The notes under the pieces: generated by a model
Database searches by the model: none
The model's input: the letters and a program-made list of their open reading frames with translations, nothing else
What the model was told of the DNA's origin: nothing
Made by a program: the position numbers and the translations under genes
Shown: piece by piece, positions 1-64,000 of the stretch
How positions within the stretch are numbered: the stretch's first letter is position 1
Layout: each line of letters begins with the position of its first letter
NCBI GenBank assembly: GCA_003389385.1
Contig: QQVM01000021.1
Span: forward strand, 73,920-137,919
From: Bacteroidota bacterium
Lineage (GTDB): Bacteria; Bacteroidota; Bacteroidia; AKYH767-A; 2013-40CM-41-45
DNA: 64,000 bases
Reading direction: 5' to 3'

Positions 1-510
1 TCTTCAATTATTACAGGTGCAGCTTGCACGGGTTCTAAAACACCTCCAATGCCGACGCCTCCGCTGAGATGTACATGCTTCCCTATTTGCGCACAACTTC
101 CGACTGTAGCCCAGGTGTCAACCATGGTGCCTTCATCCACATATGCGCCAATATTCACATAAGATGGCATCATGATTACTCCTTTTGCTAGATAAGCTCC
201 GTACCTGGCAATTCCATGAGGAACCACTCTTACACCCAACTCTTTATAGTTGCTCTTGAGAGGCATTTTATCGTGAAACTCCATTTGTCCTGCATTCCAG
301 CTGGACATGGGTTGTATGGGAAAAAATAATATAACTGCCTTCTTTACCCATTCGTTCACCTGCCATTTGCCGCCAATGGGCTCGGCAACCCTGATTCGTC
401 CTTCGTTCAGTTCAGCGATTACATGGCGAATAGCTTCCTGCACATCAGACTTTTGAAGCAAAGTTCTGTCTTCCCATGCTTTTTCAATCAATTCTTTCAT
501 AATTTGGAAA
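1..510 (-). CDS. dapD: 2,3,4,5-tetrahydropyridine-2,6-dicarboxylate N-succinyltransferase (partial, C-terminus runs off the window start)
   Basis: Reverse-strand translation begins [24 protein letters not shown]... and continues into a hexapeptide-repeat beta-helix region ([36 protein letters not shown]). The ATG is at 510..508. The ORF track does not list it because it is truncated by the window edge. Confidence 0.75.
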
Positions 511-575
511 TTTAAGCAAAGAAAAACTTATCAATTGAAACTATCAACCTGAAACTTGAATTATCTTTGCAAGCC

Positions 576-992
576 ATGCCGAGAATAATGGCTATAGATT
601 ACGGATTAAAGAGGGTTGGTCTTGCTGTGACGGATCCAAACAGGATCATAGCGAGCGCACTGGATACTGTGCCCTCGCATGAAGCGATTTCTTTCATCAG
701 CAATTATTGTGAAAAAGAATCAGTCGAATGTTTTGTGGTTGGTGAGCCAAAACAAATGGATTACACGCCTTCTGAAATAACTCCCCACATCGAAGCATTC
801 ATCAAGCAACTGAAAAAAAAATTTCCAGACATCCGGGTCGAAAGGGTTGATGAGCGCTTCTCTTCTAAAATCGCTGCACAAGCCATTTTGATGAGTGGAG
901 TGAAAAAAATGCAGAGAAGAAACAAGTCACTTGTCGACCAAACCAGCGCCGTAATTCTGCTTCAATCCTGGATGGAAGCTAACTCAAATTGA
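576..992 (+). CDS. ruvX: Holliday-junction resolvase-like protein RuvX/YqgF
   Basis: N-terminus MPRIMAIDYGLKRVGLAVTD matches the YqgF/RuvX RNase H-like fold motif. Length is about 138 aa. The ORF opens at 567, but the internal Met at 576 fits family length better. Confidence 0.7.
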   Translation: MPRIMAIDYGLKRVGLAVTDPNRIIASALDTVPSHEAISFISNYCEKESVECFVVGEPKQMDYTPSEITPHIEAFIKQLKKKFPDIRVERVDERFSSKIAAQAILMSGVKKMQRRNKSLVDQTSAVILLQSWMEANSN

Positions 993-1004
993 ATTAATTA
1001 GTTT

Positions 1005-1562
1005 ATGATTCTTCCCATCGTAGCATACGGAGATCCGGTTTTGAAAAGAAAAGCGGATGAAATTGACAGGGATTACCCGGGCCTTGAAAAGCTGATTGAT
1101 GATATGTTCGAAACCATGTACAACAGCAGTGGAGTCGGTCTTGCCGCACCGCAGATTGGTTTGTCAATTCGTCTGTTTATCATTGATGGCGGACCATTCG
1201 AAGATGATGAAGTCAGCGATTTCAAGCAGGTTTTTATTAACCCGCAGATTTCAGAAGAACAGGGTGATAATTGGAAGTTCAATGAGGGATGTTTGAGTAT
1301 CCCCAATATCAGAGAAGATGTATCCAGAAAGCAGACATTAAAAATTCGTTATTTTGACCGCAACTGGGAACAAAAGGAAGAGGAATACAGCGGACTTGCC
1401 GCAAGAATTATTCAGCATGAATACGATCATATCGAAGGTATTCTTTTTACAGACAGAATATCTCCCTTGCGCAGAAGACTTTTAAAGAATAAGCTTGCAG
1501 ATATTTCTTCTGGAAAAGTAAGTGTTGATTACAAGATGAAATTTCCGCTCTTAAGACGTTGA
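1005..1562 (+). CDS. def: peptide deformylase
   Basis: Three Def motifs are present: GVGLAAPQIG, EGCLSIP and HEYDHIEG (metal-binding HExxH). The gene follows ruvX by 13 nt. Confidence 0.9.
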   Translation: MILPIVAYGDPVLKRKADEIDRDYPGLEKLIDDMFETMYNSSGVGLAAPQIGLSIRLFIIDGGPFEDDEVSDFKQVFINPQISEEQGDNWKFNEGCLSIPNIREDVSRKQTLKIRYFDRNWEQKEEEYSGLAARIIQHEYDHIEGILFTDRISPLRRRLLKNKLADISSGKVSVDYKMKFPLLRR

Positions 1563-1598
1563 ATTTTGATTATTAACAGAAAAACTGAATATTGCAAT

Positions 1599-2159
1599 AT
1601 GCTTACTCGAAATTTGTTAAAACAGACCTTAATTTGCTTCATTGTTTTTTTCACATTCTTCCTTTCAGCATGTAAAGAGAGCAGGGAAAAGATGATTGAA
1701 AAAATAATTGCCGGTGAGGCGAAGTTGTTCGGAACAGTATCTCCGCAATTGAATGACTCACTGGCAAAATCTGTTTTCGACAGCTATATGAACTATGCTG
1801 ATTCTTATAGTCAGGATTCAATGAGCGCAGAGTATCTCTTTAAAGCTGCTGACCTTTCACTTGGAATGAAAAATCCTGAAAAATCCATAGAACTTTTGCA
1901 GAGAATTACTGTCGAATACCCGGAACATTTTAAAACTCCCATGGCTGCTTTCATGATCGGCTTTGTCTATGAAACAGGCTTAAATGACAAGGAAAAAGCC
2001 AAGGTGCATTACAAGCAATTCGTTGAAAAGTACCCTGATGATAAACTTGCCGGTGCCGCTCAGGCATCCTATGAGCAAATTGAATCGGGCTTGAGTGATG
2101 AAGAGTTGATACAAATGTTCGAAAGGCAACAGGATACCACCGTCAGTGGTGCTATGTAA
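1599..2159 (+). CDS. hypothetical lipoprotein (helical/TPR-like)
   Basis: The ORF opens at 1566. The internal Met at 1599 gives a good lipoprotein signal MLTRNLLKQTLICFIVFFTFFLSAC with an LSAC lipobox. The rest is predicted helical. No family recognised. Confidence 0.5.
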   Translation: MLTRNLLKQTLICFIVFFTFFLSACKESREKMIEKIIAGEAKLFGTVSPQLNDSLAKSVFDSYMNYADSYSQDSMSAEYLFKAADLSLGMKNPEKSIELLQRITVEYPEHFKTPMAAFMIGFVYETGLNDKEKAKVHYKQFVEKYPDDKLAGAAQASYEQIESGLSDEELIQMFERQQDTTVSGAM

Positions 2160-2165
2160 GCTGAA

Positions 2166-2972
2166 TCACTTTCCCGCTGAAAATTCTTCTTTCAGCCTTC
2201 GTTCAAGTTCATCCACACTTACATTGACTTGAATCTGGCCTTCCTTTACAATGGAGATTTCTCCGGTTTCTTCTGATACCACAATTGCTATCGCGTCACT
2301 TTGTTCGGTGATGCCAATTGCAGCTCTGTGACGCATTCCCAGATGCCCGGGAAGTTCCACATTCTCAGTCACCGGCAATACGCATCTTGCTGCTTTTATT
2401 TTATTATTGACGACAATGATTGCTCCGTCATGCAAGGGTGAATTCTTAAAGAAAATACTTTCGATAAGACGCTGTGAAATTTCTGCATCCATCAGGTCGC
2501 CGGTGTTGGAGTAATACTTCAGTTCGGAAGATTTGGCAATTACTATGATGGCGCCTGTACGGTTCTTCGACATCTGCCTGCAGGCTTTTACAATTGCGCT
2601 AATGTTCAAAGGTGTTCCAGAAGTTGATTGCCAGTTCCAGGGAAGAATCTGCTTTGTAAAAGTGTTTTTAGAAAGAAGATTATTGGTGCCAAGAACGATG
2701 AGGAATCTTCTTACTTCCTGCTGAAAGACAATGATAAGTGCTATAAATCCCAGGCTGATAAACTGCCCCAGTATGGTGCCTAAAAGTTCCATGCTGAGTA
2801 TCTTCACAAAAATCCAGTACAAGGCATAAACAGTCAGCAAGCCAATGAAAATATTAATGGCCACTCCGCCGCGTAACAAGTTGTATAATTTGTAAAGCAG
2901 GAATGTGACAATGAGGATGTCGATCAGATCGATTAGTCTGATTGTGAGAAATCCTATTTGAAAAAGATCCAT
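2166..2972 (-). CDS. cdaA: diadenylate cyclase CdaA (DisA_N/DAC domain, membrane-anchored)
   Basis: N-terminal transmembrane helices followed by a DAC domain with HDGAIIV, RHRAAIGITEQSDAIAIVVSEETG. It lies downstream of folP on the same strand, a conserved folP-cdaA arrangement in Bacteroidota. Confidence 0.8.
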   Translation of the reverse strand: MDLFQIGFLTIRLIDLIDILIVTFLLYKLYNLLRGGVAINIFIGLLTVYALYWIFVKILSMELLGTILGQFISLGFIALIIVFQQEVRRFLIVLGTNNLLSKNTFTKQILPWNWQSTSGTPLNISAIVKACRQMSKNRTGAIIVIAKSSELKYYSNTGDLMDAEISQRLIESIFFKNSPLHDGAIIVVNNKIKAARCVLPVTENVELPGHLGMRHRAAIGITEQSDAIAIVVSEETGEISIVKEGQIQVNVSVDELERRLKEEFSAGK

Positions 2973-3034
2973 TTTTTGTCTTATTCCCTCAACAAAGTAT
3001 GAGGAATGATGAGATTTTCAAAAATAAGAGAAAT

Positions 3035-3868
3035 TCAGGCTACTTGTGTTTTCATGTAAATTTTAATTGCATCCCTAGCCTCTCTCACATCATGAACACG
3101 CAGAAGTTTCGCACCTTTCATCAGTGCAATTGTATTGGCTGCCGTGGTTCCGTTTAATGTTTCTTCAGTATTGCATTCCAGTAATTTGCTGATCATTGAC
3201 TTCCTGGAAATTCCAGCGAGCAATGGACGGTCGAATAATGCAAAATAGTCCAACATGCCAAGAAGTTTGTAGTTATGTTCCAGAGTTTTTCCAAAACCAA
3301 ATCCAGGATCCAGAATTATATCATGCATACCGTAGTCTGAAAGCAAGTCAAGTTTCTCCCTGAAAAACTCAGTTACGTCATTGATCACATCAGTATACAC
3401 AGGAGCCTTTTGCATTGTTTCAGGAATTCCTCTCATGTGCATGAGTATATAGGGACATCTAAGATCGGCAGCAGTTTCAAACATTGCCGGGTCAAATGAT
3501 CCGGCTGATATATCGTTTATCATACAGGCCCCACTATCAACTGCTTTTCTTGCCACGCTTGAATGATAAGTATCTATAGAAATGTATATTTCCGGAAATG
3601 ACTTGGTTAGCGCCTTCAGAACAGGTTCAATCCTTTTCCATTCCTCGTCAGCTTCAATCCGGTGTGAACCTGGCCTGGTCGATTGTCCGCCTATGTCAAT
3701 GAATGTGGCGCCTTCCTTGAGCATTTTTTCTGTCTGTATGACTGCATCTTCGATCAAACTGTATCTGCCACCGTCAAAGAATGAATCCGGACTGAGATTG
3801 AGTATCCCCATTATCTGTGGTGTTGATAAATCCACCAGCCGTCCAAGGCAGTTTAAGGTATTCTTCAT
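3035..3868 (-). CDS. folP: dihydropteroate synthase
   Basis: Pterin-binding motifs GILNLSPDSFFDGG and DIGGQSTRPG. Length 277 aa. Confidence 0.9.
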   Translation of the reverse strand: MKNTLNCLGRLVDLSTPQIMGILNLSPDSFFDGGRYSLIEDAVIQTEKMLKEGATFIDIGGQSTRPGSHRIEADEEWKRIEPVLKALTKSFPEIYISIDTYHSSVARKAVDSGACMINDISAGSFDPAMFETAADLRCPYILMHMRGIPETMQKAPVYTDVINDVTEFFREKLDLLSDYGMHDIILDPGFGFGKTLEHNYKLLGMLDYFALFDRPLLAGISRKSMISKLLECNTEETLNGTTAANTIALMKGAKLLRVHDVREARDAIKIYMKTQVA

Positions 3869-3956
3869 TTGAAAGTATGTATATTCGGCCCTTGATTTTT
3901 ACAGACAAATATATATTCTGCAACAGTAGATTTACCAATGTTAAGGACCGATTTTA

Positions 3957-4547
3957 ATGAATCATACCGCTGACCATCCAATTTCAGCTAAACGCATGAA
4001 TCCTTCTGAAACCCTACGGCAATATGATCAGGTGATCCTGAAATGCAAGGATATTTTTGTAAAAAAAATGACTGATTACGGCACCGCATGGCGAGTGCTC
4101 CGGCTTAGTTCAATCACAGACCAAATCATGATAAAGGCACATAGAATTCGAAGCATCGAAGAAAAAGGTGTCCGTAAAGTGAATGAAGGAATAGATTCCG
4201 AATATATTGGAATTATAAATTATTGCGTCATCGCATTGATTCAGCTTGAGCTCGGGGTTAGTGATGAAGCGGAAATTTCAAAAGCTGAAGTCATCCGGCA
4301 TTTTGATACGCACACATCTGAATCGAAATCACTCATGTCAGATAAAAATCATGATTACGGTGAAGCATGGAGAGGAATGAGGACCAGTTCAATGACAGAT
4401 TTAATTCTCATGAAGCTGCTGCGAATCAAACAGATTGAAGACAATAAGGGTGAAACACTGATCAGCGAAGGGATCAGTGCCAATTATTATGATATTATCA
4501 ATTACTCTGTTTTTGCTTTGATCAAAATTACTGAAGAAAAAAACTAA
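3957..4547 (+). CDS. DUF1599-like protein with internal tandem duplication
   Basis: Two about 85-aa repeats are visible: TDYGTAWRVLRLSSITDQIMIKAHRIRSIEE...IINYCVIALIQLE and HDYGEAWRGMRTSSMTDLILMKLLRIKQIED...IINYSVFALIKITE. It is divergent from folP. Confidence 0.55.
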   Translation: MNHTADHPISAKRMNPSETLRQYDQVILKCKDIFVKKMTDYGTAWRVLRLSSITDQIMIKAHRIRSIEEKGVRKVNEGIDSEYIGIINYCVIALIQLELGVSDEAEISKAEVIRHFDTHTSESKSLMSDKNHDYGEAWRGMRTSSMTDLILMKLLRIKQIEDNKGETLISEGISANYYDIINYSVFALIKITEEKN

Positions 4548-4561
4548 AGAATATTCATCAG

Positions 4562-5677
4562 ATGAAATTAATTGCACAAATATCAAGAGTTTTAGTAGGA
4601 GTATTATTCATTATATCAGGACTCATCAAAGCTAATGATCCTTTAGGGTTTTCTTACAAGCTAGATGAGTACTTTCAGGTTTTCGGAATGCCCTGGCTGA
4701 GTTTTACTTCACTTGCACTAGCAATCGCCATATGCGCTTTTGAAATCGGTTTAGGAGTTGCACTTCTGCTGGGCGCCAGAATGGTGCATACGACCTGGTC
4801 TCTTCTGATTATGATTGTGTTTTTTACTTTCCTGACTTTCTACAGTTGGAAGTTTGACGTAGTCAAGGATTGTGGCTGTTTCGGAGATGCACTAAAACTT
4901 ACGCCATTTGAATCTTTCATGAAAGATGTGGTGTTACTCATCCTGATACTATTTATTTTCTTCAAAAGGCATGAAATCAAGCCTCTATTTGGAGAAAAAC
5001 CTTCATTGTATCTCGCATACGCGGGCTTTGCTGCATCACTTTTCTTTTCGATTTACTGTTACAGGCATCTTCCTGTGGTTGATTTCAGGCCATATGCTGT
5101 AGGTGAAAACATCAGGCAGGGTATGACACTTCCTCCGGATGCAGTGCGTGACAGTGTAGTGATGGTGTTTATATATGAAAAGGACGGAAAGCAAATTGAG
5201 TTGGATATGGAAGGAATCAAGAGTATTGATGAAACTTATAAGTTCATTGACAGGAAGGATAAAGTAGTCAGGGAAGGGGATAAGCCTAAAATTGCTGACT
5301 TCAGCATTGTGGATGCTGATGGAAATGATATGACAGACGATGTTCTGGATCTGGATGCAGTTTTCCTCCTGGTCGCTTATGATATCAATAAAACTGATAA
5401 GGCTGTTCAAAATCATATCAATGATTTTGTCGCCTTGTCAACAGAAAATAAAATTCCATTTATCGGTCTTACTGCATCAGCTGATAAGGAAGTGCAGGCT
5501 TTTCGTCATGAACACAATTCCATGTTCGATTATTACAATGCTGATGCAACAGCACTCAAAACAATGATCAGGTCAAACCCTGGATTGATGCTCCTCAGGA
5601 AAGGAACAGTAAAAGCAATGTGGCACCACAATGATTTTCCTTCTTTCGATGAAGTAAAAAAAGAGCATTTCAACTAA
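4562..5677 (+). CDS. DoxX/MauE-like membrane protein fused to a C-terminal thioredoxin-fold-like domain
   Basis: The N-terminal about 140 aa are hydrophobic with a DCGCFGDA motif typical of the DoxX/MauE family. The C-terminal about 200 aa are a soluble alpha/beta domain (FSIVDADGNDM...GLTASADKE). No CxxC was seen in the C-domain. Confidence 0.5.
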   Translation: MKLIAQISRVLVGVLFIISGLIKANDPLGFSYKLDEYFQVFGMPWLSFTSLALAIAICAFEIGLGVALLLGARMVHTTWSLLIMIVFFTFLTFYSWKFDVVKDCGCFGDALKLTPFESFMKDVVLLILILFIFFKRHEIKPLFGEKPSLYLAYAGFAASLFFSIYCYRHLPVVDFRPYAVGENIRQGMTLPPDAVRDSVVMVFIYEKDGKQIELDMEGIKSIDETYKFIDRKDKVVREGDKPKIADFSIVDADGNDMTDDVLDLDAVFLLVAYDINKTDKAVQNHINDFVALSTENKIPFIGLTASADKEVQAFRHEHNSMFDYYNADATALKTMIRSNPGLMLLRKGTVKAMWHHNDFPSFDEVKKEHFN

Positions 5678-6385
5678 TCAATCATTCACCTGGATTTTTT
5701 CAAAAAAATTCCATATAACGTCGTCAGGAACACGAGCAGTCAGACTGATAATCTCTTTCTTTACCGGGTGAAGAAATTCTGTTCTTCGGCTGTGAAGATG
5801 AATTGATCCGTCCTCATTGCTTCTGTCATACCCGTACTTAACATCTCCTTTTATCGGACAACCCATTGTCGACAATTGCACTCTTATCTGATGATGCCTT
5901 CCTGTGAGAGGATTGACTTCTAGTAAGAAATAATTGTCTGATTTCGCCAGAACTTTGTAGTCCAGCCAGCAACGCTGCGAACCAGGAACTTCGTGATCGT
6001 ATGCCCTGCTTTTATTTTTCTTTTCGTCTTTTACAAGGTAATGGATCAGTGTGCCATGTTCCTCAGGTGGAGGGTTTTTTACTACCGCCCAGTAAATTTT
6101 ATTCACTTTCTTTTCCCTGAAAAGTTCATTCATCCTGCTTAAAGCCTTACTCGTTCGTGCAAACAGAACCACACCACTCACAGGCCTGTCAAGGCGGTGC
6201 ACAACACCCAGAAATACCTCGCCAGGCTTAGCATACTTTTTCTTGATATAGGATTTTATCATTTCACTGAGGGGTTCATCGCCGGTTTTGTCTCCCTGGA
6301 CAATGTCGCCGCTGCGTTTATTCACAGCAATCAGGTGATTATCCTCATACAGGATCTGTGGTACATGTTCCATTCTGACCTGCAA
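5678..6385 (-). CDS. RluA-family pseudouridine synthase
   Basis: Catalytic motif HRLDRPVSGVVLFARTSKA. The N-terminal ILYEDNHLIAVNKRSG is typical of the RluA/RluC/RluD family. Confidence 0.8.
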   Translation of the reverse strand: MQVRMEHVPQILYEDNHLIAVNKRSGDIVQGDKTGDEPLSEMIKSYIKKKYAKPGEVFLGVVHRLDRPVSGVVLFARTSKALSRMNELFREKKVNKIYWAVVKNPPPEEHGTLIHYLVKDEKKNKSRAYDHEVPGSQRCWLDYKVLAKSDNYFLLEVNPLTGRHHQIRVQLSTMGCPIKGDVKYGYDRSNEDGSIHLHSRRTEFLHPVKKEIISLTARVPDDVIWNFFEKIQVND

Positions 6386-6387
6386 TC

Positions 6388-7206
6388 TTAGTACTGTTCC
6401 TTTTCATTAGGGAAGTCCCTGCTTTTTACATCCTGAATGTAACGTTCTGTCGCTGACTTGATATCGTCATATAGATTGAGATAGCGTCTCAGGAATCGAG
6501 GATTGAATTCATGTGTGATTCCCAGCATGTCATGCAGAACAAGAACCTGTCCGTCTACACCTGCACCTGCACCAATGCCAATAAAAGGTATTTTTATCTC
6601 AGTTGATACCTGTTCTGCAAGAGAAGCTGGTATTTTCTCCAGCACAACAGCAAAGCATCCGACATCAGCAAGCAGGTGAGCATCTTCAATAAGTCTTTCG
6701 GCTTCAGATTTCTCTTTGGCCCTCACTACGTATGTACCAAACTTGTATATTGATTGTGGCGTGAGTCCGAGATGACCCATCACCGGCACTCCGGCGGAAA
6801 GAATACGTTCTATTGAATCTTTGATTTCCAGTCCTCCTTCCAGTTTCACGGCATGTGCGCCAGACTCTTTCATGATTTTGATCGAGGAGTTAAGCGCCTC
6901 CTTGCTGTTCCCTTGGTAGCTACCAAACGGCAGATCAACTACTACCAGCGCTCTTTTCACTGCTCTTACTACTGAAGAGGCATGATATATCATTTGGTCC
7001 AGTGTAATTGGCAGAGTGGTCTCATGACCTGCCATGACATTAGATGCAGAGTCACCTACCAGGATAACATCAATTCCTGCATCATCTAGGATGCGGGCAG
7101 TAGAATAGTCATAAGCAGTGAGCATGCTGATTTTCTCTCCACGCTTCTTCATTTCCTGAAGTGTATGGGTAGTTACTTTCTTGTCTTCGGATTTTGCTAC
7201 GCTCAT
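6388..7206 (-). CDS. panB: 3-methyl-2-oxobutanoate hydroxymethyltransferase
   Basis: [48 protein letters not shown] is a strongly conserved PanB N-terminal core. Confidence 0.9.
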
Positions 7207-7247
7207 GTTATTATGTTTTTATTTCGAGAGATTTTTACAAATCACAT

Positions 7248-8042
7248 TCATTTTTTCACCTTCTGCTTTTTCAATTCTGTTCTCAATTGTCTTATAGTGT
7301 CCTTAAGCAGTGCATTTTCTTTGATCAATTGTTCAATTGTTTTTCCTTCTTCGCCTGTTTCAGTCTGTGTTTCCCTGCTTTTGCGTAAATGCTGGGGAGT
7401 TGAAAAGATATTCAGATACTCAACTGTGAATTTGCTTGAAGGACCGGTAAAGAAACCTATATTGCCTCCTTTGTAGGCAAGTTCAGTGAATGAAAGCAAA
7501 TATTTTCCATTGATGAGCAAATCATAGTTTCTTTCATGCGTCCGTACAGTAATCAGATTTCCGCTTCCTGCAGGATTAAGCATGTCAGAATTTACCCAGC
7601 CGTTATTCTTTAATCCACCTGAGAGAATTTTAAAGTTAATCCCAACAAGCTGCTTCAGCCGGTATTGTTTGCTTGCATTTATCTCAAATACGAAAGCGCC
7701 ACTGCCATCTTCCTGTGCCATGAAAATGATTCCTGCGCCGGATTCCGGTAAGTTACATTGCTGAACCTTAATCTCGCAATTTAATTCATATGAGTTCAGT
7801 ACATTTTTCCACTGCGGGAAAATGCTGTACGGACTGTTCTGATTCTTGCGCTGAATCAGATAGGCCCCGTTTTGGATGATGAAAAGATTGTCTCCGGAAG
7901 AAACCGTTTTCCAGTTGCCGTTGTCTGTTAGAAAGGAATCTGAATAAGCAGGCTCCGTAAAATTTTCTTTTACAAGTTGTGCCTTTGAATAAGTTAAAGT
8001 TGCCAGAAGGCAAAGAATGGCGAAAACTGCTTTTCCGGTCAT
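7248..8042 (-). CDS. hypothetical secreted protein with a basic coiled-coil tail
   Basis: Signal peptide MTGKAVFAILCLLATLTYSKAQ, then a beta-rich body, then a C-terminal EQLIKENALLKDTIRQLRTELKKQKVKK. The overlapping 90-aa ORF 7786..8058 is rejected as a shadow ORF. Confidence 0.5.
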   Translation of the reverse strand: MTGKAVFAILCLLATLTYSKAQLVKENFTEPAYSDSFLTDNGNWKTVSSGDNLFIIQNGAYLIQRKNQNSPYSIFPQWKNVLNSYELNCEIKVQQCNLPESGAGIIFMAQEDGSGAFVFEINASKQYRLKQLVGINFKILSGGLKNNGWVNSDMLNPAGSGNLITVRTHERNYDLLINGKYLLSFTELAYKGGNIGFFTGPSSKFTVEYLNIFSTPQHLRKSRETQTETGEEGKTIEQLIKENALLKDTIRQLRTELKKQKVKK

Positions 8043-8097
8043 TGATTTGTAAATTCACTTAAAACTGCTGCGATCAAAGCTACAAATTCCTGTTTAT

Positions 8098-9120
8098 ATG
8101 TCTAAAAAATATAGATTTGTACCCGTGAAATTGCACCATCTGCTCACTCTCTTCCTTTGCCTTGCTTTAAACGCATGCGATACTGATTTTGAAATCAACG
8201 CACCATACAAGGAAACAATGGTCATTTATGGTTTGCTCAATTCTCAGGATTCTGTTCAGCATGTGAGAATCAGCAAAGGATTTCTCGGCGAAGGAAATGC
8301 GCTCATTATGGCCGGAGAAAGTGACTCGATTAATTACGCAAATGTGCTTGAGGTAAAACTTGAAAGAGTGCAGGCAGGGAGCGTAATTCAGACTTTCACA
8401 ATGACAAGAGATGAGAGCATCCCCAAAGATGACGGACTTTTTGCTTCTCCATTTCAGGTATTTTATAAAAGCAATCAGCCGATTCTTGCTGATGGGAGCA
8501 TGTACAGATTGGTTGTCAGAAATACCGAAAGCGGTAATGTCGCAAGTTCACTAACAAGAATTGTCGGTGATATTTCTATAGAACATCCTGTGGGACAGGA
8601 AGCCGATTTTTCTACGCCATTTTTTACGACCGCTGATTTTCGGCCGGGGGCTAATTCAAAGACTTTTGACATGGCAATCAGGTTTCATTTTACTGAAAAT
8701 GACAGTACCGGATTCATCCAGCAGAAGTATGTGGATTGGAATTTCGCTGAGCAAGTGGCAAGCCAGGTAAACAATGCACTTGTGGAATTCAGATATTTCA
8801 GACCTAAATTTTTTGAAAACCTGGGCGCGAATCTTAGCCCTCAAGCAGGAATCACAAGAAGGGTGGATAATTTGCTGCCAGGTTATAAACCCGTGGAGTT
8901 TAGGTTTATTGTAGGATCAGAGGATTTACATATTTACAATCAACTCACTCAACCAGGAAGCGGTCTTACTCTGGACAAGCCTGTATTCACTACCATTGAA
9001 AATGGGATTGGACTGTTCAGCAGCCGGCTTATTAAAAGTCGTTTTTTTGATCTCAAGGCTGAAACAAAAGCCGCATTCGATACAAGTGCTTTTACCAGAA
9101 ATTTGAACTTTCAATTCTGA
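8098..9120 (+). CDS. hypothetical lipoprotein (possibly DUF4249-like)
   Basis: Signal peptide with lipobox LALNAC. It is Bacteroidota-style beta-rich and has no catalytic motif. The family guess is unverified. Confidence 0.45.
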   Translation: MSKKYRFVPVKLHHLLTLFLCLALNACDTDFEINAPYKETMVIYGLLNSQDSVQHVRISKGFLGEGNALIMAGESDSINYANVLEVKLERVQAGSVIQTFTMTRDESIPKDDGLFASPFQVFYKSNQPILADGSMYRLVVRNTESGNVASSLTRIVGDISIEHPVGQEADFSTPFFTTADFRPGANSKTFDMAIRFHFTENDSTGFIQQKYVDWNFAEQVASQVNNALVEFRYFRPKFFENLGANLSPQAGITRRVDNLLPGYKPVEFRFIVGSEDLHIYNQLTQPGSGLTLDKPVFTTIENGIGLFSSRLIKSRFFDLKAETKAAFDTSAFTRNLNFQF

Positions 9121-9249
9121 AAAGTGCCTCATTGACATTGATTTTTATAAAATTTTCGTGGACTGCCATTTTTTCCTGTTTTCTGCCAATGGCACAATCA
9201 TTGACAATTTGTGGCAAAAATTGATAAAAACACTTAAAAATTAAATATA

Positions 9250-11172
9250 ATGAGAAAAGTAATTGGTATTGACTTAGGTACAACCAATTCATGCGTTTCG
9301 GTCATGGAAGGCAATGAACCGGTTGTAATTTCCAATAGCGAAGGTCGCAGAACTACACCTTCGATTGTAGCCTTTCTGGATAATGGGGAAAGGAAAGTAG
9401 GAGATCCTGCCAAGAGACAAGGAATCACGAATCCCAAAAACACAATATATTCCATCAAGCGTTTCATGGGAGAAACTTATGATGGTACTAAAGAAGAAAG
9501 AGAAAGAGTTCCTTATGAAATAGTAAAAGGTGAAGGCAATACTCCGCGAGTGAAAATCGGTGAAAGAATGTATACACCTCAGGAGATATCAGCAATCGTT
9601 CTTCAAAAGATGAAAAAGACTGCAGAAGATTATCTTGGTTATGAAGTCTCCGAAGCGGTAATCACTGTGCCTGCTTACTTTAATGACAGCCAAAGACAAG
9701 CTACAAAGGAAGCGGGCGAAATTGCCGGCCTGAAGGTACTGCGTATCATCAATGAGCCAACAGCAGCTTCATTGGCTTATGGACTTGATAAAAAACATAA
9801 GGACGAAAAGATTGCAGTCTTTGACCTTGGAGGAGGTACTTTCGATATATCAATTCTTGAGTTAGGTGACGGCGTGTTCGAAGTGAAGTCAACAAATGGT
9901 GATACCCATCTTGGCGGAGATGATTTCGACCAGAAAATCATTGAGTGGCTTGCAGATGAATTTAAAAAAGATGAAGGCCTCGATTTGAAGAAAGATCCAA
10001 TGGCGCTGCAGAGATTGAAAGAGGCTGCTGAAAAAGCTAAGATCGAATTGTCCAGTTCAAGCCAGACAGAAATAAATCTGCCTTATATCATGCCCGTCGA
10101 CGGCATCCCAAAACACCTCGTTAGAACTCTTACCAGATCAAAATTCGAGCAGCTTTGTGATGATCTGATTCAGCGCACACTCGAACCATGCAAGAAAGCA
10201 CTTTCCGATGCAGGATTGAAACCTTCGGATATAGATGAGGTGATTCTGGTGGGTGGTTCAACACGAATACCTGCTGTGCAGCAGTTGGTAGAAAAGTTTT
10301 TTGGAAAATCAGCACACAAAGGTGTGAATCCTGATGAGGTTGTCGCGATCGGTGCTGCAATCCAGGGTGCTGTTCTCACAGGTGAAGTAAAAGATGTACT
10401 TCTCCTTGATGTAACGCCTTTGTCTCTTGGTATTGAAACCATGGGTGGAGTGTTCACAAAACTGATTGAATCCAACACTACAATTCCTAGTAAAAAGAGC
10501 GAGGTGTTTTCAACCGCATCGGATAACCAGCCTTCTGTAGAGATACATGTTCTTCAGGGCGAAAGACCAATGGCTAAGGATAATCGCACTATCGGCCGCT
10601 TCCACCTCGATGGTATTCCTCCGGCTCCAAGAGGTGTTCCGCAGATTGAAGTAATTTTTGATATTGATGCAAACGGAATACTGCATGTCACAGCGAAAGA
10701 CAAAGCAACCGGCAAATCGCAGAATATCCGTATTGAGGCTTCTTCAGGATTGAATGAAGAGGAAATCAAAAAAATGAAAGCAGAAGCGGAAGCAAATGCA
10801 GAGGCAGATAAAAAGCAAAAAGAAGAAGCTGATAAAATCAATCAGGCTGACTCGCTCATCTTTCAGACCGAGAAGCAGCTCAATGAATATGGAGATAAGT
10901 TGTCTGCTTCTAACAAAGAGGCAATTCAGAAAGCTCTCAGCGAATTGAAGGATGCACATAAAAACCGTGATCTTTCTGCAATCGACACATCGCTCGCTGC
11001 ACTTAATTCAGCCTGGCAAGCGGCTTCCGAAGAAATGTACAAGGCTACTCAGGCTGCTGAGCAGGCTCAACAAAGCCAGGGTCCGGGTGCAGGTTCTGAA
11101 GGCAACCAGTCCAAATCTGACTCTGAAGTCACGGATGTAGACTTTGAAGAGGTTAAGGATGATAAAAAATAA
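9250..11172 (+). CDS. dnaK: molecular chaperone DnaK (Hsp70)
   Basis: [25 protein letters not shown] and the Hsp70 substrate-binding domain with a charged C-terminal tail. Length 640 aa. Confidence 0.97.
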
Positions 11173-11183
11173 TCATCTGTTAG

Positions 11184-12611
<1,428 letters not shown>

Positions 12612-12641
12612 TCGGATTCTGACTTGCAATCATTCATAAGC

Positions 12642-12974
12642 CTAAAGAACTCTTCTGGTTTTTTTTGCTGTTTTTCTAGGCTGAAGCTTGCGTGTTTTCG
12701 TTTTCATAATCTTTCTCCGTAATGCCTCTACCGCCTTTAGTATAGAGTCTTCAAAAAGTCCGGATGACGTTTTTACAATGTGATTTTTTCCTTTGACAGA
12801 AAGCTTTATCATGCAGACTACTTTTTCAGTTCTTGACTTGGTTTCAGTGTTCAATATCACATCCGCCCTGATGATATTATCGTTGTATTGTTGGAGTTTA
12901 CCAAGTTTTTCGTTGACAAAAGATTTAAGGGAAGGGCTACCTTTAAATCCTGGTGTTTGAATGATAATATTCAT
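12642..12974 (-). CDS. hpf: ribosome hibernation promoting factor (short HPF/RaiA family)
   Basis: MNIIIQTPGFKGSPSLKSFVNEKLGKL... shows the sigma-54 modulation protein/S30EA fold pattern, with a basic C-terminal tail. Length 110 aa. Confidence 0.7.
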   Translation of the reverse strand: MNIIIQTPGFKGSPSLKSFVNEKLGKLQQYNDNIIRADVILNTETKSRTEKVVCMIKLSVKGKNHIVKTSSGLFEDSILKAVEALRRKIMKTKTRKLQPRKTAKKTRRVL

Positions 12975-13117
12975 AAATGATTTATTTATTCTGATAATTT
13001 AAACTAATTGGTTTGAAAACAACGCAGCAAATTTAAGTCAGACTATGGTTCATGTTAATTTGGTTTAAAAGTTCTTGTTTCTCTAATATACTAAATAGAT
13101 CTCAATATCCCAATTTT

Positions 13118-14092
13118 TCAGGACTTCAGAGGCCTCTTTTTAATCATGCCTCCCTTGGTGTCCTTGATGCTGTTCATGATTACAAATGCATTCGGATCTA
13201 TACTTTCAATTTCCGTGCTGAGTTTTGAGATTTCGAGTCGGGTAATCACTGTATACAGAATATCAATTTCACTGTTTTGTTTTCCGAATCCTCTTTTGCC
13301 TTTGTAAACAGTAAGTCCTCTGCCAAGCTTGACAGATATCATTTCCCTGATTTCCTCTGAATGTGAGGATATAATTGTGATTCCTGTGTACTCTTCTATT
13401 CCTTCAATTACGAAATCGACCGTCCTTGAAGCAGCGAGATAGGTGATCATCGAGTACAAAGCAGTTTCGATTGAAAGCAAATATGCAGCTGCTGTGAAGA
13501 TCAGAATATTGATGATCATGATGATGTCACCTATAGTGGTTTTTAATTTTCTGCTTAGAAAAATTGCCAGTACTTCTGTTCCATCTATCACTGCGCCACC
13601 TCTCACCGAAAGGCCAATTCCTGCCCCCAGAAAAAAGCCTCCGAATACGGCTACAAGCAATTTGTCATGAGTGATCTCCGGAAAATTCATGTATGCGGTT
13701 GCAAGTGCAAGTCCTGATATCGCTGCAACAGTCATCACAGAAAATTGCTTTCCAACAATTCTGTATCCAAAAAATATAAAAGGGAGATTAACAAGTAAAA
13801 GTAAAACTGGTAATGGCACATTTGTAACTCCTGCAATAAGAAGCGAAATGCCTGTAGCACCTCCGTCAATAAAAGAATTAGGTAAGAGAAATCCTTTCAA
13901 CCCGAATGCAGCAGAGGTAATTCCCAGCGCGATCAGTACAATATCCTTGAATGTGTTAACAAGGTTTTTTCTAAGTTGTATGTATCCTTTTGCTAGCTCG
14001 TAAGATGAGTACCCGTCCTCATCCTCGCCTGAATGACGGGAAGTTTTTTTTAAAATTGATTTAATAACCAGTTTCGTCCAAAATCGGTTCAT
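13118..14092 (-). CDS. YitT-family membrane protein (DUF161 + DUF2179)
   Basis: Multi-pass membrane N-domain (GFLLPNSFIDGGATGISLL) and a C-terminal soluble DUF2179-like domain. Confidence 0.65.
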   Translation of the reverse strand: MNRFWTKLVIKSILKKTSRHSGEDEDGYSSYELAKGYIQLRKNLVNTFKDIVLIALGITSAAFGLKGFLLPNSFIDGGATGISLLIAGVTNVPLPVLLLLVNLPFIFFGYRIVGKQFSVMTVAAISGLALATAYMNFPEITHDKLLVAVFGGFFLGAGIGLSVRGGAVIDGTEVLAIFLSRKLKTTIGDIIMIINILIFTAAAYLLSIETALYSMITYLAASRTVDFVIEGIEEYTGITIISSHSEEIREMISVKLGRGLTVYKGKRGFGKQNSEIDILYTVITRLEISKLSTEIESIDPNAFVIMNSIKDTKGGMIKKRPLKS

Positions 14093-14399
14093 CAGCTTTA
14101 CATCTTTATTAGCTCTGGCAAAATAATAATTTAACTATGCCTGTGTTTGATGAGTTGATTTGGTGTATTAACATGTCATATTAAGATTGAACAAGTGATT
14201 GTAATCAGTCTGGACATGCCCAGTATTATAAGATTCATTCAGTTAAATACCAATTTGTTTGTAAATTGATTGAAAAACAAATATTTGTATGTTTTCCTGT
14301 ACATGGCTTTTTCAAATTCATATTCGTATTTAGTGCTCCAAATTTTTATCATATGATTGTAAATTCAGTCTAAAAAACTTGATTTGTACTTAAAATTCT

Positions 14400-14407
14400 T
14401 ACTTTTG
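14400..14407 (+). promoter_or_regulatory. candidate Bacteroidota -7 promoter element TAnnTTTG
   Basis: TACTTTTG lies 25 nt upstream of the ATG at 14433. TTG triplets occur 15-20 nt further upstream. It is embedded in a 340-bp AT-rich leader. Confidence 0.3.
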
Positions 14408-14432
14408 CTTCTCATTAAAAACCAAACTAGGC

Positions 14433-16244
14433 ATGAAAAAAATTTTACTTATTGTTTCTTTATTTCTGGTTAGTCTCGGAGTAAGTGCCCAGGGTGTATG
14501 GGTTTCTCAGGCTACCGGATTCACTCCTGTTTCATCTGGTGTGCGTCAAATCTCACCGGTTGATACAAATGTGGTATGGATAGTTTCTTATGATGGATCA
14601 GGTACAGGCAACAACCGGAATGACTATTCCAGGACTGTTGACGGTGGATCCACCTGGGTGGCTGGCAGTGTGCCGGTACCCAATGCAGATTACGACTGGG
14701 CCATGATGCATGCAATTTCCGCTGATACTGCATGGGCTCTGCTTTATTTTGTTGATGCCATGAATAACAGCGGCGGCGGACTTTGGAAAACTGTCGACGG
14801 TGGTGCTACCTGGACTCAGCAAGGTGCCGGCTCCATTTACACAACCAACGTTTCATTTCCGAATATTGTACACTTCTGGGATGCAGATAATGGTGTGTTA
14901 ATCGGAGACCCGACTTCAAATGTATTTGAAATGTATACGACCACAGATGGCGGAACTACCTGGACTGCCGTTCCATCCGGCAACATTCCGGCTCCTCTCA
15001 GTGCTACTGAATATGGAATCGTTGGTCATTACGATGTGAAAGGTGATACAATCTGGTGGGATACTAATGCTGGTCGTGTGCTTCGTTCTGTAGACCGCGG
15101 ATTGAACTGGACAGTTTCCAGCACAGGTATCATTGTTCCTGCTAATGGTGCAATCGATATTGTTTTCCGTGATAACATGAACGGACTTGCAAGACTTTAC
15201 AATTCAACCAACGGAACAAATACGGTTCGTATGACTTCTGATGGTGGTGACACCTGGACAGCTCAGGCTATCACTGGTAACATGTTCGGTTCTGACATCA
15301 AGCATGTGCCTGGCACAAACAGACTGGTCAGTACAGGTGCAGCAACTGGTTTCATCGGTTCTTCATACAGCGATGACGGCGGCATTACATGGGTTGATAT
15401 CGAAACTCAAATGCAAAGAACTGCACTGGGAATTGTTGACTCAGTTACCATGTGGTGCGGTGGTTTCACAAGCAGCCCTACAGCTGGCGGTATCTTCAAA
15501 TGGCAGCCTTTGGTTCCAATTCTGTGCAATGATGCAAATATCACTCCTGGCACATTTACCGGTACACATACACTCCTATGCTTCGGAGATACTGTTCGGT
15601 TCACAAGCACAGGAATGTTCGGTCCCAACTCTGGTACATATTCCGGAGCAGGCTGGATTATTTCTCAGGCTGATCTGACCGGTAACTCAAACCCGCTCAA
15701 TGATCCAAGTGTCATTGCTACTTATGCTTTCCAAACTCCAGCTCCCGCCAATTGGACACTATCTCTTGTCAATGATGGTGCTTTCATTGATGGTGGTATC
15801 CTTCGTCCTTACGGAGTTTATTACTGGACTCCTGTAGTATTCGGAAATGCAACTTCAACAGTTTCTCCTCCGACATTCCTCCACGACCTGACTCTGGATC
15901 CTAGCTGCACTTATACCGGTGCATCTGTTATGGTTGATGTAACCGCTCCCGGAGATCCTCGTTGCGCTACATCCGTATATGATTTGGCAAATGCGTCGTT
16001 CTCTGTTTTAGCTTCTTTACAGGATAACAATAACCTGAAGCTGACCTTCAATGCACTTGCAGGAGGTAAATCAGTTATTGAAATTTTCGACATCACTGGT
16101 AAAAAAGTACTTACCGAAACTGTGAATGTTAATGCAGGCAATAATGTTCACGTATTGAACGTAAACGCGCTCAGCGCCGGAACTTATGTTGTAAAGATGA
16201 ACCTGAATGCAGACTATGCAGTCACAAAGTTCTTCAGAAACTAA
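14433..16244 (+). CDS. secreted BNR/Asp-box repeat protein with T9SS C-terminal sorting domain
   Basis: Signal peptide. Six S-x-D-x-G-x-T-W repeats: VDGGSTW, VDGGATW, TDGGTTW, VDRGLNW, SDGGDTW, DDGGITW. The C-terminal about 80 aa match a type-A T9SS CTD (KSVIEIFDITGKKV...GTYVVKMN). Confidence 0.75.
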   Translation: MKKILLIVSLFLVSLGVSAQGVWVSQATGFTPVSSGVRQISPVDTNVVWIVSYDGSGTGNNRNDYSRTVDGGSTWVAGSVPVPNADYDWAMMHAISADTAWALLYFVDAMNNSGGGLWKTVDGGATWTQQGAGSIYTTNVSFPNIVHFWDADNGVLIGDPTSNVFEMYTTTDGGTTWTAVPSGNIPAPLSATEYGIVGHYDVKGDTIWWDTNAGRVLRSVDRGLNWTVSSTGIIVPANGAIDIVFRDNMNGLARLYNSTNGTNTVRMTSDGGDTWTAQAITGNMFGSDIKHVPGTNRLVSTGAATGFIGSSYSDDGGITWVDIETQMQRTALGIVDSVTMWCGGFTSSPTAGGIFKWQPLVPILCNDANITPGTFTGTHTLLCFGDTVRFTSTGMFGPNSGTYSGAGWIISQADLTGNSNPLNDPSVIATYAFQTPAPANWTLSLVNDGAFIDGGILRPYGVYYWTPVVFGNATSTVSPPTFLHDLTLDPSCTYTGASVMVDVTAPGDPRCATSVYDLANASFSVLASLQDNNNLKLTFNALAGGKSVIEIFDITGKKVLTETVNVNAGNNVHVLNVNALSAGTYVVKMNLNADYAVTKFFRN

Positions 16245-16260
16245 TTTTAACCCTCTTAAT

Positions 16261-16296
16261 AAAAAGCGCCGTTCGATTTTGGACGGCGCTTTTTTT
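16261..16296. terminator. bidirectional rho-independent terminator between convergent genes
   Basis: AAAAA, then stem GCGCCGT (16266..16272) paired with ACGGCGC (16283..16289), then TTTTTTT (16290..16296). Confidence 0.75.
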
Positions 16297-16309
16297 ATAG
16301 CAATATCTT

Positions 16310-17251
16310 TTAGGGCATTGGAACAGGCATTCGCTTGTTTTTTCTGAACTTATAAATTGTGTGTACAAGCACCGTGATAAGTATGATGATTGCTCCGATA
16401 TAAAAGCCTGAACTTAGTATTTTACCTTCTCCTGCAAACAAGACTGCCAGAATGATTCCGTAAACAGGTTCCAGATTGAGTGCAAGTCCAAGTGTATAGG
16501 CAGATACATGTCTCAATGCCTGCAGAGATAATATCCAGGTCAGGACTGTGCATACAAGGGAAAGTATTAACAAGTATATGCTGTCAGAAAGTGTGGGGAC
16601 GAATTGTTCTGTTTCCTGAATCATCATATAAATCGGGAACAGCAATGTGAGAAACAGCCATCCACTGGACAATTCAACCAGACTAATCGTCAAAGGTTCA
16701 TATCGTCCTGCTATCCTTTTATTGAATACAGAGAATAAAGCGCTGAGGAACGCGCTGATTACCCCTACAATTACACCCAGACCTGAACCCGTATCAGCAT
16801 GATAAATGATGAATATCCCACCTGCAGCCGCTACACTGAAAACAATTTCTGTATAATCAAATTTGCTGCGGTTGATTAAGGGTTCAATAACCGAGGAAAA
16901 TAACGCAATAGAAGACAGGCAAATCATCGCTACGCTGATGCTGGAAAGCTTGATAGATCCGTAAAAAGTTAACCAGTGAAGCATAACCAATATGCCGATT
17001 CCTCCGATATGTATCAACTCGCCACGTTTTAACTTTGGCATGCTCCTGCCGACATATAGCATGATGGCTATTACAATACTGCTGATCAGCATCCTGTACC
17101 ATACAATCAAACCTTCATTGAGTTGTATAAGTTTGCCCAGCAGCCCTGTGAATCCCCATAAAAATATAGCCGCATGCATTTTTAAAAATGCAGCTCTTAA
17201 TTGTAACTGATGATTGGAATCTGATGTCATTTGCCTGATGCGAAATAACAA
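16310..17251 (-). CDS. EamA/DMT-family transporter
   Basis: About 10 predicted TM helices in two EamA-like halves. The start is uncertain: Met at 17251, 17230 or 17179. Confidence 0.65.
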   Translation of the reverse strand: MLFRIRQMTSDSNHQLQLRAAFLKMHAAIFLWGFTGLLGKLIQLNEGLIVWYRMLISSIVIAIMLYVGRSMPKLKRGELIHIGGIGILVMLHWLTFYGSIKLSSISVAMICLSSIALFSSVIEPLINRSKFDYTEIVFSVAAAGGIFIIYHADTGSGLGVIVGVISAFLSALFSVFNKRIAGRYEPLTISLVELSSGWLFLTLLFPIYMMIQETEQFVPTLSDSIYLLILSLVCTVLTWILSLQALRHVSAYTLGLALNLEPVYGIILAVLFAGEGKILSSGFYIGAIIILITVLVHTIYKFRKNKRMPVPMP

Positions 17252-17266
17252 AAAATCAAATAGAGA

Positions 17267-17944
17267 TCAGAATGATTTTAATTCATTGTATAATTCAGCC
17301 AAAGGAAGACCTACTACATTAAAAAAGCTCCCCTCAATTTTTTCGATCAGCGGAATCCTTTTCACTTTGCCTGAATACTGAATTGCCTCAAACAGGTTTT
17401 CATTGCCGCTTTCTGCCATGAACTGAAGCTCGGCATCAGAACATGGATTGTAATTATCTGGCAGAGTCTCTTGAGCTCCATATGAACCTGCTTTGTCCAT
17501 TGGTTTAAAATCAGAAATATACTTTTCAATTGCATCCTCATTCAAATTCTGAAATTTCACATCGGACTTAACACTGAAACATTTCATGCCGGAATATGAT
17601 GTGATGCACACTCCTGTAAATACCTGATGAGTTTTACCCGAGAGTATCCTTAGCATTTTTCGACTTTCTTCAAGACCTTCAGGTTTATTCAATACTTGTC
17701 CCAAGATGCAAACTATAGTATCTGCCGTAATTAGAACCTCACGATTGGAAATGAAAGGCCGGATGGCTTTCGCCTTTTCCCTTGCAAGGTATTCTGCAAT
17801 TTCTCCTTCTTTCAGTGAATCAGGCCATTTTTCCTCAATAGGGACTACAACAATTCTGATATCAAGATTGATAGCTTCGAGCAATTGCTTTCTTCTCGGC
17901 GAAGCTGATCCCAGAACCAGTGAATAGTTTTTCAGCTCTTTCAT
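17267..17944 (-). CDS. maf: Maf-like nucleoside triphosphate pyrophosphatase
   Basis: LVLGSASPRRKQLLEAINL at the N-terminus and DKAGSYGAQE near the C-terminus. It is about 30 aa longer than the typical Maf. Confidence 0.7.
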   Translation of the reverse strand: MKELKNYSLVLGSASPRRKQLLEAINLDIRIVVVPIEEKWPDSLKEGEIAEYLAREKAKAIRPFISNREVLITADTIVCILGQVLNKPEGLEESRKMLRILSGKTHQVFTGVCITSYSGMKCFSVKSDVKFQNLNEDAIEKYISDFKPMDKAGSYGAQETLPDNYNPCSDAELQFMAESGNENLFEAIQYSGKVKRIPLIEKIEGSFFNVVGLPLAELYNELKSF

Positions 17945-17993
17945 ATTATTAATTCATGGGATGGCATAGGGAATACATCCATGCATTGAATCT

Positions 17994-18911
17994 TTATGTG
18001 AGAAAATAATAATAAAGAGGAATCATGCTCAAAACCCCTGCAAACATGAGGAACTTAGTATATAAACTGGCATAATAATAGTCTTTCTTTTCGCTTGCGC
18101 TGTATATAAGTGAAAACAATCCGGCGAAAGGAATCAAACACATTCCAAGTAAAAGCCAGAAACTCACAACACTGTTCGTGTAAAAATATTTATGCAAAAC
18201 GTATGTGAGCCCACTTGAGATAAGTAATGTCATTATTAGAAGTACAGCTTTAGTATTTCTGATGCCAATTGTATTTGCCAGACTTTTGCATTGGCCTGCT
18301 GTATCGCCTTCTGTATCCTCGATATCTTTGACAACTTCCCTTAGAAATGTAAGTCCAAAAGCGAAAATTGAATATACGAACAGGATGCCAATATTTCTGT
18401 AAAACTCAGGTTCAAATAAGCCAACCATGAACAAAGCCAGAAATGCAAGTGATGAAATAATCAGGTTACCGCTCAGGAGTTTCTTTTTAAAATAAGTAGC
18501 ATATACATAAAGTGAAAGTGCCGCAAAAATGTGTATTCCTGCCATAGCAGGCTTGCCGCTCACCCAGGCAATGTAAATTCCGGTTATAATGCCTGTGATG
18601 GTCAATATAGAATATAATTTCCTGCAAATAGATATGCTTATTTGATTGCCAGCAACATTCGACCCGGGCTTATTGATTTTGTCTATTTCAATATCCTGAA
18701 TGTCGTTGATTATATACCCGCCAGCAGCAATGAAAACAGTGCTCAGAACCAATAATGCAAAGTTGAATAATGACATGTGCTCTGGCATTTCTCCGGTAAA
18801 ATGCATTTCAGCTTCAAATGCAGGAAGTATTAAAAAAAATCTCACCAGCACTTGGGAAAGCCCAAGCAGAATCAGGTTTGGAATGCGTAATAGTTTGAAA
18901 AGGGCCAGCAT
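17994..18911 (-). CDS. UbiA-family aromatic/isoprenoid prenyltransferase (DGGGP-synthase-like motif)
   Basis: Eight or nine TM helices. The first Asp-rich motif is NDIQDIEIDKINKP, which resembles the NDxxDxEIDxINxP of archaeal-type digeranylgeranylglyceryl phosphate synthases. Confidence 0.7.
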   Translation of the reverse strand: MLALFKLLRIPNLILLGLSQVLVRFFLILPAFEAEMHFTGEMPEHMSLFNFALLVLSTVFIAAGGYIINDIQDIEIDKINKPGSNVAGNQISISICRKLYSILTITGIITGIYIAWVSGKPAMAGIHIFAALSLYVYATYFKKKLLSGNLIISSLAFLALFMVGLFEPEFYRNIGILFVYSIFAFGLTFLREVVKDIEDTEGDTAGQCKSLANTIGIRNTKAVLLIMTLLISSGLTYVLHKYFYTNSVVSFWLLLGMCLIPFAGLFSLIYSASEKKDYYYASLYTKFLMFAGVLSMIPLYYYFLT

Positions 18912-18938
18912 TTATTCCATTATTGTTGATATGATCTG

Positions 18939-19448
18939 TTAACCTGCGTATGGCCATTTGCCCTGACATCGCAAGACCTGCTCTATTATGTCACGGACAC
19001 AACCCGAACCGCCTTTGAATGGAGATATGTACATGCATAATCCTCGAATTTCAGGAGCGGCATCTTCAGGACAACATGGAATTCCGCATATTTTCATCAC
19101 TTCGTAATCAGGTAAATCGTCACCCATGTATATTGTTTCGTCCAGATTAATATTATTAGACAAATTAATCTCATTCAACCTTGCGACTTTATCATTTACT
19201 CCAAGATGCACTTCTGTAATTCCAAGTCCATTTAATCTCTGCCTGACGCTTTCGGATTTTCCCCCGGAGATGATGATAACCCGGAATCCATTTTCAACAG
19301 CGGTTTTTAAAGCGTAGCCATCTCTTATGTTCATGGTCCGGTGGAGTTCTCCATTCATCACAAAAAGATTACCATCAGTAAGAACACCGTCTACATCAAA
19401 AATAAAATTGCGTACAATCTTGAGTTTAGATTTGAAGTTTTCCTGCAT
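18939..19448 (-). CDS. HAD-IIIA (KdsC-family) phosphatase
   Basis: FIFDVDGVLTDG motif I and a GDDLPD motif. Length 169 aa. Confidence 0.75.
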   Translation of the reverse strand: MQENFKSKLKIVRNFIFDVDGVLTDGNLFVMNGELHRTMNIRDGYALKTAVENGFRVIIISGGKSESVRQRLNGLGITEVHLGVNDKVARLNEINLSNNINLDETIYMGDDLPDYEVMKICGIPCCPEDAAPEIRGLCMYISPFKGGSGCVRDIIEQVLRCQGKWPYAG

Positions 19449-19465
19449 ATTGCAATATTAAAAAA

Positions 19466-20239
19466 TTACAGGACTGGTCCGTTTAGATTTTGGATGCTCT
19501 TGCTAAGTAAAGCGTATATTTCCCTGAACTCATCTTGTCCCTTCAGCCATTTCAAATGATTGCTCACAGTTCCCGAGTCCCCTCTGGATGCTGGTCCTGT
19601 TTGAGCTTTTTTGGGTGAGATATGTTTGATTTTTTCCGCAGTCTGGCTAATTAGCGGTTTAAGAATCTCAAAATTAATTTTTCGTGATTTTAGCAGAGTG
19701 TCTGCAATCGTATACATATGATTGCTGAAGTTCGATGCAAAAACAGCTGATATGTGTATGAATTTTCTGTCATCTTCATTAATTTGATAAATCTTTTCAG
19801 ACACAGGACTTATAAGCTTTCTTATTTTATTTAAACTGGTTTTATTTGACCCCTCGATGCAAAAGGGAACATCATTCATTTTTACTTTTTCTGTTTTGGA
19901 AAAAGTCTGAACCGGATATAATACTCCGTAATTCGCGAATTTATTTTCAAATACACCTGCAGATACAGCCCCGGATGTATGCATGATTGTAAATTCTCCT
20001 GATGGAATGAGACGGGCATATTCCTTCACCGAATCATCGCGAACCATCAGGATGATCGCATCTGCATCAGTCCTGATATCATTGAAAGTGCAGCCATGAG
20101 AAGTTCGAAGTTTTTTAGCCAGCGACTTTACCAGCGATTCTGATCTTCCTATCACCTGAAGGATGTCGTGTCCTGATTTTTGTAACGCAGGTCCGAGATG
20201 GTTAGCGACATTTCCGGCTCCTGCTAGTACAACTTTCAT
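19466..20239 (-). CDS. Rossmann-fold NAD(P)-binding protein (DUF2520-like)
   Basis: MKVVLAGAGNVANHLG dinucleotide-binding motif. The ORF opens at 20326 but would then overlap ccmF, so Met 20239 is preferred. Confidence 0.6.
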   Translation of the reverse strand: MKVVLAGAGNVANHLGPALQKSGHDILQVIGRSESLVKSLAKKLRTSHGCTFNDIRTDADAIILMVRDDSVKEYARLIPSGEFTIMHTSGAVSAGVFENKFANYGVLYPVQTFSKTEKVKMNDVPFCIEGSNKTSLNKIRKLISPVSEKIYQINEDDRKFIHISAVFASNFSNHMYTIADTLLKSRKINFEILKPLISQTAEKIKHISPKKAQTGPASRGDSGTVSNHLKWLKGQDEFREIYALLSKSIQNLNGPVL

Positions 20240-20250
20240 GACAATGAATT

Positions 20251-22668
20251 TTAAGATAGTGATTTTGAAAAACGCTTTCTTACCGCAATGGCAGTGCCTA
20301 TAACCATTAATATGCAGCCCGTCCAAAGTATGTTGATTCCAGGGAAAATAATGGCTTTCATGATGACAAAATTCCGCTTGTTGGATTTCTTTTCCCTTAC
20401 GGAAATTTCAACTTTTCCGCTGACAGGGTCAATTTTCTGAAAACTGAATTTCAGTCCAAGTTCAGGGATTTCAGTGTCCTGATGAAACATGGTGTAGTCG
20501 CGGATGAGAAACAAAGGCAGCGTTTTGTATTGAGTCTTGTTCACATCTTCAACCCTCAGCTTCGCGCCTACAGCTATATCCATGTCATGCAGATGGTTTG
20601 ATTCGTGATCTATGTTTTTATCTAGACCTTCAAGAATCACAAAACTGTTGCTCGTAATAATAGTATCTCCAATTGCCATCTCCATAACTGTGGGTGACTG
20701 ATAAACTTCATCCTCATTGCTTCCGTCTTTTTTCTCAATTTCTGCGTATGTGATGTGTGTATAAATGTCTTTTGTGAGGTAATGTTTTGTTGCAGGCTCC
20801 GCCACATTTCCCATTCTTTCGTTCAACTGAATGAACGGAGCGAGTTCAAATACTTTTTTCTTTTCGCCAGTTTGCTCATCAGCTTTGAAGTATTCAATGT
20901 TATAATAGATGTGAATTCCTTCCTGTACTTTGCCGGCGTAGGTTACATAATATTCTCCCATCGGCAGCGTGTCTTTCTTGTGTTCAATGAGAATATTCTC
21001 CTTATTTGGAAAATCTTTTCCCAGGTCAACATTCTTTAAATTGCGAGATATGATTTCCTTCTTGGAATTTGATATAAGCGCTCCGCAAAGAAGGAGTGCG
21101 AATCCAATGTGTGCAATTGAAGAGCCTGCTTTATTGAATTTGGTTCCGGTAACCTTGATCATGTAACTTAGATTAGCAAGTACAGCGAAAACTGAAGCGA
21201 ATAATAAAATGTAATATGGTACAGGATAATCAATTCCAAGAAAGATTGCAGATATCAGTGTGATAACTAAAGAAGCAATTGCGGATGGTACCACGTTTTT
21301 TATAAACTGATTCCAGTCAGTTTGTTTGTACTTGAAGTGTTGTCCTATTCCAATGAGCAGGCATAGCAAGATTGCAACCGGTATCTGCCAACGGTTATAA
21401 TGATCAATCACATCTGCAGGTGGCGCAAGCTTTGTTCCGAATAATTTATTTATTACCGGAGTGGAAGTGGTAAAGGTTATTTGCAAACTTCCAATAACAA
21501 GTACAAGTATCCCAATGAACATCCAGAATTCTCTGGAGGCGAATTGCTCCTCAGGGGAATTATCTTTTAAATCCTTCCTTCTGATGAACATGAGAACCAT
21601 AGCAAGCACAAGAAAAAACAGCATGTATATCACAAGTTGTCCGCTCATGCCAAGATCAGTAAAGGAATGCACGCTTGAGTCACCAAGGATGCCACTTCGA
21701 GTCAGAAATGTAGAATACAGGATGAAGAAGAAAGTGATTGATGCCAGTACAATGGAAGAAATGATTGCGTTTCCCCTGTGTTTTTGAATCAGCATCACAT
21801 GCCCAAGTGCTGTCAGAGTCATCCATGGAACAAGTGAGGCATTTTCTACCGGATCCCAAGCCCAGAATCCCCCGAAACTGAGTGACTCATATGCCCAGGC
21901 CGCTCCCATGAGAATGCCTGTGCCTAATATCATTATTGCAAGGAAAGTCCAGGGTAAGGCCGGCTTTATCCATTCGGAGTATTTTCTTCTCAGCAGACCA
22001 GTGAGCGCAAAAGCAAAGGGAACCACTGTTAGTGCAAATCCCATGAAAAGGGTGGGAGGGTGGATAGTCATCCAGTAATTCTGGAGCAGAGGATTCAATC
22101 CACGGCCGTCTTCAATCCTGTTCAGGTAATCAGGAAATTTTATGAATGGAAGCTTAGCGAATTCAGGATGCTCACGAAGAAGAACAAAGGGGTTTGTTCC
22201 AATCTTCTGGCCAAGTACGATTACTCCCAGAATCATTGAAGTAAGAAAGACCTGAACCAGTGCCATAATTGACATGACACCGCTTTCCCATTCGCCGGTT
22301 CGAAACATCAGTATGGCACCAAGTATTATATGCCAGAACATCCATAGCAGAAAACTTCCTTCCTGGCCTTCCCAAAAACATGAAAAAATATAGCGTAGTG
22401 GCATGGTAGTGCTGCTGTGCTCCCATACATACAAGTACTCAAACCTGTGCTGAATGATTAAGTAAAAGATGATTCCAATTACGCCTAAAATGGAAACCGC
22501 ATGAATGCCAAAAGCACCTCGCGCGAGTTTTTTCCAGGAGGAATCACCAGTCCGCAGTGCAGCTAAATATGACAAACCAGATAGCAATGCGCTGGTAAAG
22601 CCCAGCATGATCAGGAAATTGCCAATCTTTCCCCAGAACAGTTGTTCACCTATATAGGCAATTTCCAT
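20251..22668 (-). CDS. ccmF: cytochrome c-type biogenesis heme lyase CcmF (extended form)
   Basis: WWD domain GGFWAWDPVENASLVPWMTLTALGHVML, multiple TM helices and conserved His residues. It is about 805 aa from Met 22668 (MEIAYIGEQLFWG) and has an extra C-terminal region ending in a TM helix. Confidence 0.8.
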   Translation of the reverse strand: MEIAYIGEQLFWGKIGNFLIMLGFTSALLSGLSYLAALRTGDSSWKKLARGAFGIHAVSILGVIGIIFYLIIQHRFEYLYVWEHSSTTMPLRYIFSCFWEGQEGSFLLWMFWHIILGAILMFRTGEWESGVMSIMALVQVFLTSMILGVIVLGQKIGTNPFVLLREHPEFAKLPFIKFPDYLNRIEDGRGLNPLLQNYWMTIHPPTLFMGFALTVVPFAFALTGLLRRKYSEWIKPALPWTFLAIMILGTGILMGAAWAYESLSFGGFWAWDPVENASLVPWMTLTALGHVMLIQKHRGNAIISSIVLASITFFFILYSTFLTRSGILGDSSVHSFTDLGMSGQLVIYMLFFLVLAMVLMFIRRKDLKDNSPEEQFASREFWMFIGILVLVIGSLQITFTTSTPVINKLFGTKLAPPADVIDHYNRWQIPVAILLCLLIGIGQHFKYKQTDWNQFIKNVVPSAIASLVITLISAIFLGIDYPVPYYILLFASVFAVLANLSYMIKVTGTKFNKAGSSIAHIGFALLLCGALISNSKKEIISRNLKNVDLGKDFPNKENILIEHKKDTLPMGEYYVTYAGKVQEGIHIYYNIEYFKADEQTGEKKKVFELAPFIQLNERMGNVAEPATKHYLTKDIYTHITYAEIEKKDGSNEDEVYQSPTVMEMAIGDTIITSNSFVILEGLDKNIDHESNHLHDMDIAVGAKLRVEDVNKTQYKTLPLFLIRDYTMFHQDTEIPELGLKFSFQKIDPVSGKVEISVREKKSNKRNFVIMKAIIFPGINILWTGCILMVIGTAIAVRKRFSKSLS

Positions 22669-22705
22669 ATGCTCTTGTACTATGAATAATAAGGTTTTTA
22701 TGAAT

Positions 22706-23107
22706 TTAATTGCGTGACATTGACTCGATTTCACTCTTCGGGTCATTGTACTTTGAAGGACACTTCATGAGGATGTCATGGGCCACAAACTCATCTCCTT
22801 CCATCTTTCCAATCACAACGATTTGTTCAGACTTTTCGAAATCCTGCGGCCTTGCCATATGCAAGAGGACTTTCTTTTCTATTCCCTCCATATCTTTCAT
22901 GTAAAAGGTAAAGAGATCAGCATCAACTTCAGGATTGTATTCCTGAGGTCTTTCCCTGACAAGAAGACCTACTACATGAAAGGTCTTATTGGGGCTTTTG
23001 AGTGCTGTAGCAAAGGAAGCGTAGGTGCTGGAATCTGCAACTGTGCTCAGAATAGCGGCAATGGAGATAGCGATAACTACTATTGCAATGATATGTTTGT
23101 TTTTCAT
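22706..23107 (-). CDS. ccmE: cytochrome c maturation heme chaperone CcmE, CxxxY variant
   Basis: N-terminal membrane anchor, an OB-fold body, and a C-terminal VAHDILMKCPSKYNDP. The Cys in CPSKY replaces the proteobacterial His of HxxxY. Confidence 0.75.
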   Translation of the reverse strand: MKNKHIIAIVVIAISIAAILSTVADSSTYASFATALKSPNKTFHVVGLLVRERPQEYNPEVDADLFTFYMKDMEGIEKKVLLHMARPQDFEKSEQIVVIGKMEGDEFVAHDILMKCPSKYNDPKSEIESMSRN

Positions 23108-23186
23108 TAAAAATCAACAGAATTCAATGCAAAAGTACGGATAATATCCGCACGACCTGTGAATTTTACGTGTAGATATTTTGGCA

Positions 23187-23420
23187 TTATGACTTTTTCT
23201 TTTGAGTTTTTTCAAGCTTTTTTAGTTTATTTTCAATCAGTAACAGATATGCCAAAATACCTATGAAAATGATGCTTAACACCGCGACTACAACATAGAT
23301 TTTTCCTTCGGATCTCATACGGTCGGCCATGTCTATGTCTTGTGAGAATGTATATTGAGCATGAAAAATCATAACGAAAAGCATAGCCATAACTCGGAAA
23401 ACTGATTTGTTATTTTTCAT
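23187..23420 (-). CDS. ccmD: CcmD-like small membrane protein (alternative CcmD family)
   Basis: Small single-TM protein (YVVVAVLSIIFIGILAYLLLIENKLKKLEK) between ccmC and ccmE. The start is uncertain, with Met at 23471, 23420 or 23390. Confidence 0.5.
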   Translation of the reverse strand: MKNNKSVFRVMAMLFVMIFHAQYTFSQDIDMADRMRSEGKIYVVVAVLSIIFIGILAYLLLIENKLKKLEKTQKKKS

Positions 23421-23454
23421 TCTGTGGGTTTTGGATAAAATTTGCTTAGTATAA

Positions 23455-24156
23455 TTATTGTATTTGATCATTCTCCAGTTGTAGTTTTCTTATTCTAACA
23501 AGTATGTTTGTGATCCAGGCTGAAAATAGAGCCCAGCCAATGACAGCCGGGTAAAACACCATCCTCATATTCTTATCCAAATCGTAAGTGCCAAAGCCAG
23601 GATTTCCTCCACTTCCCGGGTGAAGTGAATCAGTCATTCTTGGCAGTATCATGATGAATACTATCATAAGGGCAAATGCGAAGATCGCGTAAACTGCAGA
23701 TATTCGGGCCCTTTTGTGGAAGTCAGGGATAGAACCTCTTAATACTACATATGCTAAATACACAAGCATGGCAGAAGCGGCACCATTCAGTTTGGCATCA
23801 TTTACCCACCAAGCGCCCCAGGTGAATTTCGCCCACATTGCGCCGGTTAAGAGACCAAGAATTCCAAGAAATATTCCAGTGTTCACGCATTGTTCTGAGA
23901 TTATATCATTTTCAGCCTTTCCATTTGAAAGATATTTGATTGCATAGTACATTGAGGCAAACATGATTATGATCATAGAGAACCAGATGGTGACATGAAA
24001 AAATAAGTTTCTGATGCTCTCATTCAATATTGCCAGCCGAGGAACATCAACAAGAAATCCGCCAATGATTGAATATAAAACAAGCACTATAGAAAGCCAT
24101 TTCCACCAGCTGATTCCGCTGAGCAAACTGACTGTTGTGGTTGTGGGTGTATTCAT
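23455..24156 (-). CDS. ccmC: heme exporter protein CcmC
   Basis: Six TM helices and a WWD-like motif FTWGAWWVNDAKLNGAASAML. Confidence 0.75.
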   Translation of the reverse strand: MNTPTTTTVSLLSGISWWKWLSIVLVLYSIIGGFLVDVPRLAILNESIRNLFFHVTIWFSMIIIMFASMYYAIKYLSNGKAENDIISEQCVNTGIFLGILGLLTGAMWAKFTWGAWWVNDAKLNGAASAMLVYLAYVVLRGSIPDFHKRARISAVYAIFAFALMIVFIMILPRMTDSLHPGSGGNPGFGTYDLDKNMRMVFYPAVIGWALFSAWITNILVRIRKLQLENDQIQ

Positions 24157-24195
24157 TTGCGAGTGAATGAATTCTGATGTGTAAAAAGAAGTTTG

Positions 24196-24852
24196 TTATT
24201 CGCGCCAAAGATAAGGAAACAACAAATAAGCCATAGCACAAACCATGGCATTAAGACATGCCAATAAAACTACATATTGATAATTAACAGACCACGACAA
24301 GCCGTCCATTGCATTTTTCGACAGACGAATGGTTGTGATCAGCAGAGGAATCAAGATAGGAAAACTCAGTATTGACATCAGGGTTGAACTGTTTCCTGCC
24401 TTGGAAGCGATCGCACTTACCATTGTCAGCACAGAAGCGAATCCTGCACTTCCCAAGATGATGGCAACAAAAAACATGAGATGATCTTCGACAGGATTAC
24501 CAACGAACCAAGAGTAAAATCCGATGTTTATCATTGACAGTGCAAGCATCAATATCAGATTGTAAATTATCTTGGCAAGAATGATGGCCCTTGGATCCGA
24601 AAGGGTGTAGTAGTAGAGAATTCTTCCAGGGCTTTCTTGAATGAAACTTTTAGCAACGGCTGTCACACCTGCAAAGAGCTGAATGATCCAAAAGAGCGCA
24701 TTCCATGTAGGCGGATCTATGACCTGGCGAAATGACAGATAGCACACAAAAACAGTCGTAATCACATAGAGAAGCAGTCCCTGGAAAGCGTATTTTTGTT
24801 TCCATTCGCTTTTGATTTCTTTTCCAATAAAATTCCTGATTTCTCCCAGCAT
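24196..24852 (-). CDS. ccmB: heme exporter permease CcmB
   Basis: Six-TM ABC-2-type permease of CcmB size (218 aa). It heads the ccm array. Confidence 0.65.
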   Translation of the reverse strand: MLGEIRNFIGKEIKSEWKQKYAFQGLLLYVITTVFVCYLSFRQVIDPPTWNALFWIIQLFAGVTAVAKSFIQESPGRILYYYTLSDPRAIILAKIIYNLILMLALSMINIGFYSWFVGNPVEDHLMFFVAIILGSAGFASVLTMVSAIASKAGNSSTLMSILSFPILIPLLITTIRLSKNAMDGLSWSVNYQYVVLLACLNAMVCAMAYLLFPYLWRE

Positions 24853-24873
24853 GAATGACCTCTTAAGAATGAA

Positions 24874-26274
24874 TTATATTTTCCATGTACTTCCGGTTTC
24901 AGGTATTTCGATATTCCTGAATCCTTTTTCCATGAGCTTTTCTCTCCAGTCAACTTGTACCTGGTAATCTCCGTGGACGAGAAACATTCTCTTCACCAGT
25001 AATGAATTTTGACATGCAAGATATTCAAGCATTTCATTGTAATCGGCATGGGCGCTGTAAGAATTTAGAACTTCAACTCTTGCCTTTACTTTGTATTGCT
25101 TTCCAAAAATGCTGACCTCTTCGTTTCCGGCAGATAATCGTCCTCCAAGGCTTTCAGGGGTGCAGTAACCGACGATAAGGATTGTGGAATTCGGGTTTTC
25201 TATGTTATTTCTGATGTGGTGCTTAACCCGTCCGGCTTCTGCCATTCCTGAAGCGGAAATAATTATCATCGGTTCATCCAGATTGTTGAGCATAATTGAA
25301 TCTTCAGCTTTTCTGATATATACCAGATTGTTAAATCCGAATGGATTCGGGTCATTTTTTAATTCACGAATCATTCGTGCATTGAAACAGTCATGATGCA
25401 GTTGCATTACTCCCGTTGCATTCACAGAAAGGGGACTATCCACAAACACCCTAATATTGGGCAGTTTCTTTTGATTGTAAAGATTGTTCAACGCATAAAC
25501 AATTTCCTGAGTTCGGCCCAGACTGAACGCTGGAATAATCAGCTTTCCTTTTTTTTCGACACAGGTTTCATGAACAATTTCAAGGAGCTTACTTTCAGTA
25601 ACATCTTTTGGATCGTGCAGCCTGTTTCCGTATGTAGATTCGCAAATGATTGCATCCGCCTGCGGAAATGCTGATGGCCTTCGAAGTATGTCATCCTGAA
25701 GTCTGCCAATGTCTCCGGTAAAGAAGAGTTTAATTTCGCGGTTTTGATCTTTGATTTTCAGAAATACTCCAGCAGCTCCTATGATATGCCCTGCGTGTGT
25801 AAACATGAGCTCGACCCCATTCCTGATTTTATAACTTCTTCCGAATGGTATGGTATGAAAATAATTCATTGCCGTTTCCACGTCTTCCGCTGTGTAAATT
25901 GGCGTTAACTTTTCCAACCCACGCTCATGGCGCTTTTTGTTCAAATACTTGATGTCATACTCCTGAATGTGAGCCGAATCTTCGAGCATAATTGCACACA
26001 AATCGCGAGTTGCTGCTGTACAATATATTTTCCCTTCAAATCCTTGACGTACCAGATTAGGAATGTTTCCGGAATGATCGATGTGAGCATGTGAAAGGAT
26101 TAACAAGTCTACCTGCCTTGGCTCAAAAGGAAATTCCCTGTTCAAGGCATCTGTATCTGCGCCGCGGCCCTGAAACAATCCGCAGTCAAGCAATATCCTG
26201 GTGCCATCACTAAGGGTGAGCATGTGCTTGCTTCCGGTTACGGTTCTTGCAGCCCCAAAAAAGCTTATTTCCAT
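24874..26274 (-). CDS. MBL-fold beta-CASP ribonuclease-like hydrolase
   Basis: LSHAHIDHSG metallo-beta-lactamase motif with beta-CASP and RNA-specificity-like C-terminal domains. Met 26274 (MEISFFGAARTVTGS) is the likely start. Confidence 0.75.
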   Translation of the reverse strand: MEISFFGAARTVTGSKHMLTLSDGTRILLDCGLFQGRGADTDALNREFPFEPRQVDLLILSHAHIDHSGNIPNLVRQGFEGKIYCTAATRDLCAIMLEDSAHIQEYDIKYLNKKRHERGLEKLTPIYTAEDVETAMNYFHTIPFGRSYKIRNGVELMFTHAGHIIGAAGVFLKIKDQNREIKLFFTGDIGRLQDDILRRPSAFPQADAIICESTYGNRLHDPKDVTESKLLEIVHETCVEKKGKLIIPAFSLGRTQEIVYALNNLYNQKKLPNIRVFVDSPLSVNATGVMQLHHDCFNARMIRELKNDPNPFGFNNLVYIRKAEDSIMLNNLDEPMIIISASGMAEAGRVKHHIRNNIENPNSTILIVGYCTPESLGGRLSAGNEEVSIFGKQYKVKARVEVLNSYSAHADYNEMLEYLACQNSLLVKRMFLVHGDYQVQVDWREKLMEKGFRNIEIPETGSTWKI

Positions 26275-26388
26275 AAGAACCTGCAATGTAATAAACTATG
26301 CGTTTCTGTATATGATTTTTGTCCTTTGGGAATACTGAATGGCTAAATTTGCATATTCACAACATGATGTGATTAAACAAGAAGATAT

Positions 26389-27108
26389 ATGAAACTAGAT
26401 ATTTTGGCTTTTGGAGCTCATCCCGATGATGTGGAGCTCTCTTGCTCAGGCACTCTGATTAAACACATGAAAATGGGAATGAAAGTCGGAGTGGCAGATC
26501 TGACAAAAGGAGAACTCGGGACGCGAGGCAATGCCCTTATAAGGTTGAAAGAAGCAGAGACAGCATCAAAAATACTTGGCCTGTCAGTACGAGTTAATTT
26601 GGAGTTAGCAGATGGATTATTCGAAACAGGCACGGAGGAGAAAGTAAAAATTATCCGTGTCATCAGACAATTCCGACCTAGAATTGTGATGTGTAACGCT
26701 GTGTCAGACAGACATCCTGATCACGGAAGAGCCGGAAAGCTAGTTGCAGATGCATGCTTTTTATCAGGACTTTCAAAATTTGAAACCAGTGACCAGGAAG
26801 GAAAGCCTCAGGCTGCGTGGAGACCATCGCTTATCTTGCATTATATTCAGGATAGATATCTGAAACCCGGTTTTGTAATTGATATAACAGACGTTTGGGA
26901 TGAAAAAATGAAATCAATCATGGCATTTGAATCACAGTTCTTCAACCCGGAATCAAAGGAACCGGACACTCCGATATCTTCTGAATTTTTCCTAGACTTT
27001 ATTCGCAACAGAGCGATTGAATTTGGCAGACATGCTGGAGTTCCATATGCAGAAGGCTTCATTACGGAGAGCCATATAAAAGTAAACTCATTGGATAATC
27101 TTCTGTAA
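26389..27108 (+). CDS. PIG-L/LmbE-family N-acetylglucosaminyl deacetylase (BshB1-like)
   Basis: ILAFGAHPDDVELSCSGTL and HPDHGRAG zinc-binding motifs. Confidence 0.75.
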   Translation: MKLDILAFGAHPDDVELSCSGTLIKHMKMGMKVGVADLTKGELGTRGNALIRLKEAETASKILGLSVRVNLELADGLFETGTEEKVKIIRVIRQFRPRIVMCNAVSDRHPDHGRAGKLVADACFLSGLSKFETSDQEGKPQAAWRPSLILHYIQDRYLKPGFVIDITDVWDEKMKSIMAFESQFFNPESKEPDTPISSEFFLDFIRNRAIEFGRHAGVPYAEGFITESHIKVNSLDNLL

Positions 27109-27117
27109 TTTTTAATT

Positions 27118-27151
27118 AAAAAAAAAGGGTTGCTTTTCAGCAGCCCTTTTT
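27118..27151. terminator. bidirectional terminator between convergent genes
   Basis: A9, then GGGTTGCT-TTTC-AGCAGCCC (27127..27146), then T5. On the minus strand the hairpin is followed by 9 U. Confidence 0.7.
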
Positions 27152-27167
27152 CTCCAATCGAAATAAT

Positions 27168-29186
27168 TTATCTTACGATCAACTGCTTGGTGTATTTAGC
27201 GCCATTTGCTTCTACTGTATAGAAGTAAACTCCGGCATTCCACTCAGTAGTATTCAGGTTGAAAGTGTTCATGCCTATAAGGGCATTGTTTCTCATTTCA
27301 GAGTAAACGGTTTTACCCAGAACATCAGTTACTTTCACATCAATTGATCCGCTGTTTCTCAGATTCACATTGAATGTAGTGTAACCGTTTGATGGATTTG
27401 GATAGTTTTGAGATACCGCTACACCGTTATTGTCAACTTTGTTGTTCGCACGAAGTGGAGCTGCTTCAAGCTTTGTAAATACAATGTCTGAAGGATTGCC
27501 AAGGTTGTTTGAAGGGTCGCATCCTGTAGTGTTCAGTCCGTGACCAGGAGCACCGTCACGCTGATAAAGGATGTATACATTGTTGTCAACATCTTTTGCC
27601 ATGCTTGCAAATGCACACTCCTGGAATTCACCGTCGCCACCCTGAGCCTGAGAAAGAACGATGTCAGTTGGATAAGACCATGTCTGTCCGTTGTCATAAG
27701 AAGCGATTACAAAAACGTGTCTGTGAGCCTGATGGAATAGGGTAGTGTCAGCTCTCTCATCAATAGTCTGATAAGAAACATAAATTACGTTATTGGCATC
27801 AACACCTGCAGATGGCATACCGGTGATTGTGCCTCGGTAATTACCCCATGCCATGGAGCAGAGCCCGCCGTCAGATGTAGTTGCCGGAACATCAAGGAAG
27901 CCATTGCCGTTGAAATCCTGAGCCTCTGCTATAATTACAAATGCGTCTGTAGCCATTGTCTCATTCCAGTAGTAAAGACCATCCTGTCCTGGGAAGTATG
28001 TGAATGAACCGGCTGTAGCAGAACTATCCCTGTACATGCGGTATTTGCTGAACCAAACGTGACACATTCCATTGCGATCAATCAATACATGTCCGTCTCC
28101 TGAATTTGTATCAATTGTATCTACAACTCCATCCATATCAATGTCTGTAATCATTGTGTATGGATCAAACAATGGAATAGGGAATGTTTGAACCATGGTT
28201 CTATTCCATGTAACACCACCATCTGTAGATTTCAGTATTCCAACACCTGTTGTAATGTCACTAAATACAATAGCAACTGTATTTCCTCTTGAATCAATAC
28301 CATAATTGTCTCCACCGAATCCGTCGAATTGAGTTGAGTCAATCAGAGGAATAACCGTGCGAAGCACAGGCCAGGTAACTCCACCATCATTGGAGCGAGA
28401 GTAGTAAATCGGTCCGAGCTGGCCTTCTACACGTACTGGAGGATCCACAACTCCTGCACCCTGCCAGATAGCGTGAACTGTCTCGCCACTTGCAGTAGCT
28501 TTTGACCAAGTATCGTTATTTGTTCCTGTGCCAAGTGCATTCACAAGCTGGTTCCAAACACCGGTACCCTTGTTCTGGCGCCAGTTAAGCAACATTCTGT
28601 TCAGTGATGAAGAGTGAGCAATGCTCATTTCTTTTCCGCTGGATGTTACAGCTATGTTGGTAAATCCAGTACGGTAAGTGCCTTCTGTACGCATGGAAGG
28701 GTAATCACCGCCGGCACCGGCTGGATTAGAAGGAGTAAGAGGAGTGAAATACCAGTTATTGAATCCGGGAGTTGGATTCGGATCATAATAGTTGTAACCA
28801 GTTCCGCGATTCGGGAAATTGGTTTGAGCGTCCGGAGAGAATGTCCAAACTGCTGAGAAAGATCCGTCAGCGCTTCTTACCAGACGATTGCTGATAGAAT
28901 TGTTTGTCTGCAAGTCGTAGTATGTAAAACCTACAATCTCTTCGTTGATTGTTGGAGCCGCAAACCTTGCTCTTGTTGGAGCAACCCACTGACGGGTCTG
29001 AGGATTTGCGAAAGGAATGCCATTATCAGTAGAGAGGTCATGCTTGGATGTTACCATGGTTTGGTTTTTCAGTCGCTCAGGCAACTGAGCGGATCTGAAT
29101 CCTTCAGGGAGTCTCTTCTCTATCTGTTGTGCATTTCCCATTGAAACAAGGGATACTGCAGCGCAGATCAGTAAAATTTTTTTCAT
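27168..29186 (-). CDS. secreted BNR/sialidase-like repeat protein with T9SS C-terminal sorting domain
   Basis: Signal peptide MKKILLICAAVSLVSMGNAQQ. Asp-box repeats SNDGGVTW, STDGGVTW, SYDNGQTW. The C-terminal CTD is VKVTDVLGKTVYSE...GVYFYTVEANGAKYTKQLIVR. Confidence 0.75.
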   Translation of the reverse strand: MKKILLICAAVSLVSMGNAQQIEKRLPEGFRSAQLPERLKNQTMVTSKHDLSTDNGIPFANPQTRQWVAPTRARFAAPTINEEIVGFTYYDLQTNNSISNRLVRSADGSFSAVWTFSPDAQTNFPNRGTGYNYYDPNPTPGFNNWYFTPLTPSNPAGAGGDYPSMRTEGTYRTGFTNIAVTSSGKEMSIAHSSSLNRMLLNWRQNKGTGVWNQLVNALGTGTNNDTWSKATASGETVHAIWQGAGVVDPPVRVEGQLGPIYYSRSNDGGVTWPVLRTVIPLIDSTQFDGFGGDNYGIDSRGNTVAIVFSDITTGVGILKSTDGGVTWNRTMVQTFPIPLFDPYTMITDIDMDGVVDTIDTNSGDGHVLIDRNGMCHVWFSKYRMYRDSSATAGSFTYFPGQDGLYYWNETMATDAFVIIAEAQDFNGNGFLDVPATTSDGGLCSMAWGNYRGTITGMPSAGVDANNVIYVSYQTIDERADTTLFHQAHRHVFVIASYDNGQTWSYPTDIVLSQAQGGDGEFQECAFASMAKDVDNNVYILYQRDGAPGHGLNTTGCDPSNNLGNPSDIVFTKLEAAPLRANNKVDNNGVAVSQNYPNPSNGYTTFNVNLRNSGSIDVKVTDVLGKTVYSEMRNNALIGMNTFNLNTTEWNAGVYFYTVEANGAKYTKQLIVR

Positions 29187-29374
29187 TTGATTGGATTGAA
29201 TTTTAGTTAGACAATTAGTTTGATTGGTCGTTTGTTTATCCCGACAAATTTACACAAAGTTTGCCTTTTACAAAGAAAAACTGTCAGGATTTTGTCTTAA
29301 TAATCAAATGTTTATGTCATTCTTTTGTAAGAATCCCGATTGCCGGATGAAGGTTTGTCTTTCAGCGGGAAAGA

Positions 29375-30541
29375 TCAGTCAATTGTTGCCTTGATTATCC
29401 TGTTAAACAATTCTGCTGATTTCGAATGTGAAAAGAGTTCCTTTGAATAATTTCTCAATTTCTGAGGATCATACTTCTTGTAATTCCCATACATTTCTTC
29501 GATAGCGGCCATCAATTCTTTGTCGTTTCCAGGCTCGATTAATATTCCGCATTGATCATTGATGAATTCCTGAGGTCCCCCGCATTTAGTGGCAATTACA
29601 GGCTTTCCGCAGGATAGTGCTTCTGCGCATATCAGAGAGAATGTTTCAAAGAAGCTGTTCATAATCAGGAAGTCGCAGTTCCACAGTTCATGGTAAACTT
29701 CTTCATTTGTCCTCAGGCCTGTCATTTCAATCAAAGTCTCTCCAGGATCCAGTTCTTTGCACAAGCTTTTAATACTTTCGAAATCCCTTCCGTGTCCGAC
29801 AAGTTTCAGGTGTATGCCTGATAGTTTTTTGGAAAGGGAAACTACTGATCTCACTACAGCACTGATGTTTTTGATGTCATCTACCATATCTGCAACCATT
29901 AATATACTGCAATCATATTTTCGGTTAAACTTAGGTTCCGATTGAATCTCTATAATGTTTGGAGTTATTTCAATGTTTGATGAGAATCCATACCTTGTCA
30001 TATTGTCTTTTAAGAAATTAGAAACGCATGTTCGGCCATTCGCAGCATTGAATGTCATTCTGCATAACCATCGAAAAATATAGTTTCTTTGCAGGTATTT
30101 TCCGGTGGCGTAACCAGACCATTGTTCGCTCACGATATACGGAATACCCTGCATCAGTCGAATGAGCCAGGCAAGAATGGCAGGCCTTAATAAAATGTAT
30201 GAATGAATGATGTCTGGTTTTCTGTATTGAAGTAATGTTCTTTTCCACACTGTTAAGAAGGCTCTTAAATACCTGAAGAAATGTATCAATCTTGAGCCTG
30301 GCAAATTGCTTTTGGGAAAATATACCAGGTATTCGCTCAACCTGTATGATTTAAATTCATCAATCCTGATATGTTTTAATCCTTCCTTCGTCGAAGCATA
30401 AAAAACAATTACATCGAAATTTTCAGAGATTGCTTTTGCATGTTTTCGGATGAAGACGCCTAACTGCGGATCATCCTCATTTGGATACCATTTGCTGATC
30501 AAGAAAACTAATTTTCGTTCTGACAGGTTATTCTTCTGCAT
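29375..30541 (-). CDS. glycosyltransferase family 4
   Basis: GT-B fold with EALSCGKPVIATKCGGPQEFI in the C-terminal domain. Confidence 0.8.
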   Translation of the reverse strand: MQKNNLSERKLVFLISKWYPNEDDPQLGVFIRKHAKAISENFDVIVFYASTKEGLKHIRIDEFKSYRLSEYLVYFPKSNLPGSRLIHFFRYLRAFLTVWKRTLLQYRKPDIIHSYILLRPAILAWLIRLMQGIPYIVSEQWSGYATGKYLQRNYIFRWLCRMTFNAANGRTCVSNFLKDNMTRYGFSSNIEITPNIIEIQSEPKFNRKYDCSILMVADMVDDIKNISAVVRSVVSLSKKLSGIHLKLVGHGRDFESIKSLCKELDPGETLIEMTGLRTNEEVYHELWNCDFLIMNSFFETFSLICAEALSCGKPVIATKCGGPQEFINDQCGILIEPGNDKELMAAIEEMYGNYKKYDPQKLRNYSKELFSHSKSAELFNRIIKATID

Positions 30542-30557
30542 GTATGTGAATGATAAG

Positions 30558-32738
30558 TCAGCTATCGATTTTAATGTACTTGAGCCTTATACTGTTGCCA
30601 ATCACAACAATGTCTGAAAATGCCATCGACAAGGCAGCAATCATCGGACTTAAATAACCTGCCGCGGCAATTGGAATTGCGAGAACGTTATAAAAGAATG
30701 CCCAAAACAAATTTTGCTTGATGGTAGTGTAAGTTCTGTTGCCGATGGAAAATGCGCTCAGCAATATGTCCAGATTTTTTTGATGGAGCAGAATGACCTG
30801 AGCAGACTGAACCGCTATGTTGGTGGCATTGCTTATAGAAATGCCGATATTAGCAAGAGAAAGTGCAGGTGCATCATTGATACCGTCACCTACCATGGCT
30901 GTTGGCTGTTCTGAAGAAAATTTTCGGATGAGTTCAAGTTTCTGTGCAGGCAGTTGTTCACTGTAGACTTCTTCAATACCAAGCTCACCGGCAACTTTTC
31001 TGCAAATGGATTCTCTGTCACCGCTAAGCATGATTACCCTCATTCCCTTTCGTTTCAAACTTTTTATTACTTCAGAGGTGTTTGACTTAATTTCATCTTC
31101 CAGATCGACTGTGGCAATCAACTTATTGTTTTTCAAAAGATAAATTGAGTGGCTATTGTCAGTGTGAAAGTGTCTGACCATATTAAAAGAGCCTGCACTG
31201 AACAGGTTCCCGTTTTCATCTGTAACATTAATACCTGTTCCTTTATCCTCATGAATTGTTTTCCATTTCATTGCGGATGCAGAATGCTCAAAGGCTTTTA
31301 ATTCGCGTGTTATCGACTTTGCAATTGGGTGGGATGAATTTCTTTCTATGGCGAACAGAATAGTTTTAATTTCATCCTGATTGCCTTCCAGCACATCAAT
31401 TTTTTTAATAATAAATTCACCCTTAGTCAAAGTGCCGGTTTTATCAAAAACAACAGTGCGGATGTTTGAAAGTGTCTCAAGCGTCTGTCCTCCTTTGATC
31501 AGAATCCCGTTCCTGGCTGCTCTGCCAAGTCCCACCATCACTGCTGTTGGTGTGGCAAGTCCCATTGCGCATGGACATGATATCACCAATACAGCAATTG
31601 AATTCATCAGTGATCTGCTGGCAGATAAGTCAATAAGGTAAAAATTAATTAAGAATGTGATAGCGCTTATCAGCACAACAGCAGGTACAAATACCGAACT
31701 CACTCTGTCACCTAGTTTCTGAATTGCCGGTTTTTCTTTTTGGGTGTCTTTGACCATTCTGATTATTTGCCCAAGTGCGGTTTCTTCTCCAACATGTTCT
31801 GCAATCATTCTGAAATTGCCAGATTCATTGATGGTACTGCCTGATACTTTGTCTCCGGGATGTTTGCTAACAGGATTGCTTTCACCAGTAAGTATCGCTT
31901 CGTTCACAATGCCTTCCCCTTCGGTAATGACGCCATCAGCAGGAATTTGATCTCCTGTATTAACCTGAAGCAAGTCACCTTTTTCAATATCTGAGGCATC
32001 TATTTCTGTCATTCTGAATTCACCGGATTCTTCAAAAACTCTTTTAGCCTTCTTAACCTGCAATTTCCCCAATTCATGTATGGCGGTGGTGGTTTGCCTT
32101 ACTGATCTCTGCTCGATAAGGTTGCCAAGTAAAACCAGTGTGATAATAGTTGCTGCAGTTTCATAAAACATGTAATTATGAACCTCAGCTGTACCGTAAT
32201 ATTGATAAGTTCCGGCAAGACTGTATAAAAATGCAGCCCAACTTCCGACACTGATTAGCACGTCCATATTTGGTGATCCTGCGCGAATAGATTTCAAGGC
32301 ACTGCGGCCAAAGAACAGAATGCCAATGGCCATCACAGGCAAACACATGCCTAGTTGAAATATTGGATGATGAAGCAGTTCAATTCCGCTGAACATGTGC
32401 AAGAGAAGCGGAACAGTGAAAACAAGTGAAATAAAAAAAGCAATACTGGTGCGTGTAAGGGGAAGATGAGACACCTGCCCTGAATCAGATAGAGTTATGG
32501 GCTTTTCTTCCTTGTCAGACCGGCTTACAACCTTATATCCTAGCTTGTGAATTTGTATCACAGCTTCGTCAATATCTTCGGAAGAGATCCTTTCAAAACT
32601 GACCTCACCGGTGAGAAAATCTACATTTACCTCTTCCAATCCCTTTTTCGTCAGCGTTTTACTGATGGTTTGTGCGCAATTTGCGCAATCCATTCCCTCT
32701 ACACGAAATTCAATTCGCTTTACTTCATTCATTACCAC
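30558..32738 (-). CDS. copA: heavy-metal (probably Cu+) translocating P1B-type ATPase
   Basis: N-terminal HMA domain GMDCANC, a CPC motif (SCPCAMG), DKTGTLT, and GDGINDAPAL. Confidence 0.85.
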   Translation of the reverse strand: MVMNEVKRIEFRVEGMDCANCAQTISKTLTKKGLEEVNVDFLTGEVSFERISSEDIDEAVIQIHKLGYKVVSRSDKEEKPITLSDSGQVSHLPLTRTSIAFFISLVFTVPLLLHMFSGIELLHHPIFQLGMCLPVMAIGILFFGRSALKSIRAGSPNMDVLISVGSWAAFLYSLAGTYQYYGTAEVHNYMFYETAATIITLVLLGNLIEQRSVRQTTTAIHELGKLQVKKAKRVFEESGEFRMTEIDASDIEKGDLLQVNTGDQIPADGVITEGEGIVNEAILTGESNPVSKHPGDKVSGSTINESGNFRMIAEHVGEETALGQIIRMVKDTQKEKPAIQKLGDRVSSVFVPAVVLISAITFLINFYLIDLSASRSLMNSIAVLVISCPCAMGLATPTAVMVGLGRAARNGILIKGGQTLETLSNIRTVVFDKTGTLTKGEFIIKKIDVLEGNQDEIKTILFAIERNSSHPIAKSITRELKAFEHSASAMKWKTIHEDKGTGINVTDENGNLFSAGSFNMVRHFHTDNSHSIYLLKNNKLIATVDLEDEIKSNTSEVIKSLKRKGMRVIMLSGDRESICRKVAGELGIEEVYSEQLPAQKLELIRKFSSEQPTAMVGDGINDAPALSLANIGISISNATNIAVQSAQVILLHQKNLDILLSAFSIGNRTYTTIKQNLFWAFFYNVLAIPIAAAGYLSPMIAALSMAFSDIVVIGNSIRLKYIKIDS

Positions 32739-32870
32739 AATATTATTAATTCGGATTAATCTAAGTGGATTAGCTTTATCTTAATTTAATGAAACGTAAA
32801 ATTAAATTCTTGTAACAAATGGAATAATATAATAATTTTGTGGCCCATTCTCAAATTGGGAAGGAAATAC

Positions 32871-32948
32871 GGTGATTGTAGCTCAGCTGGTTAGAGCGCT
32901 AGATTGTGGATCTAGAGGTCGTGGGTTCGAGCCCCATCTTTCACCCCA
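32871..32948 (+). tRNA. tRNA-His (anticodon GTG) with encoded G-1 and 3' CCA
   Basis: Manual fold: D-stem GCTC/GAGC, anticodon stem CTAGA/TCTAG with loop TTGTGGA (anticodon GTG), T-stem GTGGG/CCCAT with loop TTCGAGC, and an extra 5' G pairing with C73. The acceptor stem shows two U-U mispairs (5:68 and 6:67). Confidence 0.7.
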
Positions 32949-32974
32949 GGCCATGTATAAACATGGCTTTTTTT
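32949..32974 (+). terminator. rho-independent terminator after tRNA-His
   Basis: GCCATGT-ATAA-ACATGGC followed by T7. Confidence 0.75.
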
Positions 32975-32986
32975 GGGCCCGAATTT

Positions 32987-33520
32987 TTAGCGGAATTGCT
33001 CTTTGAGATAATCTTCCCAGGCCTTCGTTTTATAAATATCTTCAGCGAAATATTTTAATACAGGTAGCATTTGTTCTTTAGTCAAATATCCGGGAACAGG
33101 ACCGATTGGCTTTGAGTTTTCGTCCAGATAAACAGTAGTAGGATAGCTCATTTTTCCGTTTAAAATGTAAACGGCAAATTCATTTGCCTTGTATTCGGGT
33201 TTGTAAAGAAATACTTTATCCTGGTAGTTTATTGTGTCTCTGGTTTCCGCATCAAGTTTAACTGAATAAAATTTTTCATTCAGATAATCAGAAACTTCTT
33301 TATCTGAAAATGTTGTAGCATCCATTCGCTTGCACCATCCGCACCAGCTGGTGTAAACATCAATAAATATTTTTTTTGGTGAAACCTGATTCATCCTGAG
33401 TGCATCTTCCATTTTTAACCATTTAACGCCGCGCACTGTATCCTTATCTTGTGCCTGAACGGACGCAAATGAAAGGTGAAACAATACACATAAAGCAAGT
33501 GGTCTGATCAGCTTTTTCAT
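32987..33520 (-). CDS. secreted thioredoxin-fold protein (WCGWC active site)
   Basis: Signal peptide, then DVYTSWCGWCKRMD CxxC motif. Confidence 0.7.
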   Translation of the reverse strand: MKKLIRPLALCVLFHLSFASVQAQDKDTVRGVKWLKMEDALRMNQVSPKKIFIDVYTSWCGWCKRMDATTFSDKEVSDYLNEKFYSVKLDAETRDTINYQDKVFLYKPEYKANEFAVYILNGKMSYPTTVYLDENSKPIGPVPGYLTKEQMLPVLKYFAEDIYKTKAWEDYLKEQFR

Positions 33521-33572
33521 TGATAATTTTAAAGTTTCAGAATAATGTATCCGCAGAATTGATTATTTAAAA

Positions 33573-33992
33573 TTACTCAATGATTTTATGTAATACAAGC
33601 ATTTCCAGGAACTGTACCCTTTCTCCGTCCTTCCCGGTAAAAACAAACACCCAGCCAACTTTGGCAGAATGCCTCGACAGATCTTTTTCCAAACTGAAAA
33701 TTCTCACTTTGCAGTTGAGCACAGAATTTGCATACACCGGCTTGATAAATCTCCAGTTATTTACTCCAAGTCCGCACAATACGCTTTTTCCAAACTTAGG
33801 AATCCAGCTATTCACATAAAAATAATTAAAAGGATGAGGCCCGCTTGCCACCAGTTTGCCAAACATGTGCTCTGCGGCTGCTTTTTTATTCGTATGAAAC
33901 TCGAGGGGATCATATTTTTTGGCAAATTGAATTATCTCGTCCTCAGAAAACTGAACTTGTCCCAGGTCGTAAATCGCATTTAGCTCTAACAT
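33573..33992 (-). CDS. MaoC-like hotdog-fold dehydratase
   Basis: 139-aa hotdog-fold pattern. No exact family motif recognised. Confidence 0.5.
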   Translation of the reverse strand: MLELNAIYDLGQVQFSEDEIIQFAKKYDPLEFHTNKKAAAEHMFGKLVASGPHPFNYFYVNSWIPKFGKSVLCGLGVNNWRFIKPVYANSVLNCKVRIFSLEKDLSRHSAKVGWVFVFTGKDGERVQFLEMLVLHKIIE

Positions 33993-34031
33993 ATTCCTAA
34001 ATCTATGAATGGTTTAATAGGTGTACCCAAT

Positions 34032-34072
34032 AAAAAACGGGCAGTGAAACTTCCACTGCCCGCAGAGTTTTT
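34032..34072. terminator. bidirectional terminator (serves POT transporter on minus strand)
   Basis: A6, then CGGGCAGTG-AAACTTC-CACTGCCCG, then a T-run 5 nt downstream on the plus strand. On the minus strand the hairpin is followed by U6. Confidence 0.7.
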
Positions 34073-34082
34073 ATCTAAGCTA

Positions 34083-35645
34083 TTAATGAATTCCGTGCAT
34101 CCATTTTTTCAGTAATGGAGAAATCAACAGTAAAACTATTGCGGCAATGAGTACAACATAAACTCCCCATTCCATATAAACATCTGCGAATGCATTTAAC
34201 GCTGTGGCCCGGTCGACTTCCTCTCCGGTGCCGGGTGTTGCAATTCTCTGGCCAAGATAACCTGCGATCTTATGGGCAAAGGCAATGGATAAAAACCAGG
34301 AACCCATCACAAAGCCAACTGTCTTAGCAGGTGACAGCTTGGTCACAACCGACAATCCGACCGGTGAAAGGCTAAGTTCACCTGTTGTATGAAAGAGGTA
34401 CATAAGGATAAGTACATAGAGCGGAATCATGTCCCCACTGATCGCAGCATTTTTAGTTCCCCATACGATGATGAAATATCCCAGCGCCATTTGAAGCAAT
34501 GCGTAGAAAAACTTGATTGGAGTTCTAGGTTCGATCTTCTTTCGTGAGAGACCAGTCCATATCCACGTGAAGACGGGAGCCAGGAGGATGATGAACAAAG
34601 GATTCACTGCCTGGAACTGAGAAGTTTCTATTCCCATTTTGTCTACATATCTGTCGGTGAGAATGTTCAAGGATCCTCCGGCCTGTTCAAAGAGAGTCCA
34701 GAATAACATATGAATGAAAAACAAAGCAATGAAAACAAGCAATCGTTGTCCTTCAGCCCTGTCTTCTGAGCGGAATGAGGTGACCAACAAATACCCGATA
34801 CAAACAATTCCAACGATGATCAGCAAATAGCTTGTAAAGACTTCCGCATTAATGAGTCCGCTAAAAATTGGTATTGTGACTAATGTGCCAAGGAGTATCA
34901 ATACTTCATTCGGGATACCGAAGAAAGATCTCTTCTTCAACAGTTCTGGCTCAGGCGGATTTCCTTTGTCTTCGTATTTGCTCATGTTTCTCCAAAACAC
35001 CACTAAGCCAAGCATCATGCCGATTCCGGCAACCAGAAACCCAAGTGACCAGTCAACTTCTCTGGCCAGATAACCACAAGTTAATGGAGCAAGGAGAGCG
35101 CCAATATTGATACCCATGTAGAATATAGTAAAGGCGCTGTCTTTCCTTGGATCGTTTCTATCATAAAATGTCCCAAGGAAACTGGAAATGTTCGGCTTGA
35201 ATAATCCGTTTCCTACAGCCAGAAGTCCAAGCCCTGCAAAAAACAAAGTTTGTCCATGTCCTGTGGATGCAGTTGCGGCCAGAGTAAATTGGCCGGCTGC
35301 CATTAATAACCCTCCAAAGAGAATTGCTCTTCTGAAACCAAGCAGTTTGTCGGCCAGGATTCCACCAACAATCGGAGCAGCATACAACAATGCGTTAAAT
35401 GCTCCATAAATTCCGTAAGCTTTTGAATCGGCCTCACCCTGACTGAGTGAAGAAAACAACTGACTTGTGATGTACAGAATCAGAAATGCTCTCATTCCAT
35501 AGAACGAAAACCTTTCCCACATTTCGGCGAAGAACAATGTGAAGAGTGCTTTGGGGTGCATCTTTCGCTGAGAAAGAATCACTATCGGAACCCAGATAAG
35601 TACGAAGACCCATCCGCCGATTAATAACATTAATCCTAAATCCAT
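34083..35645 (-). CDS. POT/PTR2-family di-/tripeptide:proton symporter
   Basis: FYMGINIGALLAPL and ExxERFxYYG-like motifs, with 12-14 TM helices. Confidence 0.85.
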   Translation of the reverse strand: MDLGLMLLIGGWVFVLIWVPIVILSQRKMHPKALFTLFFAEMWERFSFYGMRAFLILYITSQLFSSLSQGEADSKAYGIYGAFNALLYAAPIVGGILADKLLGFRRAILFGGLLMAAGQFTLAATASTGHGQTLFFAGLGLLAVGNGLFKPNISSFLGTFYDRNDPRKDSAFTIFYMGINIGALLAPLTCGYLAREVDWSLGFLVAGIGMMLGLVVFWRNMSKYEDKGNPPEPELLKKRSFFGIPNEVLILLGTLVTIPIFSGLINAEVFTSYLLIIVGIVCIGYLLVTSFRSEDRAEGQRLLVFIALFFIHMLFWTLFEQAGGSLNILTDRYVDKMGIETSQFQAVNPLFIILLAPVFTWIWTGLSRKKIEPRTPIKFFYALLQMALGYFIIVWGTKNAAISGDMIPLYVLILMYLFHTTGELSLSPVGLSVVTKLSPAKTVGFVMGSWFLSIAFAHKIAGYLGQRIATPGTGEEVDRATALNAFADVYMEWGVYVVLIAAIVLLLISPLLKKWMHGIH

Positions 35646-35826
35646 AAAATGCTTTTTTTAGTTTTATTTGTTTAAGGAGAATGAAATACGACACAGCTAA
35701 TGCCGGACGGAATGCAATGTAAAAAAATTTTAATACCGGAAACAATAGCCCGGGGTATTCATAAATTCAAGATTTTATAATAAAATGCGTTACAAATTAT
35801 GACATACTACCTTATATCTTTGTGGC

Positions 35827-36555
35827 ATGTATAAAATCAGACTCATTGGTTTACTCCTGTTATCAGGAATGTCGTTTACCAGATTATCGCTTGCTCAAAG
35901 TTTCGAAATTTTTAAAGGAGACACTATTAATCGCACCGATAAAAGAGGTTTGAAGCAAGGAGCGTGGAAAAAATTCTATCCAGGTGATATGATTTACTTT
36001 GAAGGAATTTACAAAGATGATAAAGCACTTGGAGCGCTGAAATATTATCACAAGAACGGCAAGGTGAAAACTTTATTAAATAGCAGGGCAGTTAAAGGAG
36101 AATATTTTGCTGAATTCTTTTCTGAGGAAGGGAAGATGATTGGTACAGGAAAATATTTCAACCAGGAGAAAGACAGTGTATGGAATTATTTTGACTCAGA
36201 AGGCAGGGTGAATTCCACTGAGATTTACGTAAAGGGAAAAAAGGAAGGTGTATGGAAAGTTTATTATGTAAACGGTAAACTAGCCCGTGAACTAATGTAT
36301 AAAAATGACAGGAAGAACGGGCCGTACAGGGAATACTTTGATTCAGGCAAATTGAAAATCCAGGCAACTTACAAGAATGATGAGTTTACAGGAATTGCGA
36401 CTGTATTTCATCCTGACGGAAAAATCTGGCAGAAAGGTTCTTATGTGAATGGACTCAAAGAAGGAGCATGGGACATCTTTGATGTGAACGGAAAGCTGGA
36501 AAGACAGGAGCTTTACAAACAAGGAAATCTGCAAAACCCTCAGGAAGATAAATAG
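35827..36555 (+). CDS. MORN-repeat variant protein (YwqK-family-like), secreted
   Basis: Signal peptide followed by 8 or more repeats of G-x-W-K-x-Y-Y-x-N-G-K-L type. Confidence 0.65.
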   Translation: MYKIRLIGLLLLSGMSFTRLSLAQSFEIFKGDTINRTDKRGLKQGAWKKFYPGDMIYFEGIYKDDKALGALKYYHKNGKVKTLLNSRAVKGEYFAEFFSEEGKMIGTGKYFNQEKDSVWNYFDSEGRVNSTEIYVKGKKEGVWKVYYVNGKLARELMYKNDRKNGPYREYFDSGKLKIQATYKNDEFTGIATVFHPDGKIWQKGSYVNGLKEGAWDIFDVNGKLERQELYKQGNLQNPQEDK

Positions 36556-36613
36556 GACTTCTGTATTGGGCTTCAATTGATTATCTTTGCACTGAAATCC
36601 GGTTTTTAGTAAA

Positions 36614-37735
36614 ATGAGTAAAAAAGGAAGGGTATTAATGGCAATGAGTGGCGGAATAGACAGTTCCGTTGCTTCCGTATTACTTCATGAGCAAGGTTAT
36701 GAAGTTGTCGGAATGACCATGAAAACCTGGGATTATGCCAGTTCCGGAGGCAATAAGAAAGAAACAGGATGTTGTTCCCTGGATTCGATAAACGACGCAA
36801 GATCAATCGCAGTTGCAAAGGGTTTTCCACATTACATTATCGACATCAGGGAGGAATTCGGGAATCATGTGATTGACGATTTTGTGGATGAATATCTTTC
36901 CGGAAGGACTCCGAATCCTTGCGTCAAATGTAATACTCACATTAAGTGGGAGGCATTGCTGAAAAGAGCAGATATGCTGAGTTGTGAGTTCATCGCCACA
37001 GGCCACTATGCAAATGTGAGAGAAGAGAACGGACGATATGTTATCTCCAAAGGCAAGGATTCCTGGAAAGACCAAAGTTATGTGCTCTGGGGAGTAAGCC
37101 AGGAGTGTTTATCCCGAACCATTTTTCCTGTTGGGAATTTCCATAAATCAGAAATTCGACAAATGGCAGTGGAGATGGGACTTCACGAATTAGCCAATAA
37201 AAATGAATCGTATGAGATTTGCTTTATCCCGGATAATGATTACAGGTCATTCCTGAAAAGAAGAGTAGAGGGCATTGAGGAAAAGTTGGCGAATGGACTT
37301 TTTTTGGATAAAAATGGAAAAGTACTGGGTAAACACAGAGGCTATCCTTTTTATACAATCGGACAAAGAAAGGGCCTCGAAATTGCTTTAGGTGATCCAT
37401 ATTATGTGGTTGACATTAAGCCAGATGTCAATGTTGTTGTATTGGGTTTGTTTGAAGACTTACTTCAGCAGAAAATGTGGGTTCGGGATGCAAACTTTAT
37501 AAAAATAGAATCGTTAGAGGATGAAATGGAAGTGTTGACAAGGATTCGTTACAAGGATCCCGGCACTTACAGTACCATTAAAAAGTCGGAAGACCTGATT
37601 GAAGTGTCGTTTCACAAAGCGGTTTCAGCCATAGCACCCGGACAAAGCGCAGTTTTTTATGATGGTGATGATCTGGTCGGAGGCGGATTCATTCAGAGTG
37701 CAGTAAATGAAAACATCAGCAAGGCAGTACATTAA
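36614..37735 (+). CDS. mnmA: tRNA 2-thiouridine(34) synthase
   Basis: PP-loop MAMSGGIDSSVASVLL, catalytic Cys residues, and about 370 aa. Confidence 0.9.
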   Translation: MSKKGRVLMAMSGGIDSSVASVLLHEQGYEVVGMTMKTWDYASSGGNKKETGCCSLDSINDARSIAVAKGFPHYIIDIREEFGNHVIDDFVDEYLSGRTPNPCVKCNTHIKWEALLKRADMLSCEFIATGHYANVREENGRYVISKGKDSWKDQSYVLWGVSQECLSRTIFPVGNFHKSEIRQMAVEMGLHELANKNESYEICFIPDNDYRSFLKRRVEGIEEKLANGLFLDKNGKVLGKHRGYPFYTIGQRKGLEIALGDPYYVVDIKPDVNVVVLGLFEDLLQQKMWVRDANFIKIESLEDEMEVLTRIRYKDPGTYSTIKKSEDLIEVSFHKAVSAIAPGQSAVFYDGDDLVGGGFIQSAVNENISKAVH

Positions 37736-38408
37736 ATCAATTTTCATTCTCCTATTGATATCAGGAGTCTATTCTTCCTGTAAGAAAGACTCTCAAATCA
37801 TCAATTCAAATTCTTTTAATTATTTCCCGACTGCTAAAGGAACTTGGGTTGAGTATAACGTGGATTCGATATATCACGGAGAAAACGATAACAATAACGA
37901 CGATTCAGTCTATACCTTCAATTTTCAAATCAGAGAAATAGTGGATTCCACTTTTCTTGATGGGGAAGGCAGGGAAGTCCAGGTATTGATTCGATACAAA
38001 AGGATGAATAGTTCTGATGAATGGAGACTTGTGAGCGTTTGGACCCAAAGACTATCCTTAACCGGGGCATACAGGACAGAAGATAATATAACCTACCAAA
38101 AGCTTGCTTTCCCTATCAACTCAAGAATCTCATGGGATGGAAACGCAGCTAACATACTCAGTGAAGAATTGTATTCTTACGAGTCATTCCATGAAGAAAA
38201 TCTGGTGGGCAGCTTTTCCTTTGACTCCACTTTGACTGTACTACAGGTTGATGAGGACAATTTTGTAGAAAGAATTTTTGGAAAGGAAATCTACGCCGTT
38301 GGAGTAGGGATGATATTCAAGCAACGTGACGATCTTGGAAAAAGAAACGGACTTGTTGTAAAGGGCCTTGAATACAAAATGACCCTGCGGGATTATGGTC
38401 CTCGCTAG
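37707..38408 (+). CDS. hypothetical lipoprotein
   Basis: MKTSARQYIKSIFILLLISGVYSSCKKD lipobox. It overlaps the mnmA 3' end by 29 nt. Confidence 0.5.
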   Translation: MKTSARQYIKSIFILLLISGVYSSCKKDSQIINSNSFNYFPTAKGTWVEYNVDSIYHGENDNNNDDSVYTFNFQIREIVDSTFLDGEGREVQVLIRYKRMNSSDEWRLVSVWTQRLSLTGAYRTEDNITYQKLAFPINSRISWDGNAANILSEELYSYESFHEENLVGSFSFDSTLTVLQVDEDNFVERIFGKEIYAVGVGMIFKQRDDLGKRNGLVVKGLEYKMTLRDYGPR

Positions 38409-38437
38409 GGTCATTGATTTTTTTAAGATAAGACTTC

Positions 38438-39925
38438 TTAATAGTACACAAGTCTGATTACATCAGCCAGGTATTTCGCATAACGGATCACTTGTCGGCT
38501 GTAACCATACTCATTGTCATACCAAACGTAGAGAACTAGGCTTTTGCTGTCCTTAGAAACGATAGTCGCCGGACTGTCGAAAATGCTTGCACAAGGATTG
38601 CCAACCAGGTCTGTTGAAACAAGTTCATTGGAAACTGAATATTGAATTTGTTCAACAAGCTTGCCCTGCAAGGCAGCATTGCGCATTACTTCGTTTACTT
38701 CATCCTTTGTTGTGCCTTTTTGGACTGTCAGATTTAGAATGGCAAGCGATACATCCGGAGTTGGAACTCTCACGGCATTGCCTGTCAGTTTTCCTGCAAG
38801 TTCTGGAATCACCTTTGCTACAGCCTTGTCTGCCCCGGTTTCAGTTATTACCATATTCAGTGCAGCTGATCTGCCTCTTCTGTACTTCTTGTGATAGTTG
38901 TCGAGCAGATTTTGGTCGTTTGTGTACGAGTGGATCGTTTCAATATGTCCTTTTTCAATTCCAAGTGCCTTGTGAATGACTGTAAGAACAGGTACGATCG
39001 CATTAGTCGTGCAAGAAGCTGCTGAGAAGACAGATTCTTTTTGTTTATCAAATGCAGATTCATTTACGCCATAAACTACATTCGGCACATCGCCTTTACC
39101 CGGAGCGGTGAGCAACACTTTTGAAACCCCTTTTGATTTCATATGGAGGCTGAGTCCGTCACGGTCCCTTACAACTCCTGTATTATCAATCACCAAAGCA
39201 TCATGGATGCCGTATGAGGTGTAGTCGACAGCGGCCGGGTCTGAGGAGGCAATCATATGAACCGTATGGCCGTTTACGACCAGAGCTTTGTTTTCATAAT
39301 CTTCTATTACAGTTCCAGGGAAGGCCCCGTGCACAGAGTCATTTCGAAGGAGATCTGCTCTTTTGGAAATATCATCATTACTGTTGCTTCTGGTTACAAC
39401 TGCACGAAGCCTGAGCTGTTCGCCTTTGCCGGCCTGAGCGATGAGTTCCCTCATCAGCAGTCTTCCAATTCTTCCGAATCCGTAAAGCACCACATCTCTC
39501 GGAATAATGTTTCTTTTTTCTTTACCAATGAATGTGGAGAATTTATCATGTATGAACTCTTCTGCCGATTTAAAGTTTTTCCTTTCAACAATCCATTCTG
39601 CATTCAGACGTCCTACATCAATTCTTGCAGGGGCAAGATTCAGCTTGTGCAACTCTTTGGCAAGCATGAGTGTGTCAAGGACATTAATTGGTTTTTTAAC
39701 TATTTGTTTTGCATACTGATGCAAGTTTAGGATTTCGCTGGCGCTTCGGTCAACCAGCTGGTTTCTGAAAAGTACCAGTTCCACGGATTTGTCAAACCAC
39801 AAGGAACCGGTTACATGAATCAGTGCAATTGCCGCCTTTTCAAGTTGTATCCAGTCTGAGAGTTCAGCCTCATACTTGTCTTTAAAATTCAATTTGGGAT
39901 CTGACTGTACGCTGTCTAATGCCAT
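38438..39925 (-). CDS. glyceraldehyde-3-phosphate dehydrogenase homolog, long form with about 130-aa N-terminal extension
   Basis: NAD-binding YGFGRIGR. Catalytic SAASCTTNAIVPVL, VHSYTNDQ and TGADKAVAKVIPELAGKLTG. Length 495 aa against about 335 for canonical GapA. Confidence 0.75.
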   Translation of the reverse strand: MALDSVQSDPKLNFKDKYEAELSDWIQLEKAAIALIHVTGSLWFDKSVELVLFRNQLVDRSASEILNLHQYAKQIVKKPINVLDTLMLAKELHKLNLAPARIDVGRLNAEWIVERKNFKSAEEFIHDKFSTFIGKEKRNIIPRDVVLYGFGRIGRLLMRELIAQAGKGEQLRLRAVVTRSNSNDDISKRADLLRNDSVHGAFPGTVIEDYENKALVVNGHTVHMIASSDPAAVDYTSYGIHDALVIDNTGVVRDRDGLSLHMKSKGVSKVLLTAPGKGDVPNVVYGVNESAFDKQKESVFSAASCTTNAIVPVLTVIHKALGIEKGHIETIHSYTNDQNLLDNYHKKYRRGRSAALNMVITETGADKAVAKVIPELAGKLTGNAVRVPTPDVSLAILNLTVQKGTTKDEVNEVMRNAALQGKLVEQIQYSVSNELVSTDLVGNPCASIFDSPATIVSKDSKSLVLYVWYDNEYGYSRQVIRYAKYLADVIRLVYY

Positions 39926-40040
39926 GATTGGAAGATTTATTGGTTTTATTTGAGTGATAAGTCTGAAGGTATTTAAAAAAGATCAGCTTTCAAATTATGA
40001 AAGCTGATCTGCAAATATCTGTAAAATAACTATGGCTCTA

Positions 40041-40904
40041 TCAACCGAGGTAAGCTTTCAGCAGCCTGCTACGGGATTTATGACGCAGCCTTCTGATTGC
40101 CTTCTCTTTAATCTGCCTTACTCTTTCACGGGTGAGGTCGAATTTGGCTCCGATTTCCTCCAGTGTCAGTCCATGCTGCATTCCAATTCCGAAGAAAAGC
40201 TTGATGACTTCTCTTTCGCGTTCAGTGAGTGTGCTGAGGGATCTGTCGATTTCTTTCTGAAGAGACTCATTCATCAGCAGATTATCAGCTCTGGGTGAAT
40301 CATGGTTCTCCAGAACATCGATTAGGGAATTGTCTTCACCCTGCACAAAGGGAGCATCCATTGACACATGTTTGCCACTGACTCGCATGGTGTCTGCGAT
40401 TTTTTCAGTCGGTATGTCCAGAATCTTCGCCAACTCATCCGGTGATGGCTCACGTTCGAATTCCTGTTCCAGCTTAGAGTAAGCTTTGGAGATTTTGTTC
40501 AGGGATCCCACCTGATTAAGAGGTAACCTTACAATCCTTGATTGTTCTGCAAGTGCTTGCAATATGCTTTGCCTGATCCACCATACAGCGTATGAAATGA
40601 ATTTGAATCCACGAGTTTCGTCGAACCTCTTGGCAGCTTTAATCAGACCGAGATTTCCTTCGTTGATGAGGTCGGGAAGGCTCAAGCCCTGATTTTGATA
40701 TTGCTTAGCCACAGAAACTACAAATCGAAGATTAGCTTTAGTGAGACGATCAAGAGCATTTTGATCCCCTTCTTTAATCTTCCTTGCAAGGCGAACTTCT
40801 TCCTCTGCTGTGATTAGTTCTTCACGACCGATTTCTTGCAGGTATTTCTCCAGAGACTGACTTTCCCTGTTGGTAATGGATTTAGTTATCTTGAGTTGGC
40901 GCAT
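40041..40904 (-). CDS. rpoD: primary RNA polymerase sigma factor (short Bacteroidota sigma-A)
   Basis: Region 2 [39 protein letters not shown], then regions 3 and 4.2 ([15 protein letters not shown]...[27 protein letters not shown]). About 287 aa from Met 40904. Confidence 0.85.
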
Positions 40905-41051
40905 ATTCTGGGTATAGCAGGTTAGAGAATCAAAAAACAAACAAAAATCAGTAAAAATTGTTCATTTTTTAATTTAAGCAAAGATATTAATTCAGCTAAA
41001 CCGAAGCAAATATTTCTGTAAACCGGTTTATAAGTCAAAGGAATTGTTGAT

Positions 41052-41081
41052 AAAAAAGGAAGGCCATAAAGCCTTCCTTTT
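41052..41081. terminator. bidirectional terminator downstream of htrA
   Basis: A6, then GGAAGGC-CATAAA-GCCTTCC, then T4. On the minus strand the hairpin is followed by U6. Confidence 0.7.
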
Positions 41082-41104
41082 CAGTGTCAATATTGGGTTT
41101 CGGT

Positions 41105-42559
41105 TCAAATGCCAAATCCGTAATAGGCCTTGATGCCATTGGGATACACCCCTTCGATCAATACCCCTCCCTGCTTGGATTTAAGGGTGTTTTCAAGGTC
41201 TTCCATGCCTTTAATCGGCTTCTTGTCGATGGAAGTGATAATGAAGCCTTCACGAATTCCTGCAGCCCTGAGTTTTCCATTGTTGAGTTTTGCGATTTTC
41301 ACACCTCCATTAATACCTAGTTTGGCGCTTTCTTCCTGCTTTACATTTTCAAAAGTTCCACCCAGGATGTTCAGGACCTGATCACTCTTAACAATCCGTG
41401 TGTCACCGTCCTTATTTTTTAGAGTCAATGTGTAGTATTTCTCATCTCCTTTTCTATTGACTTTAACCCTGATTTTGTCTCCAGGGCGATAACGGCCGAC
41501 TTGCTCCTGAAGCTGTGGTGTGGAAGCGATGCTTACATCACCAATCTGTGTAATGATATCGCCTTCACGCAAACCTGCATCTTCTGCAGAGCCGCCCGGG
41601 GTAATGCCGGCTATATATACGCCTCGAATCTCTTTAATACCTGCTTCATCTGCAAGCTTACTGTCAAGGTCTCGTATGCTGACTCCGATAAATCCACGCT
41701 GAACACTGCCAAATTCCACCAGATCATCCATTACCTTTCTTACCAGGTTTACAGGTATGGCGAATGAGTAACCTGTATATGATCCTGTGTTGGATGCAAT
41801 CGCTGTGTTGATTCCTACAAGTCTGCCTTCTATGTCAACTAAAGCGCCTCCGCTGTTTCCAGGATTGACAGCTGCATCAGTCTGAATAAAGCTTTCGATT
41901 TTATATTGGTCAGGAAGTATGCCAATGTTTCTGGCTTTTGCGCTGACAATTCCAGCTGTCACGGTAGAGGTCAGGTTGAATGGATTTCCTACTGCCACAA
42001 CCCATTCACCGACTTTCAACTCATCTGAATTTCCGTATACGATGTAGGGCAAATCTTTCTCATCTATTTTTAAAAGAGCTAAATCTGTGGAGGCATCAGA
42101 TCCAATCATCTTTGCAGTATAGGTTCTGTTATCGTTAAGTATTACTTCAATCTTTTCAGCTTTTTCAACCACGTGATTGTTGGTGACGACATACCCGTCT
42201 TCTGTCAAAATGACACCTGAGCCGCTGGATTCCTGCTTAGGAGCCTGTCTTGGTCTGCCCCAATAATCAAAAGGGTTCATAAATGGGTTATAAAAATAAT
42301 TTGAAGAAGTCACAGTTGAGCGTACATGCACTACTGAGTTTACAGACATTTCAGCTGCCTTTGTAAAATTAACCAATGCACCAGTCTGAGTGGTAGGGAT
42401 GCTGCTGACTAACTGGTAATTTGGATTGGGATTTGAAGAGTTTTTAGTGCTGATTACTGTCTGCTTATTGAGTATCTGAGAAAAAAATAAGGCGCCTCCA
42501 ATTCCCCCTAATAGTGCGATCATAATAGTTCCGAATGTCTTTTTCATTTTCTTTATCAT
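41105..42559 (-). CDS. htrA: Do/HtrA-family periplasmic serine endopeptidase (two PDZ domains)
   Basis: Trypsin-like catalytic GNSGGAL, a TDAAVNPGNSGGALVD context, and two PDZ domains. The ORF opens at 42637; Met 42559 or 42547 precedes the signal or TM segment. Confidence 0.85.
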   Translation of the reverse strand: MIKKMKKTFGTIMIALLGGIGGALFFSQILNKQTVISTKNSSNPNPNYQLVSSIPTTQTGALVNFTKAAEMSVNSVVHVRSTVTSSNYFYNPFMNPFDYWGRPRQAPKQESSGSGVILTEDGYVVTNNHVVEKAEKIEVILNDNRTYTAKMIGSDASTDLALLKIDEKDLPYIVYGNSDELKVGEWVVAVGNPFNLTSTVTAGIVSAKARNIGILPDQYKIESFIQTDAAVNPGNSGGALVDIEGRLVGINTAIASNTGSYTGYSFAIPVNLVRKVMDDLVEFGSVQRGFIGVSIRDLDSKLADEAGIKEIRGVYIAGITPGGSAEDAGLREGDIITQIGDVSIASTPQLQEQVGRYRPGDKIRVKVNRKGDEKYYTLTLKNKDGDTRIVKSDQVLNILGGTFENVKQEESAKLGINGGVKIAKLNNGKLRAAGIREGFIITSIDKKPIKGMEDLENTLKSKQGGVLIEGVYPNGIKAYYGFGI

Positions 42560-42729
42560 CTTGTTAAATTTTATTGATTTTTTGCAAAATTTGTGCCAAT
42601 AAATTGGCATTTTCTGATGAATATTTTGTGAATCCATGGGTTAATTTTTCCAAACAAATGTTAATCACTCTTAACTAATTCTGGAAGATGCCAGGGATTA
42701 TTTAGTCTATCTTTGCAATTATATTTTCA

Positions 42730-43242
42730 ATGAAACGTAAAAGCAACCAGGACATTTTCAGTTCTGTCCAAAACGGCGAAACAGAAATTTTGTTTTATCT
42801 CTGTGACAGGTATTTTTCTCATGCCCGCAAATGGTTGAGACGAAATGGAATGCCAGATGAATCAACACCGGAGTTTTTTGTGGATTTGATGTTGGATTTA
42901 TTGGAGGAAATCAGAATGCAAAACATGTCATCCAATGTGGAGTTTGAATCGCTGTTTTATAATACTTTGAAGAATTCGTTTGAAAATAGGAAAGGGAAAG
43001 GTGTGGAGTCGCCCGAATATTCTGATGACATCTTCAATAAAATAGCAGCAACATGTATTTCAAATTCCGATGAGAACACTCGTGATTTACTCAACAGCCG
43101 ATATGCCTTGAACCTGTCCTTTGAACAAATTGCTTCCCGATTCGATTTCAGCAATCCGGTTATAGCACAATTTGAAGTTAACAAGGCTATGAATCGTCTC
43201 CTTGATCGAATCAAAACAGAATCAAATCATAAGTCTGAATAA
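42730..43242 (+). CDS. divergent ECF-like sigma-70 family protein
   Basis: 170 aa. Region-2-like ILFYLCDRYFSHARKWLRRNG..PEFFVDLMLDLL and region-4-like HTH LNLSFEQIASRFDFSNPVIAQFEVNKAMNRLLDRI. Confidence 0.5.
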   Translation: MKRKSNQDIFSSVQNGETEILFYLCDRYFSHARKWLRRNGMPDESTPEFFVDLMLDLLEEIRMQNMSSNVEFESLFYNTLKNSFENRKGKGVESPEYSDDIFNKIAATCISNSDENTRDLLNSRYALNLSFEQIASRFDFSNPVIAQFEVNKAMNRLLDRIKTESNHKSE

Positions 43243-43243
43243 A

Positions 43244-44194
43244 ATGGGTCCTTCCCCGGAAGAGAGGTTGCTGATTGACCGATACCTTAAAGGTGAATTG
43301 AGTGGAATAGAGCTCCATGAATTCATGGAACGAATCGATGCAGATCCGGATTTCAGGCAGGAAGTAGTCCTACAGGACAAAGCTTCGTCTCAAATTAAAA
43401 TTTTATATAAAGCTAAGCTTAAGGAGCATTTGCTTGATTATATAAATTACAGAAAACCTCGCATTAATCCGGAGTTAAGGAATATTATTCTTTTCCTGCT
43501 TGTGCTTGGCACCGGAGTAATAATCTGGAACTACCCTGACTACAATGCAATAAAAACTGTGAGGAAGAATCTTTCCTTGTCACGATTTAAAAATAGTGAA
43601 CAAGTTAAAGATGCAAGTGAAAATACAAGAGACTTGAAAAAAGTGACTGAACATCAAAGTGGAAATCAAAAGGGAAATAACATTGAAGTGATTTCAGATT
43701 CTGTCTCTGAGATTGACGGATTGACTGAATCTGAACAATCATCTGCCGACAGCGTAGTGATTACACCAGCGGTGGGTGATGGGACTTTTATGGTCAGGCA
43801 GGATGAGCTGAAAGAAACCAAAACTATCCGAATTCAAAACCTTGCAGAGCAGACGGAGCAAAATTATGCAAACGTAACTTCTGAGAGCAGTGCATTAGAT
43901 GCTTTGAATAAAATGGCCCATTCATCCGGTTTACCACCGGTTGAAAGCATGAAGAAATCATCAGAGTCCATTGAAGTGGAGTTCTGGACTTCTCCGGTCA
44001 ATTACAGAGGTTACAAGTTAAGCCGCAGCAAACTGATATTGTTTGGAATTGATGAATCTGCTGATGTTGAACTTTTATCTTTTAACGAGCAATTGTATCT
44101 TAAACTCAGAAACGAATATTATCTGATCAGAAATAACGAGACATTTAATAATTTCCAAAGAGTGAACAAGCCGGAAACATCATTCAGGCAATAA
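43244..44194 (+). CDS. putative anti-sigma factor (single-pass membrane)
   Basis: Start ATG overlaps the upstream stop (TAAAATGG). The N-terminal EERLLIDRYLKGELSGIELHEFMERIDADPDFRQEV is typical of Bacteroidota anti-sigma N-domains, followed by the TM helix ILFLLVLGTGVIIW. The C-terminal periplasmic domain is unassigned. Confidence 0.5.
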   Translation: MGPSPEERLLIDRYLKGELSGIELHEFMERIDADPDFRQEVVLQDKASSQIKILYKAKLKEHLLDYINYRKPRINPELRNIILFLLVLGTGVIIWNYPDYNAIKTVRKNLSLSRFKNSEQVKDASENTRDLKKVTEHQSGNQKGNNIEVISDSVSEIDGLTESEQSSADSVVITPAVGDGTFMVRQDELKETKTIRIQNLAEQTEQNYANVTSESSALDALNKMAHSSGLPPVESMKKSSESIEVEFWTSPVNYRGYKLSRSKLILFGIDESADVELLSFNEQLYLKLRNEYYLIRNNETFNNFQRVNKPETSFRQ

Positions 44195-45022
44195 ATGTTG
44201 ATCATGATTATCAAATTCAGCAAATACCAGGGAACGGGCAACGACTTTATCATGATTGATAACAGATCAGAAGAGCATGTTTTTAAAGGAGAACTGGTAG
44301 CACGTCTTTGCCACAGAAGATTCGGGATTGGTGCCGACGGGCTGATACTTCTGCAAAATCATCATGAGAGTGATTTTGAAATGATCTACTTTAATTCCGA
44401 CGGTAATTTAGGTTCAATGTGCGGTAACGGAGGCCGATGCATAGTTTCATTCGCTAATTCCTGTGGTATCACTAAGGATGAATATTGTTTCAAGGCAAGC
44501 GACGGAACTCATCAGGCGTTGATCAAAAGAGGTAATCCTGATAATGTTAAATTGAAAATGAAGGATGTGAGTCAAATCGCTAAGCGAGTTGATTTGTGGT
44601 TTGCTGATACCGGCTCTCCGCATGTTGTCATCAAAATGGATAAAATTGATGAACTCGATTTGATAAAGGTGGGCAGAGAAATCAGGTATTCTGATGAGTT
44701 CGCTGAAGAAGGCGTAAACGTGAATGTTACCGAAGTAAGAAATAGTATTCTTGCTGTGAGAACTTACGAAAGAGGCGTAGAGAATGAAACATTTTCATGT
44801 GGAACCGGTGTCACTGCAGTTTCATTGATTGCAGTCAGGAACAAATGGATAATACCCTCCGGCAATTTTGTGGACATTGATACTCCCGGTGGAAGTTTAA
44901 GAGTTCACTTTAAGGAAGAACAAAACAGATTTACGGATATCTGGTTGGAAGGACCCGCAGCACTTGTGTATACCGGTGAATTTGATGCAGATGATCTGAG
45001 CCATCGGATTGTTATAAAGTAA
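44195..45022 (+). CDS. dapF: diaminopimelate epimerase
   Basis: FSKYQGTGNDFIMIDN N-terminal motif, two catalytic Cys (MCGNGGRC, FSCGTG). About 272 aa. Confidence 0.9.
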   Translation: MLIMIIKFSKYQGTGNDFIMIDNRSEEHVFKGELVARLCHRRFGIGADGLILLQNHHESDFEMIYFNSDGNLGSMCGNGGRCIVSFANSCGITKDEYCFKASDGTHQALIKRGNPDNVKLKMKDVSQIAKRVDLWFADTGSPHVVIKMDKIDELDLIKVGREIRYSDEFAEEGVNVNVTEVRNSILAVRTYERGVENETFSCGTGVTAVSLIAVRNKWIIPSGNFVDIDTPGGSLRVHFKEEQNRFTDIWLEGPAALVYTGEFDADDLSHRIVIK

Positions 45023-45112
45023 CATCTGATTGTGTAAAAACCATTATGCCCATGCTTCGCTTAACTGGTGCATGATTTCGTATATTCGTCCAGCACATTA
45101 AGAAACACTGAA

Positions 45113-45658
45113 ATGCAATTAATCGGAGAACTGATTCAGCTCAGAGCCTTGGAGCCATCTGACTTGAATCTGCTTTACAGATGGGAAAATGACTCCAGCA
45201 TTTGGAGCGTTAGCGGTACTCTTGTTCCTTTTTCGAAATTCGTTCTTGAGGAATTTGTAAACCAGGCTCACCAGGACATATATACAAACAAGCAAATCAG
45301 GTTGATGATTGATTTGAAATACCTGGAAGAGGATGATACAGATGATTCAAGGTGTATAGGTTGTGTCGATATTTTTGACTTTGATCCTAAAAACAGAAGG
45401 GCAGGTGTTGGAATACTCATTGCTGACAGAGCTGACAGAGGAAAAGGATATGCAACTGAGGCCTTGCATCTTATCATTGATTATGCGTTTGAAGTGCTTG
45501 ACCTTCATCAACTGTATGCAAATGTACGCGTCGATAATGAGAGTAGTGTCACGCTTTTTAAAAGACTGGGCTTTGAGATAACCGGTTTAAAGCAAGATTG
45601 GATCTACCATCAGGGGAAATACTTCGATGAATACAGCATGCAATTAATAAAAAAATAA
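45113..45658 (+). CDS. GNAT-family N-acetyltransferase (RimJ/RimL-like)
   Basis: GNAT fold with acetyl-CoA motif RGKGYATEAL. The ORF opens at 45068; Met 45113 is the likely start. Confidence 0.7.
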   Translation: MQLIGELIQLRALEPSDLNLLYRWENDSSIWSVSGTLVPFSKFVLEEFVNQAHQDIYTNKQIRLMIDLKYLEEDDTDDSRCIGCVDIFDFDPKNRRAGVGILIADRADRGKGYATEALHLIIDYAFEVLDLHQLYANVRVDNESSVTLFKRLGFEITGLKQDWIYHQGKYFDEYSMQLIKK

Positions 45659-45680
45659 GTATTCCTGAATTCAGCATCAG

Positions 45681-47726
45681 ATGGCTTTATTCAGAAAAGC
45701 TTTTTTAGTTGTGCATAGAAGCAAAGCAGTCATCCTGCTTTCAATATTGTTTTTTTTTTCCTGCAGTTGTGAAACAAGAGATTCTAAGGAACAAATTCCT
45801 AAGTACGCCTCTTTGTCTGATTCTACAGAATATGTCGGAATGCAAACCTGCAGGCAATGTCACAGTGACATTTATAACACTTACATAAATACAGGCATGG
45901 GCCAATCATTTGACTATGCCACAGGAAAGAAATCCTCTGCTGATTTTTCCGGAGATGCGCTTGTACGGGATATCCACAAAAATTTCTTATATCACACGGA
46001 ATTGAAAGGAGATTCGCTTTTTCTGAAGGAATTCAGAATGAGTGGAGGAGATACAGTTTACCAAAGCAACAGAAAGCTCGATTATATAGTAGGCAGCGGA
46101 CAGCACACCAATTCTCATCTCTGGCTGAGCGGACAATATTTATACCAGGCGCCGGTAACATTTTACACTCAAAAAGGAATATGGGATCTGCCTCCTGGTT
46201 TTGAAGGCGGCTTTAATTCAAGGTTTGGAAGAAAGATCGAACTTGAGTGTATTTCATGCCATAATGGATTGCCTAAAATAGTTCCAGGTTCACAAAATAA
46301 GTATGAGTTAATTCCCAATGGAATCGACTGTGAAAGATGTCATGGGCCCGGAAAGAAACATGTGGATGATAAACTCAAAGGCATACGAATTGACACCTCA
46401 AAATACATCGACTACAGCATAGTTAACCCTTCTAAGTTGCCGATAGATTTACAGCTTGACGTGTGTCAGCGCTGTCACATACAAGGCAACGCTGTGCTGA
46501 ATGAAGGAAAAACTTTTCTTGATTTCAGGCCCGGGATGAAATTGTCTGATGTGATGAATGTTTTTATGCCTGTATATAAGGGGCAAGAAAATGAACATAT
46601 AATGGCCTCTCACAGTGAGAGAATGAAAATGAGTGAGTGTTATAAAGTTTCAATTCAAAGTACTCACACCAATCCGAAGGATAATGAGCTTAAGCCTTAT
46701 AAATCTGCCATGACATGCATTACTTGTCATAATCCGCATGTTAGTGTAAAGGTCACAGGTTTTGATAATTATAACAATGCCTGCAATTCCTGCCATGGAG
46801 GAGCTGTTGCACAAGGTTTAAAAAATCATTCAGTATTATGCAGTATGCCAGAGAAAGACAGGCTGGCAGCAGGAAACAACTGCGTTTCATGTCATATGAA
46901 AAAGAACACAACCATTGACATTCCCCATGTTAGCTCTACGGATCATTTTATTCGAAAACCTGTTAATGAAAAAGAAAAGGAAAGCATAAGGGAGTTTTTA
47001 GCACTTGTTTGCATTAATAATCCCAATGCAGATTCCATTGCGACAGGCAAAGCCTATCTTTCGTACTTCGAAAAATTTGTTTCCAATAAGGTATACCTCG
47101 ATTCAGCTGAAAGATATCTGATTAAGCCGGTTATGCGAATGCCTGAAGCCTACATTCACTTGTTGGTACGATTGTACTTTCTGAAGAATGAATACCTGAA
47201 GGTAAAGGAGTTAAGACGATTCGCAGACAAATATCTGGCACGTGCCAAAGGTCCGGATGTCAGCAATGAACATGCATGGTGCGCCTACCGTCTGGGTGAG
47301 TCATTTTATAAGTCAGGCGATCTTATAAATTCTAAAATGTATTTTTCCCTGGCTGTAGAGCTTGCGCCCTTCATTCCGGAGTTCAGAAATAAGTTTGCAA
47401 GTGTGCTTCATGACGCTGGAAAAACGGAAGAATCAATAAAGCAGTATCAAATAATCATTCGTGAAAATCCGGAATACATCTCTTCATATACAAGCTTAGG
47501 CTTCATACTGCTTTCAGAAAAATCCGATGCAGCTAAGGCGGAAGAATTGTTCAATAGCGCTCTTAAACTGGACCCGGATAATGTGCCAGCATTGCTCAAT
47601 ATGGCAGGTTTAAAGCTTTACTCAGGCAGGAAAGCAGAAGCCCTGGCCCTGTTAGGCAGAGTGCTGCAGATTGACCCTAAAAACAGTGAGGCCTCTGCAC
47701 TGAAAAACAAACTGAAGAATAACTGA
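45681..47726 (+). CDS. heptaheme c-type cytochrome fused to C-terminal TPR repeats, probable lipoprotein
   Basis: Seven CxxCH motifs: CRQCH (nt 45849..45863), CISCH, CERCH, CQRCH, CITCH, CNSCH, CVSCH. All lie within the first about 410 aa. The C-terminal about 250 aa are TPR-like. The N-terminus ILLSILFFFSCSC is lipoprotein-like. Confidence 0.8.
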   Translation: MALFRKAFLVVHRSKAVILLSILFFFSCSCETRDSKEQIPKYASLSDSTEYVGMQTCRQCHSDIYNTYINTGMGQSFDYATGKKSSADFSGDALVRDIHKNFLYHTELKGDSLFLKEFRMSGGDTVYQSNRKLDYIVGSGQHTNSHLWLSGQYLYQAPVTFYTQKGIWDLPPGFEGGFNSRFGRKIELECISCHNGLPKIVPGSQNKYELIPNGIDCERCHGPGKKHVDDKLKGIRIDTSKYIDYSIVNPSKLPIDLQLDVCQRCHIQGNAVLNEGKTFLDFRPGMKLSDVMNVFMPVYKGQENEHIMASHSERMKMSECYKVSIQSTHTNPKDNELKPYKSAMTCITCHNPHVSVKVTGFDNYNNACNSCHGGAVAQGLKNHSVLCSMPEKDRLAAGNNCVSCHMKKNTTIDIPHVSSTDHFIRKPVNEKEKESIREFLALVCINNPNADSIATGKAYLSYFEKFVSNKVYLDSAERYLIKPVMRMPEAYIHLLVRLYFLKNEYLKVKELRRFADKYLARAKGPDVSNEHAWCAYRLGESFYKSGDLINSKMYFSLAVELAPFIPEFRNKFASVLHDAGKTEESIKQYQIIIRENPEYISSYTSLGFILLSEKSDAAKAEELFNSALKLDPDNVPALLNMAGLKLYSGRKAEALALLGRVLQIDPKNSEASALKNKLKNN

Positions 47727-47872
47727 ATGAGGTTTTTGTCTGGATTAAAGCTCTGTTAAGGTTAAATCAAGTATCGGTTAATTAATGCCCAATTGAATAA
47801 CCTGAGTGCATTATTCGAGCTTCAATTTTATACATTTGCAGAGCTCAAGGGACTTATCGGAAATTTTAAACG

Positions 47873-48574
47873 ATGTTGATGAAGACAAAAGGAAAAATAC
47901 TACTTGTTGATGATGAGCCGGACATACTTGAGTTTCTCAGGTACAATCTCGTCAAAGAAAATTATGAAGTTATATCAGTAAACAATGGTCGCGATGCCTT
48001 GAAACAGGCTGTAAATTTCAAGCCTGATCTTATTATTCTTGATGTGATGATGCCAGAGATGGACGGGATTGAGACTTGCAGGCAGCTAAGGGAAAATAAT
48101 ACACTGAGCAATACCTTAATCATTTTCCTTACTGCCCGGCATGAAGATTATTCTCAGATTGCGGGCTTAAGCGCGGGAGCAGACGATTATATCACCAAAC
48201 CTGTGAAACCCCAGGTGCTAATCAGCAGACTGGAGGCTATGTTCAGAAGATATAAAAGGGGTGAAAGAATACAGTCAGACAATGACACAAACATGATTGA
48301 AGCAGGCCGCGTGAAGATCGACAGGGACAAGTATCTTGTATCGATAGACGGTACTGATCTGGACTTTCCAAGAAAGGAGTTTGAGCTGCTTGCTTTTCTT
48401 GCATCACGTCCTGGAAAAGTTTTTTCCCGTGATGAAATATTGAATCAAGTTTGGGGAGAAGATGTGGTTGTAGGGGACAGAACAATAGATGTTCATGTCA
48501 GAAAGATACGGGAGAAACTTGGCGATGATTCAATCCGGACAATTAAAGGAGTTGGGTATAAATTCGATATGTAA
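47873..48574 (+). CDS. OmpR-family response regulator
   Basis: REC domain ILLVDDEPDILEF...DLIILDVMMPEMDG. Winged-helix output RTIDVHVRKIREKLG...VGYKFD. Confidence 0.9.
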   Translation: MLMKTKGKILLVDDEPDILEFLRYNLVKENYEVISVNNGRDALKQAVNFKPDLIILDVMMPEMDGIETCRQLRENNTLSNTLIIFLTARHEDYSQIAGLSAGADDYITKPVKPQVLISRLEAMFRRYKRGERIQSDNDTNMIEAGRVKIDRDKYLVSIDGTDLDFPRKEFELLAFLASRPGKVFSRDEILNQVWGEDVVVGDRTIDVHVRKIREKLGDDSIRTIKGVGYKFDM

Positions 48575-48612
48575 ATTGGGGAAACAAATTCTAAAATGAG
48601 GGATTTTATTTC

Positions 48613-49668
48613 ATGAGACTTAAAAACCCGACGCCAAGATTTCTTTCGTTTTACGCCGCCGTATCTGTGAGTCTGGTTGGTTTAATACTCCTTCTTTTGT
48701 TTTATTTCACAGACTTAAAAGCTGAGTCATTTTCATCCCTGATCCTAATTGTAGTTGTACTTTTCACGTCATCATATTTGATTTTCCGCTTCTTTCTTGA
48801 ATTTTTTATTTATAGAAAGATTAAACTGATATACAAAACAATCAATACATTACAGGAAACCAAACAACATACATCAAGCCTGCTTGAAGGAAAGGAAGAC
48901 ATTATTGGAAATGTCAACAAGGAAGTTATGAAGTGGAACGAAGCCCGATCAGAAGAAATCAGTATACTCAGAAAAAATGAAATCTTCCGTAAGGAATTTC
49001 TGGGTAATGTTTCTCATGAGTTGAAAACACCTATATTCAACATACAAGGTTACATACATACACTTCTTGACGGTGGTATAGATGATCCTGAAGTCAATAT
49101 TCATTACTTGCAGAGAGCTGCAAAATCAGCAGAACGTTTGTGTATGATCGTAGAAGATTTAGAGCAGATTTCAAATCTCGAATCCGGAGATTTTAAAATT
49201 GAGATGCGCACTTTCGACATTTATGATCTTGCCGAGGATGTTTTGGACAGCCAGGATTTGTATGCCGGTGAGAAAAACATCCAGCTTGGATTCAAAGATG
49301 GATTGAATAAACCTGTATATGTTATAGGCGATAAGGACAGAATAAGAGAGGTGCTTGTAAACCTTGTAGTGAACTCAATTAAATATGGAAAGAAAGGTGG
49401 AAGCACCAAAATCGGATTTTACGATATGGATGAGAAAATTCTGGTTGAAGTCACTGATACCGGAATAGGAATCAGCTCCGAGCACTTGCCCAGATTGTTT
49501 GAACGGTTTTACAGAGTCGATAAAGGCAGGTCCAGAGATCAGGGCGGTTCTGGTCTGGGATTGGCAATTGTAAAGCATATTATAGAAGCACATAAACAGG
49601 TTATTAAGGTCAGAAGTACATTGACAGAAGGAAGCACTTTCTCCTTCACTCTAAACAAAGCTGATTGA
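48613..49668 (+). CDS. sensor histidine kinase (2 TM, HisKA + HATPase_c)
   Basis: H-box HELKTPIFNIQGY, a G-box TDTGIGI, GGSGLGLAIVK, and two N-terminal TM helices with a short periplasmic loop. Confidence 0.9.
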   Translation: MRLKNPTPRFLSFYAAVSVSLVGLILLLLFYFTDLKAESFSSLILIVVVLFTSSYLIFRFFLEFFIYRKIKLIYKTINTLQETKQHTSSLLEGKEDIIGNVNKEVMKWNEARSEEISILRKNEIFRKEFLGNVSHELKTPIFNIQGYIHTLLDGGIDDPEVNIHYLQRAAKSAERLCMIVEDLEQISNLESGDFKIEMRTFDIYDLAEDVLDSQDLYAGEKNIQLGFKDGLNKPVYVIGDKDRIREVLVNLVVNSIKYGKKGGSTKIGFYDMDEKILVEVTDTGIGISSEHLPRLFERFYRVDKGRSRDQGGSGLGLAIVKHIIEAHKQVIKVRSTLTEGSTFSFTLNKAD

Positions 49669-49690
49669 TCATACAAATAGAACCTATAAA

Positions 49691-50215
49691 ATGAAACACA
49701 AAAGAATGAAATTGAAAATTTGCATTACAATTATTGTCGTGGCAGCATTTATTGGCTGTGGTAAAACTGAAAATGAATATTCACAGTTAAGTATATTTCT
49801 TACTGATGCGCCTGCCGCATATGACAGTGTTTTGATTGATGTGAAGTCGGTTGAAGTTCACACCAACAATGGAGGCTGGATTTCCTTACCTACAAATCAA
49901 GGCATATATGATTTGCTTCAACTTAGGAATAATGTGGATACATTGCTTGTTCCGGTCCAGCAGATACCTGCAGGAAAAGTAAGTCAGGTTCGGTTAATTC
50001 TAGGCTCAGGCAACAGAATTGTGGACGGCGGAAATTCATATCCGCTTGTCATTCCCAGTGGAGAAGAGAGTGGATTAAAGCTCAATATACACCGCACATT
50101 GCAACCAAATACATCATACATTCTGTTGCTGGATTTTGATGCAGCTCAGTCAGTTCATCAAACTGGCAATGGACAATATAAGTTAAAACCTGTTATTAAA
50201 GCGAACTTCAGATAA
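49691..50215 (+). CDS. DUF4382-family lipoprotein
   Basis: Lipobox AAFIGCG, then LTDAPAAYDSVLIDVKSVEVH...IPAGKVSQVRLIL...PSGEESGLKLN, a pattern typical of DUF4382. Confidence 0.65.
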   Translation: MKHKRMKLKICITIIVVAAFIGCGKTENEYSQLSIFLTDAPAAYDSVLIDVKSVEVHTNNGGWISLPTNQGIYDLLQLRNNVDTLLVPVQQIPAGKVSQVRLILGSGNRIVDGGNSYPLVIPSGEESGLKLNIHRTLQPNTSYILLLDFDAAQSVHQTGNGQYKLKPVIKANFR

Positions 50216-50231
50216 TACTCCTGATTCCATA

Positions 50232-50678
50232 TTAGAATTGTTTTGACATTCTGTAATGCTTGATTTGCCCAAATAAAGTGTAAGAGTCAGCGATTATTTT
50301 GTATCCGTTTTTTTCATAGAAAGCCAGGGCATTTTCTCTGGCATCCAGGATAATTTCTTTTACACCTTTTTCAACACATGTATTTTCAATGTGACGAATG
50401 ATGCTTGAGCCAAGTCCTTCGCCTCTGAAATCTTCTCTGACAGCCATAGATCGGATCTGTGCCTGCAATGGTGTATTCCATTGAATTCTTCCACAGGCAA
50501 CAGCCTCAGAGTTGGAGTCCAGCATGAGAATATGTAAAGATTTTTGTTCGGCATCATCAAATGTCGCAGCAAACGGTTGTCCCCATGGTTTTCTTAGAAC
50601 TTCGTAGCGAAGACGGTAATATTTTTCAAGGTCTGAATCCGATTCTGCGGATATAATTCGAAAAGAACTTTTATTCAT
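50232..50678 (-). CDS. GNAT-family N-acetyltransferase
   Basis: VREDFRGEGLGSSII acetyl-CoA binding motif. Length 148 aa. Confidence 0.8.
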   Translation of the reverse strand: MNKSSFRIISAESDSDLEKYYRLRYEVLRKPWGQPFAATFDDAEQKSLHILMLDSNSEAVACGRIQWNTPLQAQIRSMAVREDFRGEGLGSSIIRHIENTCVEKGVKEIILDARENALAFYEKNGYKIIADSYTLFGQIKHYRMSKQF

Positions 50679-50690
50679 TTAACGATAGTG

Positions 50691-52079
50691 TTATTCCAGA
50701 GATATGTTTTCATCTCCGTTTTGATAAGGCATCCAGGAAATTATCAGCTGAAACATTTCATCTGTAGTTCGCATGCTTCCGGCTCTTTCTGTAACTGTTC
50801 TCGGTGGGTCAAATGGATTATTTGGATTAGCTGAGGTGTTGTCAAAGACACCGTGCACTTTAATAACAGAGCGTGCTGGAATTTTTTGGATCTTTTTATA
50901 AGTGTAAAAATACTGCCACTTGAAATCCCATTCAGGGATTCTGATCAGCCTGATTGTATCTCCTGAGGGAGTCATAGCATATGCGTGAAAACTTTTCCCG
51001 AGCAAGTGCATGTGAGGATTTATCGTTACAATCGACATATCGGATGGTACGCGATATTCTGTGGTGAAACTCATCACTGTATCCGGTGGAATAATAAGAG
51101 GGGGATCTATGCGAGTGATGCCCGATGTTCCCAGAATCATTTCCTTGAGTGGTCTTTTAGGTGCAGAAGGGCTGAAGAAAATATTGAAACTGCTTTGGTC
51201 ACTTGTGTCTACAGGACTCGGACCATAATGCATGTTGTCAAGCAGGAGGACTCCCTGTTTAGTTACCTTAATTCCACCGATTCCTTCAGGATATAAAACA
51301 GGTTCTACCCCTGGAAGAAAATTGCTCACGGAAGGACTTAACAATGGATAAGTTCCATCATCATTCGGCAAGTCCAGCAGTTCATAAGCTTTTTGCTTAT
51401 CATGTTTTTCAGTGTCAACGTAGGGTAATCCTTTGGTGTGATCTGCTTTTTCACCACGATCATATTGAACTATGTGAGCATTCACGTGATGAACCAGTTT
51501 TTTATTTCCAGGAACAATTTCGATGGCTTTGATAAAAGTATCCTGAGGAAATTCGAAAGGAATTTTTAACATGTAAAATTTATCCTGATTATCTCCTTTG
51601 ATAAAAACAGGATTTGGAATTTGCAGCACCATGTCAGGTTTCCCAAGAAAGCTGTTGTCATGAAAAACAGGCAGGGGAGGGCTAAGCTTTGGATTTCCTT
51701 CAGGCGCACCGGCTTCTATCCAGTTGTTGATCAGAGATTTTTCATTGTGAGTCAGTGCTTTTTCACCTTTAAAAGAAACGTATTCAGGATCAGCCGGCCA
51801 TGGAGGCATTATTCCTGAATTTATTACGAGTTGAATTGTTTTCAAACGGCTTGTTACATCTTCAAATGTCAGAAGATTAATCGGTGCAGATGAACCGGGC
51901 CTGTGACAGGGACTGCACTTTGCATGAATGATCGGAGCAATGTGAACTGAATAAACAAGGTTTTGATCTGAAGTAGTATTTTCTGTCTGGCTGCATGAGG
52001 TTGCCAATATGAAAATACAGGTGAAGACCAAGCCTGTTTGGAGTAATCGAATTACCGGCATATTAAATCCTGAGTGCAA
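50691..52079 (-). CDS. c-type cytochrome domain fused to copper type II (PHM/DBH-like) monooxygenase core, probable lipoprotein
   Basis: N-terminus LATSCSQ. Heme motif HIAPIIHAKCSPCHRPGSSAPINLLTFEDV...IMPPWPAD. CuH-like LVHHVNAH. CuM-like NPHMHLLGKSF ... TDEMFQLII. Confidence 0.7.
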   Translation of the reverse strand: MHSGFNMPVIRLLQTGLVFTCIFILATSCSQTENTTSDQNLVYSVHIAPIIHAKCSPCHRPGSSAPINLLTFEDVTSRLKTIQLVINSGIMPPWPADPEYVSFKGEKALTHNEKSLINNWIEAGAPEGNPKLSPPLPVFHDNSFLGKPDMVLQIPNPVFIKGDNQDKFYMLKIPFEFPQDTFIKAIEIVPGNKKLVHHVNAHIVQYDRGEKADHTKGLPYVDTEKHDKQKAYELLDLPNDDGTYPLLSPSVSNFLPGVEPVLYPEGIGGIKVTKQGVLLLDNMHYGPSPVDTSDQSSFNIFFSPSAPKRPLKEMILGTSGITRIDPPLIIPPDTVMSFTTEYRVPSDMSIVTINPHMHLLGKSFHAYAMTPSGDTIRLIRIPEWDFKWQYFYTYKKIQKIPARSVIKVHGVFDNTSANPNNPFDPPRTVTERAGSMRTTDEMFQLIISWMPYQNGDENISLE

Positions 52080-52089
52080 ATTAAATTCT

Positions 52090-52698
52090 TCATTCGATGA
52101 TACAGCCTATCGCACGGGTTTTCTTCACTTGAATTTCTTTTCCCTGAAGAAATTCTTCGATGGCATTTTTCAAGTCATGAGTGCGCGCTTCACGCCTTTT
52201 CTTCCCAGGAGCGTACATCCAGTCATCCACTCTTCCCTGATACAATATTCTAGCTTTATTGTCCAGTAGAAACACCTCAGGAGAAATCACTGCGCCAAGT
52301 AAAGATACAATCATCTTATCAGGATCGCGAAGGAGCGGGAAGCGTATTTTATATCTTCTCTGATATGCTCTCATTTCTTCTGGTTTTCCATAGGGTCCTG
52401 GAAATACACCATATAATTTAATTCCGGCTTCAGAATATTTTTCATGAAACTCATTGAAGTTTTTAGAATAATTTTCACATGCAGGACAATCAGGAAGTAG
52501 GAATACAATTATACTGGCTTTGTTGGAAGCTAATTCGGAGAAATTGAAATTATTTCCGTCAATTGTTTTTAATTTCTGATCAAAGAGAATTCTTTGTTGT
52601 GCCAAGGAGTTCGATGATAAAAACAAAAGCGACAGACAGCAGATGCAGAGTAGAGATATGAGCTTTCCTGTCTTATATTTCATCAGTTGAATATTCAA
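52090..52698 (-). CDS. TlpA/ResA-like thiol:disulfide oxidoreductase (redoxin)
   Basis: Signal peptide and LLPDCPACENY CxxC. The start overlaps the 3' end of the downstream nuclease gene by 11-26 nt depending on which Met is used. Confidence 0.75.
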   Translation of the reverse strand: MNIQLMKYKTGKLISLLCICCLSLLFLSSNSLAQQRILFDQKLKTIDGNNFNFSELASNKASIIVFLLPDCPACENYSKNFNEFHEKYSEAGIKLYGVFPGPYGKPEEMRAYQRRYKIRFPLLRDPDKMIVSLLGAVISPEVFLLDNKARILYQGRVDDWMYAPGKKRREARTHDLKNAIEEFLQGKEIQVKKTRAIGCIIE

Positions 52699-54061
52699 GA
52701 ATTTTTGTTCCGGGATTGTGATCCAGATGATATTTGATTATTCGGTGAACATCCTTGTTATCCTGCTTATAGCTGACTGCAGACTGAATTGCTCCTATGG
52801 AATGGCCTGTGGATTCAGGATCAAAATATCCAAAGCCCAGATATCGTCCTTGTTCAATCTGCACAACGGTTTTTTCAGTATTGTTTCTGCCTTCACCGAT
52901 GATCATGAAATTCTGATGGCGGTACAAGAGGCTTGCAAGTGCTTTTTCAGCCCTTTGATTATAAAGCTCAGCCGTTTCCTTGCCTATACAAGCACCATTG
53001 CACAAATTCACACTATAATTAAAGCAGGCGTGTGAAATAGGATACAAACCGCAAAGTTTTTGGCAGAGATTAAATGCTTTTTGAAGACGGATAATCTGCT
53101 GCACAGCTTCTTCTTGAGTTCTGGCCATGCATACCGCGTTTATACCTTGCCTGAACTTTCCAGGTTTAAAATTTAAATAGCCCTGATCATCTTCCGATTG
53201 AATCACGCAATAATTGAAATAAGTGTTTTTCTGGGCGCGGTTAAACACAGGTTGAACAGTTTTAATCTCATCCGATTCGAGCAAAAGAGCAATCAATTCA
53301 TTGCCAGTAGATTCAAAAGAAACATCCCTGATCATATTACGCATTTCAAGCGCTTTTCTGCTTTGTTTATTTCTGAAGTGACTGAGGACTCGTTTTCTGA
53401 TATTATTGCTCTTTCCAATATAGATTATTGAGCCATCTTCGTTATAAAAATAATATACACCCGGACTTTCAGGGAGATTGTCTAGAATTCTGTGGTTGAA
53501 TTCGGGCGGAAAGCGGAGGTGGAGATAGTCATTTTTAACAGATTGCTGAATAAGCTCCTGCGAATTTTTTTGAGCAAGAAGTATTTCAAACAACTTTACT
53601 GTAGCCAGAGCGTCTCCGCCGGCTCTGTGGCGGCCGACAATTTCAATTCCTAATCCTGAACATAAATTTCCGAGGCTGTAAGATCTGAAACCAGGAATCA
53701 TCTTCCGACTCAGTTTCACCGTACATAAATAATCTCTGGAGTAGCTATAGCCAAGTGATTTGAATTCCTGTACTATGAAGGAATAATCAAAATTAGCGTT
53801 ATGAGCGACAATTGTAGCGCCTTCTGTAAACTGCACGATGTCTTTCGCGATTTCAAAAAAACGCGGCGCTTCCTGTACCATTTCATTATCAATTCCAGTA
53901 AGCCTGGTGATAAATGGAGGAATCATCATTTCGGGATTTATAAGAGTTACGTATTCGTCAACTACAGATTTTCCGTCATGAAGATATATGGCTATTTCAG
54001 TGATCTTGTCGTAACCTGAATTTCCGCCCGTAGTTTCTATGTCAAGTACTGCATAAAGCAT
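52673..54061 (-). CDS. DnaQ-like 3'-5' exonuclease fused to GIY-YIG nuclease domain
   Basis: Exo I VLDIETTGG, Exo II HNANFDYSF, Exo III HRAGGDALAT. Then GIY-YIG GVYYFYNEDGSIIYIGKSNNIRKR. Length 462 aa. Confidence 0.8.
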   Translation of the reverse strand: MLYAVLDIETTGGNSGYDKITEIAIYLHDGKSVVDEYVTLINPEMMIPPFITRLTGIDNEMVQEAPRFFEIAKDIVQFTEGATIVAHNANFDYSFIVQEFKSLGYSYSRDYLCTVKLSRKMIPGFRSYSLGNLCSGLGIEIVGRHRAGGDALATVKLFEILLAQKNSQELIQQSVKNDYLHLRFPPEFNHRILDNLPESPGVYYFYNEDGSIIYIGKSNNIRKRVLSHFRNKQSRKALEMRNMIRDVSFESTGNELIALLLESDEIKTVQPVFNRAQKNTYFNYCVIQSEDDQGYLNFKPGKFRQGINAVCMARTQEEAVQQIIRLQKAFNLCQKLCGLYPISHACFNYSVNLCNGACIGKETAELYNQRAEKALASLLYRHQNFMIIGEGRNNTEKTVVQIEQGRYLGFGYFDPESTGHSIGAIQSAVSYKQDNKDVHRIIKYHLDHNPGTKILEYSTDEI

Positions 54062-54125
54062 GAATAAGACGAATATAAAAAAAAGAGCAACATGATTATG
54101 TTGCTCTTTTCACAGAAATTCAATT

Positions 54126-55421
54126 TTACTCAACAATGAATCTGTCACCGAAGAGGTTTTGTCCTAATTCGTCAATTACAGTGTAGAAATACTGACCTGA
54201 AGCAAGTGAGCTGACAGAAATTCTGAATTCAGTGTGATTTCCGTTTTGGATTATATTCACGGGAACTTCAACAATCCTGTATCTGCTGTCCGCGATAAGA
54301 AGTACCGGATTTTTTAACGGCTCTTTAGTTTCGACAGAGAGGTTGCTGAAGTTTCGCGCAGGATTCGGATAAAAGTTTTTGCTGATTACGACAGGTGCTA
54401 CTTCCATCACGTCTATTGTATTGGCTGATATTGCAACTCGATTCATGTTTGTGGCACCGTTCGCTGTAAAATCACCTCCAACAATCACCTTACCATTCTG
54501 ATATGCCATAGCATAAATTGCACCGTTCAAGCTACTACCTTCTGAGAAAAGGGGTGATCCGGAAATATTAGCAGAAAAGAAGTACGGTATGGAACTGCCA
54601 TTTGACGGAGATGTCGTGAAAGATCCACCGCCGAAAAGTTTCAATGGAGTTGCCATAAGACTAAGGAGGTGATTATTGAGAGAGTATACTGCAGTACCGA
54701 TTGAACCTGAAAGGTAGCTTGCAAAATATTGTCCTGGAGAATTGAAACGTCCTCCAATGTATAATCTGCCATTGAAAGTAGCCAGAGTTAGTACTTCATT
54801 ATTGAGGCCACCTGACAGTGCAGTCCATGTACTGCCTGCAAGCCTTGACACTCCATTTGGAAATGAAGTGTGCAGACCGCCTATATAAATTTCACTATTA
54901 TATTTTGCTATGGCATTTACACTTCCGGCTGCAGGCTGATTTCCTACCTGACTGAAAGTTGAACCGTTATACAAACCAACACGGCTGATGTTAGTTGGAG
55001 CCAGTACGCCGAAATTTCCTACAAAGTATAGACCGGCCGCATCACTTAAAAAAGCATTTATGGCTCCATTAGTCAAGCCTCCGTTCACTTCCTGCCATGT
55101 TCCGCCAGTGAGAACTGCCAAGCGTTTCACGCTGTTCGCACCGCTTTGAGTGAAAGTGCCTCCAGCATACAGTTGTCCGTTGTGAACAACAAGAGCATTA
55201 ACGATTCCATCACTGAACCCGGCGCCGACCTGTTCCCAGGAAGCTCCGTTCCACTTAGCTACTCGTGAAGGTGAAGTGAATTCACCGCCGGCATAAATTT
55301 CATTATTAAATACAACGAGAGCCTTTACGCGTCCATTCAAACCTGTACCCATTGGTACAAAGCTTGAAATGGCTGTAAATGATAAAAAGAGGAAACTGAT
55401 GAGGAGTAAGCTTTTCTTCAT
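54126..55421 (-). CDS. secreted beta-propeller repeat protein with T9SS C-terminal sorting domain
   Basis: Signal peptide. Repeated about 45-aa units (VNALVVHNGQLYAGGTF, VNAIAKYNSEIYIGG, LTLATFNGRLYIGGRF). The C-terminal CTD is PNPARNFSNLSV...GQYFYTVIDELGQNLFGDRFIVE. Confidence 0.7.
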   Translation of the reverse strand: MKKSLLLISFLFLSFTAISSFVPMGTGLNGRVKALVVFNNEIYAGGEFTSPSRVAKWNGASWEQVGAGFSDGIVNALVVHNGQLYAGGTFTQSGANSVKRLAVLTGGTWQEVNGGLTNGAINAFLSDAAGLYFVGNFGVLAPTNISRVGLYNGSTFSQVGNQPAAGSVNAIAKYNSEIYIGGLHTSFPNGVSRLAGSTWTALSGGLNNEVLTLATFNGRLYIGGRFNSPGQYFASYLSGSIGTAVYSLNNHLLSLMATPLKLFGGGSFTTSPSNGSSIPYFFSANISGSPLFSEGSSLNGAIYAMAYQNGKVIVGGDFTANGATNMNRVAISANTIDVMEVAPVVISKNFYPNPARNFSNLSVETKEPLKNPVLLIADSRYRIVEVPVNIIQNGNHTEFRISVSSLASGQYFYTVIDELGQNLFGDRFIVE

Positions 55422-55485
55422 TGCTGTGAATTTTAGGGCGCAAAATAAGGGAAATAAATGTACTTGGGAAAGCCTTTTTATCGCT

Positions 55486-56943
55486 TTAAGGTGCTTTTTT
55501 ATAGATGAAGTTCAGTGCGTTACAGGAACTGAGATCTGAAGAAAGTCGCAAGATTCTGTCACGTTTGCCGTCATTAAATTGAATGGCAGCAGTATTAGGC
55601 GGGTTTCTTCCGAGGTTATTTGCGAAAAGCACCAGGAAGTTATTTGTGTCTTCTTTGAGCGTTAGTTTAATTTCCTTTTTCTTTTTTGTTACTCCATAGT
55701 TTTTAAGCAGCCAGCTTCCGTTGAAGAACAGCGACATGGTGTCACCGTCTACGTAGGAGTTGTCAAAAATGTAAACAATAATTTCCGGAGTATTAAGAAT
55801 GATGTTCTCAGAACTCTGCACTTTACGACCCTGAATAAACTCAGGTATGTTTTCCAAGTTAAGTCTTACAGTTGTATCATTGTTTGAGCTGATTTCGACT
55901 TCAGGTTTGCTAATTGATTCAGTGGCTTTTGTAATTTTATCAGGAGCGTCTTTCGGAATTTCGTCTTCAGGAAGGCTTATCCATTTTATAAGGCGTCCGT
56001 CCTTACCTGCGGTAAAAAGCGTTCGGCTGTCAGGTCCAAATGAAGAACAAGTCACCGGACCAGTATGACCAAAAATTTCCTGTTGCACTTTTTTTTCGAA
56101 GGGTCTCCAGACTCTTGCCCAGTTTCCGATCAATCCACTTACCATGATTTTGCCGTCAGGAGAGAAGTTCATCGGAGCAGGATTGCCGGCGCGGAACCAG
56201 TGATATGGAGTGAAGTCAAGTTGACCCAACTTGTATTTCCAGAATGCAATACTGCCTTCTTCATTCCATGAAACCAGCAAACTGTCGCCAATGAGGTGAA
56301 GATATTTTACGGATGAATTTCCGGTGTTTACTTCCTGGCGGATAATATCAGATCTGGTATTAAGCACTTTCAGCTTATTTCCGGCTGCGAATATCAGAGA
56401 GTTTCTGTCGGGAGTGATAATGGCAGCATTCAGCACTTCAGCGTCTTCCATCACCAAATTCACCTTTTGTGTGAGGTCAGATCTGGTTTTATACATCCTT
56501 CTCCCGGAGTTGAAATATATGAACCCGTCGGCGATTGAAAACAAAACAAAGTTCATGTTGCTGTAGTCCGGAGAAAAAATCCCCTGTATATACTCGTTCT
56601 TGTCGAAGTCGAAAATTTTAATTTCTCCGTCTGAGGTGGAGCTAATCATCAAGCGTCCATTTGAATTCAATCCAATGGTCTTTACTGCGTTTCCGTGTGC
56701 CTTGAAGCGCCTAAGCTCTTTTCCGTCACTGAGATCTCTGAAGGCTATTTCTCCGTTTTCATATCCACAAATGAGTTTATTGGAGTGAACATTTCTGAAA
56801 AGTGTGGTGACAGGAATTCCGGCATCTTCAAACCTTGTATGTTCGGTGAACTTCAGTTCCTCCGATAAGACGGCATATGTGAAATTCATCCATGAAGCAA
56901 CAATAACGATTAAAGATACAGTGGTACGGACTAATAATGCCAT
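55486..56943 (-). CDS. signal-anchored WD40 beta-propeller protein with unassigned C-terminal domain
   Basis: N-terminal hydrophobic segment, WD40-like blades (CGYENGEIAFRD, SSTSDGEIKIFD, TAGKDGRLIKW), then an about 130-aa C-terminal domain with no recognised motif. Confidence 0.6.
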   Translation of the reverse strand: MALLVRTTVSLIVIVASWMNFTYAVLSEELKFTEHTRFEDAGIPVTTLFRNVHSNKLICGYENGEIAFRDLSDGKELRRFKAHGNAVKTIGLNSNGRLMISSTSDGEIKIFDFDKNEYIQGIFSPDYSNMNFVLFSIADGFIYFNSGRRMYKTRSDLTQKVNLVMEDAEVLNAAIITPDRNSLIFAAGNKLKVLNTRSDIIRQEVNTGNSSVKYLHLIGDSLLVSWNEEGSIAFWKYKLGQLDFTPYHWFRAGNPAPMNFSPDGKIMVSGLIGNWARVWRPFEKKVQQEIFGHTGPVTCSSFGPDSRTLFTAGKDGRLIKWISLPEDEIPKDAPDKITKATESISKPEVEISSNNDTTVRLNLENIPEFIQGRKVQSSENIILNTPEIIVYIFDNSYVDGDTMSLFFNGSWLLKNYGVTKKKKEIKLTLKEDTNNFLVLFANNLGRNPPNTAAIQFNDGKRDRILRLSSDLSSCNALNFIYKKAP

Positions 56944-57064
56944 TATATTTAAAATATTAATGCGAAGTTAAAGGGAATATGCTCTGATGATTGGCCATGA
57001 AGCTGACATTTATCAGATCTTCATGTTAAAAACCTGTTCACTCAGAATTATTACTCTGAAGAAA

Positions 57065-57445
57065 TCATATGATGCTTTTTATTGCCATCAAACCTCCATA
57101 TGCAAGAGCAATTCCGCCTATCAAGCTGCATGCGATGTAGGCGAATAAAATTGTAAACTGTTGCATTTGCAGCATGTGAAGGGATTCCATACTGAAAGCT
57201 GAAAAGGTTGTAAATCCTCCCAGTAGACCGGAAATGAACAGCAAATTATAGTTGATATTCATCAGTCCGGAATGCCCCATTCCTGCGAAAAATCCAATAA
57301 CAAATGAACCGAGCAGATTAACCATCAGTGTTGCCCATGGGAATGAATGATTTTCAACTGAGTTGTACATCATGTTACTTATCATGAACCGAAGCACGCT
57401 GCCAACAGCGCCACCAGTTCCTACAAGTAAATAATATTTGAGCAT
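57065..57445 (-). CDS. crcB: fluoride ion channel CrcB/Fluc
   Basis: 126 aa with 4 TM helices and GTGGAVGSVLRF and NLLGSFVIGF motifs. Confidence 0.85.
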   Translation of the reverse strand: MLKYYLLVGTGGAVGSVLRFMISNMMYNSVENHSFPWATLMVNLLGSFVIGFFAGMGHSGLMNINYNLLFISGLLGGFTTFSAFSMESLHMLQMQQFTILFAYIACSLIGGIALAYGGLMAIKSII

Positions 57446-57473
57446 TGGATTTTATTTAAGCCGGGATAAAAAT

Positions 57474-57497
57474 AAAAAAAAAACCGCCGGAGCGGGT
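57474..57497 (-). terminator. weak candidate terminator after the DUF3078 gene
   Basis: The minus-strand read is CCGC-TCCG-GCGG followed by U10. The stem is only 4 bp. Confidence 0.35.
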
Positions 57498-57519
57498 TAT
57501 GTAATTCAGTCAGCCGATA

Positions 57520-58416
57520 TCAGAACTTATATCCGAATCCAACTCCTATCACTTCCTTGAACTGTGTTCTCTCTATCACATTTGCATCATAAACCACTTG
57601 TACATTTACAGAGGCTGTGATGAATTTGTTCACTTTAAGATTAAGTGCTGTTTCCCAGTTCACGTCCACATTTCTTGCATTATCCTTGTCTTTGTCTGTA
57701 TAGTTATTGAACAATTCCAGTTTGGAGCTGAGAGTGACATTCTGCATGATGTCTTTTTTAAATTTCATATTCAAGTATGCACCGAACTCAGAGCGGGTGT
57801 TTTTTCCACTTCCCGCAACAGGCATATTATTTTCAATTCTTGCAGGATCAACACCGTATGCTCCGGCATCGGCAAGAGACTGCATAGTTACAAAGGTCCA
57901 CTTCCCGGTAGCCGGAGAGAAGAACACTTCGAAATAATCAACCGGCTTATACGTTAACCCTAGTGCAATGGTCAGGTAGGCAGGTGCGAGGAATTTAGAA
58001 ACTACATTAGAATCATCCGGATACTTGAATCCTTCTGCAAACTGACTCTTAAAATTGACAAGGCCTGCGTAGTACCATTTTGTTTCACCAACCCTGTAAC
58101 CATACTTTGAGGTGAAATCGATTTTGTCATCACTTTTACGGACATCTTCGCTTCCTGTTTTAACGAGAGCATAGGCTAGGTCCAGGCTGTTGTCCCAGAT
58201 TGTTTTATCCTTGGCATAATTCGCAAAGAGATTCACATTACCGGCAACCGATACATTATTGTCGCCACCCGGAGCCCAGTGAGAGAAGTTTACCTGAGTG
58301 AGATTCACTCCGATAAATCCGCCTTTTTTCCAGGAAGTATCAGCTTCAGCAGATTGAGCAGATAAATTGATTGTACTTAGAATAATTAATGCAATAAACA
58401 GGATTGGTTTTTTCAT
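57520..58416 (-). CDS. DUF3078-family outer-membrane beta-barrel protein
   Basis: Signal peptide, SWKKGGFIGVNLTQVNFSHWAPGGDN, alternating amphipathic beta strands, and a C-terminal GVGFGYKF. Confidence 0.55.
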   Translation of the reverse strand: MKKPILFIALIILSTINLSAQSAEADTSWKKGGFIGVNLTQVNFSHWAPGGDNNVSVAGNVNLFANYAKDKTIWDNSLDLAYALVKTGSEDVRKSDDKIDFTSKYGYRVGETKWYYAGLVNFKSQFAEGFKYPDDSNVVSKFLAPAYLTIALGLTYKPVDYFEVFFSPATGKWTFVTMQSLADAGAYGVDPARIENNMPVAGSGKNTRSEFGAYLNMKFKKDIMQNVTLSSKLELFNNYTDKDKDNARNVDVNWETALNLKVNKFITASVNVQVVYDANVIERTQFKEVIGVGFGYKF

Positions 58417-58537
58417 AGTATTTACTTTCTGTGGTTAATAATTATTAAGTGAAAGTTATTGCCCATAATGTTTCAGAACAGGCAATAAGCAAACAGGAGC
58501 CTGTGAATCAGGTTCCTGTTTGCGTTGTAAACGTGAT

Positions 58538-58951
58538 TTATTTTTTCAGAAGATCTCTGATTTCAGTAAGAAGTTTTTCTTCTTTGCTGGGAGCCGGAGG
58601 TGTTGCAGGCTCGGCAGCTTTTTCCTTTTTCATTTTGTTAATGGCTTTTACCACCATAAAAATCGCGAAGGCGATGATCAGGAATTCAATGAGCATTTGT
58701 AGGAAATTACCATAATTAACTGAAACAGCAGGAATTTCCTGTCCTGCAGCATCTGCCATTGCTTCTTGCAGAGTCAGCTTCAGGTCTGTGAAATTGACAC
58801 CGCCAATCAGCATCCCAATCGGAGGCATGATGATGTCATTCACAATAGAGTTGATAATTTTTCCAAATGCAGCACCAATTACGATACCCACAGCCATGTC
58901 CACCGCGTTGCCTTTGTTAATAAAGTCTTTGAATTCGGAAATTAAGCTCAT
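58538..58951 (-). CDS. mscL: large-conductance mechanosensitive channel
   Basis: [33 protein letters not shown] and a C-terminal helical bundle. Length 137 aa. Confidence 0.9.
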
Positions 58952-59225
58952 AAGTGTTTTGTTTTTGTGTGGTTTATTTAGTTAATCTAGGATTTATTAC
59001 TGAAAAATTGAAATCTGTTTTGGAACAGACAAGTCGGCATATTGTTAATTTGTTTTTGAAAAATTGAAGTCATGCTATATAAATCACAGGAAATCAGTAT
59101 GGTAAAATGTCACCTTTACAAGTGTTTTCTGCCTAAAGTTTGTTTTTGTGTGATTTTTAATGAGATAAATCAACGATAGTCTTGTTTTTTTACAAATTAG
59201 AAAATGAAATTCCGATTTTTGCGCC

Positions 59226-61142
59226 ATGTTAAGTTTGAACAACATCAGTTTTGAATTCGGAGGAAGGTATTTGTACAGGGATGCCGGCTGGCAGATCAAT
59301 CCGGGAGAAAAAATCGGCCTAGTTGGGCTCAATGGGACAGGCAAATCAACTTTACTTCGCATTATTAACGGTGAATACTCGTTAGAGAGCGGTGAAATCG
59401 CCAAACTAAGGAATCTGAGTATCGGTTTTTTGAATCAGGATCTTCTGAGTTATGAATCCAGTGAAAGCATTCTTGCGGTGGCAATGTCTGCATTTGAGCA
59501 TGCGATCAGTCTGGATAAAAAGATCCATGAAATACTTGAGAAACTTGAGCACGACCATGATGAAAAGCTTCTTCATGATTTGCACGACCTGCAGGTAGAA
59601 TTTGAAGCATTGGACGGATATAACATGAAGCCTAAAGCTGAAGCTTTGCTTGAAGGACTTGGATTCAGCACTGAGGACCTGAACAGGCCAATGACTGAGT
59701 TCTCAGGAGGCTGGAGAATGCGAGTCATGTTAGCAAGGATGATGCTTCAGAATCCGGATATATTGATGTTGGATGAACCAACGAACCATTTGGATTTACC
59801 GTCGATCCAATGGGTTGAACAATATTTGAAAGACTACCCAGGTACTGTAATTGTGGTGTCACACGATCGTTATTTTCTTGACAAGGTTGTAAATAAGATT
59901 GCAGAAATTGCTGCTCAAAAAATCAGAGTATATAACGGAAACTATTCAAAGTATCTGGAAAGTAAGTCGGAACGTGACGAACTACAAAGAAGTCAGTTTA
60001 AAAACCAACAGCAATACATCAAGGAGCAAGAGAAACTTATAGACAGATTTAGAGCCAAGGCATCTAAAGCTAAAATGGCTCAATCAAGAATTAAGATGCT
60101 TGATCGTCTTGAAAAGATTGAGGATGTGGATTCTGACGGGCCAGAGATTAAAATAAAATTTGAAATTGGAAGGCAGCCGGGTAAACTGATTTCACATTTG
60201 CATGTCGAAGATAAATCTTACGGAAACCAAAACATTCTGCATGATACTGAGTGTAAAATTATGCGCGGAGACAAAATTGCGTTGATCGGAGCAAACGGAA
60301 GAGGAAAGTCGACATTGCTCAGAATGATTAACGGAAGCGAACCGTATAAAGGCCGAAGCGAAATCGTTCATCAGGTCGAGCCTTCCTTCTTCGCACAGCA
60401 TCAGCTTGAAAGTTTGAATCTTGATAATGACCTCATCACAGAATTGTCGGTGTTCGCACCTGATAAAAAAGAAGTGGAGCTAAGGTCCGTGCTTGGAGCT
60501 TTTTTGTTTACAGGAGATGATGTATTCAAAAAAATCAAGGTGCTGTCAGGTGGTGAAAAATCAAGAGTGGCTCTTGCTAAAACAATTCTGAGCAAGGCTA
60601 ATTTTTTAATTCTGGATGAGCCCACGAATCATCTTGACATGCAGTCGGTGGGGATTTTAATTCAGGTCCTGAGAGAATATGAAGGAAGTTTCATTGTCGT
60701 TTCTCACGACAGATATTTTCTTCAGGAAGTTGCCAATAAAATTTGGTGGATTGAAGATCATAAGGTGAAGGAGTATCCTGGTCCATATGAAGAGTATGAA
60801 TACAGCAGAATGCTGGCAACTCAAAAGGCGAATGAAAATATTAAAACTCAGGCACGCGACAAGAAGAAAGATGAAAAGAAAAACCATGAAAGGGAAAAAA
60901 TCAATGATGATTTAAAAAATAAAAAAAAGCTTTCAACTCGTTTTCAGCAATTGGAACAGGAAATTGAAAAGCTTAGCAAAGAAAAGCTTGCAGTAGAAAC
61001 AGCTCTTTCCAATCCGGATGTTTATTCCAACCCCGAAATTTTTCAAGAAACACTTAGAAAATTCAATGAAACGGAGCAAAGCCTGAATCATGCTCGTACT
61101 GAGTGGGAGAAGATATTTGAGCAATTGGCTGATATGGAATAA
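59226..61142 (+). CDS. ABC-F family ATPase (two ABC domains plus C-terminal coiled coil)
   Basis: Two Walker A motifs (GLNGTGKST, GANGRGKST), two signature motifs (FSGGWRMR, LSGGEKSR), two Walker B motifs (LMLDEPTNHLD, LILDEPTNHLD), a charged inter-domain linker, and a KE-rich C-terminal tail. No TMD. Confidence 0.9.
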   Translation: MLSLNNISFEFGGRYLYRDAGWQINPGEKIGLVGLNGTGKSTLLRIINGEYSLESGEIAKLRNLSIGFLNQDLLSYESSESILAVAMSAFEHAISLDKKIHEILEKLEHDHDEKLLHDLHDLQVEFEALDGYNMKPKAEALLEGLGFSTEDLNRPMTEFSGGWRMRVMLARMMLQNPDILMLDEPTNHLDLPSIQWVEQYLKDYPGTVIVVSHDRYFLDKVVNKIAEIAAQKIRVYNGNYSKYLESKSERDELQRSQFKNQQQYIKEQEKLIDRFRAKASKAKMAQSRIKMLDRLEKIEDVDSDGPEIKIKFEIGRQPGKLISHLHVEDKSYGNQNILHDTECKIMRGDKIALIGANGRGKSTLLRMINGSEPYKGRSEIVHQVEPSFFAQHQLESLNLDNDLITELSVFAPDKKEVELRSVLGAFLFTGDDVFKKIKVLSGGEKSRVALAKTILSKANFLILDEPTNHLDMQSVGILIQVLREYEGSFIVVSHDRYFLQEVANKIWWIEDHKVKEYPGPYEEYEYSRMLATQKANENIKTQARDKKKDEKKNHEREKINDDLKNKKKLSTRFQQLEQEIEKLSKEKLAVETALSNPDVYSNPEIFQETLRKFNETEQSLNHARTEWEKIFEQLADME

Positions 61143-61502
61143 TTATTTACCTTGCTTTGAAATGGTTTTTACAGACCACAATTTCAAATCATTTTTTTCA
61201 AGGGGGGAGAACAGCAAGAAATTGTTGAGCATGACCCGCTTTGCTGCTTTTCTGGAGTTGGTCATCTTTTTTTCACTGCTCGCATTCATTTTTGTACGGT
61301 TCGCCATGGTTTGATTAACACCCTTAGCTATTTATGACCCCAAAATTCAATATTATCAATGCTTTCATTTGTTAGTTGTTTTTTCTTTTTCAGTGATTTG
61401 ATATTTCGCATTCGCCATATCATTCAATCCATTCATCAAAAATTTTTTTGAATTTTTGTTCATATTCATAAATTTGAACAAGGCATCACAATTAAACCGA
61501 TT

Positions 61503-61889
61503 ATGATCACTCAAGTTACATCAGGAATTAAAGTCAGCGTGGAAGTGTTTTACAGACCCGACCAGAGTAATCCCGGAATGAACCAGCATGTTTTCGCTTA
61601 CCGTATTACTTTGACCAATAACAGTGATTACTCGGTACAGTTGAAGCGGCGTCATTGGTTTATTATGGATGCATCGGCTACTAACCGTGAAGTGGAAGGT
61701 GAGGGAGTGATTGGAGAACAGCCGATCATTGGCACCGGAGAAAGCTACCAGTACGTTTCTGGATGCAATCTGGATTCTGAATTAGGTAAAATGTTCGGAA
61801 CATACCTGATGGAAAGACTGATTGATAAGAAACAGTTTTATGTCAGGATACCTGAATTCCAAATGATTGTACCATACAAACTGAATTAA
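61503..61889 (+). CDS. apaG: ApaG (DUF525) protein
   Basis: VFYRPDQSNPGMNQHVFAYRITLTNNSDYSVQLKRRHWFIMDASATNREVEGEGVIGEQP is canonical ApaG. Confidence 0.85.
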   Translation: MITQVTSGIKVSVEVFYRPDQSNPGMNQHVFAYRITLTNNSDYSVQLKRRHWFIMDASATNREVEGEGVIGEQPIIGTGESYQYVSGCNLDSELGKMFGTYLMERLIDKKQFYVRIPEFQMIVPYKLN

Positions 61890-61919
61890 CAAGATATTCT
61901 TCCATGAAAACACAACCCA

Positions 61920-61948
61920 ATCCCGTCCCCAGGCGGGATTTTTTTTTT
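61920..61948 (+). terminator. rho-independent terminator after apaG
   Basis: ATCCCGTCC-CCA-GGCGGGAT followed by T10. Confidence 0.8.
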
Positions 61949-62111
61949 GATAAAACCGGAAAAATCTCATGGCGGTGATGATGTTAATTAATACGTTCGA
62001 ACAACTGACATATTCATTGTTTCTTTCCTCCTGATTTACTTGTTTTGGGAAAATTTGAAGGAGGATTAATCCATCTTCACATTTTTTAGTCATAGAAATT
62101 CACTTAGCATT

Positions 62112-63809
62112 ATGGACAGAAGAGAATTCATTACACAAGCTATACCGGAGCGCAGGCAAAAGCAGGATTTTTCAGGGATGGCAAGAACCATAACAGGATT
62201 ATCGCCTTATACTGGCCCCTGGACAATTAATGAAGTAAGGCATCTGCTGAAGAGAACCATGTTCGGAGCCAGCATTCCTGATATGCAATATTTTCTTTCA
62301 CTGAACACTTCATCATCAGTAGCTGAACTTCTGGAACAGATAAATCATCCTCCTTACAATCCTCCTCAGCCCCCCCTCAACAATTATGATGCAACAAGTC
62401 CTGATGCAAATTGTCCGTTTGGACAAGCCTGGCCAGGCACACCTGATACACTTGCACCTGTTTCAACTGTAGGCGCCAGACGAAGAAGTCTGAAGAGCTG
62501 GTGGATAGGACTCCAGTTAAATCAATCCCGCAGTTTAAGGGAGAAAATGGTTCTCTTTTGGCACAACCACTTTGTAGTAGAATTGGATACGATTTCGGTA
62601 GGGACTTACAACTACAAATACAACGAATTGCTTCGACTGCACGCCCTAGGAAATTTCAAAACATTAGTAAGGGAGATCACAACTAACAGCACCATGCTGA
62701 AATACCTGAACGGTGAACAAAATACTGCGGCCGCTCCCAATGAAAATTATGCAAGAGAACTGCAGGAGCTGTTCACAGTAGGCAAGAATGCCAATGGCAC
62801 ACCGCCATATACAGAGGATGATGTAATTGCAGCAGCCAGGGTACTTACAGGATGGAGGAACGATCTAAGCGGAGGAGTGAATTCAGCCAACGGGTTCAAT
62901 TCTTACTTTGATCCATCCAGGCACGACAGCGGTAATAAACAGTTTTCCACTTATTACAATAACACTGTGATAACAGGCAGGAGCGGAGCTGCTGGAGCAA
63001 CTGAAACGGATGATTTGCTTGATATGATTTTTCAGAAAGACGATGTTGCTCTGAATCTCTGCCGCAAATTGTACAAGTTTTTTATTTACTATGAAATTGA
63101 TGCTGCCGCTGAGAATGATGTGATACAACCTTTGGCAAACATTTTCAGGAACAGTAATTATGAAATAGCCCCGGTTTTATCAGCACTGTTCAACAGTGAG
63201 CACTTTTTTGATTTTCTGAATATGGGTTGCCTCATCAAAGGGCCTCTTGACACATGCATCGGACTACTTCGTGAATTCAATGTGCAGTTTCCTTCTGCTT
63301 CGGATCTGGCTGCGCAATATGCTCAATGGGACAGGATGCGCTCCCAAGGTAGTACTCTTCAACAAAATCTTGGAAATCCACCCAATGTGGCAGGATGGCC
63401 GGCATACTATCAGGAGCCGTTGTTTCATGAGTTGTGGATCAACTCCGACACACTGCCCAAGCGAAACCAGTTCACTGACAGAATTCTGACCAGCGGTTAT
63501 ACCAATCTTGGGACAACCATCAAAGTTGACGTACTTTCTTATACGGCATCGCTCACCAATCCCGGTGATCCGTTGCAGTTGATTGAAGAGGTTTTGGCTT
63601 TGCATTACTCAATTGACGTGTCTGTGAATGTGAGGAATCATCTTCTTTCAATTTTACTTTCAGGGCAAGCGTTGAACTCATACTGGACGACAGCATGGGA
63701 TGACTATACAGGTGATCCGACCAATACAAGTTATGCTACGATCGTAAGAACGAGACTCGAAACTTTTTACAAGTACATTCTATCACTTTCTGAGTATCAA
63801 TTAAGCTAA
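62112..63809 (+). CDS. DUF1800-family protein
   Basis: FWHNHFVVE hallmark. 565 aa. It is followed 4 nt later by its usual DUF1501 partner. Confidence 0.75.
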   Translation: MDRREFITQAIPERRQKQDFSGMARTITGLSPYTGPWTINEVRHLLKRTMFGASIPDMQYFLSLNTSSSVAELLEQINHPPYNPPQPPLNNYDATSPDANCPFGQAWPGTPDTLAPVSTVGARRRSLKSWWIGLQLNQSRSLREKMVLFWHNHFVVELDTISVGTYNYKYNELLRLHALGNFKTLVREITTNSTMLKYLNGEQNTAAAPNENYARELQELFTVGKNANGTPPYTEDDVIAAARVLTGWRNDLSGGVNSANGFNSYFDPSRHDSGNKQFSTYYNNTVITGRSGAAGATETDDLLDMIFQKDDVALNLCRKLYKFFIYYEIDAAAENDVIQPLANIFRNSNYEIAPVLSALFNSEHFFDFLNMGCLIKGPLDTCIGLLREFNVQFPSASDLAAQYAQWDRMRSQGSTLQQNLGNPPNVAGWPAYYQEPLFHELWINSDTLPKRNQFTDRILTSGYTNLGTTIKVDVLSYTASLTNPGDPLQLIEEVLALHYSIDVSVNVRNHLLSILLSGQALNSYWTTAWDDYTGDPTNTSYATIVRTRLETFYKYILSLSEYQLS

Positions 63810-63813
63810 CATT

Positions 63814-64000
63814 ATGAAGAGAAGAGATTTTATTAGGGCTTCTGTTCCGGCAACTTTGCTTCCCGGACTGATTAACGGGTTTTCGTTCAGGGCATTTGCC
63901 GGCAGTCCATTGATACAGTCGCTTGCAGCGGCTAATGTGACAGACCATGTGTTAGTGCTTATACAGCTGAACGGAGGCAATGATGGTTTGAACACGGTGA
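63814..64000 (+). CDS. DUF1501-family protein with Tat signal (partial, runs off the window end)
   Basis: MKRRDFIRASVPATLLPGL twin-arginine signal, then the start of the sulfatase-like DUF1501 fold (LIQLNGGNDGLNT). Confidence 0.7.
   Translation, partial: MKRRDFIRASVPATLLPGLINGFSFRAFAGSPLIQSLAAANVTDHVLVLIQLNGGNDGLNTV

Follow-up and report, generated by a model that had tools for sequence, protein, structure and literature searches.

Homologues of both GGGPS and DGGGPS are found throughout the FCB phyla, and the GGGPS of Bacteroidetes is active in vitro (PMC6431249, PMC7852524, PMC7888582, PMC3533463). Within these bacteria DGGGP formation has been demonstrated only for the enzyme of Cloacimonadota, whose GGGPS-DGGGPS pair yields unsaturated archaeol-PG in E. 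coli (PMC7852524). Among the machineries for cytochrome c maturation, CcsBA of B. thetaiotaomicron is a studied model of System II (PMC13645880). We analyzed a stretch of 64 kb from an uncultured Bacteroidota bacterium (hereafter the window), in which a System I ccm cluster runs into a string of genes that includes a UbiA-superfamily prenyltransferase. With moderate confidence we interpret this locus as a two-layer array, which combines an old gene block with a swapped cytochrome c maturation slot, encodes a DGGGPS-like UbiA homologue and is probably expressed as one transcript. Most of the gene string is ordinary; its evolutionary twist is a ccm operon joined to an old block that carries a homologue of an archaeal-type prenyltransferase.

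Organization and probable co-transcription of the array

The array comprises 11 co-directional genes over about 10 kb on the minus strand. It is opened by a gene for a beta-CASP/MBL-fold RNase-type hydrolase (24874..26286; Pfam Beta-Casp, RMMBL and Lactamase_B), which lies 21 nt upstream of ccmB and has counterparts at the same position in four related loci (L001, L003, L021 and L075). This is followed by the genes for the System I heme exporter permease CcmB (24196..24852; Pfam CcmB 38.6 bits, cut-off 24.9), CcmC (23455..24156; Pfam Cytochrom_C_asm, with a TIGR01191 ccmC match under the cut-off of that model), a small CcmD_alt membrane protein (23187..23471; PF20077, 67.5 bits) of 94 aa as an ORF versus 67 aa in the NCBI call, the heme chaperone CcmE (22706..23107; Pfam CcmE 38.8 bits) and CcmF (20251..22746; Pfam Cytochrom_C_asm and CcmF_C over residues 128-562), which has a long C-terminal extension and comprises 831 aa over the full ORF, or 805 aa if translation starts at the second ATG. 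All five Ccm proteins score above their Pfam gathering thresholds, and no ccmA, ccmG or ccmH is adjacent to ccmBCDEF. A thioredoxin-like gene and an AhpC/Redoxin gene are present elsewhere in the window.

Downstream of ccmF lie genes for a Rossmann-DUF2520 oxidoreductase of the NADP type (19466..20239; Pfam DUF2520, 131 bits), a KdsC-family HAD phosphatase (18939..19448; TIGR01670, 118 bits, cut-off 106.95), the UbiA-superfamily prenyltransferase (17994..18911), a Maf nucleotide pyrophosphatase (17267..17944; TIGR00172, 141 bits, cut-off 117.15) and, as the last gene, a two-repeat EamA-family (DMT) transporter (16310..17230, or starting at 17251 if TTG rather than ATG is the initiation codon; Pfam EamA). 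The successive gaps from ccmF to EamA are 11, 17, 27, 49 and 36 nt. The original prediction had given this succession of genes, with DUF2520 following ccmF after 11 nt, and is borne out in every member. Its account of a continuous array from ccm to EamA also holds, except that the start lies further upstream than claimed, at the beta-CASP gene. Beyond this gene is a divergent PIG-L family deacetylase (26389..27108, plus strand; Pfam PIG-L). The gene set and order are identical in GCA_003388485.1, ERZ869940 and SRR7515932, which represent the same organism and were processed with independent gene callers; since three separate assemblies agree, the array is not a misassembly.

None of the gaps between ccmF and EamA contains a terminator-like hairpin or a Bacteroidota-type -7 box (TAnnTTTG). 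On the 3' side of EamA is a single strong intrinsic terminator hairpin (16262..16295; RNA fold -18.2 kcal/mol, z -3.18), bordered by runs of A and T and shared with a convergent gene for a T9SS-sorted protein. Ambiguity is confined to the 79 nt between ccmD and ccmE, where both a hairpin and a TAnnTTTG box occur. These features agree with the operon that had been predicted, and the 11-gene string probably constitutes a single transcription unit.

The UbiA-superfamily protein and its putative acceptor

The prenyltransferase matches the Pfam UbiA family (PF01040) with 78.8 bits against a cut-off of 34.2 over residues 44-276, and the motif NDIQDIEIDKINKP, which had been singled out as resembling archaeal-type enzymes, occupies its residues 69-82. 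In the NCBIfam ranking the top positions are held by DGGGPS-type models (195, 192, 94, 93 and 65 bits), followed by weaker matches to ChlG (44 bits), EboC (39 bits) and ubiA_other (21.6 bits). A search of PDB sequences recovered only the M. jannaschii DGGGPS (6m31, E 4.5e-17), and a profile of the family scored 116.6 bits against 6m31, 63 against ChlG and 18 against DPPRS and AfUbiA. The AF2 model is entirely helical with a pLDDT of 92; a Foldseek search with it returned exclusively UbiA-fold structures, of which 6m31 and 7bpu ranked first and second, while UBIAD1 and ApUbiA emerged as distant matches with 12-14% identity. Thus NCBIfam, PDB, family-profile and Foldseek searches concur with the prediction that the protein is DGGGPS-like rather than a UbiA, MenA or CtaB enzyme. 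No menA, ubiA_proteo (4-HB-type UbiA) or cyoE/ctaB model was matched at E<=0.01 in NCBIfam.

An alignment with 20 relatives showed that N69, D70, D73 and D77, Y137 and K142, and D196, D199 and D203 are invariant in the family. With the exception of D70, these residues align respectively with N62/D66/D70, Y125/K130 and D180/D183/D187 of MjDGGGPS (numbering as in PMC9385802), indicating that the Mg2+/diphosphate-binding Asp motifs and the Y-x4-K motif are intact. The protein falls short of the curated NCBIfam equivalog cut-offs for DGGGPS (NF009512, 195.2 versus 278; NF009513, 192 versus 288), as do 7 of 10 relatives, and NF009512 is passed only by three relatives of the Flavobacteriaceae type (382-397 bits). 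Because most relatives outside Flavobacteriaceae also fail, these models are narrow. The window protein is itself divergent: its nearest relative is 54% identical to it, and relatives from named genera 30-39%. It was deposited as a 'hypothetical protein'; NCBI names its relatives geranylgeranylglycerol-phosphate geranylgeranyltransferase. It belongs to the known FCB-group bacterial homologues of archaeal DGGGPS, and is not a new discovery (PMC3533463, PMC6431249, PMC7852524).

The most likely reaction for such a protein would be the transfer of a polyprenyl group, probably geranylgeranyl, from its diphosphate to a glyceryl-phosphate ether lipid at its free hydroxyl; this lipid would come from a GGGPS with its gene in another part of the genome. 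Among the ORFs of 120 aa or longer in the window, a Pfam survey found no GGGPS/PcrB, polyprenyl synthase or G1P dehydrogenase. The lack of a nearby GGGPS is one of several points that favor an alternative, which we regard as possible though the less probable course: that the protein is DGGGPS-like by descent and modifies some other acceptor, comparable to ChlG or EboC/UbiA-297, such that no archaeal-type diether lipid is formed. Acceptor switches are common among UbiA-superfamily enzymes (PMC9385802), the protein shares only 26-28% identity with MjDGGGPS, and the sub-threshold equivalog scores would fit such a switch. Moreover, co-localization of GGGPS and DGGGPS has been reported for Cloacimonadota only (PMC7852524), and the function of the DGGGPS-like enzymes of Bacteroidetes has been described as unknown (PMC7888582). 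However, DGGGPS is the best match of this protein by sequence, profile and fold, far ahead of ChlG and the aromatic prenyltransferases, and homologues of GGGPS and DGGGPS co-occur across the FCB phyla with similar tree topologies (PMC7852524).

The DUF2520-KdsC-UbiA-Maf block and the cytochrome c biogenesis slot

We compared gene neighborhoods at 80 related loci, with the informative subset differing by gene. In 62 of 70 loci the gene that directly follows UbiA is Maf, with a median gap of 1.5 nt and frequent overlap of the two genes. DUF2520 is upstream of UbiA in 54/72 (median gap 12 nt), and KdsC adjoins it in 51/77 (median gap 37 nt). The order, strand and tiny gaps of this block are retained in Flavobacteriales, Chitinophagales, Sphingobacteriales and Bacteroidales, and all four genes are likewise present in L084, L085 and L086. 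Neighbors that were not co-conserved with the UbiA gene had been named beforehand as evidence against the prediction; instead DUF2520, KdsC and Maf accompany it in several orders. The proposal does not extend to EamA, which is found downstream of the block in 6 of 65 loci, all of them nearest relatives, or to ccm, found in 16 of 53. Hence, the first layer of the array would be an old Bacteroidota block of the form DUF2520-kdsC-ubiA(DGGGPS-like)-maf, to which EamA may be a recent addition. Our searches of the literature recovered no description of this context or of the adjoining cytochrome c biogenesis slot.

The DUF2520 protein has its best PDB match in 3d1l (BF3122; E 1.9e-53). The KdsC protein, with its DxD nucleophile motif (FDVDGVLTD; D18-V-D20), is closest to the KDO8P phosphohydrolase 4hgn (156 bits) and more distant from the KDN9P-type chains 4hgr and 3e81 (74-76 bits), and it scores above its subfamily cut-off; it most likely serves LPS synthesis as a genuine Kdo-8-phosphate phosphatase. 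The Maf protein (Pfam Maf, 172 bits) contains a lineage-specific insertion of 34 aa at residues 163-196. Our reading of the block is a conserved operon of housekeeping or envelope functions and not a single pathway, even though a shared pathway could equally explain why four genes with no evident relation are so closely and consistently spaced. In its specific form the latter idea would make the four proteins one dedicated pathway, with DUF2520 reducing a polar acceptor, UbiA prenylating it, the KdsC-like phosphatase trimming the product and Maf performing a nucleotide-handling step; the product of the reductase could conceivably be glycerol-1-phosphate, in bacteria that lack a G1P dehydrogenase. 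The persistence of order, strand and near-zero gaps across several orders is in line with this scheme, as are the absence of a known G1P dehydrogenase from most FCB bacteria that have GGGPS and DGGGPS (PMC6431249) and the nature of DUF2520 proteins, which are NADP oxidoreductases with a Rossmann domain and without an assigned substrate. We nevertheless consider it improbable: the HAD protein passes the KdsC cut-off and has a KDO8P phosphohydrolase as by far its best structural match; several loci (e.g. L005, L013, L048, L058 and L063) have the block without KdsC; DUF2520 proteins are widespread beyond bacteria that carry GGGPS, and PanG, a member of this family, has been described second-hand as a ketopantoate reductase (PMC4572677); and operons conserving unrelated housekeeping genes are common.

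The second layer would be the slot for cytochrome c biogenesis directly upstream of the block. Among 53 informative loci this slot contains System I genes in 16, a System II CcsBA in 16 and neither in 21, and not one of the 53 has both systems. The two are non-homologous and differ in orientation: a fused CcsBA on the opposite strand occupies the slot in Flavobacteriaceae and one unclassified genome of 5.9 Mb, whereas a same-strand ccmBCDEF occupies it in the window organism and in several other uncultured Bacteroidia lineages. The flanks are nonetheless identical, in the form PIG-L(-) GSHPx(-) / X / DUF2520(+), where X is CcsBA in L085 and ccmB-F in L005, L009, L041 and L075, so that PIG-L is a conserved left flank for System I loci and for this System II locus alike. 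We found no published report of such an alternation between identical flanks. An in-place swap, in which one maturation system would have replaced the other between the same flanks, is the best reading of the ccm/DUF2520 junction. Such a replacement can account for the unbroken run of ccm into DUF2520, and because the ccm operon shares the direction of the block, read-through transcription may now join the two.

The original prediction went further, in proposing that prenyl-lipid or quinone chemistry is coupled to respiratory assembly, which our results do not directly support. The idea survives at a low probability, since CcsBA fills the same slot in 16 loci. In this scenario there would be a functional tie between the DGGGPS-like enzyme, or the whole block, and the maturation of cytochrome c or respiratory assembly, for example through synthesis of an isoprenoid lipid that respiratory complexes or the machinery handling heme require. 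ccmF and DUF2520 are tightly joined, being 11 nt apart in the window and a median of 7.5 nt apart across 14 loci; in the UbiA tree, loci linked to ccm occur at scattered positions and do not form one young clade. Furthermore, two unrelated kinds of biogenesis genes adjoin the block in 32 of 53 loci, and retention of the neighborhood with the non-homologous CcsBA is the pattern expected if adjacency itself were under selection, although inherited gene order is the competing explanation. Against a functional tie, the block persists in the 21 remaining loci, which include all those of Chitinophagaceae and Bacteroidales, while genes for cytochrome c biogenesis are absent from the surrounding ~8-10 kb. 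The block is thus independent of Ccm, which lies upstream in only 16 of the 53. The CcsBA of Flavobacteriaceae is not co-transcribed with the block, being encoded on the opposite strand and, at some loci, at a distance of 1.5-4 kb; either maturation system would have a more obvious functional partner in GSHPx, the thioredoxin-fold gene of the other flank; and the related loci are phylogenetically non-independent, such that one ancestral arrangement and one swap could explain them all. Hence, we think a dedicated respiratory link unlikely.

Relationship to known systems

The FCB-group DGGGPS homologues (Lombard 2012, Coleman 2019, Villanueva 2021) belong to the same protein family as the window UbiA protein, which differs in being a divergent copy that scores under the NCBIfam cut-offs. 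With M. jannaschii DGGGPS (6m31, 7bpu) its model has a common fold (Foldseek TM 0.64-0.69, E 1.5e-9), and the two proteins share the N/D-x2-D-x3-D, Y-x4-K and D-x2-D-x3-D motifs; they differ in that the window protein has diverged to the low identity noted above and belongs to a bacterium with ester lipids. The Cloacimonadota pair (Villanueva et al. 2021) likewise includes a bacterial DGGGPS homologue from the FCB superphylum, but there the GGGPS and DGGGPS genes are adjacent, whereas the window gene has DUF2520, KdsC and Maf as its neighbors and no GGGPS within 64 kb. EboC/UbiA-297 of the flavobacterial ebo cluster is also a UbiA-family enzyme in a conserved Bacteroidota cluster. It represents a different clade (39 bits for the EboC model versus 195 for the DGGGPS type), and its neighbors are eboA-E rather than those of the block (PMC9235831). 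With respect to cytochrome c maturation, the window has recognizable ccmB, C, D(alt), E and F of System I, while it departs from the System I set in the absence of adjacent ccmA/G/H and in its unusually long ccmF; in relatives of this locus the same slot is filled by a CcsBA-type fusion of System II.

Affinities of the UbiA-family prenyltransferase

The class of the UbiA-family protein (minus strand, 18911-17994) was assigned by the ranking of curated HMMs, the ranking of a profile against the PDB and a fold search, all of which upheld the original prediction that it is like digeranylgeranylglyceryl phosphate synthase (DGGGPS) rather than UbiA, MenA or CtaB. 1) Five DGGGPS-type models rank at the top of the NCBIfam matches (195, 192, 94, 93 and 65 bits), all of them ahead of chlorophyll synthase (44 bits) and EboC (39 bits), and at E<=0.01 there was no match to the MenA, 4-hydroxybenzoate UbiA or CtaB/CyoE models. 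2) A sequence search of the PDB recovers a single match, the M. jannaschii DGGGPS (6m31, E 4.5e-17), and a profile built from 20 relatives reaches 116.6 bits over the full length of this structure, as against 63 for chlorophyll synthase and 18 for DPPR synthase and AfUbiA. 3) The AlphaFold model (pLDDT 92, pTM 0.89) retrieves 6m31 and 7bpu first (E 1.5e-9, TM 0.64-0.69, 26-28% identity), with AfUbiA, ApUbiA and UBIAD1 ranking behind them. 4) The motif-defining residues of the M. jannaschii enzyme, N62, D66, D70, Y125, K130, D180, D183 and D187 (PMC9385802), align respectively with N69, D73, D77, Y137, K142, D196, D199 and D203, which are invariant across the family alignment; the Asp-rich motif quoted in the original prediction corresponds to residues 69-82. 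We assign the protein to the DGGGPS-like clade known from FCB-group bacteria, with DGGGPS activity as its putative, inferred biochemical role.

The protein falls under the curated NCBIfam equivalog cut-offs (278 and 288 bits), as do 7 of 10 of its relatives (from the set P0002-P0116) tested against NF009512 and NF009513, with 190-272 bits; those passing are three Flavobacteriaceae-type sequences only. The narrowness of these models explains the GenBank label 'hypothetical' for the protein, and also why many relatives below the cut-offs entered the databases under hypothetical-protein or generic prenyltransferase names. For annotation this means that the DGGGPS-type models overlook most members outside Flavobacteriaceae. 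A literature search on the NCBI product name of the relatives returned nothing on Bacteroidota.

Organization and predicted transcription of the array

The UbiA-family gene lies in a minus-strand string comprising ccmB (24852-24196), ccmC (24156-23455), a CcmD_alt gene (23471-23187), ccmE (23107-22706), ccmF (22746-20251), a gene for a Rossmann protein with a DUF2520 domain (20239-19466), a KdsC-family HAD phosphatase gene (19448-18939), the UbiA-family gene itself, maf (17944-17267) and an EamA transporter gene (17230-16310). A beta-CASP/MBL hydrolase (RNase) gene (26286-24874, minus) stands 21 nt upstream of ccmB, and the flanking PIG-L gene (26389-27108) is retained in the window. None of ccmA, ccmG and ccmH is adjacent to ccmB-F, where the beta-CASP gene is found instead. 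From ccmF to EamA the intergenic gaps are, in order, 11, 17, 27, 49 and 36 nt. These coordinates, and three independent assemblies of one organism (GCA_003388485.1, ERZ869940 and SRR7515932) with identical gene set, order and gene calls, bear out the co-directional array with short gaps that had been predicted from ccmF to EamA; its genes and order are as claimed, the one correction being a start of the co-directional string some 6 kb farther upstream. The concordance of the assemblies also rules out a misassembly at the ccm/DUF2520 junction.

A terminator scan found no hairpins in the ccmF-to-EamA gaps, and the Bacteroidota -7 box TAnnTTTG, with 4 occurrences over 10 kb where chance predicts 5.2, is likewise absent from them. 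Directly 3' of EamA there is a hairpin with an A-run, a GC-stem and a T-run (-18.2 kcal/mol, z = -3.2), a terminator shared with the convergent gene for a T9SS-sorted protein. The clean gaps together with this terminator argue for co-transcription, and a single transcription unit that starts ahead of ccm, or ahead of the beta-CASP gene, and extends through EamA is a plausible and the simplest reading. The operon originally considered likely is thus favored by the short gaps, the clean ccmF-EamA interval and the one 3' terminator. The sole ambiguous internal site is the 79-nt gap between CcmD_alt and ccmE (23108-23186). This gap contains a GC-rich hairpin of 8 bp and, after it, TTTTG, which overlaps a -7 box of the Bacteroidota type, TACTTTTG, 23 nt upstream of the ccmE start; the element may act in attenuation or as an internal promoter. 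A sigma-70 promoter scan was set aside, as its matches were no commoner than in shuffled sequence and the consensus is not applicable to Bacteroidota. Repeat and Rfam searches returned nothing in the array region; a single tRNA was detected in the rest of the window.

The 120 best matches of DnaK are all from Bacteroidota or Bacteroidia MAGs (83-89% identity) and do not assign the organism to an order; it represents an uncultured lineage within Bacteroidia. Elsewhere in the window a GAPDH-like protein of 495 aa (38438-39925) is extended N-terminally by about 140 aa ahead of its NAD-binding domain, and four ORFs of 170-462 aa (42730-44194, 50691-52079, 37707-38408) lack Pfam matches at E<=0.001, one of them, of 233 aa, showing only a faint YitT_membrane match.

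The DUF2520-KdsC-UbiA-Maf block

A scan with the UbiA alignment, limited to a single genome for each species, yielded 80 Bacteroidota loci, a set that does not include the MAG of the window organism. The window proteins were mapped onto these loci by tblastn alongside an independent clustering of ORFs. Maf lies directly downstream of UbiA in 62 of 70 informative loci (median gap 1.5 nt), KdsC directly upstream in 51 of 77 (37 nt) and DUF2520 upstream in 54 of 72 (median gap to KdsC 12 nt); ORF clustering recovered no further conserved gene family around UbiA. EamA is found downstream in only 6 of 65 informative loci, following Maf in the closest relatives alone, so that co-conservation with UbiA holds for DUF2520, KdsC and Maf but not for EamA. 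The DUF2520-KdsC-UbiA-Maf block is conserved across several Bacteroidota orders. It occurs in Flavobacterium, Winogradskyella, Xanthomarina, Altibacter, Chitinophaga, Terrimonas, Puia, Arcticibacter and Paludibacter, in Rikenellaceae- and Prolixibacteraceae-labelled MAGs, in one Chlorobi-labelled MAG and in two further genomes; it is absent at the Spirosoma, Spirosomataceae and Cyclobacteriaceae loci. In the Chlorobi-labelled MAG (locus L084, JGI 3300005096) the same block is followed by a Peptidase_S46 gene, as it is at loci L086 and L010; the MAG may be mislabelled, or the distribution of the block may exceed Bacteroidota. We found no description of the block in the literature searched.

The HAD protein scores 118 with the KdsC subfamily model TIGR01670, whose cut-off is 106.95, and gives 156 bits with 4hgn, a KDO8P phosphohydrolase structure (the Bacteroides thetaiotaomicron enzyme), compared with about 75 bits for chains of the KDN9P-phosphatase type. 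It is most likely a genuine Kdo-8-phosphate phosphatase. BF3122 of B. fragilis, an NADP oxidoreductase, is the orthologue of the DUF2520 protein (3d1l, E 1.9e-53); when a profile was run against the PDB, the similarity it showed to P5C reductases was confined to the Rossmann domain. The names of its relatives in public records carry no functional assignment, and in the DUF2520 literature searched the sole functional lead is second-hand, a passage placing the ketopantoate reductase PanG in this family (PMC4572677). The window also contains panB, encoding ketopantoate hydroxymethyltransferase (6388-7206), at a distance of 12 kb from DUF2520; a PanE-type gene was not observed in the window. The Maf protein exceeds its family cut-off; residues 163-196 (17357-17458) form a 34-aa insertion, DNYNPCSDAELQFMAESGNENLFEAIQYSGKVKR, common only to loci L001, L002, L003, L012, L014, L020 and L041.

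Cytochrome c maturation genes and comparison with known systems

In 16 of 53 informative loci, all of them in uncultured MAGs, ccmF is the gene immediately preceding DUF2520 (median gap 7.5 nt). At locus L085, in a 5.9 Mb genome, the gene divergent from DUF2520 encodes a 1039-aa fusion of ResB and CcsA, namely the System II synthase CcsBA, and a 16-member ORF cluster upstream of DUF2520 in Flavobacteriaceae loci is the same protein. No locus among the 53 has both maturation systems, and neither lies within reach in 21 (Chitinophagaceae, Bacteroidales and two Flavobacteriaceae). The order at L085 is PIG-L(-) GSHPx(-) CcsBA(-) / DUF2520(+) KdsC UbiA Maf, and at L005, L009, L041 and L075 it is PIG-L(-) GSHPx(-) / ccmB-F(+) DUF2520(+) ... 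Maf. The slot between PIG-L/GSHPx and DUF2520 is therefore shared, with System I/System II alternation in these five loci and in L033 and L064, and the UbiA protein of L085 is nearest in similarity to those of ccm-linked loci. The shared slot and the want of any locus with both systems point to replacement in place, and the link of ccm to the block is best explained by such an exchange: an ancestor would have had a cytochrome c biogenesis gene adjoining the block, and one system would later have replaced the other. As the ccm operon is oriented like the block, the two now form a single string. This appears to be a clean case of System I/System II replacement at one slot, useful for understanding how these systems exchange in evolution.

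A functional tie of the UbiA protein or the block to respiration or cytochrome c maturation, as originally proposed, could account for the retention of the same neighborhood by two unrelated systems and for the tight ccmF/DUF2520 junction, but we consider it unlikely: 40% of the informative loci, which are not independent samples, have no cytochrome c maturation neighbor, CcsBA is on the opposite strand and, in some loci, 1.5-4 kb distant, and either system would pair more naturally with the thioredoxin-fold GSHPx gene of the opposite flank. A quirk of a single young lineage is ruled out, as the ccm-linked loci are scattered over the neighbor-joining tree of UbiA proteins. CcmF is 805-831 aa long, with about 270 residues past the CcmF_C match lacking a Pfam assignment. 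A 681-aa protein at 45681-47726 bears multihaem cytochrome c motifs (Cytochrome_C7, MtrC/MtrF-like, paired CXXCH) and, at its C-terminus, TPR repeats; it is probably a Ccm client.

We regard as very improbable, taken as a whole, that the block is a dedicated Bacteroidota ether-lipid pathway in which DUF2520 is the acceptor-supplying reductase and the maturation-system neighbor is kept through a need for the lipid. If true, DUF2520 would be the missing reductase giving the glycerol-phosphate acceptor in bacteria lacking glycerol-1-phosphate (G1P) dehydrogenase, and an isoprenoid ether lipid would be needed in heme export or respiratory-complex assembly. A Pfam search of every ORF of at least 120 aa found no geranylgeranylglyceryl phosphate synthase (GGGPS/PcrB), polyprenyl synthase or G1P dehydrogenase in the window. 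The tightness of the block and its conservation in several orders single out DUF2520, Maf and the KdsC-like phosphatase as candidates for lipidomic and knock-out work in tractable Flavobacterium.

The DGGGPS-like identification is right, yet such enzymes were already described for Bacteroidota and other FCB phyla, and the expectation of GGGPS-like enzymes in Bacteroidota agrees with published reports. Bacteroidetes DGGGPS homologues branch amid those of crenarchaea (PMC3533463), Bacteroidetes GGGPS is active in vitro (PMC7888582), and both genes occur in 12 of 12 FCB phyla surveyed, most without G1P dehydrogenase (PMC6431249). The role of these homologues in Bacteroidota is a question within the 'lipid divide' debate; in Cloacimonadota, the only group for which adjacency of the GGGPS and DGGGPS genes is reported, the pair yields unsaturated archaeol-PG in E. 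coli (PMC7852524).

What the first reader, a model, noticed from the sequence alone, without database searches (positions are those of the whole stretch)
45681..50215. Lipoprotein-like heptaheme cytochrome c-TPR fusion directly upstream of an OmpR/HK pair and a DUF4382 lipoprotein
The 681-aa protein packs seven CxxCH motifs into about 410 aa, a density typical of multiheme electron-transfer modules. It then switches to about 250 aa of TPR-like helical repeats. That fusion is not a textbook cytochrome family. It has a lipoprotein-type N-terminus, so it is probably anchored on the periplasmic side. A two-component system (2-TM sensor kinase with a tiny periplasmic loop, plus an OmpR-type regulator) and a DUF4382 lipoprotein follow on the same strand within 150 bp. 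This could be a redox-sensing or extracytoplasmic electron-transfer module.
Basis: seen in the sequence. Interest (0 to 1): 0.65.

Follow-up and report, generated by a model that had tools for sequence, protein, structure and literature searches.

The report
Conserved seven-heme cytochrome–TPR lipoprotein
A lipid-anchored protein with seven heme groups and a protein-docking (TPR) tail is really encoded here and belongs to a very large, unstudied Bacteroidota family, but its closeness to the sensor-kinase genes is gene order confined to one lineage, not a conserved functional module.

Summary
Window 45681-47726(+) encodes a 681-aa protein with a conserved lipoprotein signal (Cys28) and seven CxxCH motifs (0.02 expected by chance). 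Its last ~250 aa form a TPR superhelix. An OmpR-type regulator, a 2-TM histidine kinase and a DUF4382 lipoprotein follow on the same strand.

The regulator-kinase pair follows the cytochrome in only one sub-lineage, where the whole ~18-kb block is syntenic. It has its own conserved promoter-like element. DUF4382 appears in 1 of 86 related loci. Elsewhere the commonest downstream gene is yceG/mltG (28 of 71 loci).

Best reading: an extracytoplasmic, lipid-anchored electron-transfer cytochrome that docks partners through its TPR domain, with partner and substrate unknown. An invariant unpaired cysteine (C320) keeps a catalytic role open. I found no paper on this family. Interest is moderate.

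The parts
45681..47726 (+). Gene for the 681-aa heptaheme cytochrome c-TPR lipoprotein
   Evidence: ORF. 100% identical to an NCBI MAG Bacteroidetes hypothetical protein, and more than 5,200 homologues were found.
45681..45764 (+). Signal peptide with lipobox; Cys28 (codon 45762-45764) is the predicted lipidated residue
   Evidence: Hydrophobic segment aa 7-28. Cys28 is invariant in 58 of 58 aligned homologues, each behind a hydrophobic region, and is followed by a polar linker of about 12 residues that the model places with low confidence.
45804..47030 (+). Heme domain (aa 42-450) with seven CxxCH motifs at nt 45849-45863, 46248-46262, 46329-46343, 46464-46478, 46716-46730, 46782-46796 and 46881-46895
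45909..46190 (+). Beta-sheet sub-domain (aa 77-170) between hemes 1 and 2; carries the invariant loop GSGQHTNSH (aa 138-146)
   Evidence: Strands in both AlphaFold models. The loop is invariant in close homologues, and GSG is conserved in at least 97% of the wider family. OcwA and MccA share an extra beta-sheet domain (PMC6703420).
46638..46640 (+). Codon of Cys320, an invariant cysteine outside any heme-binding motif
   Evidence: Conserved in 117 of 117 distant family representatives. In 21 of 116 there is no second lone Cys between hemes 6 and 7, and most of those have none after heme 7 either. It aligns with the first Cys of the OcwA heme-5 motif CLKCH.
47034..47720 (+). C-terminal TPR-like superhelix (aa 452-680); the clearest repeats are at aa 530-664, followed by a capping helix
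47727..47872 (+). 146-nt spacer between cytochrome and regulator genes, with a Bacteroidetes-type -7 promoter element TACATTTG at 47831-47838
   Evidence: The motif occurs 0.36 times per kb on this strand of the window. TACATTTG is exact in the window, L083 and L084 and differs by one base (TACATTTA) in L002 and L003; the longer surrounding block TAACCTTTTnTTTACATTTGCnTAACAT is shared by L002, L003, L083 and L084 but not by the window.
47873..48574 (+). OmpR/PhoB-family response regulator (233 aa)
   Evidence: Response_reg plus Trans_reg_C. Best NCBIfam hits are PhoB models at 219-220 bits, below their cut-offs of 270 and 296.
48613..49668 (+). Histidine kinase (351 aa) with two transmembrane segments, a minimal outer loop and no PAS or HAMP hit
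   Evidence: HisKA plus HATPase_c. Hydropathy. PnpS and PhoR models score below cut-off. Large orthologous family at 58-65% identity.
49691..50215 (+). DUF4382 lipoprotein (174 aa); variable accessory gene in this slot
   Evidence: PF14321 E 1.3e-33. Lipobox FIGC. Among 86 related loci a homologue is found only in L001.
44195..45658 (+). dapF (44195-45022) and a GNAT acetyltransferase (45068-45658) directly upstream; the GNAT stop codon is 22 nt before the cytochrome start
   Evidence: DapF homologue (blastp 47-56% identity to ORFs in related loci; DAP_epimerase Pfam on the syntenic genes). Acetyltransf_3 Pfam hit on the GNAT. The GNAT lies directly upstream in 21 of 72 loci, often with gaps of -28 to +45 nt.

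Best explanation
The gene encodes a lipid-anchored, extracytoplasmic heptaheme c-type cytochrome. It belongs to a very large uncharacterised family that is mostly Bacteroidota.

Its heme domain is a pruned relative of the OcwA/OmhA/MccA/cytochrome c554 clade. It keeps the counterparts of OcwA hemes 1-4 and 6-8 and the extra beta-sheet sub-domain. It has lost OcwA hemes 5 and 9. In place of the three C-terminal helices of OcwA it carries a TPR superhelix of about 250 aa.

The most likely mode of action (inferred, not shown) is as follows. A chain of closely packed hemes is tethered to a membrane by a flexible linker of about 12 residues. It relays electrons in the periplasm or at the cell surface. 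The TPR domain docks it to a protein partner.

The regulator-kinase pair and the DUF4382 gene are a separate, separately promoted neighbour. They were inserted next to the cytochrome in one sub-lineage and are not part of its mechanism.
For: Shown:
- Seven invariant CxxCH motifs against 0.02 expected by chance.
- A lipobox Cys conserved in 58 of 58 homologues.
- A TPR fold.
- Motif-by-motif HMMER alignment to OcwA. It places Cys320 on the lost heme-5 motif and finds no counterpart of OcwA heme 9.
- The OcwA literature describes the shared beta-sheet domain and the heme layout (PMC6703420; PMC9250108).
- Family size and constant architecture: at least 574 species genomes; 1,639 50%-identity clusters at E<=1e-30; TPR tails in 10 of 10 distant representatives; seven hemes in 111 of 117.
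- Four non-motif His (227, 353, 416, 422) are 100% conserved and H311 is 85% conserved, as expected for distal ligands of low-spin relay hemes.

Independence from the two-component system:
- A regulator orthologue is adjacent in 3 of 71 loci, against yceG/mltG in 28 of 71.
- DUF4382 occurs in 1 of 86 loci.
- Whole-block synteny is seen wherever the pair is adjacent.
- One orthologous regulator-kinase pair sits in a context without the cytochrome.
- A conserved -7 promoter element lies in the spacer.
Against: - No electron donor or acceptor is identified. No redox partner gene is conserved next to the cytochrome in 86 loci, including two distant ones.
Heme-domain confidence is only moderate (pLDDT about 60-90).
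- His142 and His146 are invariant in close relatives but replaced by Q/A/K and Y/F in the wider family. Only 4-5 distal His are universal for seven hemes, so at least one heme may be five-coordinate or have a non-His ligand.
- The 100% conserved unpaired Cys320, with R314, S318 and R184, looks more like an active or ligand site than a feature of a plain wire.
- OcwA itself has reductase activities.
- Cellular location (inner membrane, outer membrane inner leaflet or surface) is unresolved. No clear surface-export motif follows the lipobox.
Confidence: 0.55

Rival explanations
1. The protein is an enzyme rather than a relay: a periplasmic or surface reductase or oxidase of a small nitrogen or sulfur oxyanion, or of a metal. 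Its active site would be at the heme equivalent to OcwA/MccA/c554 heme 2, or at a His/Cys-ligated or metal-binding site built around the invariant Cys320. The other hemes would feed electrons to that site.
For: - Its structural relatives OcwA, MccA and c554 all have a five-coordinate heme 2, and OcwA reduces nitrite and hydroxylamine in vitro (PMC6703420; PMC9250108).
- Only 4-5 universally conserved distal His serve seven hemes.
- Cys320 is conserved in 117 of 117 representatives and is unpaired in many members. R314, S318 and R184 are at least 97% conserved.
- The loop GSGQHTNSH is invariant in the close family.
- MccA uses two cysteines to hold an active-site copper (as quoted in PMC9250108).
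Against: - The OcwA distal-pocket His-His pair is not kept. The window has E305-H306, and position 306 is Phe in 89 of 117 family members.
- There is no CxxCK, CX15CH or other catalytic-heme motif.
- No MccB/C/D-, NrfH- or NrfBCD-like partner genes are nearby.
- The position of Cys320 relative to any heme could not be determined.
Confidence: 0.25
2. One reading: the cytochrome, the two-component system and the DUF4382 lipoprotein form one redox-sensing or extracytoplasmic electron-transfer module. The kinase has almost no outer loop, so it would sense through the cytochrome.
For: - Same strand with short gaps.
- Cytochrome-regulator-kinase adjacency recurs in relatives L001, L002, L003, L014, L083 and L084.
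- At least 17 of the top 120 cytochrome hits share a longest-contig length with top kinase hits. This is a proxy for co-residence, not proof.
- Kinases that sense within the membrane often rely on accessory proteins (general knowledge).
Against: - Adjacency is confined to one clade in which about 18 kb is syntenic, so it carries no independent weight.
- It is absent in 68 of 71 informative loci, where mltG or other housekeeping genes follow.
- DUF4382 is present in 1 of 86 loci, and the slot after the kinase is variable.
- An orthologous regulator-kinase pair occurs next to msrB with no cytochrome.
- A conserved promoter-like element separates the units.
Confidence: 0.05
3. The protein is a cell-envelope scaffold. 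A TPR lipoprotein, in the manner of NlpI, LpoA or PilW, would organise peptidoglycan enzymes, and the heme domain would give it a redox input.
For: - In 28 of 71 loci the cytochrome gene is followed within -8 to +150 nt by yceG/mltG, often then by a glmM-like phosphoglucosamine mutase. It is preceded by a GNAT gene and dapF, and a PASTA-domain gene is nearby in some loci.
- Tiny or negative gaps suggest co-transcription.
- Source databases name some homologues NlpI, PilF or TadD from the TPR similarity.
Against: - The context could simply be conserved housekeeping gene order.
- It is lost in Chitinophagaceae-type loci, which have tyrS upstream and sodA downstream, and in distant members.
- mltG is not found in this 64-kb window at all.
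- The names in databases are generic TPR transfers.
- No known peptidoglycan scaffold carries hemes.
Confidence: 0.08
4. The protein serves in heme storage, or as a cytochrome-maturation or chaperone factor. The TPR domain would bind apocytochromes as CcmI/CycH or NrfG do.
For: TPR_CcmH_CycH (PF23914) matches the TPR tail. The match is weak in the window protein (20 bits against a cut-off of 42) but above cut-off in three distant representatives (46-49 bits).
Against: - The TPR similarity is generic; many TPR models score as well or better.
- Known maturation factors carry no multiheme domain.
- No ccm or ccs genes are adjacent.
Confidence: 0.04

Closest known systems
OcwA, nonaheme cell-surface cytochrome of Thermincola potens (PDB 6I5B), and the related undecaheme S-layer cytochrome OmhA (PDB 6QVM)
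   Different: Seven hemes, not nine or eleven. OcwA heme 5 (one of its two five-coordinate hemes) is reduced to a lone Cys320, and heme 9 (His/Met) is absent. The His-His distal pocket is not conserved. Identity is only 21%. A TPR superhelix replaces the three-helix bundle. The protein is lipid-anchored in a diderm Bacteroidota cell rather than attached to a Gram-positive wall.
MccA, octaheme sulfite reductase of Wolinella succinogenes (PDB 4RKM)
   Different: No CX15CH heme motif. The catalytic residues and the copper site could not be mapped. No mccBCD-like neighbours. Seven hemes rather than eight. TPR tail.
Cytochrome c554 and pentaheme NrfA
   Same: Pfam Cytochrome_C554 gives a weak hit on the heme 2-3 region. 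NrfA sequences align weakly with the heme 7 region, CxxCHM...H. All belong to one homologous group according to PMC9250108.
   Different: No CxxCK motif. Different heme number. E-values of only 2e-3 to 0.03.
MtrA/DmsE and GSU2203-type decaheme periplasmic cytochromes
   Same: Best raw sequence scores: 6r2q_A (a 333-aa chain I take from memory to be MtrA, though the deposit labels it 'Cystathionine beta-synthase') at E 1.6e-11, NCBIfam GSU2203 at 60 bits and DmsE at 41 bits. The scores are driven by repeated CxxCH...H spacing.
TPR lipoproteins and TPR adaptor domains (OGT TPR, PilW/PilF, NlpI, CcmI/CycH TPR)
   Different: All specific NCBIfam TPR families score far below cut-off. None of these proteins carries a heme domain.
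PhoB/PhoR-type two-component systems
   Same: The regulator and kinase score best against PhoB and PnpS/PhoR models. JGI names orthologues 'phosphate regulon sensor histidine kinase PhoR'.
   Different: Scores are below all equivalog cut-offs. The kinase is 351 aa with no PAS domain hit and an outer loop of under 10 residues. No pst or pho genes are adjacent.

Membership tests
c-type multiheme cytochromes | Several CxxCH heme-attachment motifs in an exported protein | tested here: met
   Seven CxxCH motifs, invariant in homologues. Signal peptide with lipobox. Covalent heme itself is not testable here.
OcwA/OmhA family | Nine (or eleven) hemes, including two five-coordinate hemes, each with a His-His distal pocket | tested here: not met
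   Seven motifs. The OcwA heme-5 motif is reduced to Cys320 and heme 9 is absent. The pocket position is E305-H306 here and Phe in 89 of 117 relatives.
OcwA/OmhA/MccA/c554 clade (fold level) | Shared heme-domain fold with the extra beta-sheet sub-domain | tested here: met
MccA sulfite reductase | Eight hemes with a CX15CH (or CX17CH) motif and a Cys-Cys copper site at heme 2 | tested here: not met
   No CX15CH or CX17CH motif: the only long-range Cys...CH spacing is C387-X16-C404H405, which overlaps the normal C401xxCH motif, and the lone-Cys spacing varies across the family. The copper site could not be mapped.
NrfA nitrite reductase | Pentaheme with a catalytic CxxCK heme | tested here: not met
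   No CxxCK motif. PDB NrfA matches have E 2e-3 to 0.03 and cover the C-terminal hemes only.
NrfH/NapC/CymA quinol dehydrogenases | Tetraheme protein of about 200 aa with an N-terminal transmembrane anchor | tested here: not met
   No such Pfam or NCBIfam hit. 681 aa with seven hemes and a lipobox rather than a membrane helix anchor.
DmsE/MtrA and GSU2203 decaheme families (NCBIfam TIGR03508, NF041028) | Score above the curated cut-off | tested here: not met
   40.7 bits against 192.2, and 60.2 bits against 325.
TPR repeat proteins | Tandem helix-turn-helix repeats of 34 residues forming a superhelix | tested here: met
Bacterial lipoproteins | Signal peptide ending in a lipobox with an invariant Cys | tested here: met
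   FFFS-C28. The Cys is invariant in 58 of 58 homologues behind a hydrophobic region. Lipidation and final location are not testable here.
PhoB/PhoR phosphate regulon system | Equivalog-level score; PAS-containing PhoR | tested here: not met
   Regulator 220 bits against 296 and 219 against 270. Kinase 234 against 334 and 169 against 500. No PAS hit.
DUF4382 (PF14321) | Pfam score above the gathering cut-off | tested here: met
   116.5 bits against 25, E 1.3e-33.
   Regulator orthologue adjacent in 3 of 71 loci. DUF4382 in 1 of 86 loci. Adjacency is seen only within whole-block synteny.

The most novel reading that the evidence does not exclude
Widespread Bacteroidota, most of them named as groups I know as aerobic, would carry an unrecognised extracytoplasmic redox enzyme or terminal reductase derived from the OcwA/MccA lineage. 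It would be lipid-anchored, possibly surface-exposed. Its chemistry would depend on the universally conserved unpaired Cys320, either as a His/Cys-ligated heme or as a Cys-bound metal site replacing the lost heme 5. The TPR domain would couple it to a specific partner, possibly the cell-wall machinery encoded next to it.
Probability: 0.2. Interest if true: 0.7.

Novelty: new variant of a known kind. Interest (0 to 1): 0.4.

Why it matters
Multiheme cytochromes of the NrfA/HAO/MccA/OcwA group are central to nitrogen, sulfur and metal redox cycling. They have been studied almost only in Proteobacteria, Firmicutes and anammox bacteria.

This result shows that a seven-heme, TPR-fused, lipid-anchored offshoot is among the more widespread members of that group. 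It occurs in at least 574 species genomes and about 1,600 50%-identity clusters. It is concentrated in freshwater, soil and activated-sludge Bacteroidota that are not thought of as electroactive. No characterised member and no curated family exist.

It fits the published 'grafting and pruning' picture of multiheme cytochrome evolution: two hemes pruned and a TPR module grafted. It also offers a tractable target, because cultured carriers such as Flavipsychrobacter stenotrophus exist.

For the scan itself the lesson is negative. The proposed redox-sensing module is lineage-specific gene order, not a system.

Tried and rejected
- **Trimmed heme-domain model.** Predicting the heme domain alone, to keep TPR hits out of fold searches, gave a lower-confidence model (pLDDT 62 against about 72 for the same region in the full model). 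It still returned OcwA, OmhA and MccA as the only meaningful hits.
- **AlphaFold database.** The afdb50 library was unavailable.
- **Mapping Cys320 and the beta-domain histidines.** Sequence searches against MccA and OcwA did not extend the alignments into those regions.
- **Literature.** Seven full-text searches found no paper on this family. The TPR mentions in the Tenderiales and Geobacter Tn-seq papers concern other proteins.
- **Search for a conserved redox partner.** I looked in 86 loci, including two distant ones, and found none.
- **Sigma-70 promoter and terminator scan.** Counts did not differ from shuffled sequence, and Bacteroidota use a different promoter type, so I used the TAnnTTTG motif instead.
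- **Surface-export signal.** No clear acidic motif follows the lipobox, so location stays open.
- **Rejected family assignments.** NrfH/NapC, NrfA, MtrA/DmsE, GSU2203 and PhoBR.


Full report
**1. Observation**

They are a 681-aa protein (45681-47726), a 233-aa regulator (47873-48574), a 351-aa kinase (48613-49668) and a 174-aa protein (49691-50215). The gaps are 146, 38 and 22 nt.

The 681-aa protein has seven CxxCH motifs at aa 57, 190, 217, 262, 346, 368 and 401, and no variant motifs. Shuffling the same protein 20,000 times gave a mean of 0.02 motifs and never more than 2. Pfam finds several heme-binding domain models on aa 187-410 and many TPR models on aa 573-678.

The N-terminus is a hydrophobic segment ending in FFFS-C28. 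The regulator is of the OmpR/PhoB type. The kinase has two hydrophobic segments separated by fewer than 10 residues, then HisKA and HATPase_c. The last protein is a DUF4382 lipoprotein.

**2. The fusion is a large, old family, not a curiosity**

The window protein is identical to an NCBI 'hypothetical protein' of a Bacteroidetes MAG. More than 5,200 homologues were found, and the best 120 are all 600-700 aa at 48-57% identity. Where the sources name them at all, the names are generic: 'tetratricopeptide repeat protein', TPR-based labels such as PilF, TadD or NlpI, 'hypothetical protein', and once 'multiheme c-type cytochrome'.

Nearly all are in Bacteroidota: Chitinophagales including the cultured Flavipsychrobacter stenotrophus, Saprospiraceae, Flavobacteriales MAGs and one Rhodothermales MAG.

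A profile of the heme domain alone, run against 1.84 billion cluster representatives, matched 6,381 proteins. Of these, 1,639 had E<=1e-30, and the best 150 almost all carry the domain at the N-terminus of a 600-745 aa protein. Ten of ten distant representatives have TPR tails. 111 of 117 full-length representatives (26-46% identical to the window protein) have exactly seven CxxCH motifs.

In 58 close homologues Cys28, all heme motifs and seven further histidines are invariant. The lipobox is present in 58 of 58.

**3. What the heme domain resembles**

No curated family claims it. NCBIfam decaheme models score 41-60 bits against cut-offs of 192-325.

A profile search of PDB sequences gave these hits:
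- chain 6r2q_A, which I take from memory to be MtrA although the deposit labels it 'Cystathionine beta-synthase' (E 1.6e-11, driven by repeated motifs);
- OcwA (3e-9);
- the undecaheme 6qvm (1e-6);
- MccA (3e-6);
- NrfA (2e-3).

The residue alignments to OcwA place our hemes 1, 3, 4, 5, 6 and 7 on OcwA hemes 1, 3, 4, 6, 7 and 8. Our lone Cys320 falls on the first Cys of the OcwA heme-5 motif. OcwA heme 9 has no counterpart.

Both models show a beta-sheet sub-domain between hemes 1 and 2. OcwA and MccA are the members of this group that share such a domain (PMC6703420). The published phylogeny groups OcwA, OmhA, MccA and c554 as one clade that evolved by gain and loss of modules (PMC9250108).

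**4. Is the two-component system part of it?**

I fetched 86 related loci and compared their neighbours by BLAST and clustering.

- A regulator orthologue directly follows the cytochrome in 3 of 71 loci with at least 900 nt of downstream sequence. A truncated one appears in L014.
- The commonest downstream gene is yceG/mltG (28 of 71, same strand, gaps -8 to +150 nt), often followed by a glmM-like mutase.
- Upstream, a GNAT acetyltransferase (21 of 72) and dapF are common.
- Chitinophagaceae-type loci instead have tyrS upstream, then a small unknown protein and sodA downstream.
- Two distant members sit next to unrelated genes.

Wherever the regulator and kinase do follow the cytochrome (L001-L003, L083, L084), about 18 kb around them is syntenic with the window: gap, rpoD-like, htrA, two unknown genes, dapF, GNAT, cytochrome, regulator, kinase, GNAT, a 460-aa protein, redoxin. 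The adjacency therefore adds nothing beyond shared ancestry.

The kinase has a large orthologous family at 58-65% identity. At least 17 of its top hits share a longest-contig length with top cytochrome hits, so within this clade the adjacency is probably common. One orthologous pair, however, sits next to msrB and a Y_Y_Y kinase with no cytochrome.

A DUF4382 homologue occurs in only one other locus (L001). The slot after the kinase is empty in four loci and holds a sortilin-like secreted protein in another.

The 146-nt spacer contains TACATTTG, the Bacteroidetes -7 promoter motif (my knowledge of the consensus TAnnTTTG). The motif is exact in the window, L083 and L084 and differs by one base in L002 and L003. 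The longer block around it is shared by those four relatives but not by the window.

By contrast the cytochrome starts 22 nt after the GNAT gene. The cytochrome thus looks like the last gene of a dapF-GNAT-cytochrome unit, and regulator-kinase-DUF4382 looks like a separate unit.

**5. Mechanism**

*Shown:* an exported, lipobox-bearing protein with seven conserved heme-attachment sites, an OcwA-like heme-domain fold and a TPR domain.

*Inferred:* the hemes form a packed chain as in OcwA, and the protein is tethered by a flexible linker of about 12 residues (low pLDDT at aa 29-48). It would relay electrons outside the cytoplasm while the TPR domain docks a partner. I give this 0.55.

The main rival (0.25) is that it is an enzyme. 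Across the wider family only His227, 353, 416 and 422 are universal, and His311 is 85% conserved. His142 and His146 are replaced by Q/A/K and Y/F, so not all seven hemes can be bis-His everywhere.

Cys320 is conserved in 117 of 117 representatives, together with R314, S318 and R184. In 21 of 116 members it has no possible partner Cys between hemes 6 and 7, and most of those have none after heme 7 either, so it is not merely half of a disulfide. That pattern suggests a heme ligand, a metal ligand or a catalytic residue.

Against the enzyme reading, the OcwA His-His pocket is not kept (position 306 is Phe in 89 of 117). No catalytic-heme motif exists. No dedicated partner genes are conserved.

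**6. Comparison and novelty**

The protein works like, and is distantly related to, OcwA, OmhA and MccA. It fails their defining features (heme number, five-coordinate pockets, CX15CH), so I do not file it as a member of any of them. It is a new variant: seven hemes, a TPR tail and a lipid anchor, mostly in Bacteroidota.

The family is visible in databases under generic names. I found no publication on it in seven searches. The two-component pair is PhoBR-like only in score ranking and is below all cut-offs.

**7. Verdict**

The feature is real and the protein-level description is correct. The 'module' interpretation is not supported.

Interest is moderate (0.4): a very widespread, uncharacterised offshoot of an important cytochrome clade, with an unexplained invariant cysteine, but not a surprising new system. 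The most novel reading still open is an unrecognised extracytoplasmic redox enzyme or terminal reductase in common aerobic Bacteroidota. I put that at about 0.2.

Noticed in passing
window 50691-52079 (-) and 52090-52698 (-): A 462-aa lipoprotein-like protein with a single CxxCH (CSPCH near aa 55). It has only sub-threshold Pfam signals for Haem_bd (E 0.013) and Cu2_monoox_C (E 0.041) and no PDB sequence relative. It sits next to a secreted AhpC/TSA-type redoxin in the window and in L001-L003, L083 and L084. It may be an uncharacterised heme/copper monooxygenase-like protein with a thiol-reductase partner.
   Followed up: partly
window 46638-46640 (Cys320 of the cytochrome): A cysteine outside any heme motif is conserved in 117 of 117 distant family members and is unpaired in many of them. 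It aligns with the first Cys of the heme-binding motif that OcwA has at this position. Its role is unexplained.
   Followed up: partly
loci L004-L072 (e.g. L004:10031-11089, L004:12332-13738): In 28 of 71 loci the cytochrome gene is followed within -8 to +150 nt by yceG/mltG, often then by a glmM-like phosphoglucosamine mutase. It is preceded by a GNAT gene and dapF, and some loci have a PASTA-domain gene nearby. The context has a peptidoglycan theme. No mltG is found anywhere in the 64-kb window.
   Followed up: partly
L078:1123-3318 and L078:3904-6189: A Rhodothermales MAG carries two tandem paralogues of the cytochrome-TPR protein, 39% and 29% identical to the window protein.
   Followed up: no
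proteins P0187 and P0271 (no window coordinates): RecX helix-turn-helix domains are fused in frame to the N-terminus of a cytochrome-TPR homologue of about 738 aa, which NCBI names 'RecX family transcriptional regulator'. This is probably a gene-call run-on rather than a real fusion.
   Followed up: no
window 47800-47850; L002, L003, L083, L084 spacers: A conserved block, TAACCTTTTnTTTACATTTGCnTAACAT, lies upstream of the regulator gene in L002, L003, L083 and L084. It contains the -7 promoter motif and two TAAC elements about 21 nt apart, which could be an autoregulatory site. The window keeps only the TACATTTG core.
   Followed up: no
window 42730-43242 (+) and 43202-44194 (+): A 170-aa and a 330-aa ORF overlap by 41 nt. 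They are conserved in synteny between htrA and dapF in L001-L003, L083 and L084 and have no Pfam hit. Their size and position recall a sigma/anti-sigma pair, but nothing supports that.
   Followed up: no
window 36001-38000: GC skew is 0.223, well above the rest of the window, which is mostly within +/-0.1.
   Followed up: no
L071:10096-10900: In the cultured Flavipsychrobacter stenotrophus the gene after the cytochrome encodes a PAS-domain protein unrelated to the window's kinase.
   Followed up: no

What the first reader, a model, noticed from the sequence alone, without database searches (positions are those of the whole stretch)
50691..52698. Cytochrome c domain fused to a PHM/DBH-like copper monooxygenase core, paired with a TlpA-like redoxin
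The 462-aa lipoprotein starts with a single CxxCH heme domain (KCSPCHRPG...MPPWPADPEY). It then carries the two histidine clusters and the Met of copper type II ascorbate-dependent monooxygenases: HH...H, H-x-H, and the Met in TDEMFQ. Eukaryotic PHM/DBH take electrons from ascorbate. A fused c-heme suggests a periplasmic cytochrome-driven copper monooxygenase instead. The partner gene upstream, which overlaps the next gene, is a secreted CPAC thioredoxin-fold protein. Substrate and role are unknown.
Basis: partly seen in the sequence, partly recalled or inferred. Interest (0 to 1): 0.6.

Follow-up and report, generated by a model that had tools for sequence, protein, structure and literature searches.

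The report
Haem-fused bacterial PHM-like copper monooxygenase
A Bacteroidota lipoprotein joins a c-type haem domain to the copper core of the animal enzymes that amidate peptide hormones and make noradrenaline; it has a dedicated thiol-protein partner and belongs to a very large, uncharacterised bacterial family.

The parts
50691..52079 (-). Gene for the cytochrome c / PHM-like copper monooxygenase lipoprotein (462 aa from TTG; probable true start ATG at 52061, 456 aa = NCBI REJ82437.1)
51993..52061 (-). Signal peptide and lipobox (MPVIRLLQTGLVFTCIFILATS|C; lipidated Cys29)
   Evidence: Read from the sequence; C29 is at least 90% conserved in 31 close relatives. The lipoprotein status is inferred, because no signal-peptide predictor was available.
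51675..51968 (-). Monohaem cytochrome c domain (about residues 38-135; four helices)
51903..51917 (-). CSPCH haem c attachment motif (C55, C58, proximal ligand H59)
   Evidence: 64/64 conserved. These are the only cysteines in the mature protein.
51798..51809 (-). MPPW motif; Met91 is the probable distal haem ligand
   Evidence: M91 is 64/64 conserved and P92 is invariant. The role as haem ligand is inferred.
51165..51647 (-). CuH (electron-transfer) beta-sandwich domain, about residues 145-305
51486..51491 (-). H197-H198, aligned with PHM H107/H108 (CuH ligands)
   Evidence: alignment; 64/64 and 63/64 conserved. The PDB H107A and H108A entries score 5.5-6 bits lower against the profile.
51228..51230 (-). 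H284 (NMHYGP), aligned with PHM H172 (third CuH ligand)
   Evidence: 63/64 conserved
50715..51164 (-). CuM (catalytic, O2-binding) beta-sandwich domain, about residues 306-455
51006..51014 (-). H356-M-H358 (NPHMHLLGK), aligned with PHM H242/H244 (VHTHHLGK; CuM ligands)
   Evidence: both 64/64 conserved
50913..50915 (-). Q389 (WDFxWQ), aligned with PHM Q272
   Evidence: 64/64 conserved. The PDB Q272E and Q272A entries score lower against the profile.
50754..50756 (-). M442 (TDEM), aligned with PHM M314 (CuM thioether ligand)
   Evidence: 63/64 conserved and E441 64/64. The PDB M314I entry scores lower against the profile.
52090..52698 (-). Gene for the secreted thioredoxin-fold partner (202 aa from TTG; 197 aa from the ATG at 52683 = NCBI DWQ44_12435)
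   Evidence: Pfam AhpC-TSA 56.5 bits and Redoxin 41.6 bits. Best PDB relatives are 2cvb, 3u5r and 2ywi. Adjacent in 55/81 loci.
52477..52488 (-). C71-P-A-C74 of the redoxin. Only C71-P72 is invariant; C74 is Ser/Ala in many orthologues.
52102..52107 (-). G198-C199, invariant C-terminal 'IGC' motif of the redoxin; probable partner of C71
   Evidence: 60/60 conserved. Shared with 2cvb, 3u5r and 2ywi.
54080..54111 (-). Terminator-like hairpin (14 bp stem) upstream of the exonuclease gene. It is the probable upstream boundary of the co-directional run exonuclease-redoxin-monooxygenase-GNAT.
   Evidence: No terminator-like site was found on the minus strand between these four genes.

Best explanation
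The 462-aa product is a lipid-anchored enzyme of the cell envelope, built from two redox modules. The C-terminal two-thirds is a PHM/DBH-type 'non-coupled binuclear' copper monooxygenase. One beta-sandwich holds an electron-transfer copper (CuH: H197, H198, H284). The second holds the catalytic copper (CuM: H356, H358, M442), where O2 is activated and a C-H bond of the substrate is hydroxylated. The N-terminal third is a monohaem c-type cytochrome (haem on C55/C58, axial ligands H59 and probably M91). It most likely serves as the built-in one-electron entry point, taking the place of the ascorbate used by the animal enzymes: haem to CuH, then to CuM, two electrons per turnover. The haem would be reduced by periplasmic redox carriers. 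The substrate is not a C-terminal glycine peptide, because PHM's carboxylate-binding residues are not conserved. The co-transcribed thioredoxin-fold protein is a dedicated accessory of this enzyme. It has an invariant Cys71/Cys199 pair in place of a CxxC motif. Its exact task could be thiol-based reductant supply, maturation or metallation, or peroxide control, and this is not resolved. What is shown: domain composition, fold, ligand conservation, and the gene linkage and fusions. What is inferred: metal occupancy, the direction of electron flow, the oxygenase chemistry and the localisation.
Against: No metal, spectroscopic or activity data exist. The window protein alone fails the Pfam gathering thresholds, and the close-family profile alone does not reach PHM in the PDB, so the homology is remote (14-17% identity). 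About 19 of 74 informative loci lack an adjacent redoxin, so the partner is not obligatory in cis. About 40% of family representatives carry a T9SS sorting domain. That would place a haem-dependent enzyme on the cell surface, where no respiratory electron donor is known, which is awkward for a simple 'respiratory cytochrome feeds the haem' picture. The AF2 model has low confidence around Met91 (residues 90-106). The haem-CuH distance could not be measured with these tools.
Confidence: 0.7

Rival explanations
1. Three-module thiol-driven relay. The redoxin's Cys71/Cys199 dithiol is recharged by a CcdA/DsbD-type membrane reductase. It is itself the physiological reductant: dithiol to haem c, to CuH, to CuM. 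It supplies exactly the two electrons needed per hydroxylation, so ascorbate is replaced by a protein thiol.
For: Fusions keep the order redoxin-haem-copper. The redoxin's terminal Cys lies a constant 26-28 residues before the CxxCH in four independent units. The module is duplicated as a unit in a tandem array. This would also explain how T9SS-exported or otherwise isolated enzymes obtain electrons. Periplasmic Prx/Trx-like proteins fed by DsbD-type transporters are known (PMC3322552, listed; only the abstract was read).
Against: Electron transfer from a protein dithiol to a c-haem has no well-established enzymatic precedent that I know of. One fusion has the redoxin at the C-terminus. About a quarter of loci lack an adjacent redoxin. 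No CcdA/DsbD gene lies in the window flanks that were examined.
Confidence: 0.25
2. The redoxin is a maturation factor and takes no part in turnover. Either it keeps the two CxxCH cysteines reduced for haem ligation (a private ResA/CcmG-like role), or it delivers Cu(I) to the CuH and CuM sites through its two cysteines (a Sco-like role).
For: The only cysteines in the mature enzyme are the CxxCH pair, so these are the only thiol targets in it. ResA and StoA are the best NCBIfam hits. In one relative the redoxin position is taken by an overlapping DUF420/CtaM gene, and CtaM is a factor linked to late (possibly CuB) assembly of haem-copper oxidases (PMC9145763).
Against: The CxxC motif needed for ResA/CcmG chemistry is not conserved. 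ResA and StoA scores are far below their cut-offs (22-27 bits against 170-210). No conserved His or Met and no CxxxC motif is present as in Sco. A covalently fused assembly factor repeated in every unit of a tandem array would be unusual. Other c-type cytochromes in the window, such as the 7-haem protein at 45681-47726, have no private redoxin.
Confidence: 0.25
3. The enzyme runs as an oxidase, peroxidase or peroxygenase and not as a monooxygenase fed through the haem. Examples: the haem is the exit for electrons taken from a substrate, or H2O2 is the co-substrate as in LPMOs, with the peroxiredoxin-like partner controlling the peroxide level.
For: The partner's conserved Cys aligns within the AhpC/TSA model, and JGI names relatives 'peroxiredoxin'. 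The surface-exported members lack an obvious electron donor. PHM-type enzymes can leak H2O2 when uncoupled (established knowledge).
Against: Both copper sites, the Met ligand and Q272 are conserved exactly as in O2-activating PHM/DBH. The position three residues before Cys71, where the peroxiredoxin motif PxxxTxxC has its Thr, is not a conserved Thr or Ser in the motif strings (L/S/A/G/D).
Confidence: 0.12
4. It is a true bacterial peptidylglycine alpha-hydroxylating monooxygenase that amidates peptides.
For: PHM is the best fold and sequence match.
Against: The positions of PHM R240 and Y318, which bind the substrate C-terminal carboxylate, are N/S/Q/M/A and I/Y/V/F/M. They are variable across the family. 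No PAL-like lyase is adjacent: the neighbouring beta-propellers hit Rax2/DUF5122 and WD40 models, not NHL. No precursor-peptide-like gene is conserved next to it.
Confidence: 0.04
5. The resemblance is superficial: an unrelated beta-sandwich (for example PNGase F-like or a carbohydrate-binding module) with chance His/Met motifs.
For: The window protein alone is below Pfam thresholds. Identity to PHM is only 14-17%.
Confidence: 0.02

Closest known systems
Peptidylglycine alpha-hydroxylating monooxygenase (PHM, catalytic core of PAM; PDB 1phm, 1opm, 1sdw)
   Different: It is bacterial and lipoprotein-anchored. It carries a fused c-type haem domain that PHM lacks. It has none of PHM's disulfides, since the only Cys residues are the haem-binding pair. 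The R240/Y318 substrate-carboxylate site is absent. No PAL partner is present. Identity is about 15%. No ascorbate pool is known in the bacterial periplasm.
Dopamine beta-hydroxylase / tyramine beta-monooxygenase / MOXD1 (PDB 4zel)
   Same: The best sequence hit of the family profile (E=1.1e-9). The same catalytic core. Like this protein, DBH has an extra N-terminal domain placed before the CuH domain.
   Different: DBH's N-terminal domain is a DOMON beta-sandwich. It shares its fold with the haem domain of cellobiose dehydrogenase but has no haem ligands (PMC4846438). Here the N-terminal domain is an all-helical c-type cytochrome with a covalent-haem motif. The DBH dimerisation domain is absent.
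Cellobiose dehydrogenase cytochrome domain feeding lytic polysaccharide monooxygenases (functional analogy only)
   Same: A haem domain that hands single electrons to a mononuclear copper oxygenase site outside the cytoplasm. Many family members are exported by the T9SS (30/75) and carry PKD or Ig domains, like secreted polymer-active enzymes.
   Different: There is no homology. CDH uses a b-type haem in a DOMON fold on a separate protein, and LPMO has a histidine-brace copper. This is an analogy drawn from my own knowledge and was not tested.
Thermus thermophilus TTHA0593 (PDB 2cvb/2ywo), 3u5r and 2ywi: uncharacterised 'PRX-like' thioredoxin-fold proteins
   Same: The best PDB relatives of the partner (E from 7e-16 to 1.5e-10). 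They align end to end and share the CP cysteine and the C-terminal IGC motif.
   Different: Those proteins come from organisms not shown to have the monooxygenase, and their function is unknown. TTHA0593 appears in the searchable literature only as a crystallography test case.
TlpA / ResA / CcmG periplasmic thiol-disulfide oxidoreductases
   Same: Secreted thioredoxin fold. The window copy does carry a CxxC motif (CPAC).
   Different: The second Cys is not conserved among orthologues or fused forms. An invariant C-terminal Cys is present that these families lack. NCBIfam ResA and StoA scores are about 10 times below their cut-offs.

Membership tests
Copper type II ascorbate-dependent monooxygenases (PHM/DBH/TBM; Pfam PF01082 + PF03712) | Two consecutive jelly-roll beta-sandwich domains with PHM topology | tested here: met
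Copper type II ascorbate-dependent monooxygenases (PHM/DBH/TBM; Pfam PF01082 + PF03712) | CuH site: HH pair plus a distal His (PHM H107, H108, H172) | tested here: met
   H197, H198 and H284 align to them. They are conserved 64, 63 and 63 of 64.
Copper type II ascorbate-dependent monooxygenases (PHM/DBH/TBM; Pfam PF01082 + PF03712) | CuM site: HxH plus Met (PHM H242, H244, M314) | tested here: met
   H356, H358 and M442 align to them. They are conserved 64, 64 and 63 of 64.
Copper type II ascorbate-dependent monooxygenases (PHM/DBH/TBM; Pfam PF01082 + PF03712) | Scores above the curated Pfam gathering thresholds | tested here: inconclusive
   The window protein has PF03712 at 13.8 bits against 23 and no PF01082 hit. 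Homologues pass: PF01082 at 35.0 and 34.1 against 30, PF03712 at 33.8 against 23. At E<=1e-3, 46/75 hit PF03712 and 20/75 hit PF01082. The family profile reaches DBH and PHM at 1e-9 and 3e-7.
Copper type II ascorbate-dependent monooxygenases (PHM/DBH/TBM; Pfam PF01082 + PF03712) | Binds two Cu per core and hydroxylates a C-H bond with O2 | not testable with these tools
   Requires metal analysis and enzymology.
Copper type II ascorbate-dependent monooxygenases (PHM/DBH/TBM; Pfam PF01082 + PF03712) | Ascorbate as the physiological reductant | not testable with these tools
   The fused haem domain and the bacterial envelope location argue for a different donor. This is an inference.
PHM in the strict sense (peptidylglycine alpha-hydroxylase) | Substrate C-terminal carboxylate site (R240, Y318; N316 to the backbone) | tested here: not met
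   The equivalent columns are N354 (N/S/Q/M/A), I446 (I/Y/V/F/M) and Q444 (variable).
c-type cytochromes (monohaem, His/Met) | CxxCH covalent haem-attachment motif | tested here: met
   C55, C58 and H59 are 64/64 conserved. 136/150 representatives carry the motif.
c-type cytochromes (monohaem, His/Met) | Conserved distal Met and a helical cytochrome c fold | tested here: met
TlpA/ResA/CcmG CxxC thiol-disulfide oxidoreductases | Thioredoxin fold, secreted | tested here: met
   AhpC-TSA 56.5 bits and Redoxin 41.6 bits, both above cut-off. An N-terminal signal sequence is visible in the translation.
TlpA/ResA/CcmG CxxC thiol-disulfide oxidoreductases | Conserved redox-active CxxC pair | tested here: not met
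   The second Cys is Ser/Ala in about 25/60 orthologues and in all five fused domains (4 N-terminal units; the C-terminal P0246 domain). ResA and StoA NCBIfam scores are 22-27 bits against 170-210.
Peroxiredoxins (AhpC/TSA) | PxxxT/SxxC motif around the peroxidatic Cys | tested here: not met
   In the motif strings, the residue three positions before C71 is L/S/A/G/D and not a conserved Thr or Ser. The catalytic Arg was not examined.
TTHA0593 (2cvb)-type 'PRX-like' redoxins | CP cysteine plus a C-terminal IGC cysteine, with full-length similarity | tested here: met
   E=7e-16 over residues 36-201, with both motifs aligned. C71-P72 is 59/60 and G198-C199 is 60/60 conserved.
Sco-type copper chaperones | CxxxC plus a conserved His as the copper site | tested here: not met
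   No CxxxC motif is present, and no His appears among the columns conserved at 85% or more.

The most novel reading that the evidence does not exclude
The redoxin, the haem domain and the copper core form a self-contained three-step electron relay (protein dithiol to haem c to CuH/CuM). It powers C-H hydroxylation in the periplasm or, for the roughly 40% of members with a T9SS sorting signal, on the cell surface. This would be a bacterial copper oxygenase system that does for extracellular peptides, glycans or lipids what the LPMO/CDH pair does for polysaccharides. It might also represent the bacterial ancestry of the animal neuropeptide and catecholamine enzymes.
Probability: 0.18. Interest if true: 0.85.

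Novelty: new variant of a known kind. Interest (0 to 1): 0.65.

Why it matters
PHM and DBH are textbook animal enzymes. A 2022 comparative study still described the PHM family as widespread in eukaryotes, in contrast to its bacterial clan-mate PNGase F (PMC8812541). This finding shows a bacterial clade of at least 11,697 sequence clusters and at least 563 species genomes that keeps the complete catalytic apparatus. In this clade, ascorbate dependence appears to be replaced by a covalently fused cytochrome c, with a dedicated thiol protein as partner.

If that is right, three things follow:

1. It gives the copper-monooxygenase field a soluble bacterial model with a built-in optical reporter, the haem. 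That could be used on the long-debated question of how electrons reach CuH and cross to CuM.
2. It points to an unknown and widespread oxidative reaction in the Bacteroidota envelope or on the cell surface.
3. It offers a new scaffold for C-H hydroxylation biocatalysis that does not need ascorbate.

It also identifies a function-linked context for the orphan TTHA0593-type redoxin family.

Tried and rejected
- **Sequence searches that fell short.** Single-sequence phmmer against the PDB found nothing relevant. A profile of 31 close relatives also missed PHM. Only the wider 64-sequence profile reached it.
- **Locus scan with the diverse alignment.** As a result, the 80 loci sample only the clade at 50% identity or more.
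- **afdb50.** The fold library was unavailable, so I have no UniProt names or taxonomy for structural neighbours.
- **Substrate clues from gene context: none.**
  - The GNAT, exonuclease, two-component system and multihaem cytochrome co-occur only within the closely related clade and disappear where synteny breaks.
  - Redoxin-less loci share a metallophosphoesterase and an LPG-synthase-like gene, which looks like lineage synteny.
  - The marine fused form sits among folP, cdaA and pyrD.
  - The window flanks are housekeeping genes.
- **PAL-like lyase partner: rejected.** The neighbouring beta-propellers hit Rax2/DUF5122 and WD40 models, not NHL.
- **H202 and M436 as ligands: rejected.** They are conserved in only 8/64 and 31/64.
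This was corrected. NCBI's 456-aa call includes it; only an alternative 372-aa call starting at M91 drops it.
- **Promoter scan.** The sigma-70 scan is not informative for Bacteroidota.
- **Literature.** Ten full-text searches found no description of a bacterial cytochrome c / PHM fusion. Subscription-only papers are not covered, so prior description cannot be excluded.
- **Redoxin search.** It was limited by the word index to 63 close hits and revealed no fusions. The fusions came from the exhaustive representative search.
Full report
**1. The observation**

The minus strand carries four tightly packed co-directional ORFs:
- a DEDD-exonuclease/GIY-YIG gene (52673-54061);
- a 202-aa thioredoxin-fold gene (52090-52698);
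- the 462-aa target (50691-52079);
- a GNAT acetyltransferase (50232-50678).

With the ATG starts used by NCBI (REJ82437.1, 456 aa), the redoxin start overlaps the exonuclease stop by 11 nt. Only 28 nt separate the redoxin stop from the target's ATG at 52061. A strong terminator-like hairpin lies just upstream of the exonuclease gene, and none lies within the four-gene run. The source is an uncultured Bacteroidota MAG (locus tags DWQ44_12430 and DWQ44_12435).

**2. Is the C-terminal part really PHM/DBH-like?**

On its own the protein gives only sub-threshold Pfam hints: Cu2_monoox_C at E=0.041 (13.8 bits against a cut-off of 23) and Haem_bd at E=0.013. It has no PDB sequence hit. A profile of 31 close relatives still misses PHM. 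The family level is decisive.

- All 31 close relatives touch PF03712, the best at 5e-7.
- Representatives at 30-45% identity pass the curated cut-offs of both halves of the core: PF01082 at 35.0 and 34.1 bits against 30, PF03712 at 33.8 against 23.
- In an unbiased set of 75 representatives, 46 hit PF03712 and 20 hit PF01082 at E<=1e-3.
- A profile of 64 diverse members hits human DBH at E=1.1e-9 and rat PHM at E=3e-7.

In the printed alignment, whose numbering I checked by counting from the chain start:

| Window residues | PHM residues |
|---|---|
| H197/H198 | H107/H108 |
| H284 (NMHYGP) | H172 (LQVHYGD) |
| H356/H358 (NPHMHLLGK) | H242/H244 (VHTHHLGK) |
| M442 (TDEM) | M314 (SDEM) |
| Q389 | Q272 |

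The PDB supplies a control. Entries for PHM H107A, H108A, M314I and Q272E/A score 27.5, 27.1, 30.4 and 30.4 bits against 33.1 for wild type. So exactly these residues sit on conserved profile columns.

Across the 64 sequences the six ligands are conserved 63-64/64, and Q389 and E441 are 64/64. H202 (8/64) and M436 (31/64) are not conserved.

**3. The haem domain**

**4. What it is not**

PHM's substrate-carboxylate binders are not conserved. The R240 position is N/S/Q/M/A and the Y318 position is I/Y/V/F/M. No PAL-like lyase or precursor-peptide gene accompanies the enzyme. It has the PHM catalytic core without PHM's substrate site, so 'bacterial amidating enzyme' is unlikely.

**5. The partner**

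*Linkage.* Among 81 loci from species-representative genomes, all uncultured Bacteroidota, a homologue of the window's redoxin lies directly upstream on the same strand in 55. About 20 of those 55 loci have lost every other gene shared with the window. Seven loci are truncated. About 19 intact loci have no redoxin within 5 kb. The gaps between the two genes are mostly -22 to +80 nt. The pairing persists at 34% identity (L089).

*Fusions.* Four of 150 representatives are natural fusions with this same redoxin subfamily (E from 1e-46 to 1e-56). Three have it N-terminal and one C-terminal. They occur in genomes of 28% and 58% GC. One locus holds at least four fused units in tandem. This is strong evidence for a functional link.

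*Classification.* The 'CPAC TlpA-like' label does not hold.
- In 60 aligned sequences, C71-P72 (59/60) and the C-terminal G198-C199 (60/60) are invariant.
- The second Cys of CPAC is Ser or Ala in about 25 of them, including all four fused units in that alignment. The fifth fused domain, C-terminal in P0246, has Ala there.
- The closest solved relatives are the uncharacterised TTHA0593 (2cvb, E=7e-16), 3u5r and 2ywi. They share both the CP and the terminal IGC motifs.
- ResA is a weak hit (8.8e-5), and the NCBIfam ResA and StoA scores are about a tenth of their cut-offs.
- There is no Sco-like CxxxC/His and no peroxiredoxin-type Thr at the position three before the Cys.

In the N-terminal fusions the terminal Cys sits a constant 26-28 residues before the CxxCH.

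**6. Family size and spread**

The exhaustive search found 11,697 representatives at 50% clustering with E<=1e-3 and 1,653 with E<=1e-30. At least 563 GTDB species genomes carry a close relative. Of 75 representatives, 30 carry a T9SS C-terminal sorting domain. Others add PKD, Ig, TPR, EF-hand or Kunitz domains. Public names are 'hypothetical protein' or 'mono/diheme cytochrome c family protein'.

**7. Mechanism proposed**

The following steps are inferred. The cytochrome domain receives single electrons and reduces CuH. CuH reduces CuM. CuM binds O2 and hydroxylates an unknown substrate that is not a glycine-extended peptide.

This follows from the established PHM/DBH mechanism, in which two uncoupled coppers are each reduced by one electron from ascorbate. 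It also follows from the lack of a known ascorbate pool in the bacterial envelope, and from the general role of class-I-like c cytochromes as one-electron carriers. DBH offers a structural precedent for a redox-type domain in this position: its DOMON domain has the fold of the haem domain of cellobiose dehydrogenase but has lost any haem ligands (PMC4846438).

For the redoxin I consider three roles.
- **Thiol reductant feeding the haem.** The fixed short tether and the duplication of the whole module favour this.
- **Maturation or metallation factor.** This is favoured by the fact that the only thiols in the enzyme are the CxxCH pair. It is also favoured by the single case where an overlapping DUF420/CtaM gene occupies the redoxin's place. 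CtaM is a late assembly factor of haem-copper oxidases, possibly for CuB (PMC9145763).
- **Peroxide control.**

The data do not decide among these three.

**8. Novelty**

I found no paper describing this architecture in ten full-text searches. Papers that cite PF03712 or PF01082 are all about animals. [quoted passage not shown] Database pipelines do tag PF03712 on some members, so the domain hit itself is not new. The new elements, as far as I can tell, are:
- recognition of a very large bacterial clade with a complete CuH/CuM site;
- an obligatory fused c-haem;
- a linked CP...GC redoxin;
- frequent T9SS export.

I class it as a new variant of a known kind. Subscription-only literature was not searchable, so an earlier description cannot be excluded.

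**9. Verdict**

Confidence is about 0.9 for the architecture and about 0.65-0.7 for the electron-input role of the haem. The substrate is unknown. Interest is 0.65.

Noticed in passing
window 45681-47726 (+): A 681-aa protein with seven CxxCH motifs (multihaem cytochrome c; weak hits to MtrC/DmsE-type decahaem families) is fused to C-terminal TPR repeats. It is syntenic with the monooxygenase in 25 related loci, but only within the close clade. It could be a periplasmic electron carrier, and no link to the monooxygenase was established.
   Followed up: partly
window 52673-54061 (-): A DnaQ-like DEDD 3'-5' exonuclease is fused to a GIY-YIG (Cho/UvrC-N-like) nuclease domain. Its stop overlaps the redoxin start. 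It co-occurs with the pair only in the closely related clade (32/81 loci).
   Followed up: partly
L086:3439-4026 (upstream of P0124, 42% identical to the window enzyme): In this relative the redoxin's position is taken by a DUF420 (CtaM-family) membrane protein gene that overlaps the monooxygenase start by 26 nt. CtaM is implicated in late assembly of haem-copper oxidases, possibly CuB. This is a single case, and it was not found in the other 88 loci or in the window.
   Followed up: partly
L085:4171-13926: A tandem array of at least four redoxin-cytochrome c-monooxygenase units lies in a 58% GC genome (GCA_054033915.1). Two units are within one 1251-aa protein, one is in a 674-aa protein, and one more starts at the locus end. 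This suggests paralogue expansion, possibly for different substrates.
   Followed up: partly
family-wide (representatives P0121-P0270): About 40% (30/75) of diverse family members carry a T9SS C-terminal sorting domain, and some add PKD/Ig, TPR, EF-hand or Kunitz domains. A covalent-haem copper enzyme exported to the Bacteroidota cell surface raises the question of where its electrons come from.
   Followed up: partly
window 51810-52079 (-), gene-call discrepancy: One public gene call for this same sequence (P0001, 372 aa) starts at Met91 and so drops the whole haem-binding N-terminus. NCBI's 456-aa call keeps it. Automated annotation can therefore hide the cytochrome domain in this family.
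   Followed up: yes
L031-L078 subset (19 loci), about 300-900 nt upstream of the monooxygenase, opposite strand: Where the redoxin is absent, a small (about 85-105 aa), very basic putative lipoprotein ending in ...GNRAYKRQLG.NR..LFGRRKPP is transcribed divergently. It has no Pfam hit and its function is unknown.
   Followed up: no
window 54126-55421 (-) and 55486-56943 (-): Two beta-propeller proteins lie upstream: one Rax2/DUF5122-like with a T9SS sorting domain, and one WD40-like with an extra C-terminal region. Neither hits NHL/PAL models, so there is no evidence for an amidating lyase partner.
   Followed up: partly
window 62112-63809 (+): A DUF1800 protein (307 bits), a family of unknown function. 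It was not examined further.
   Followed up: no
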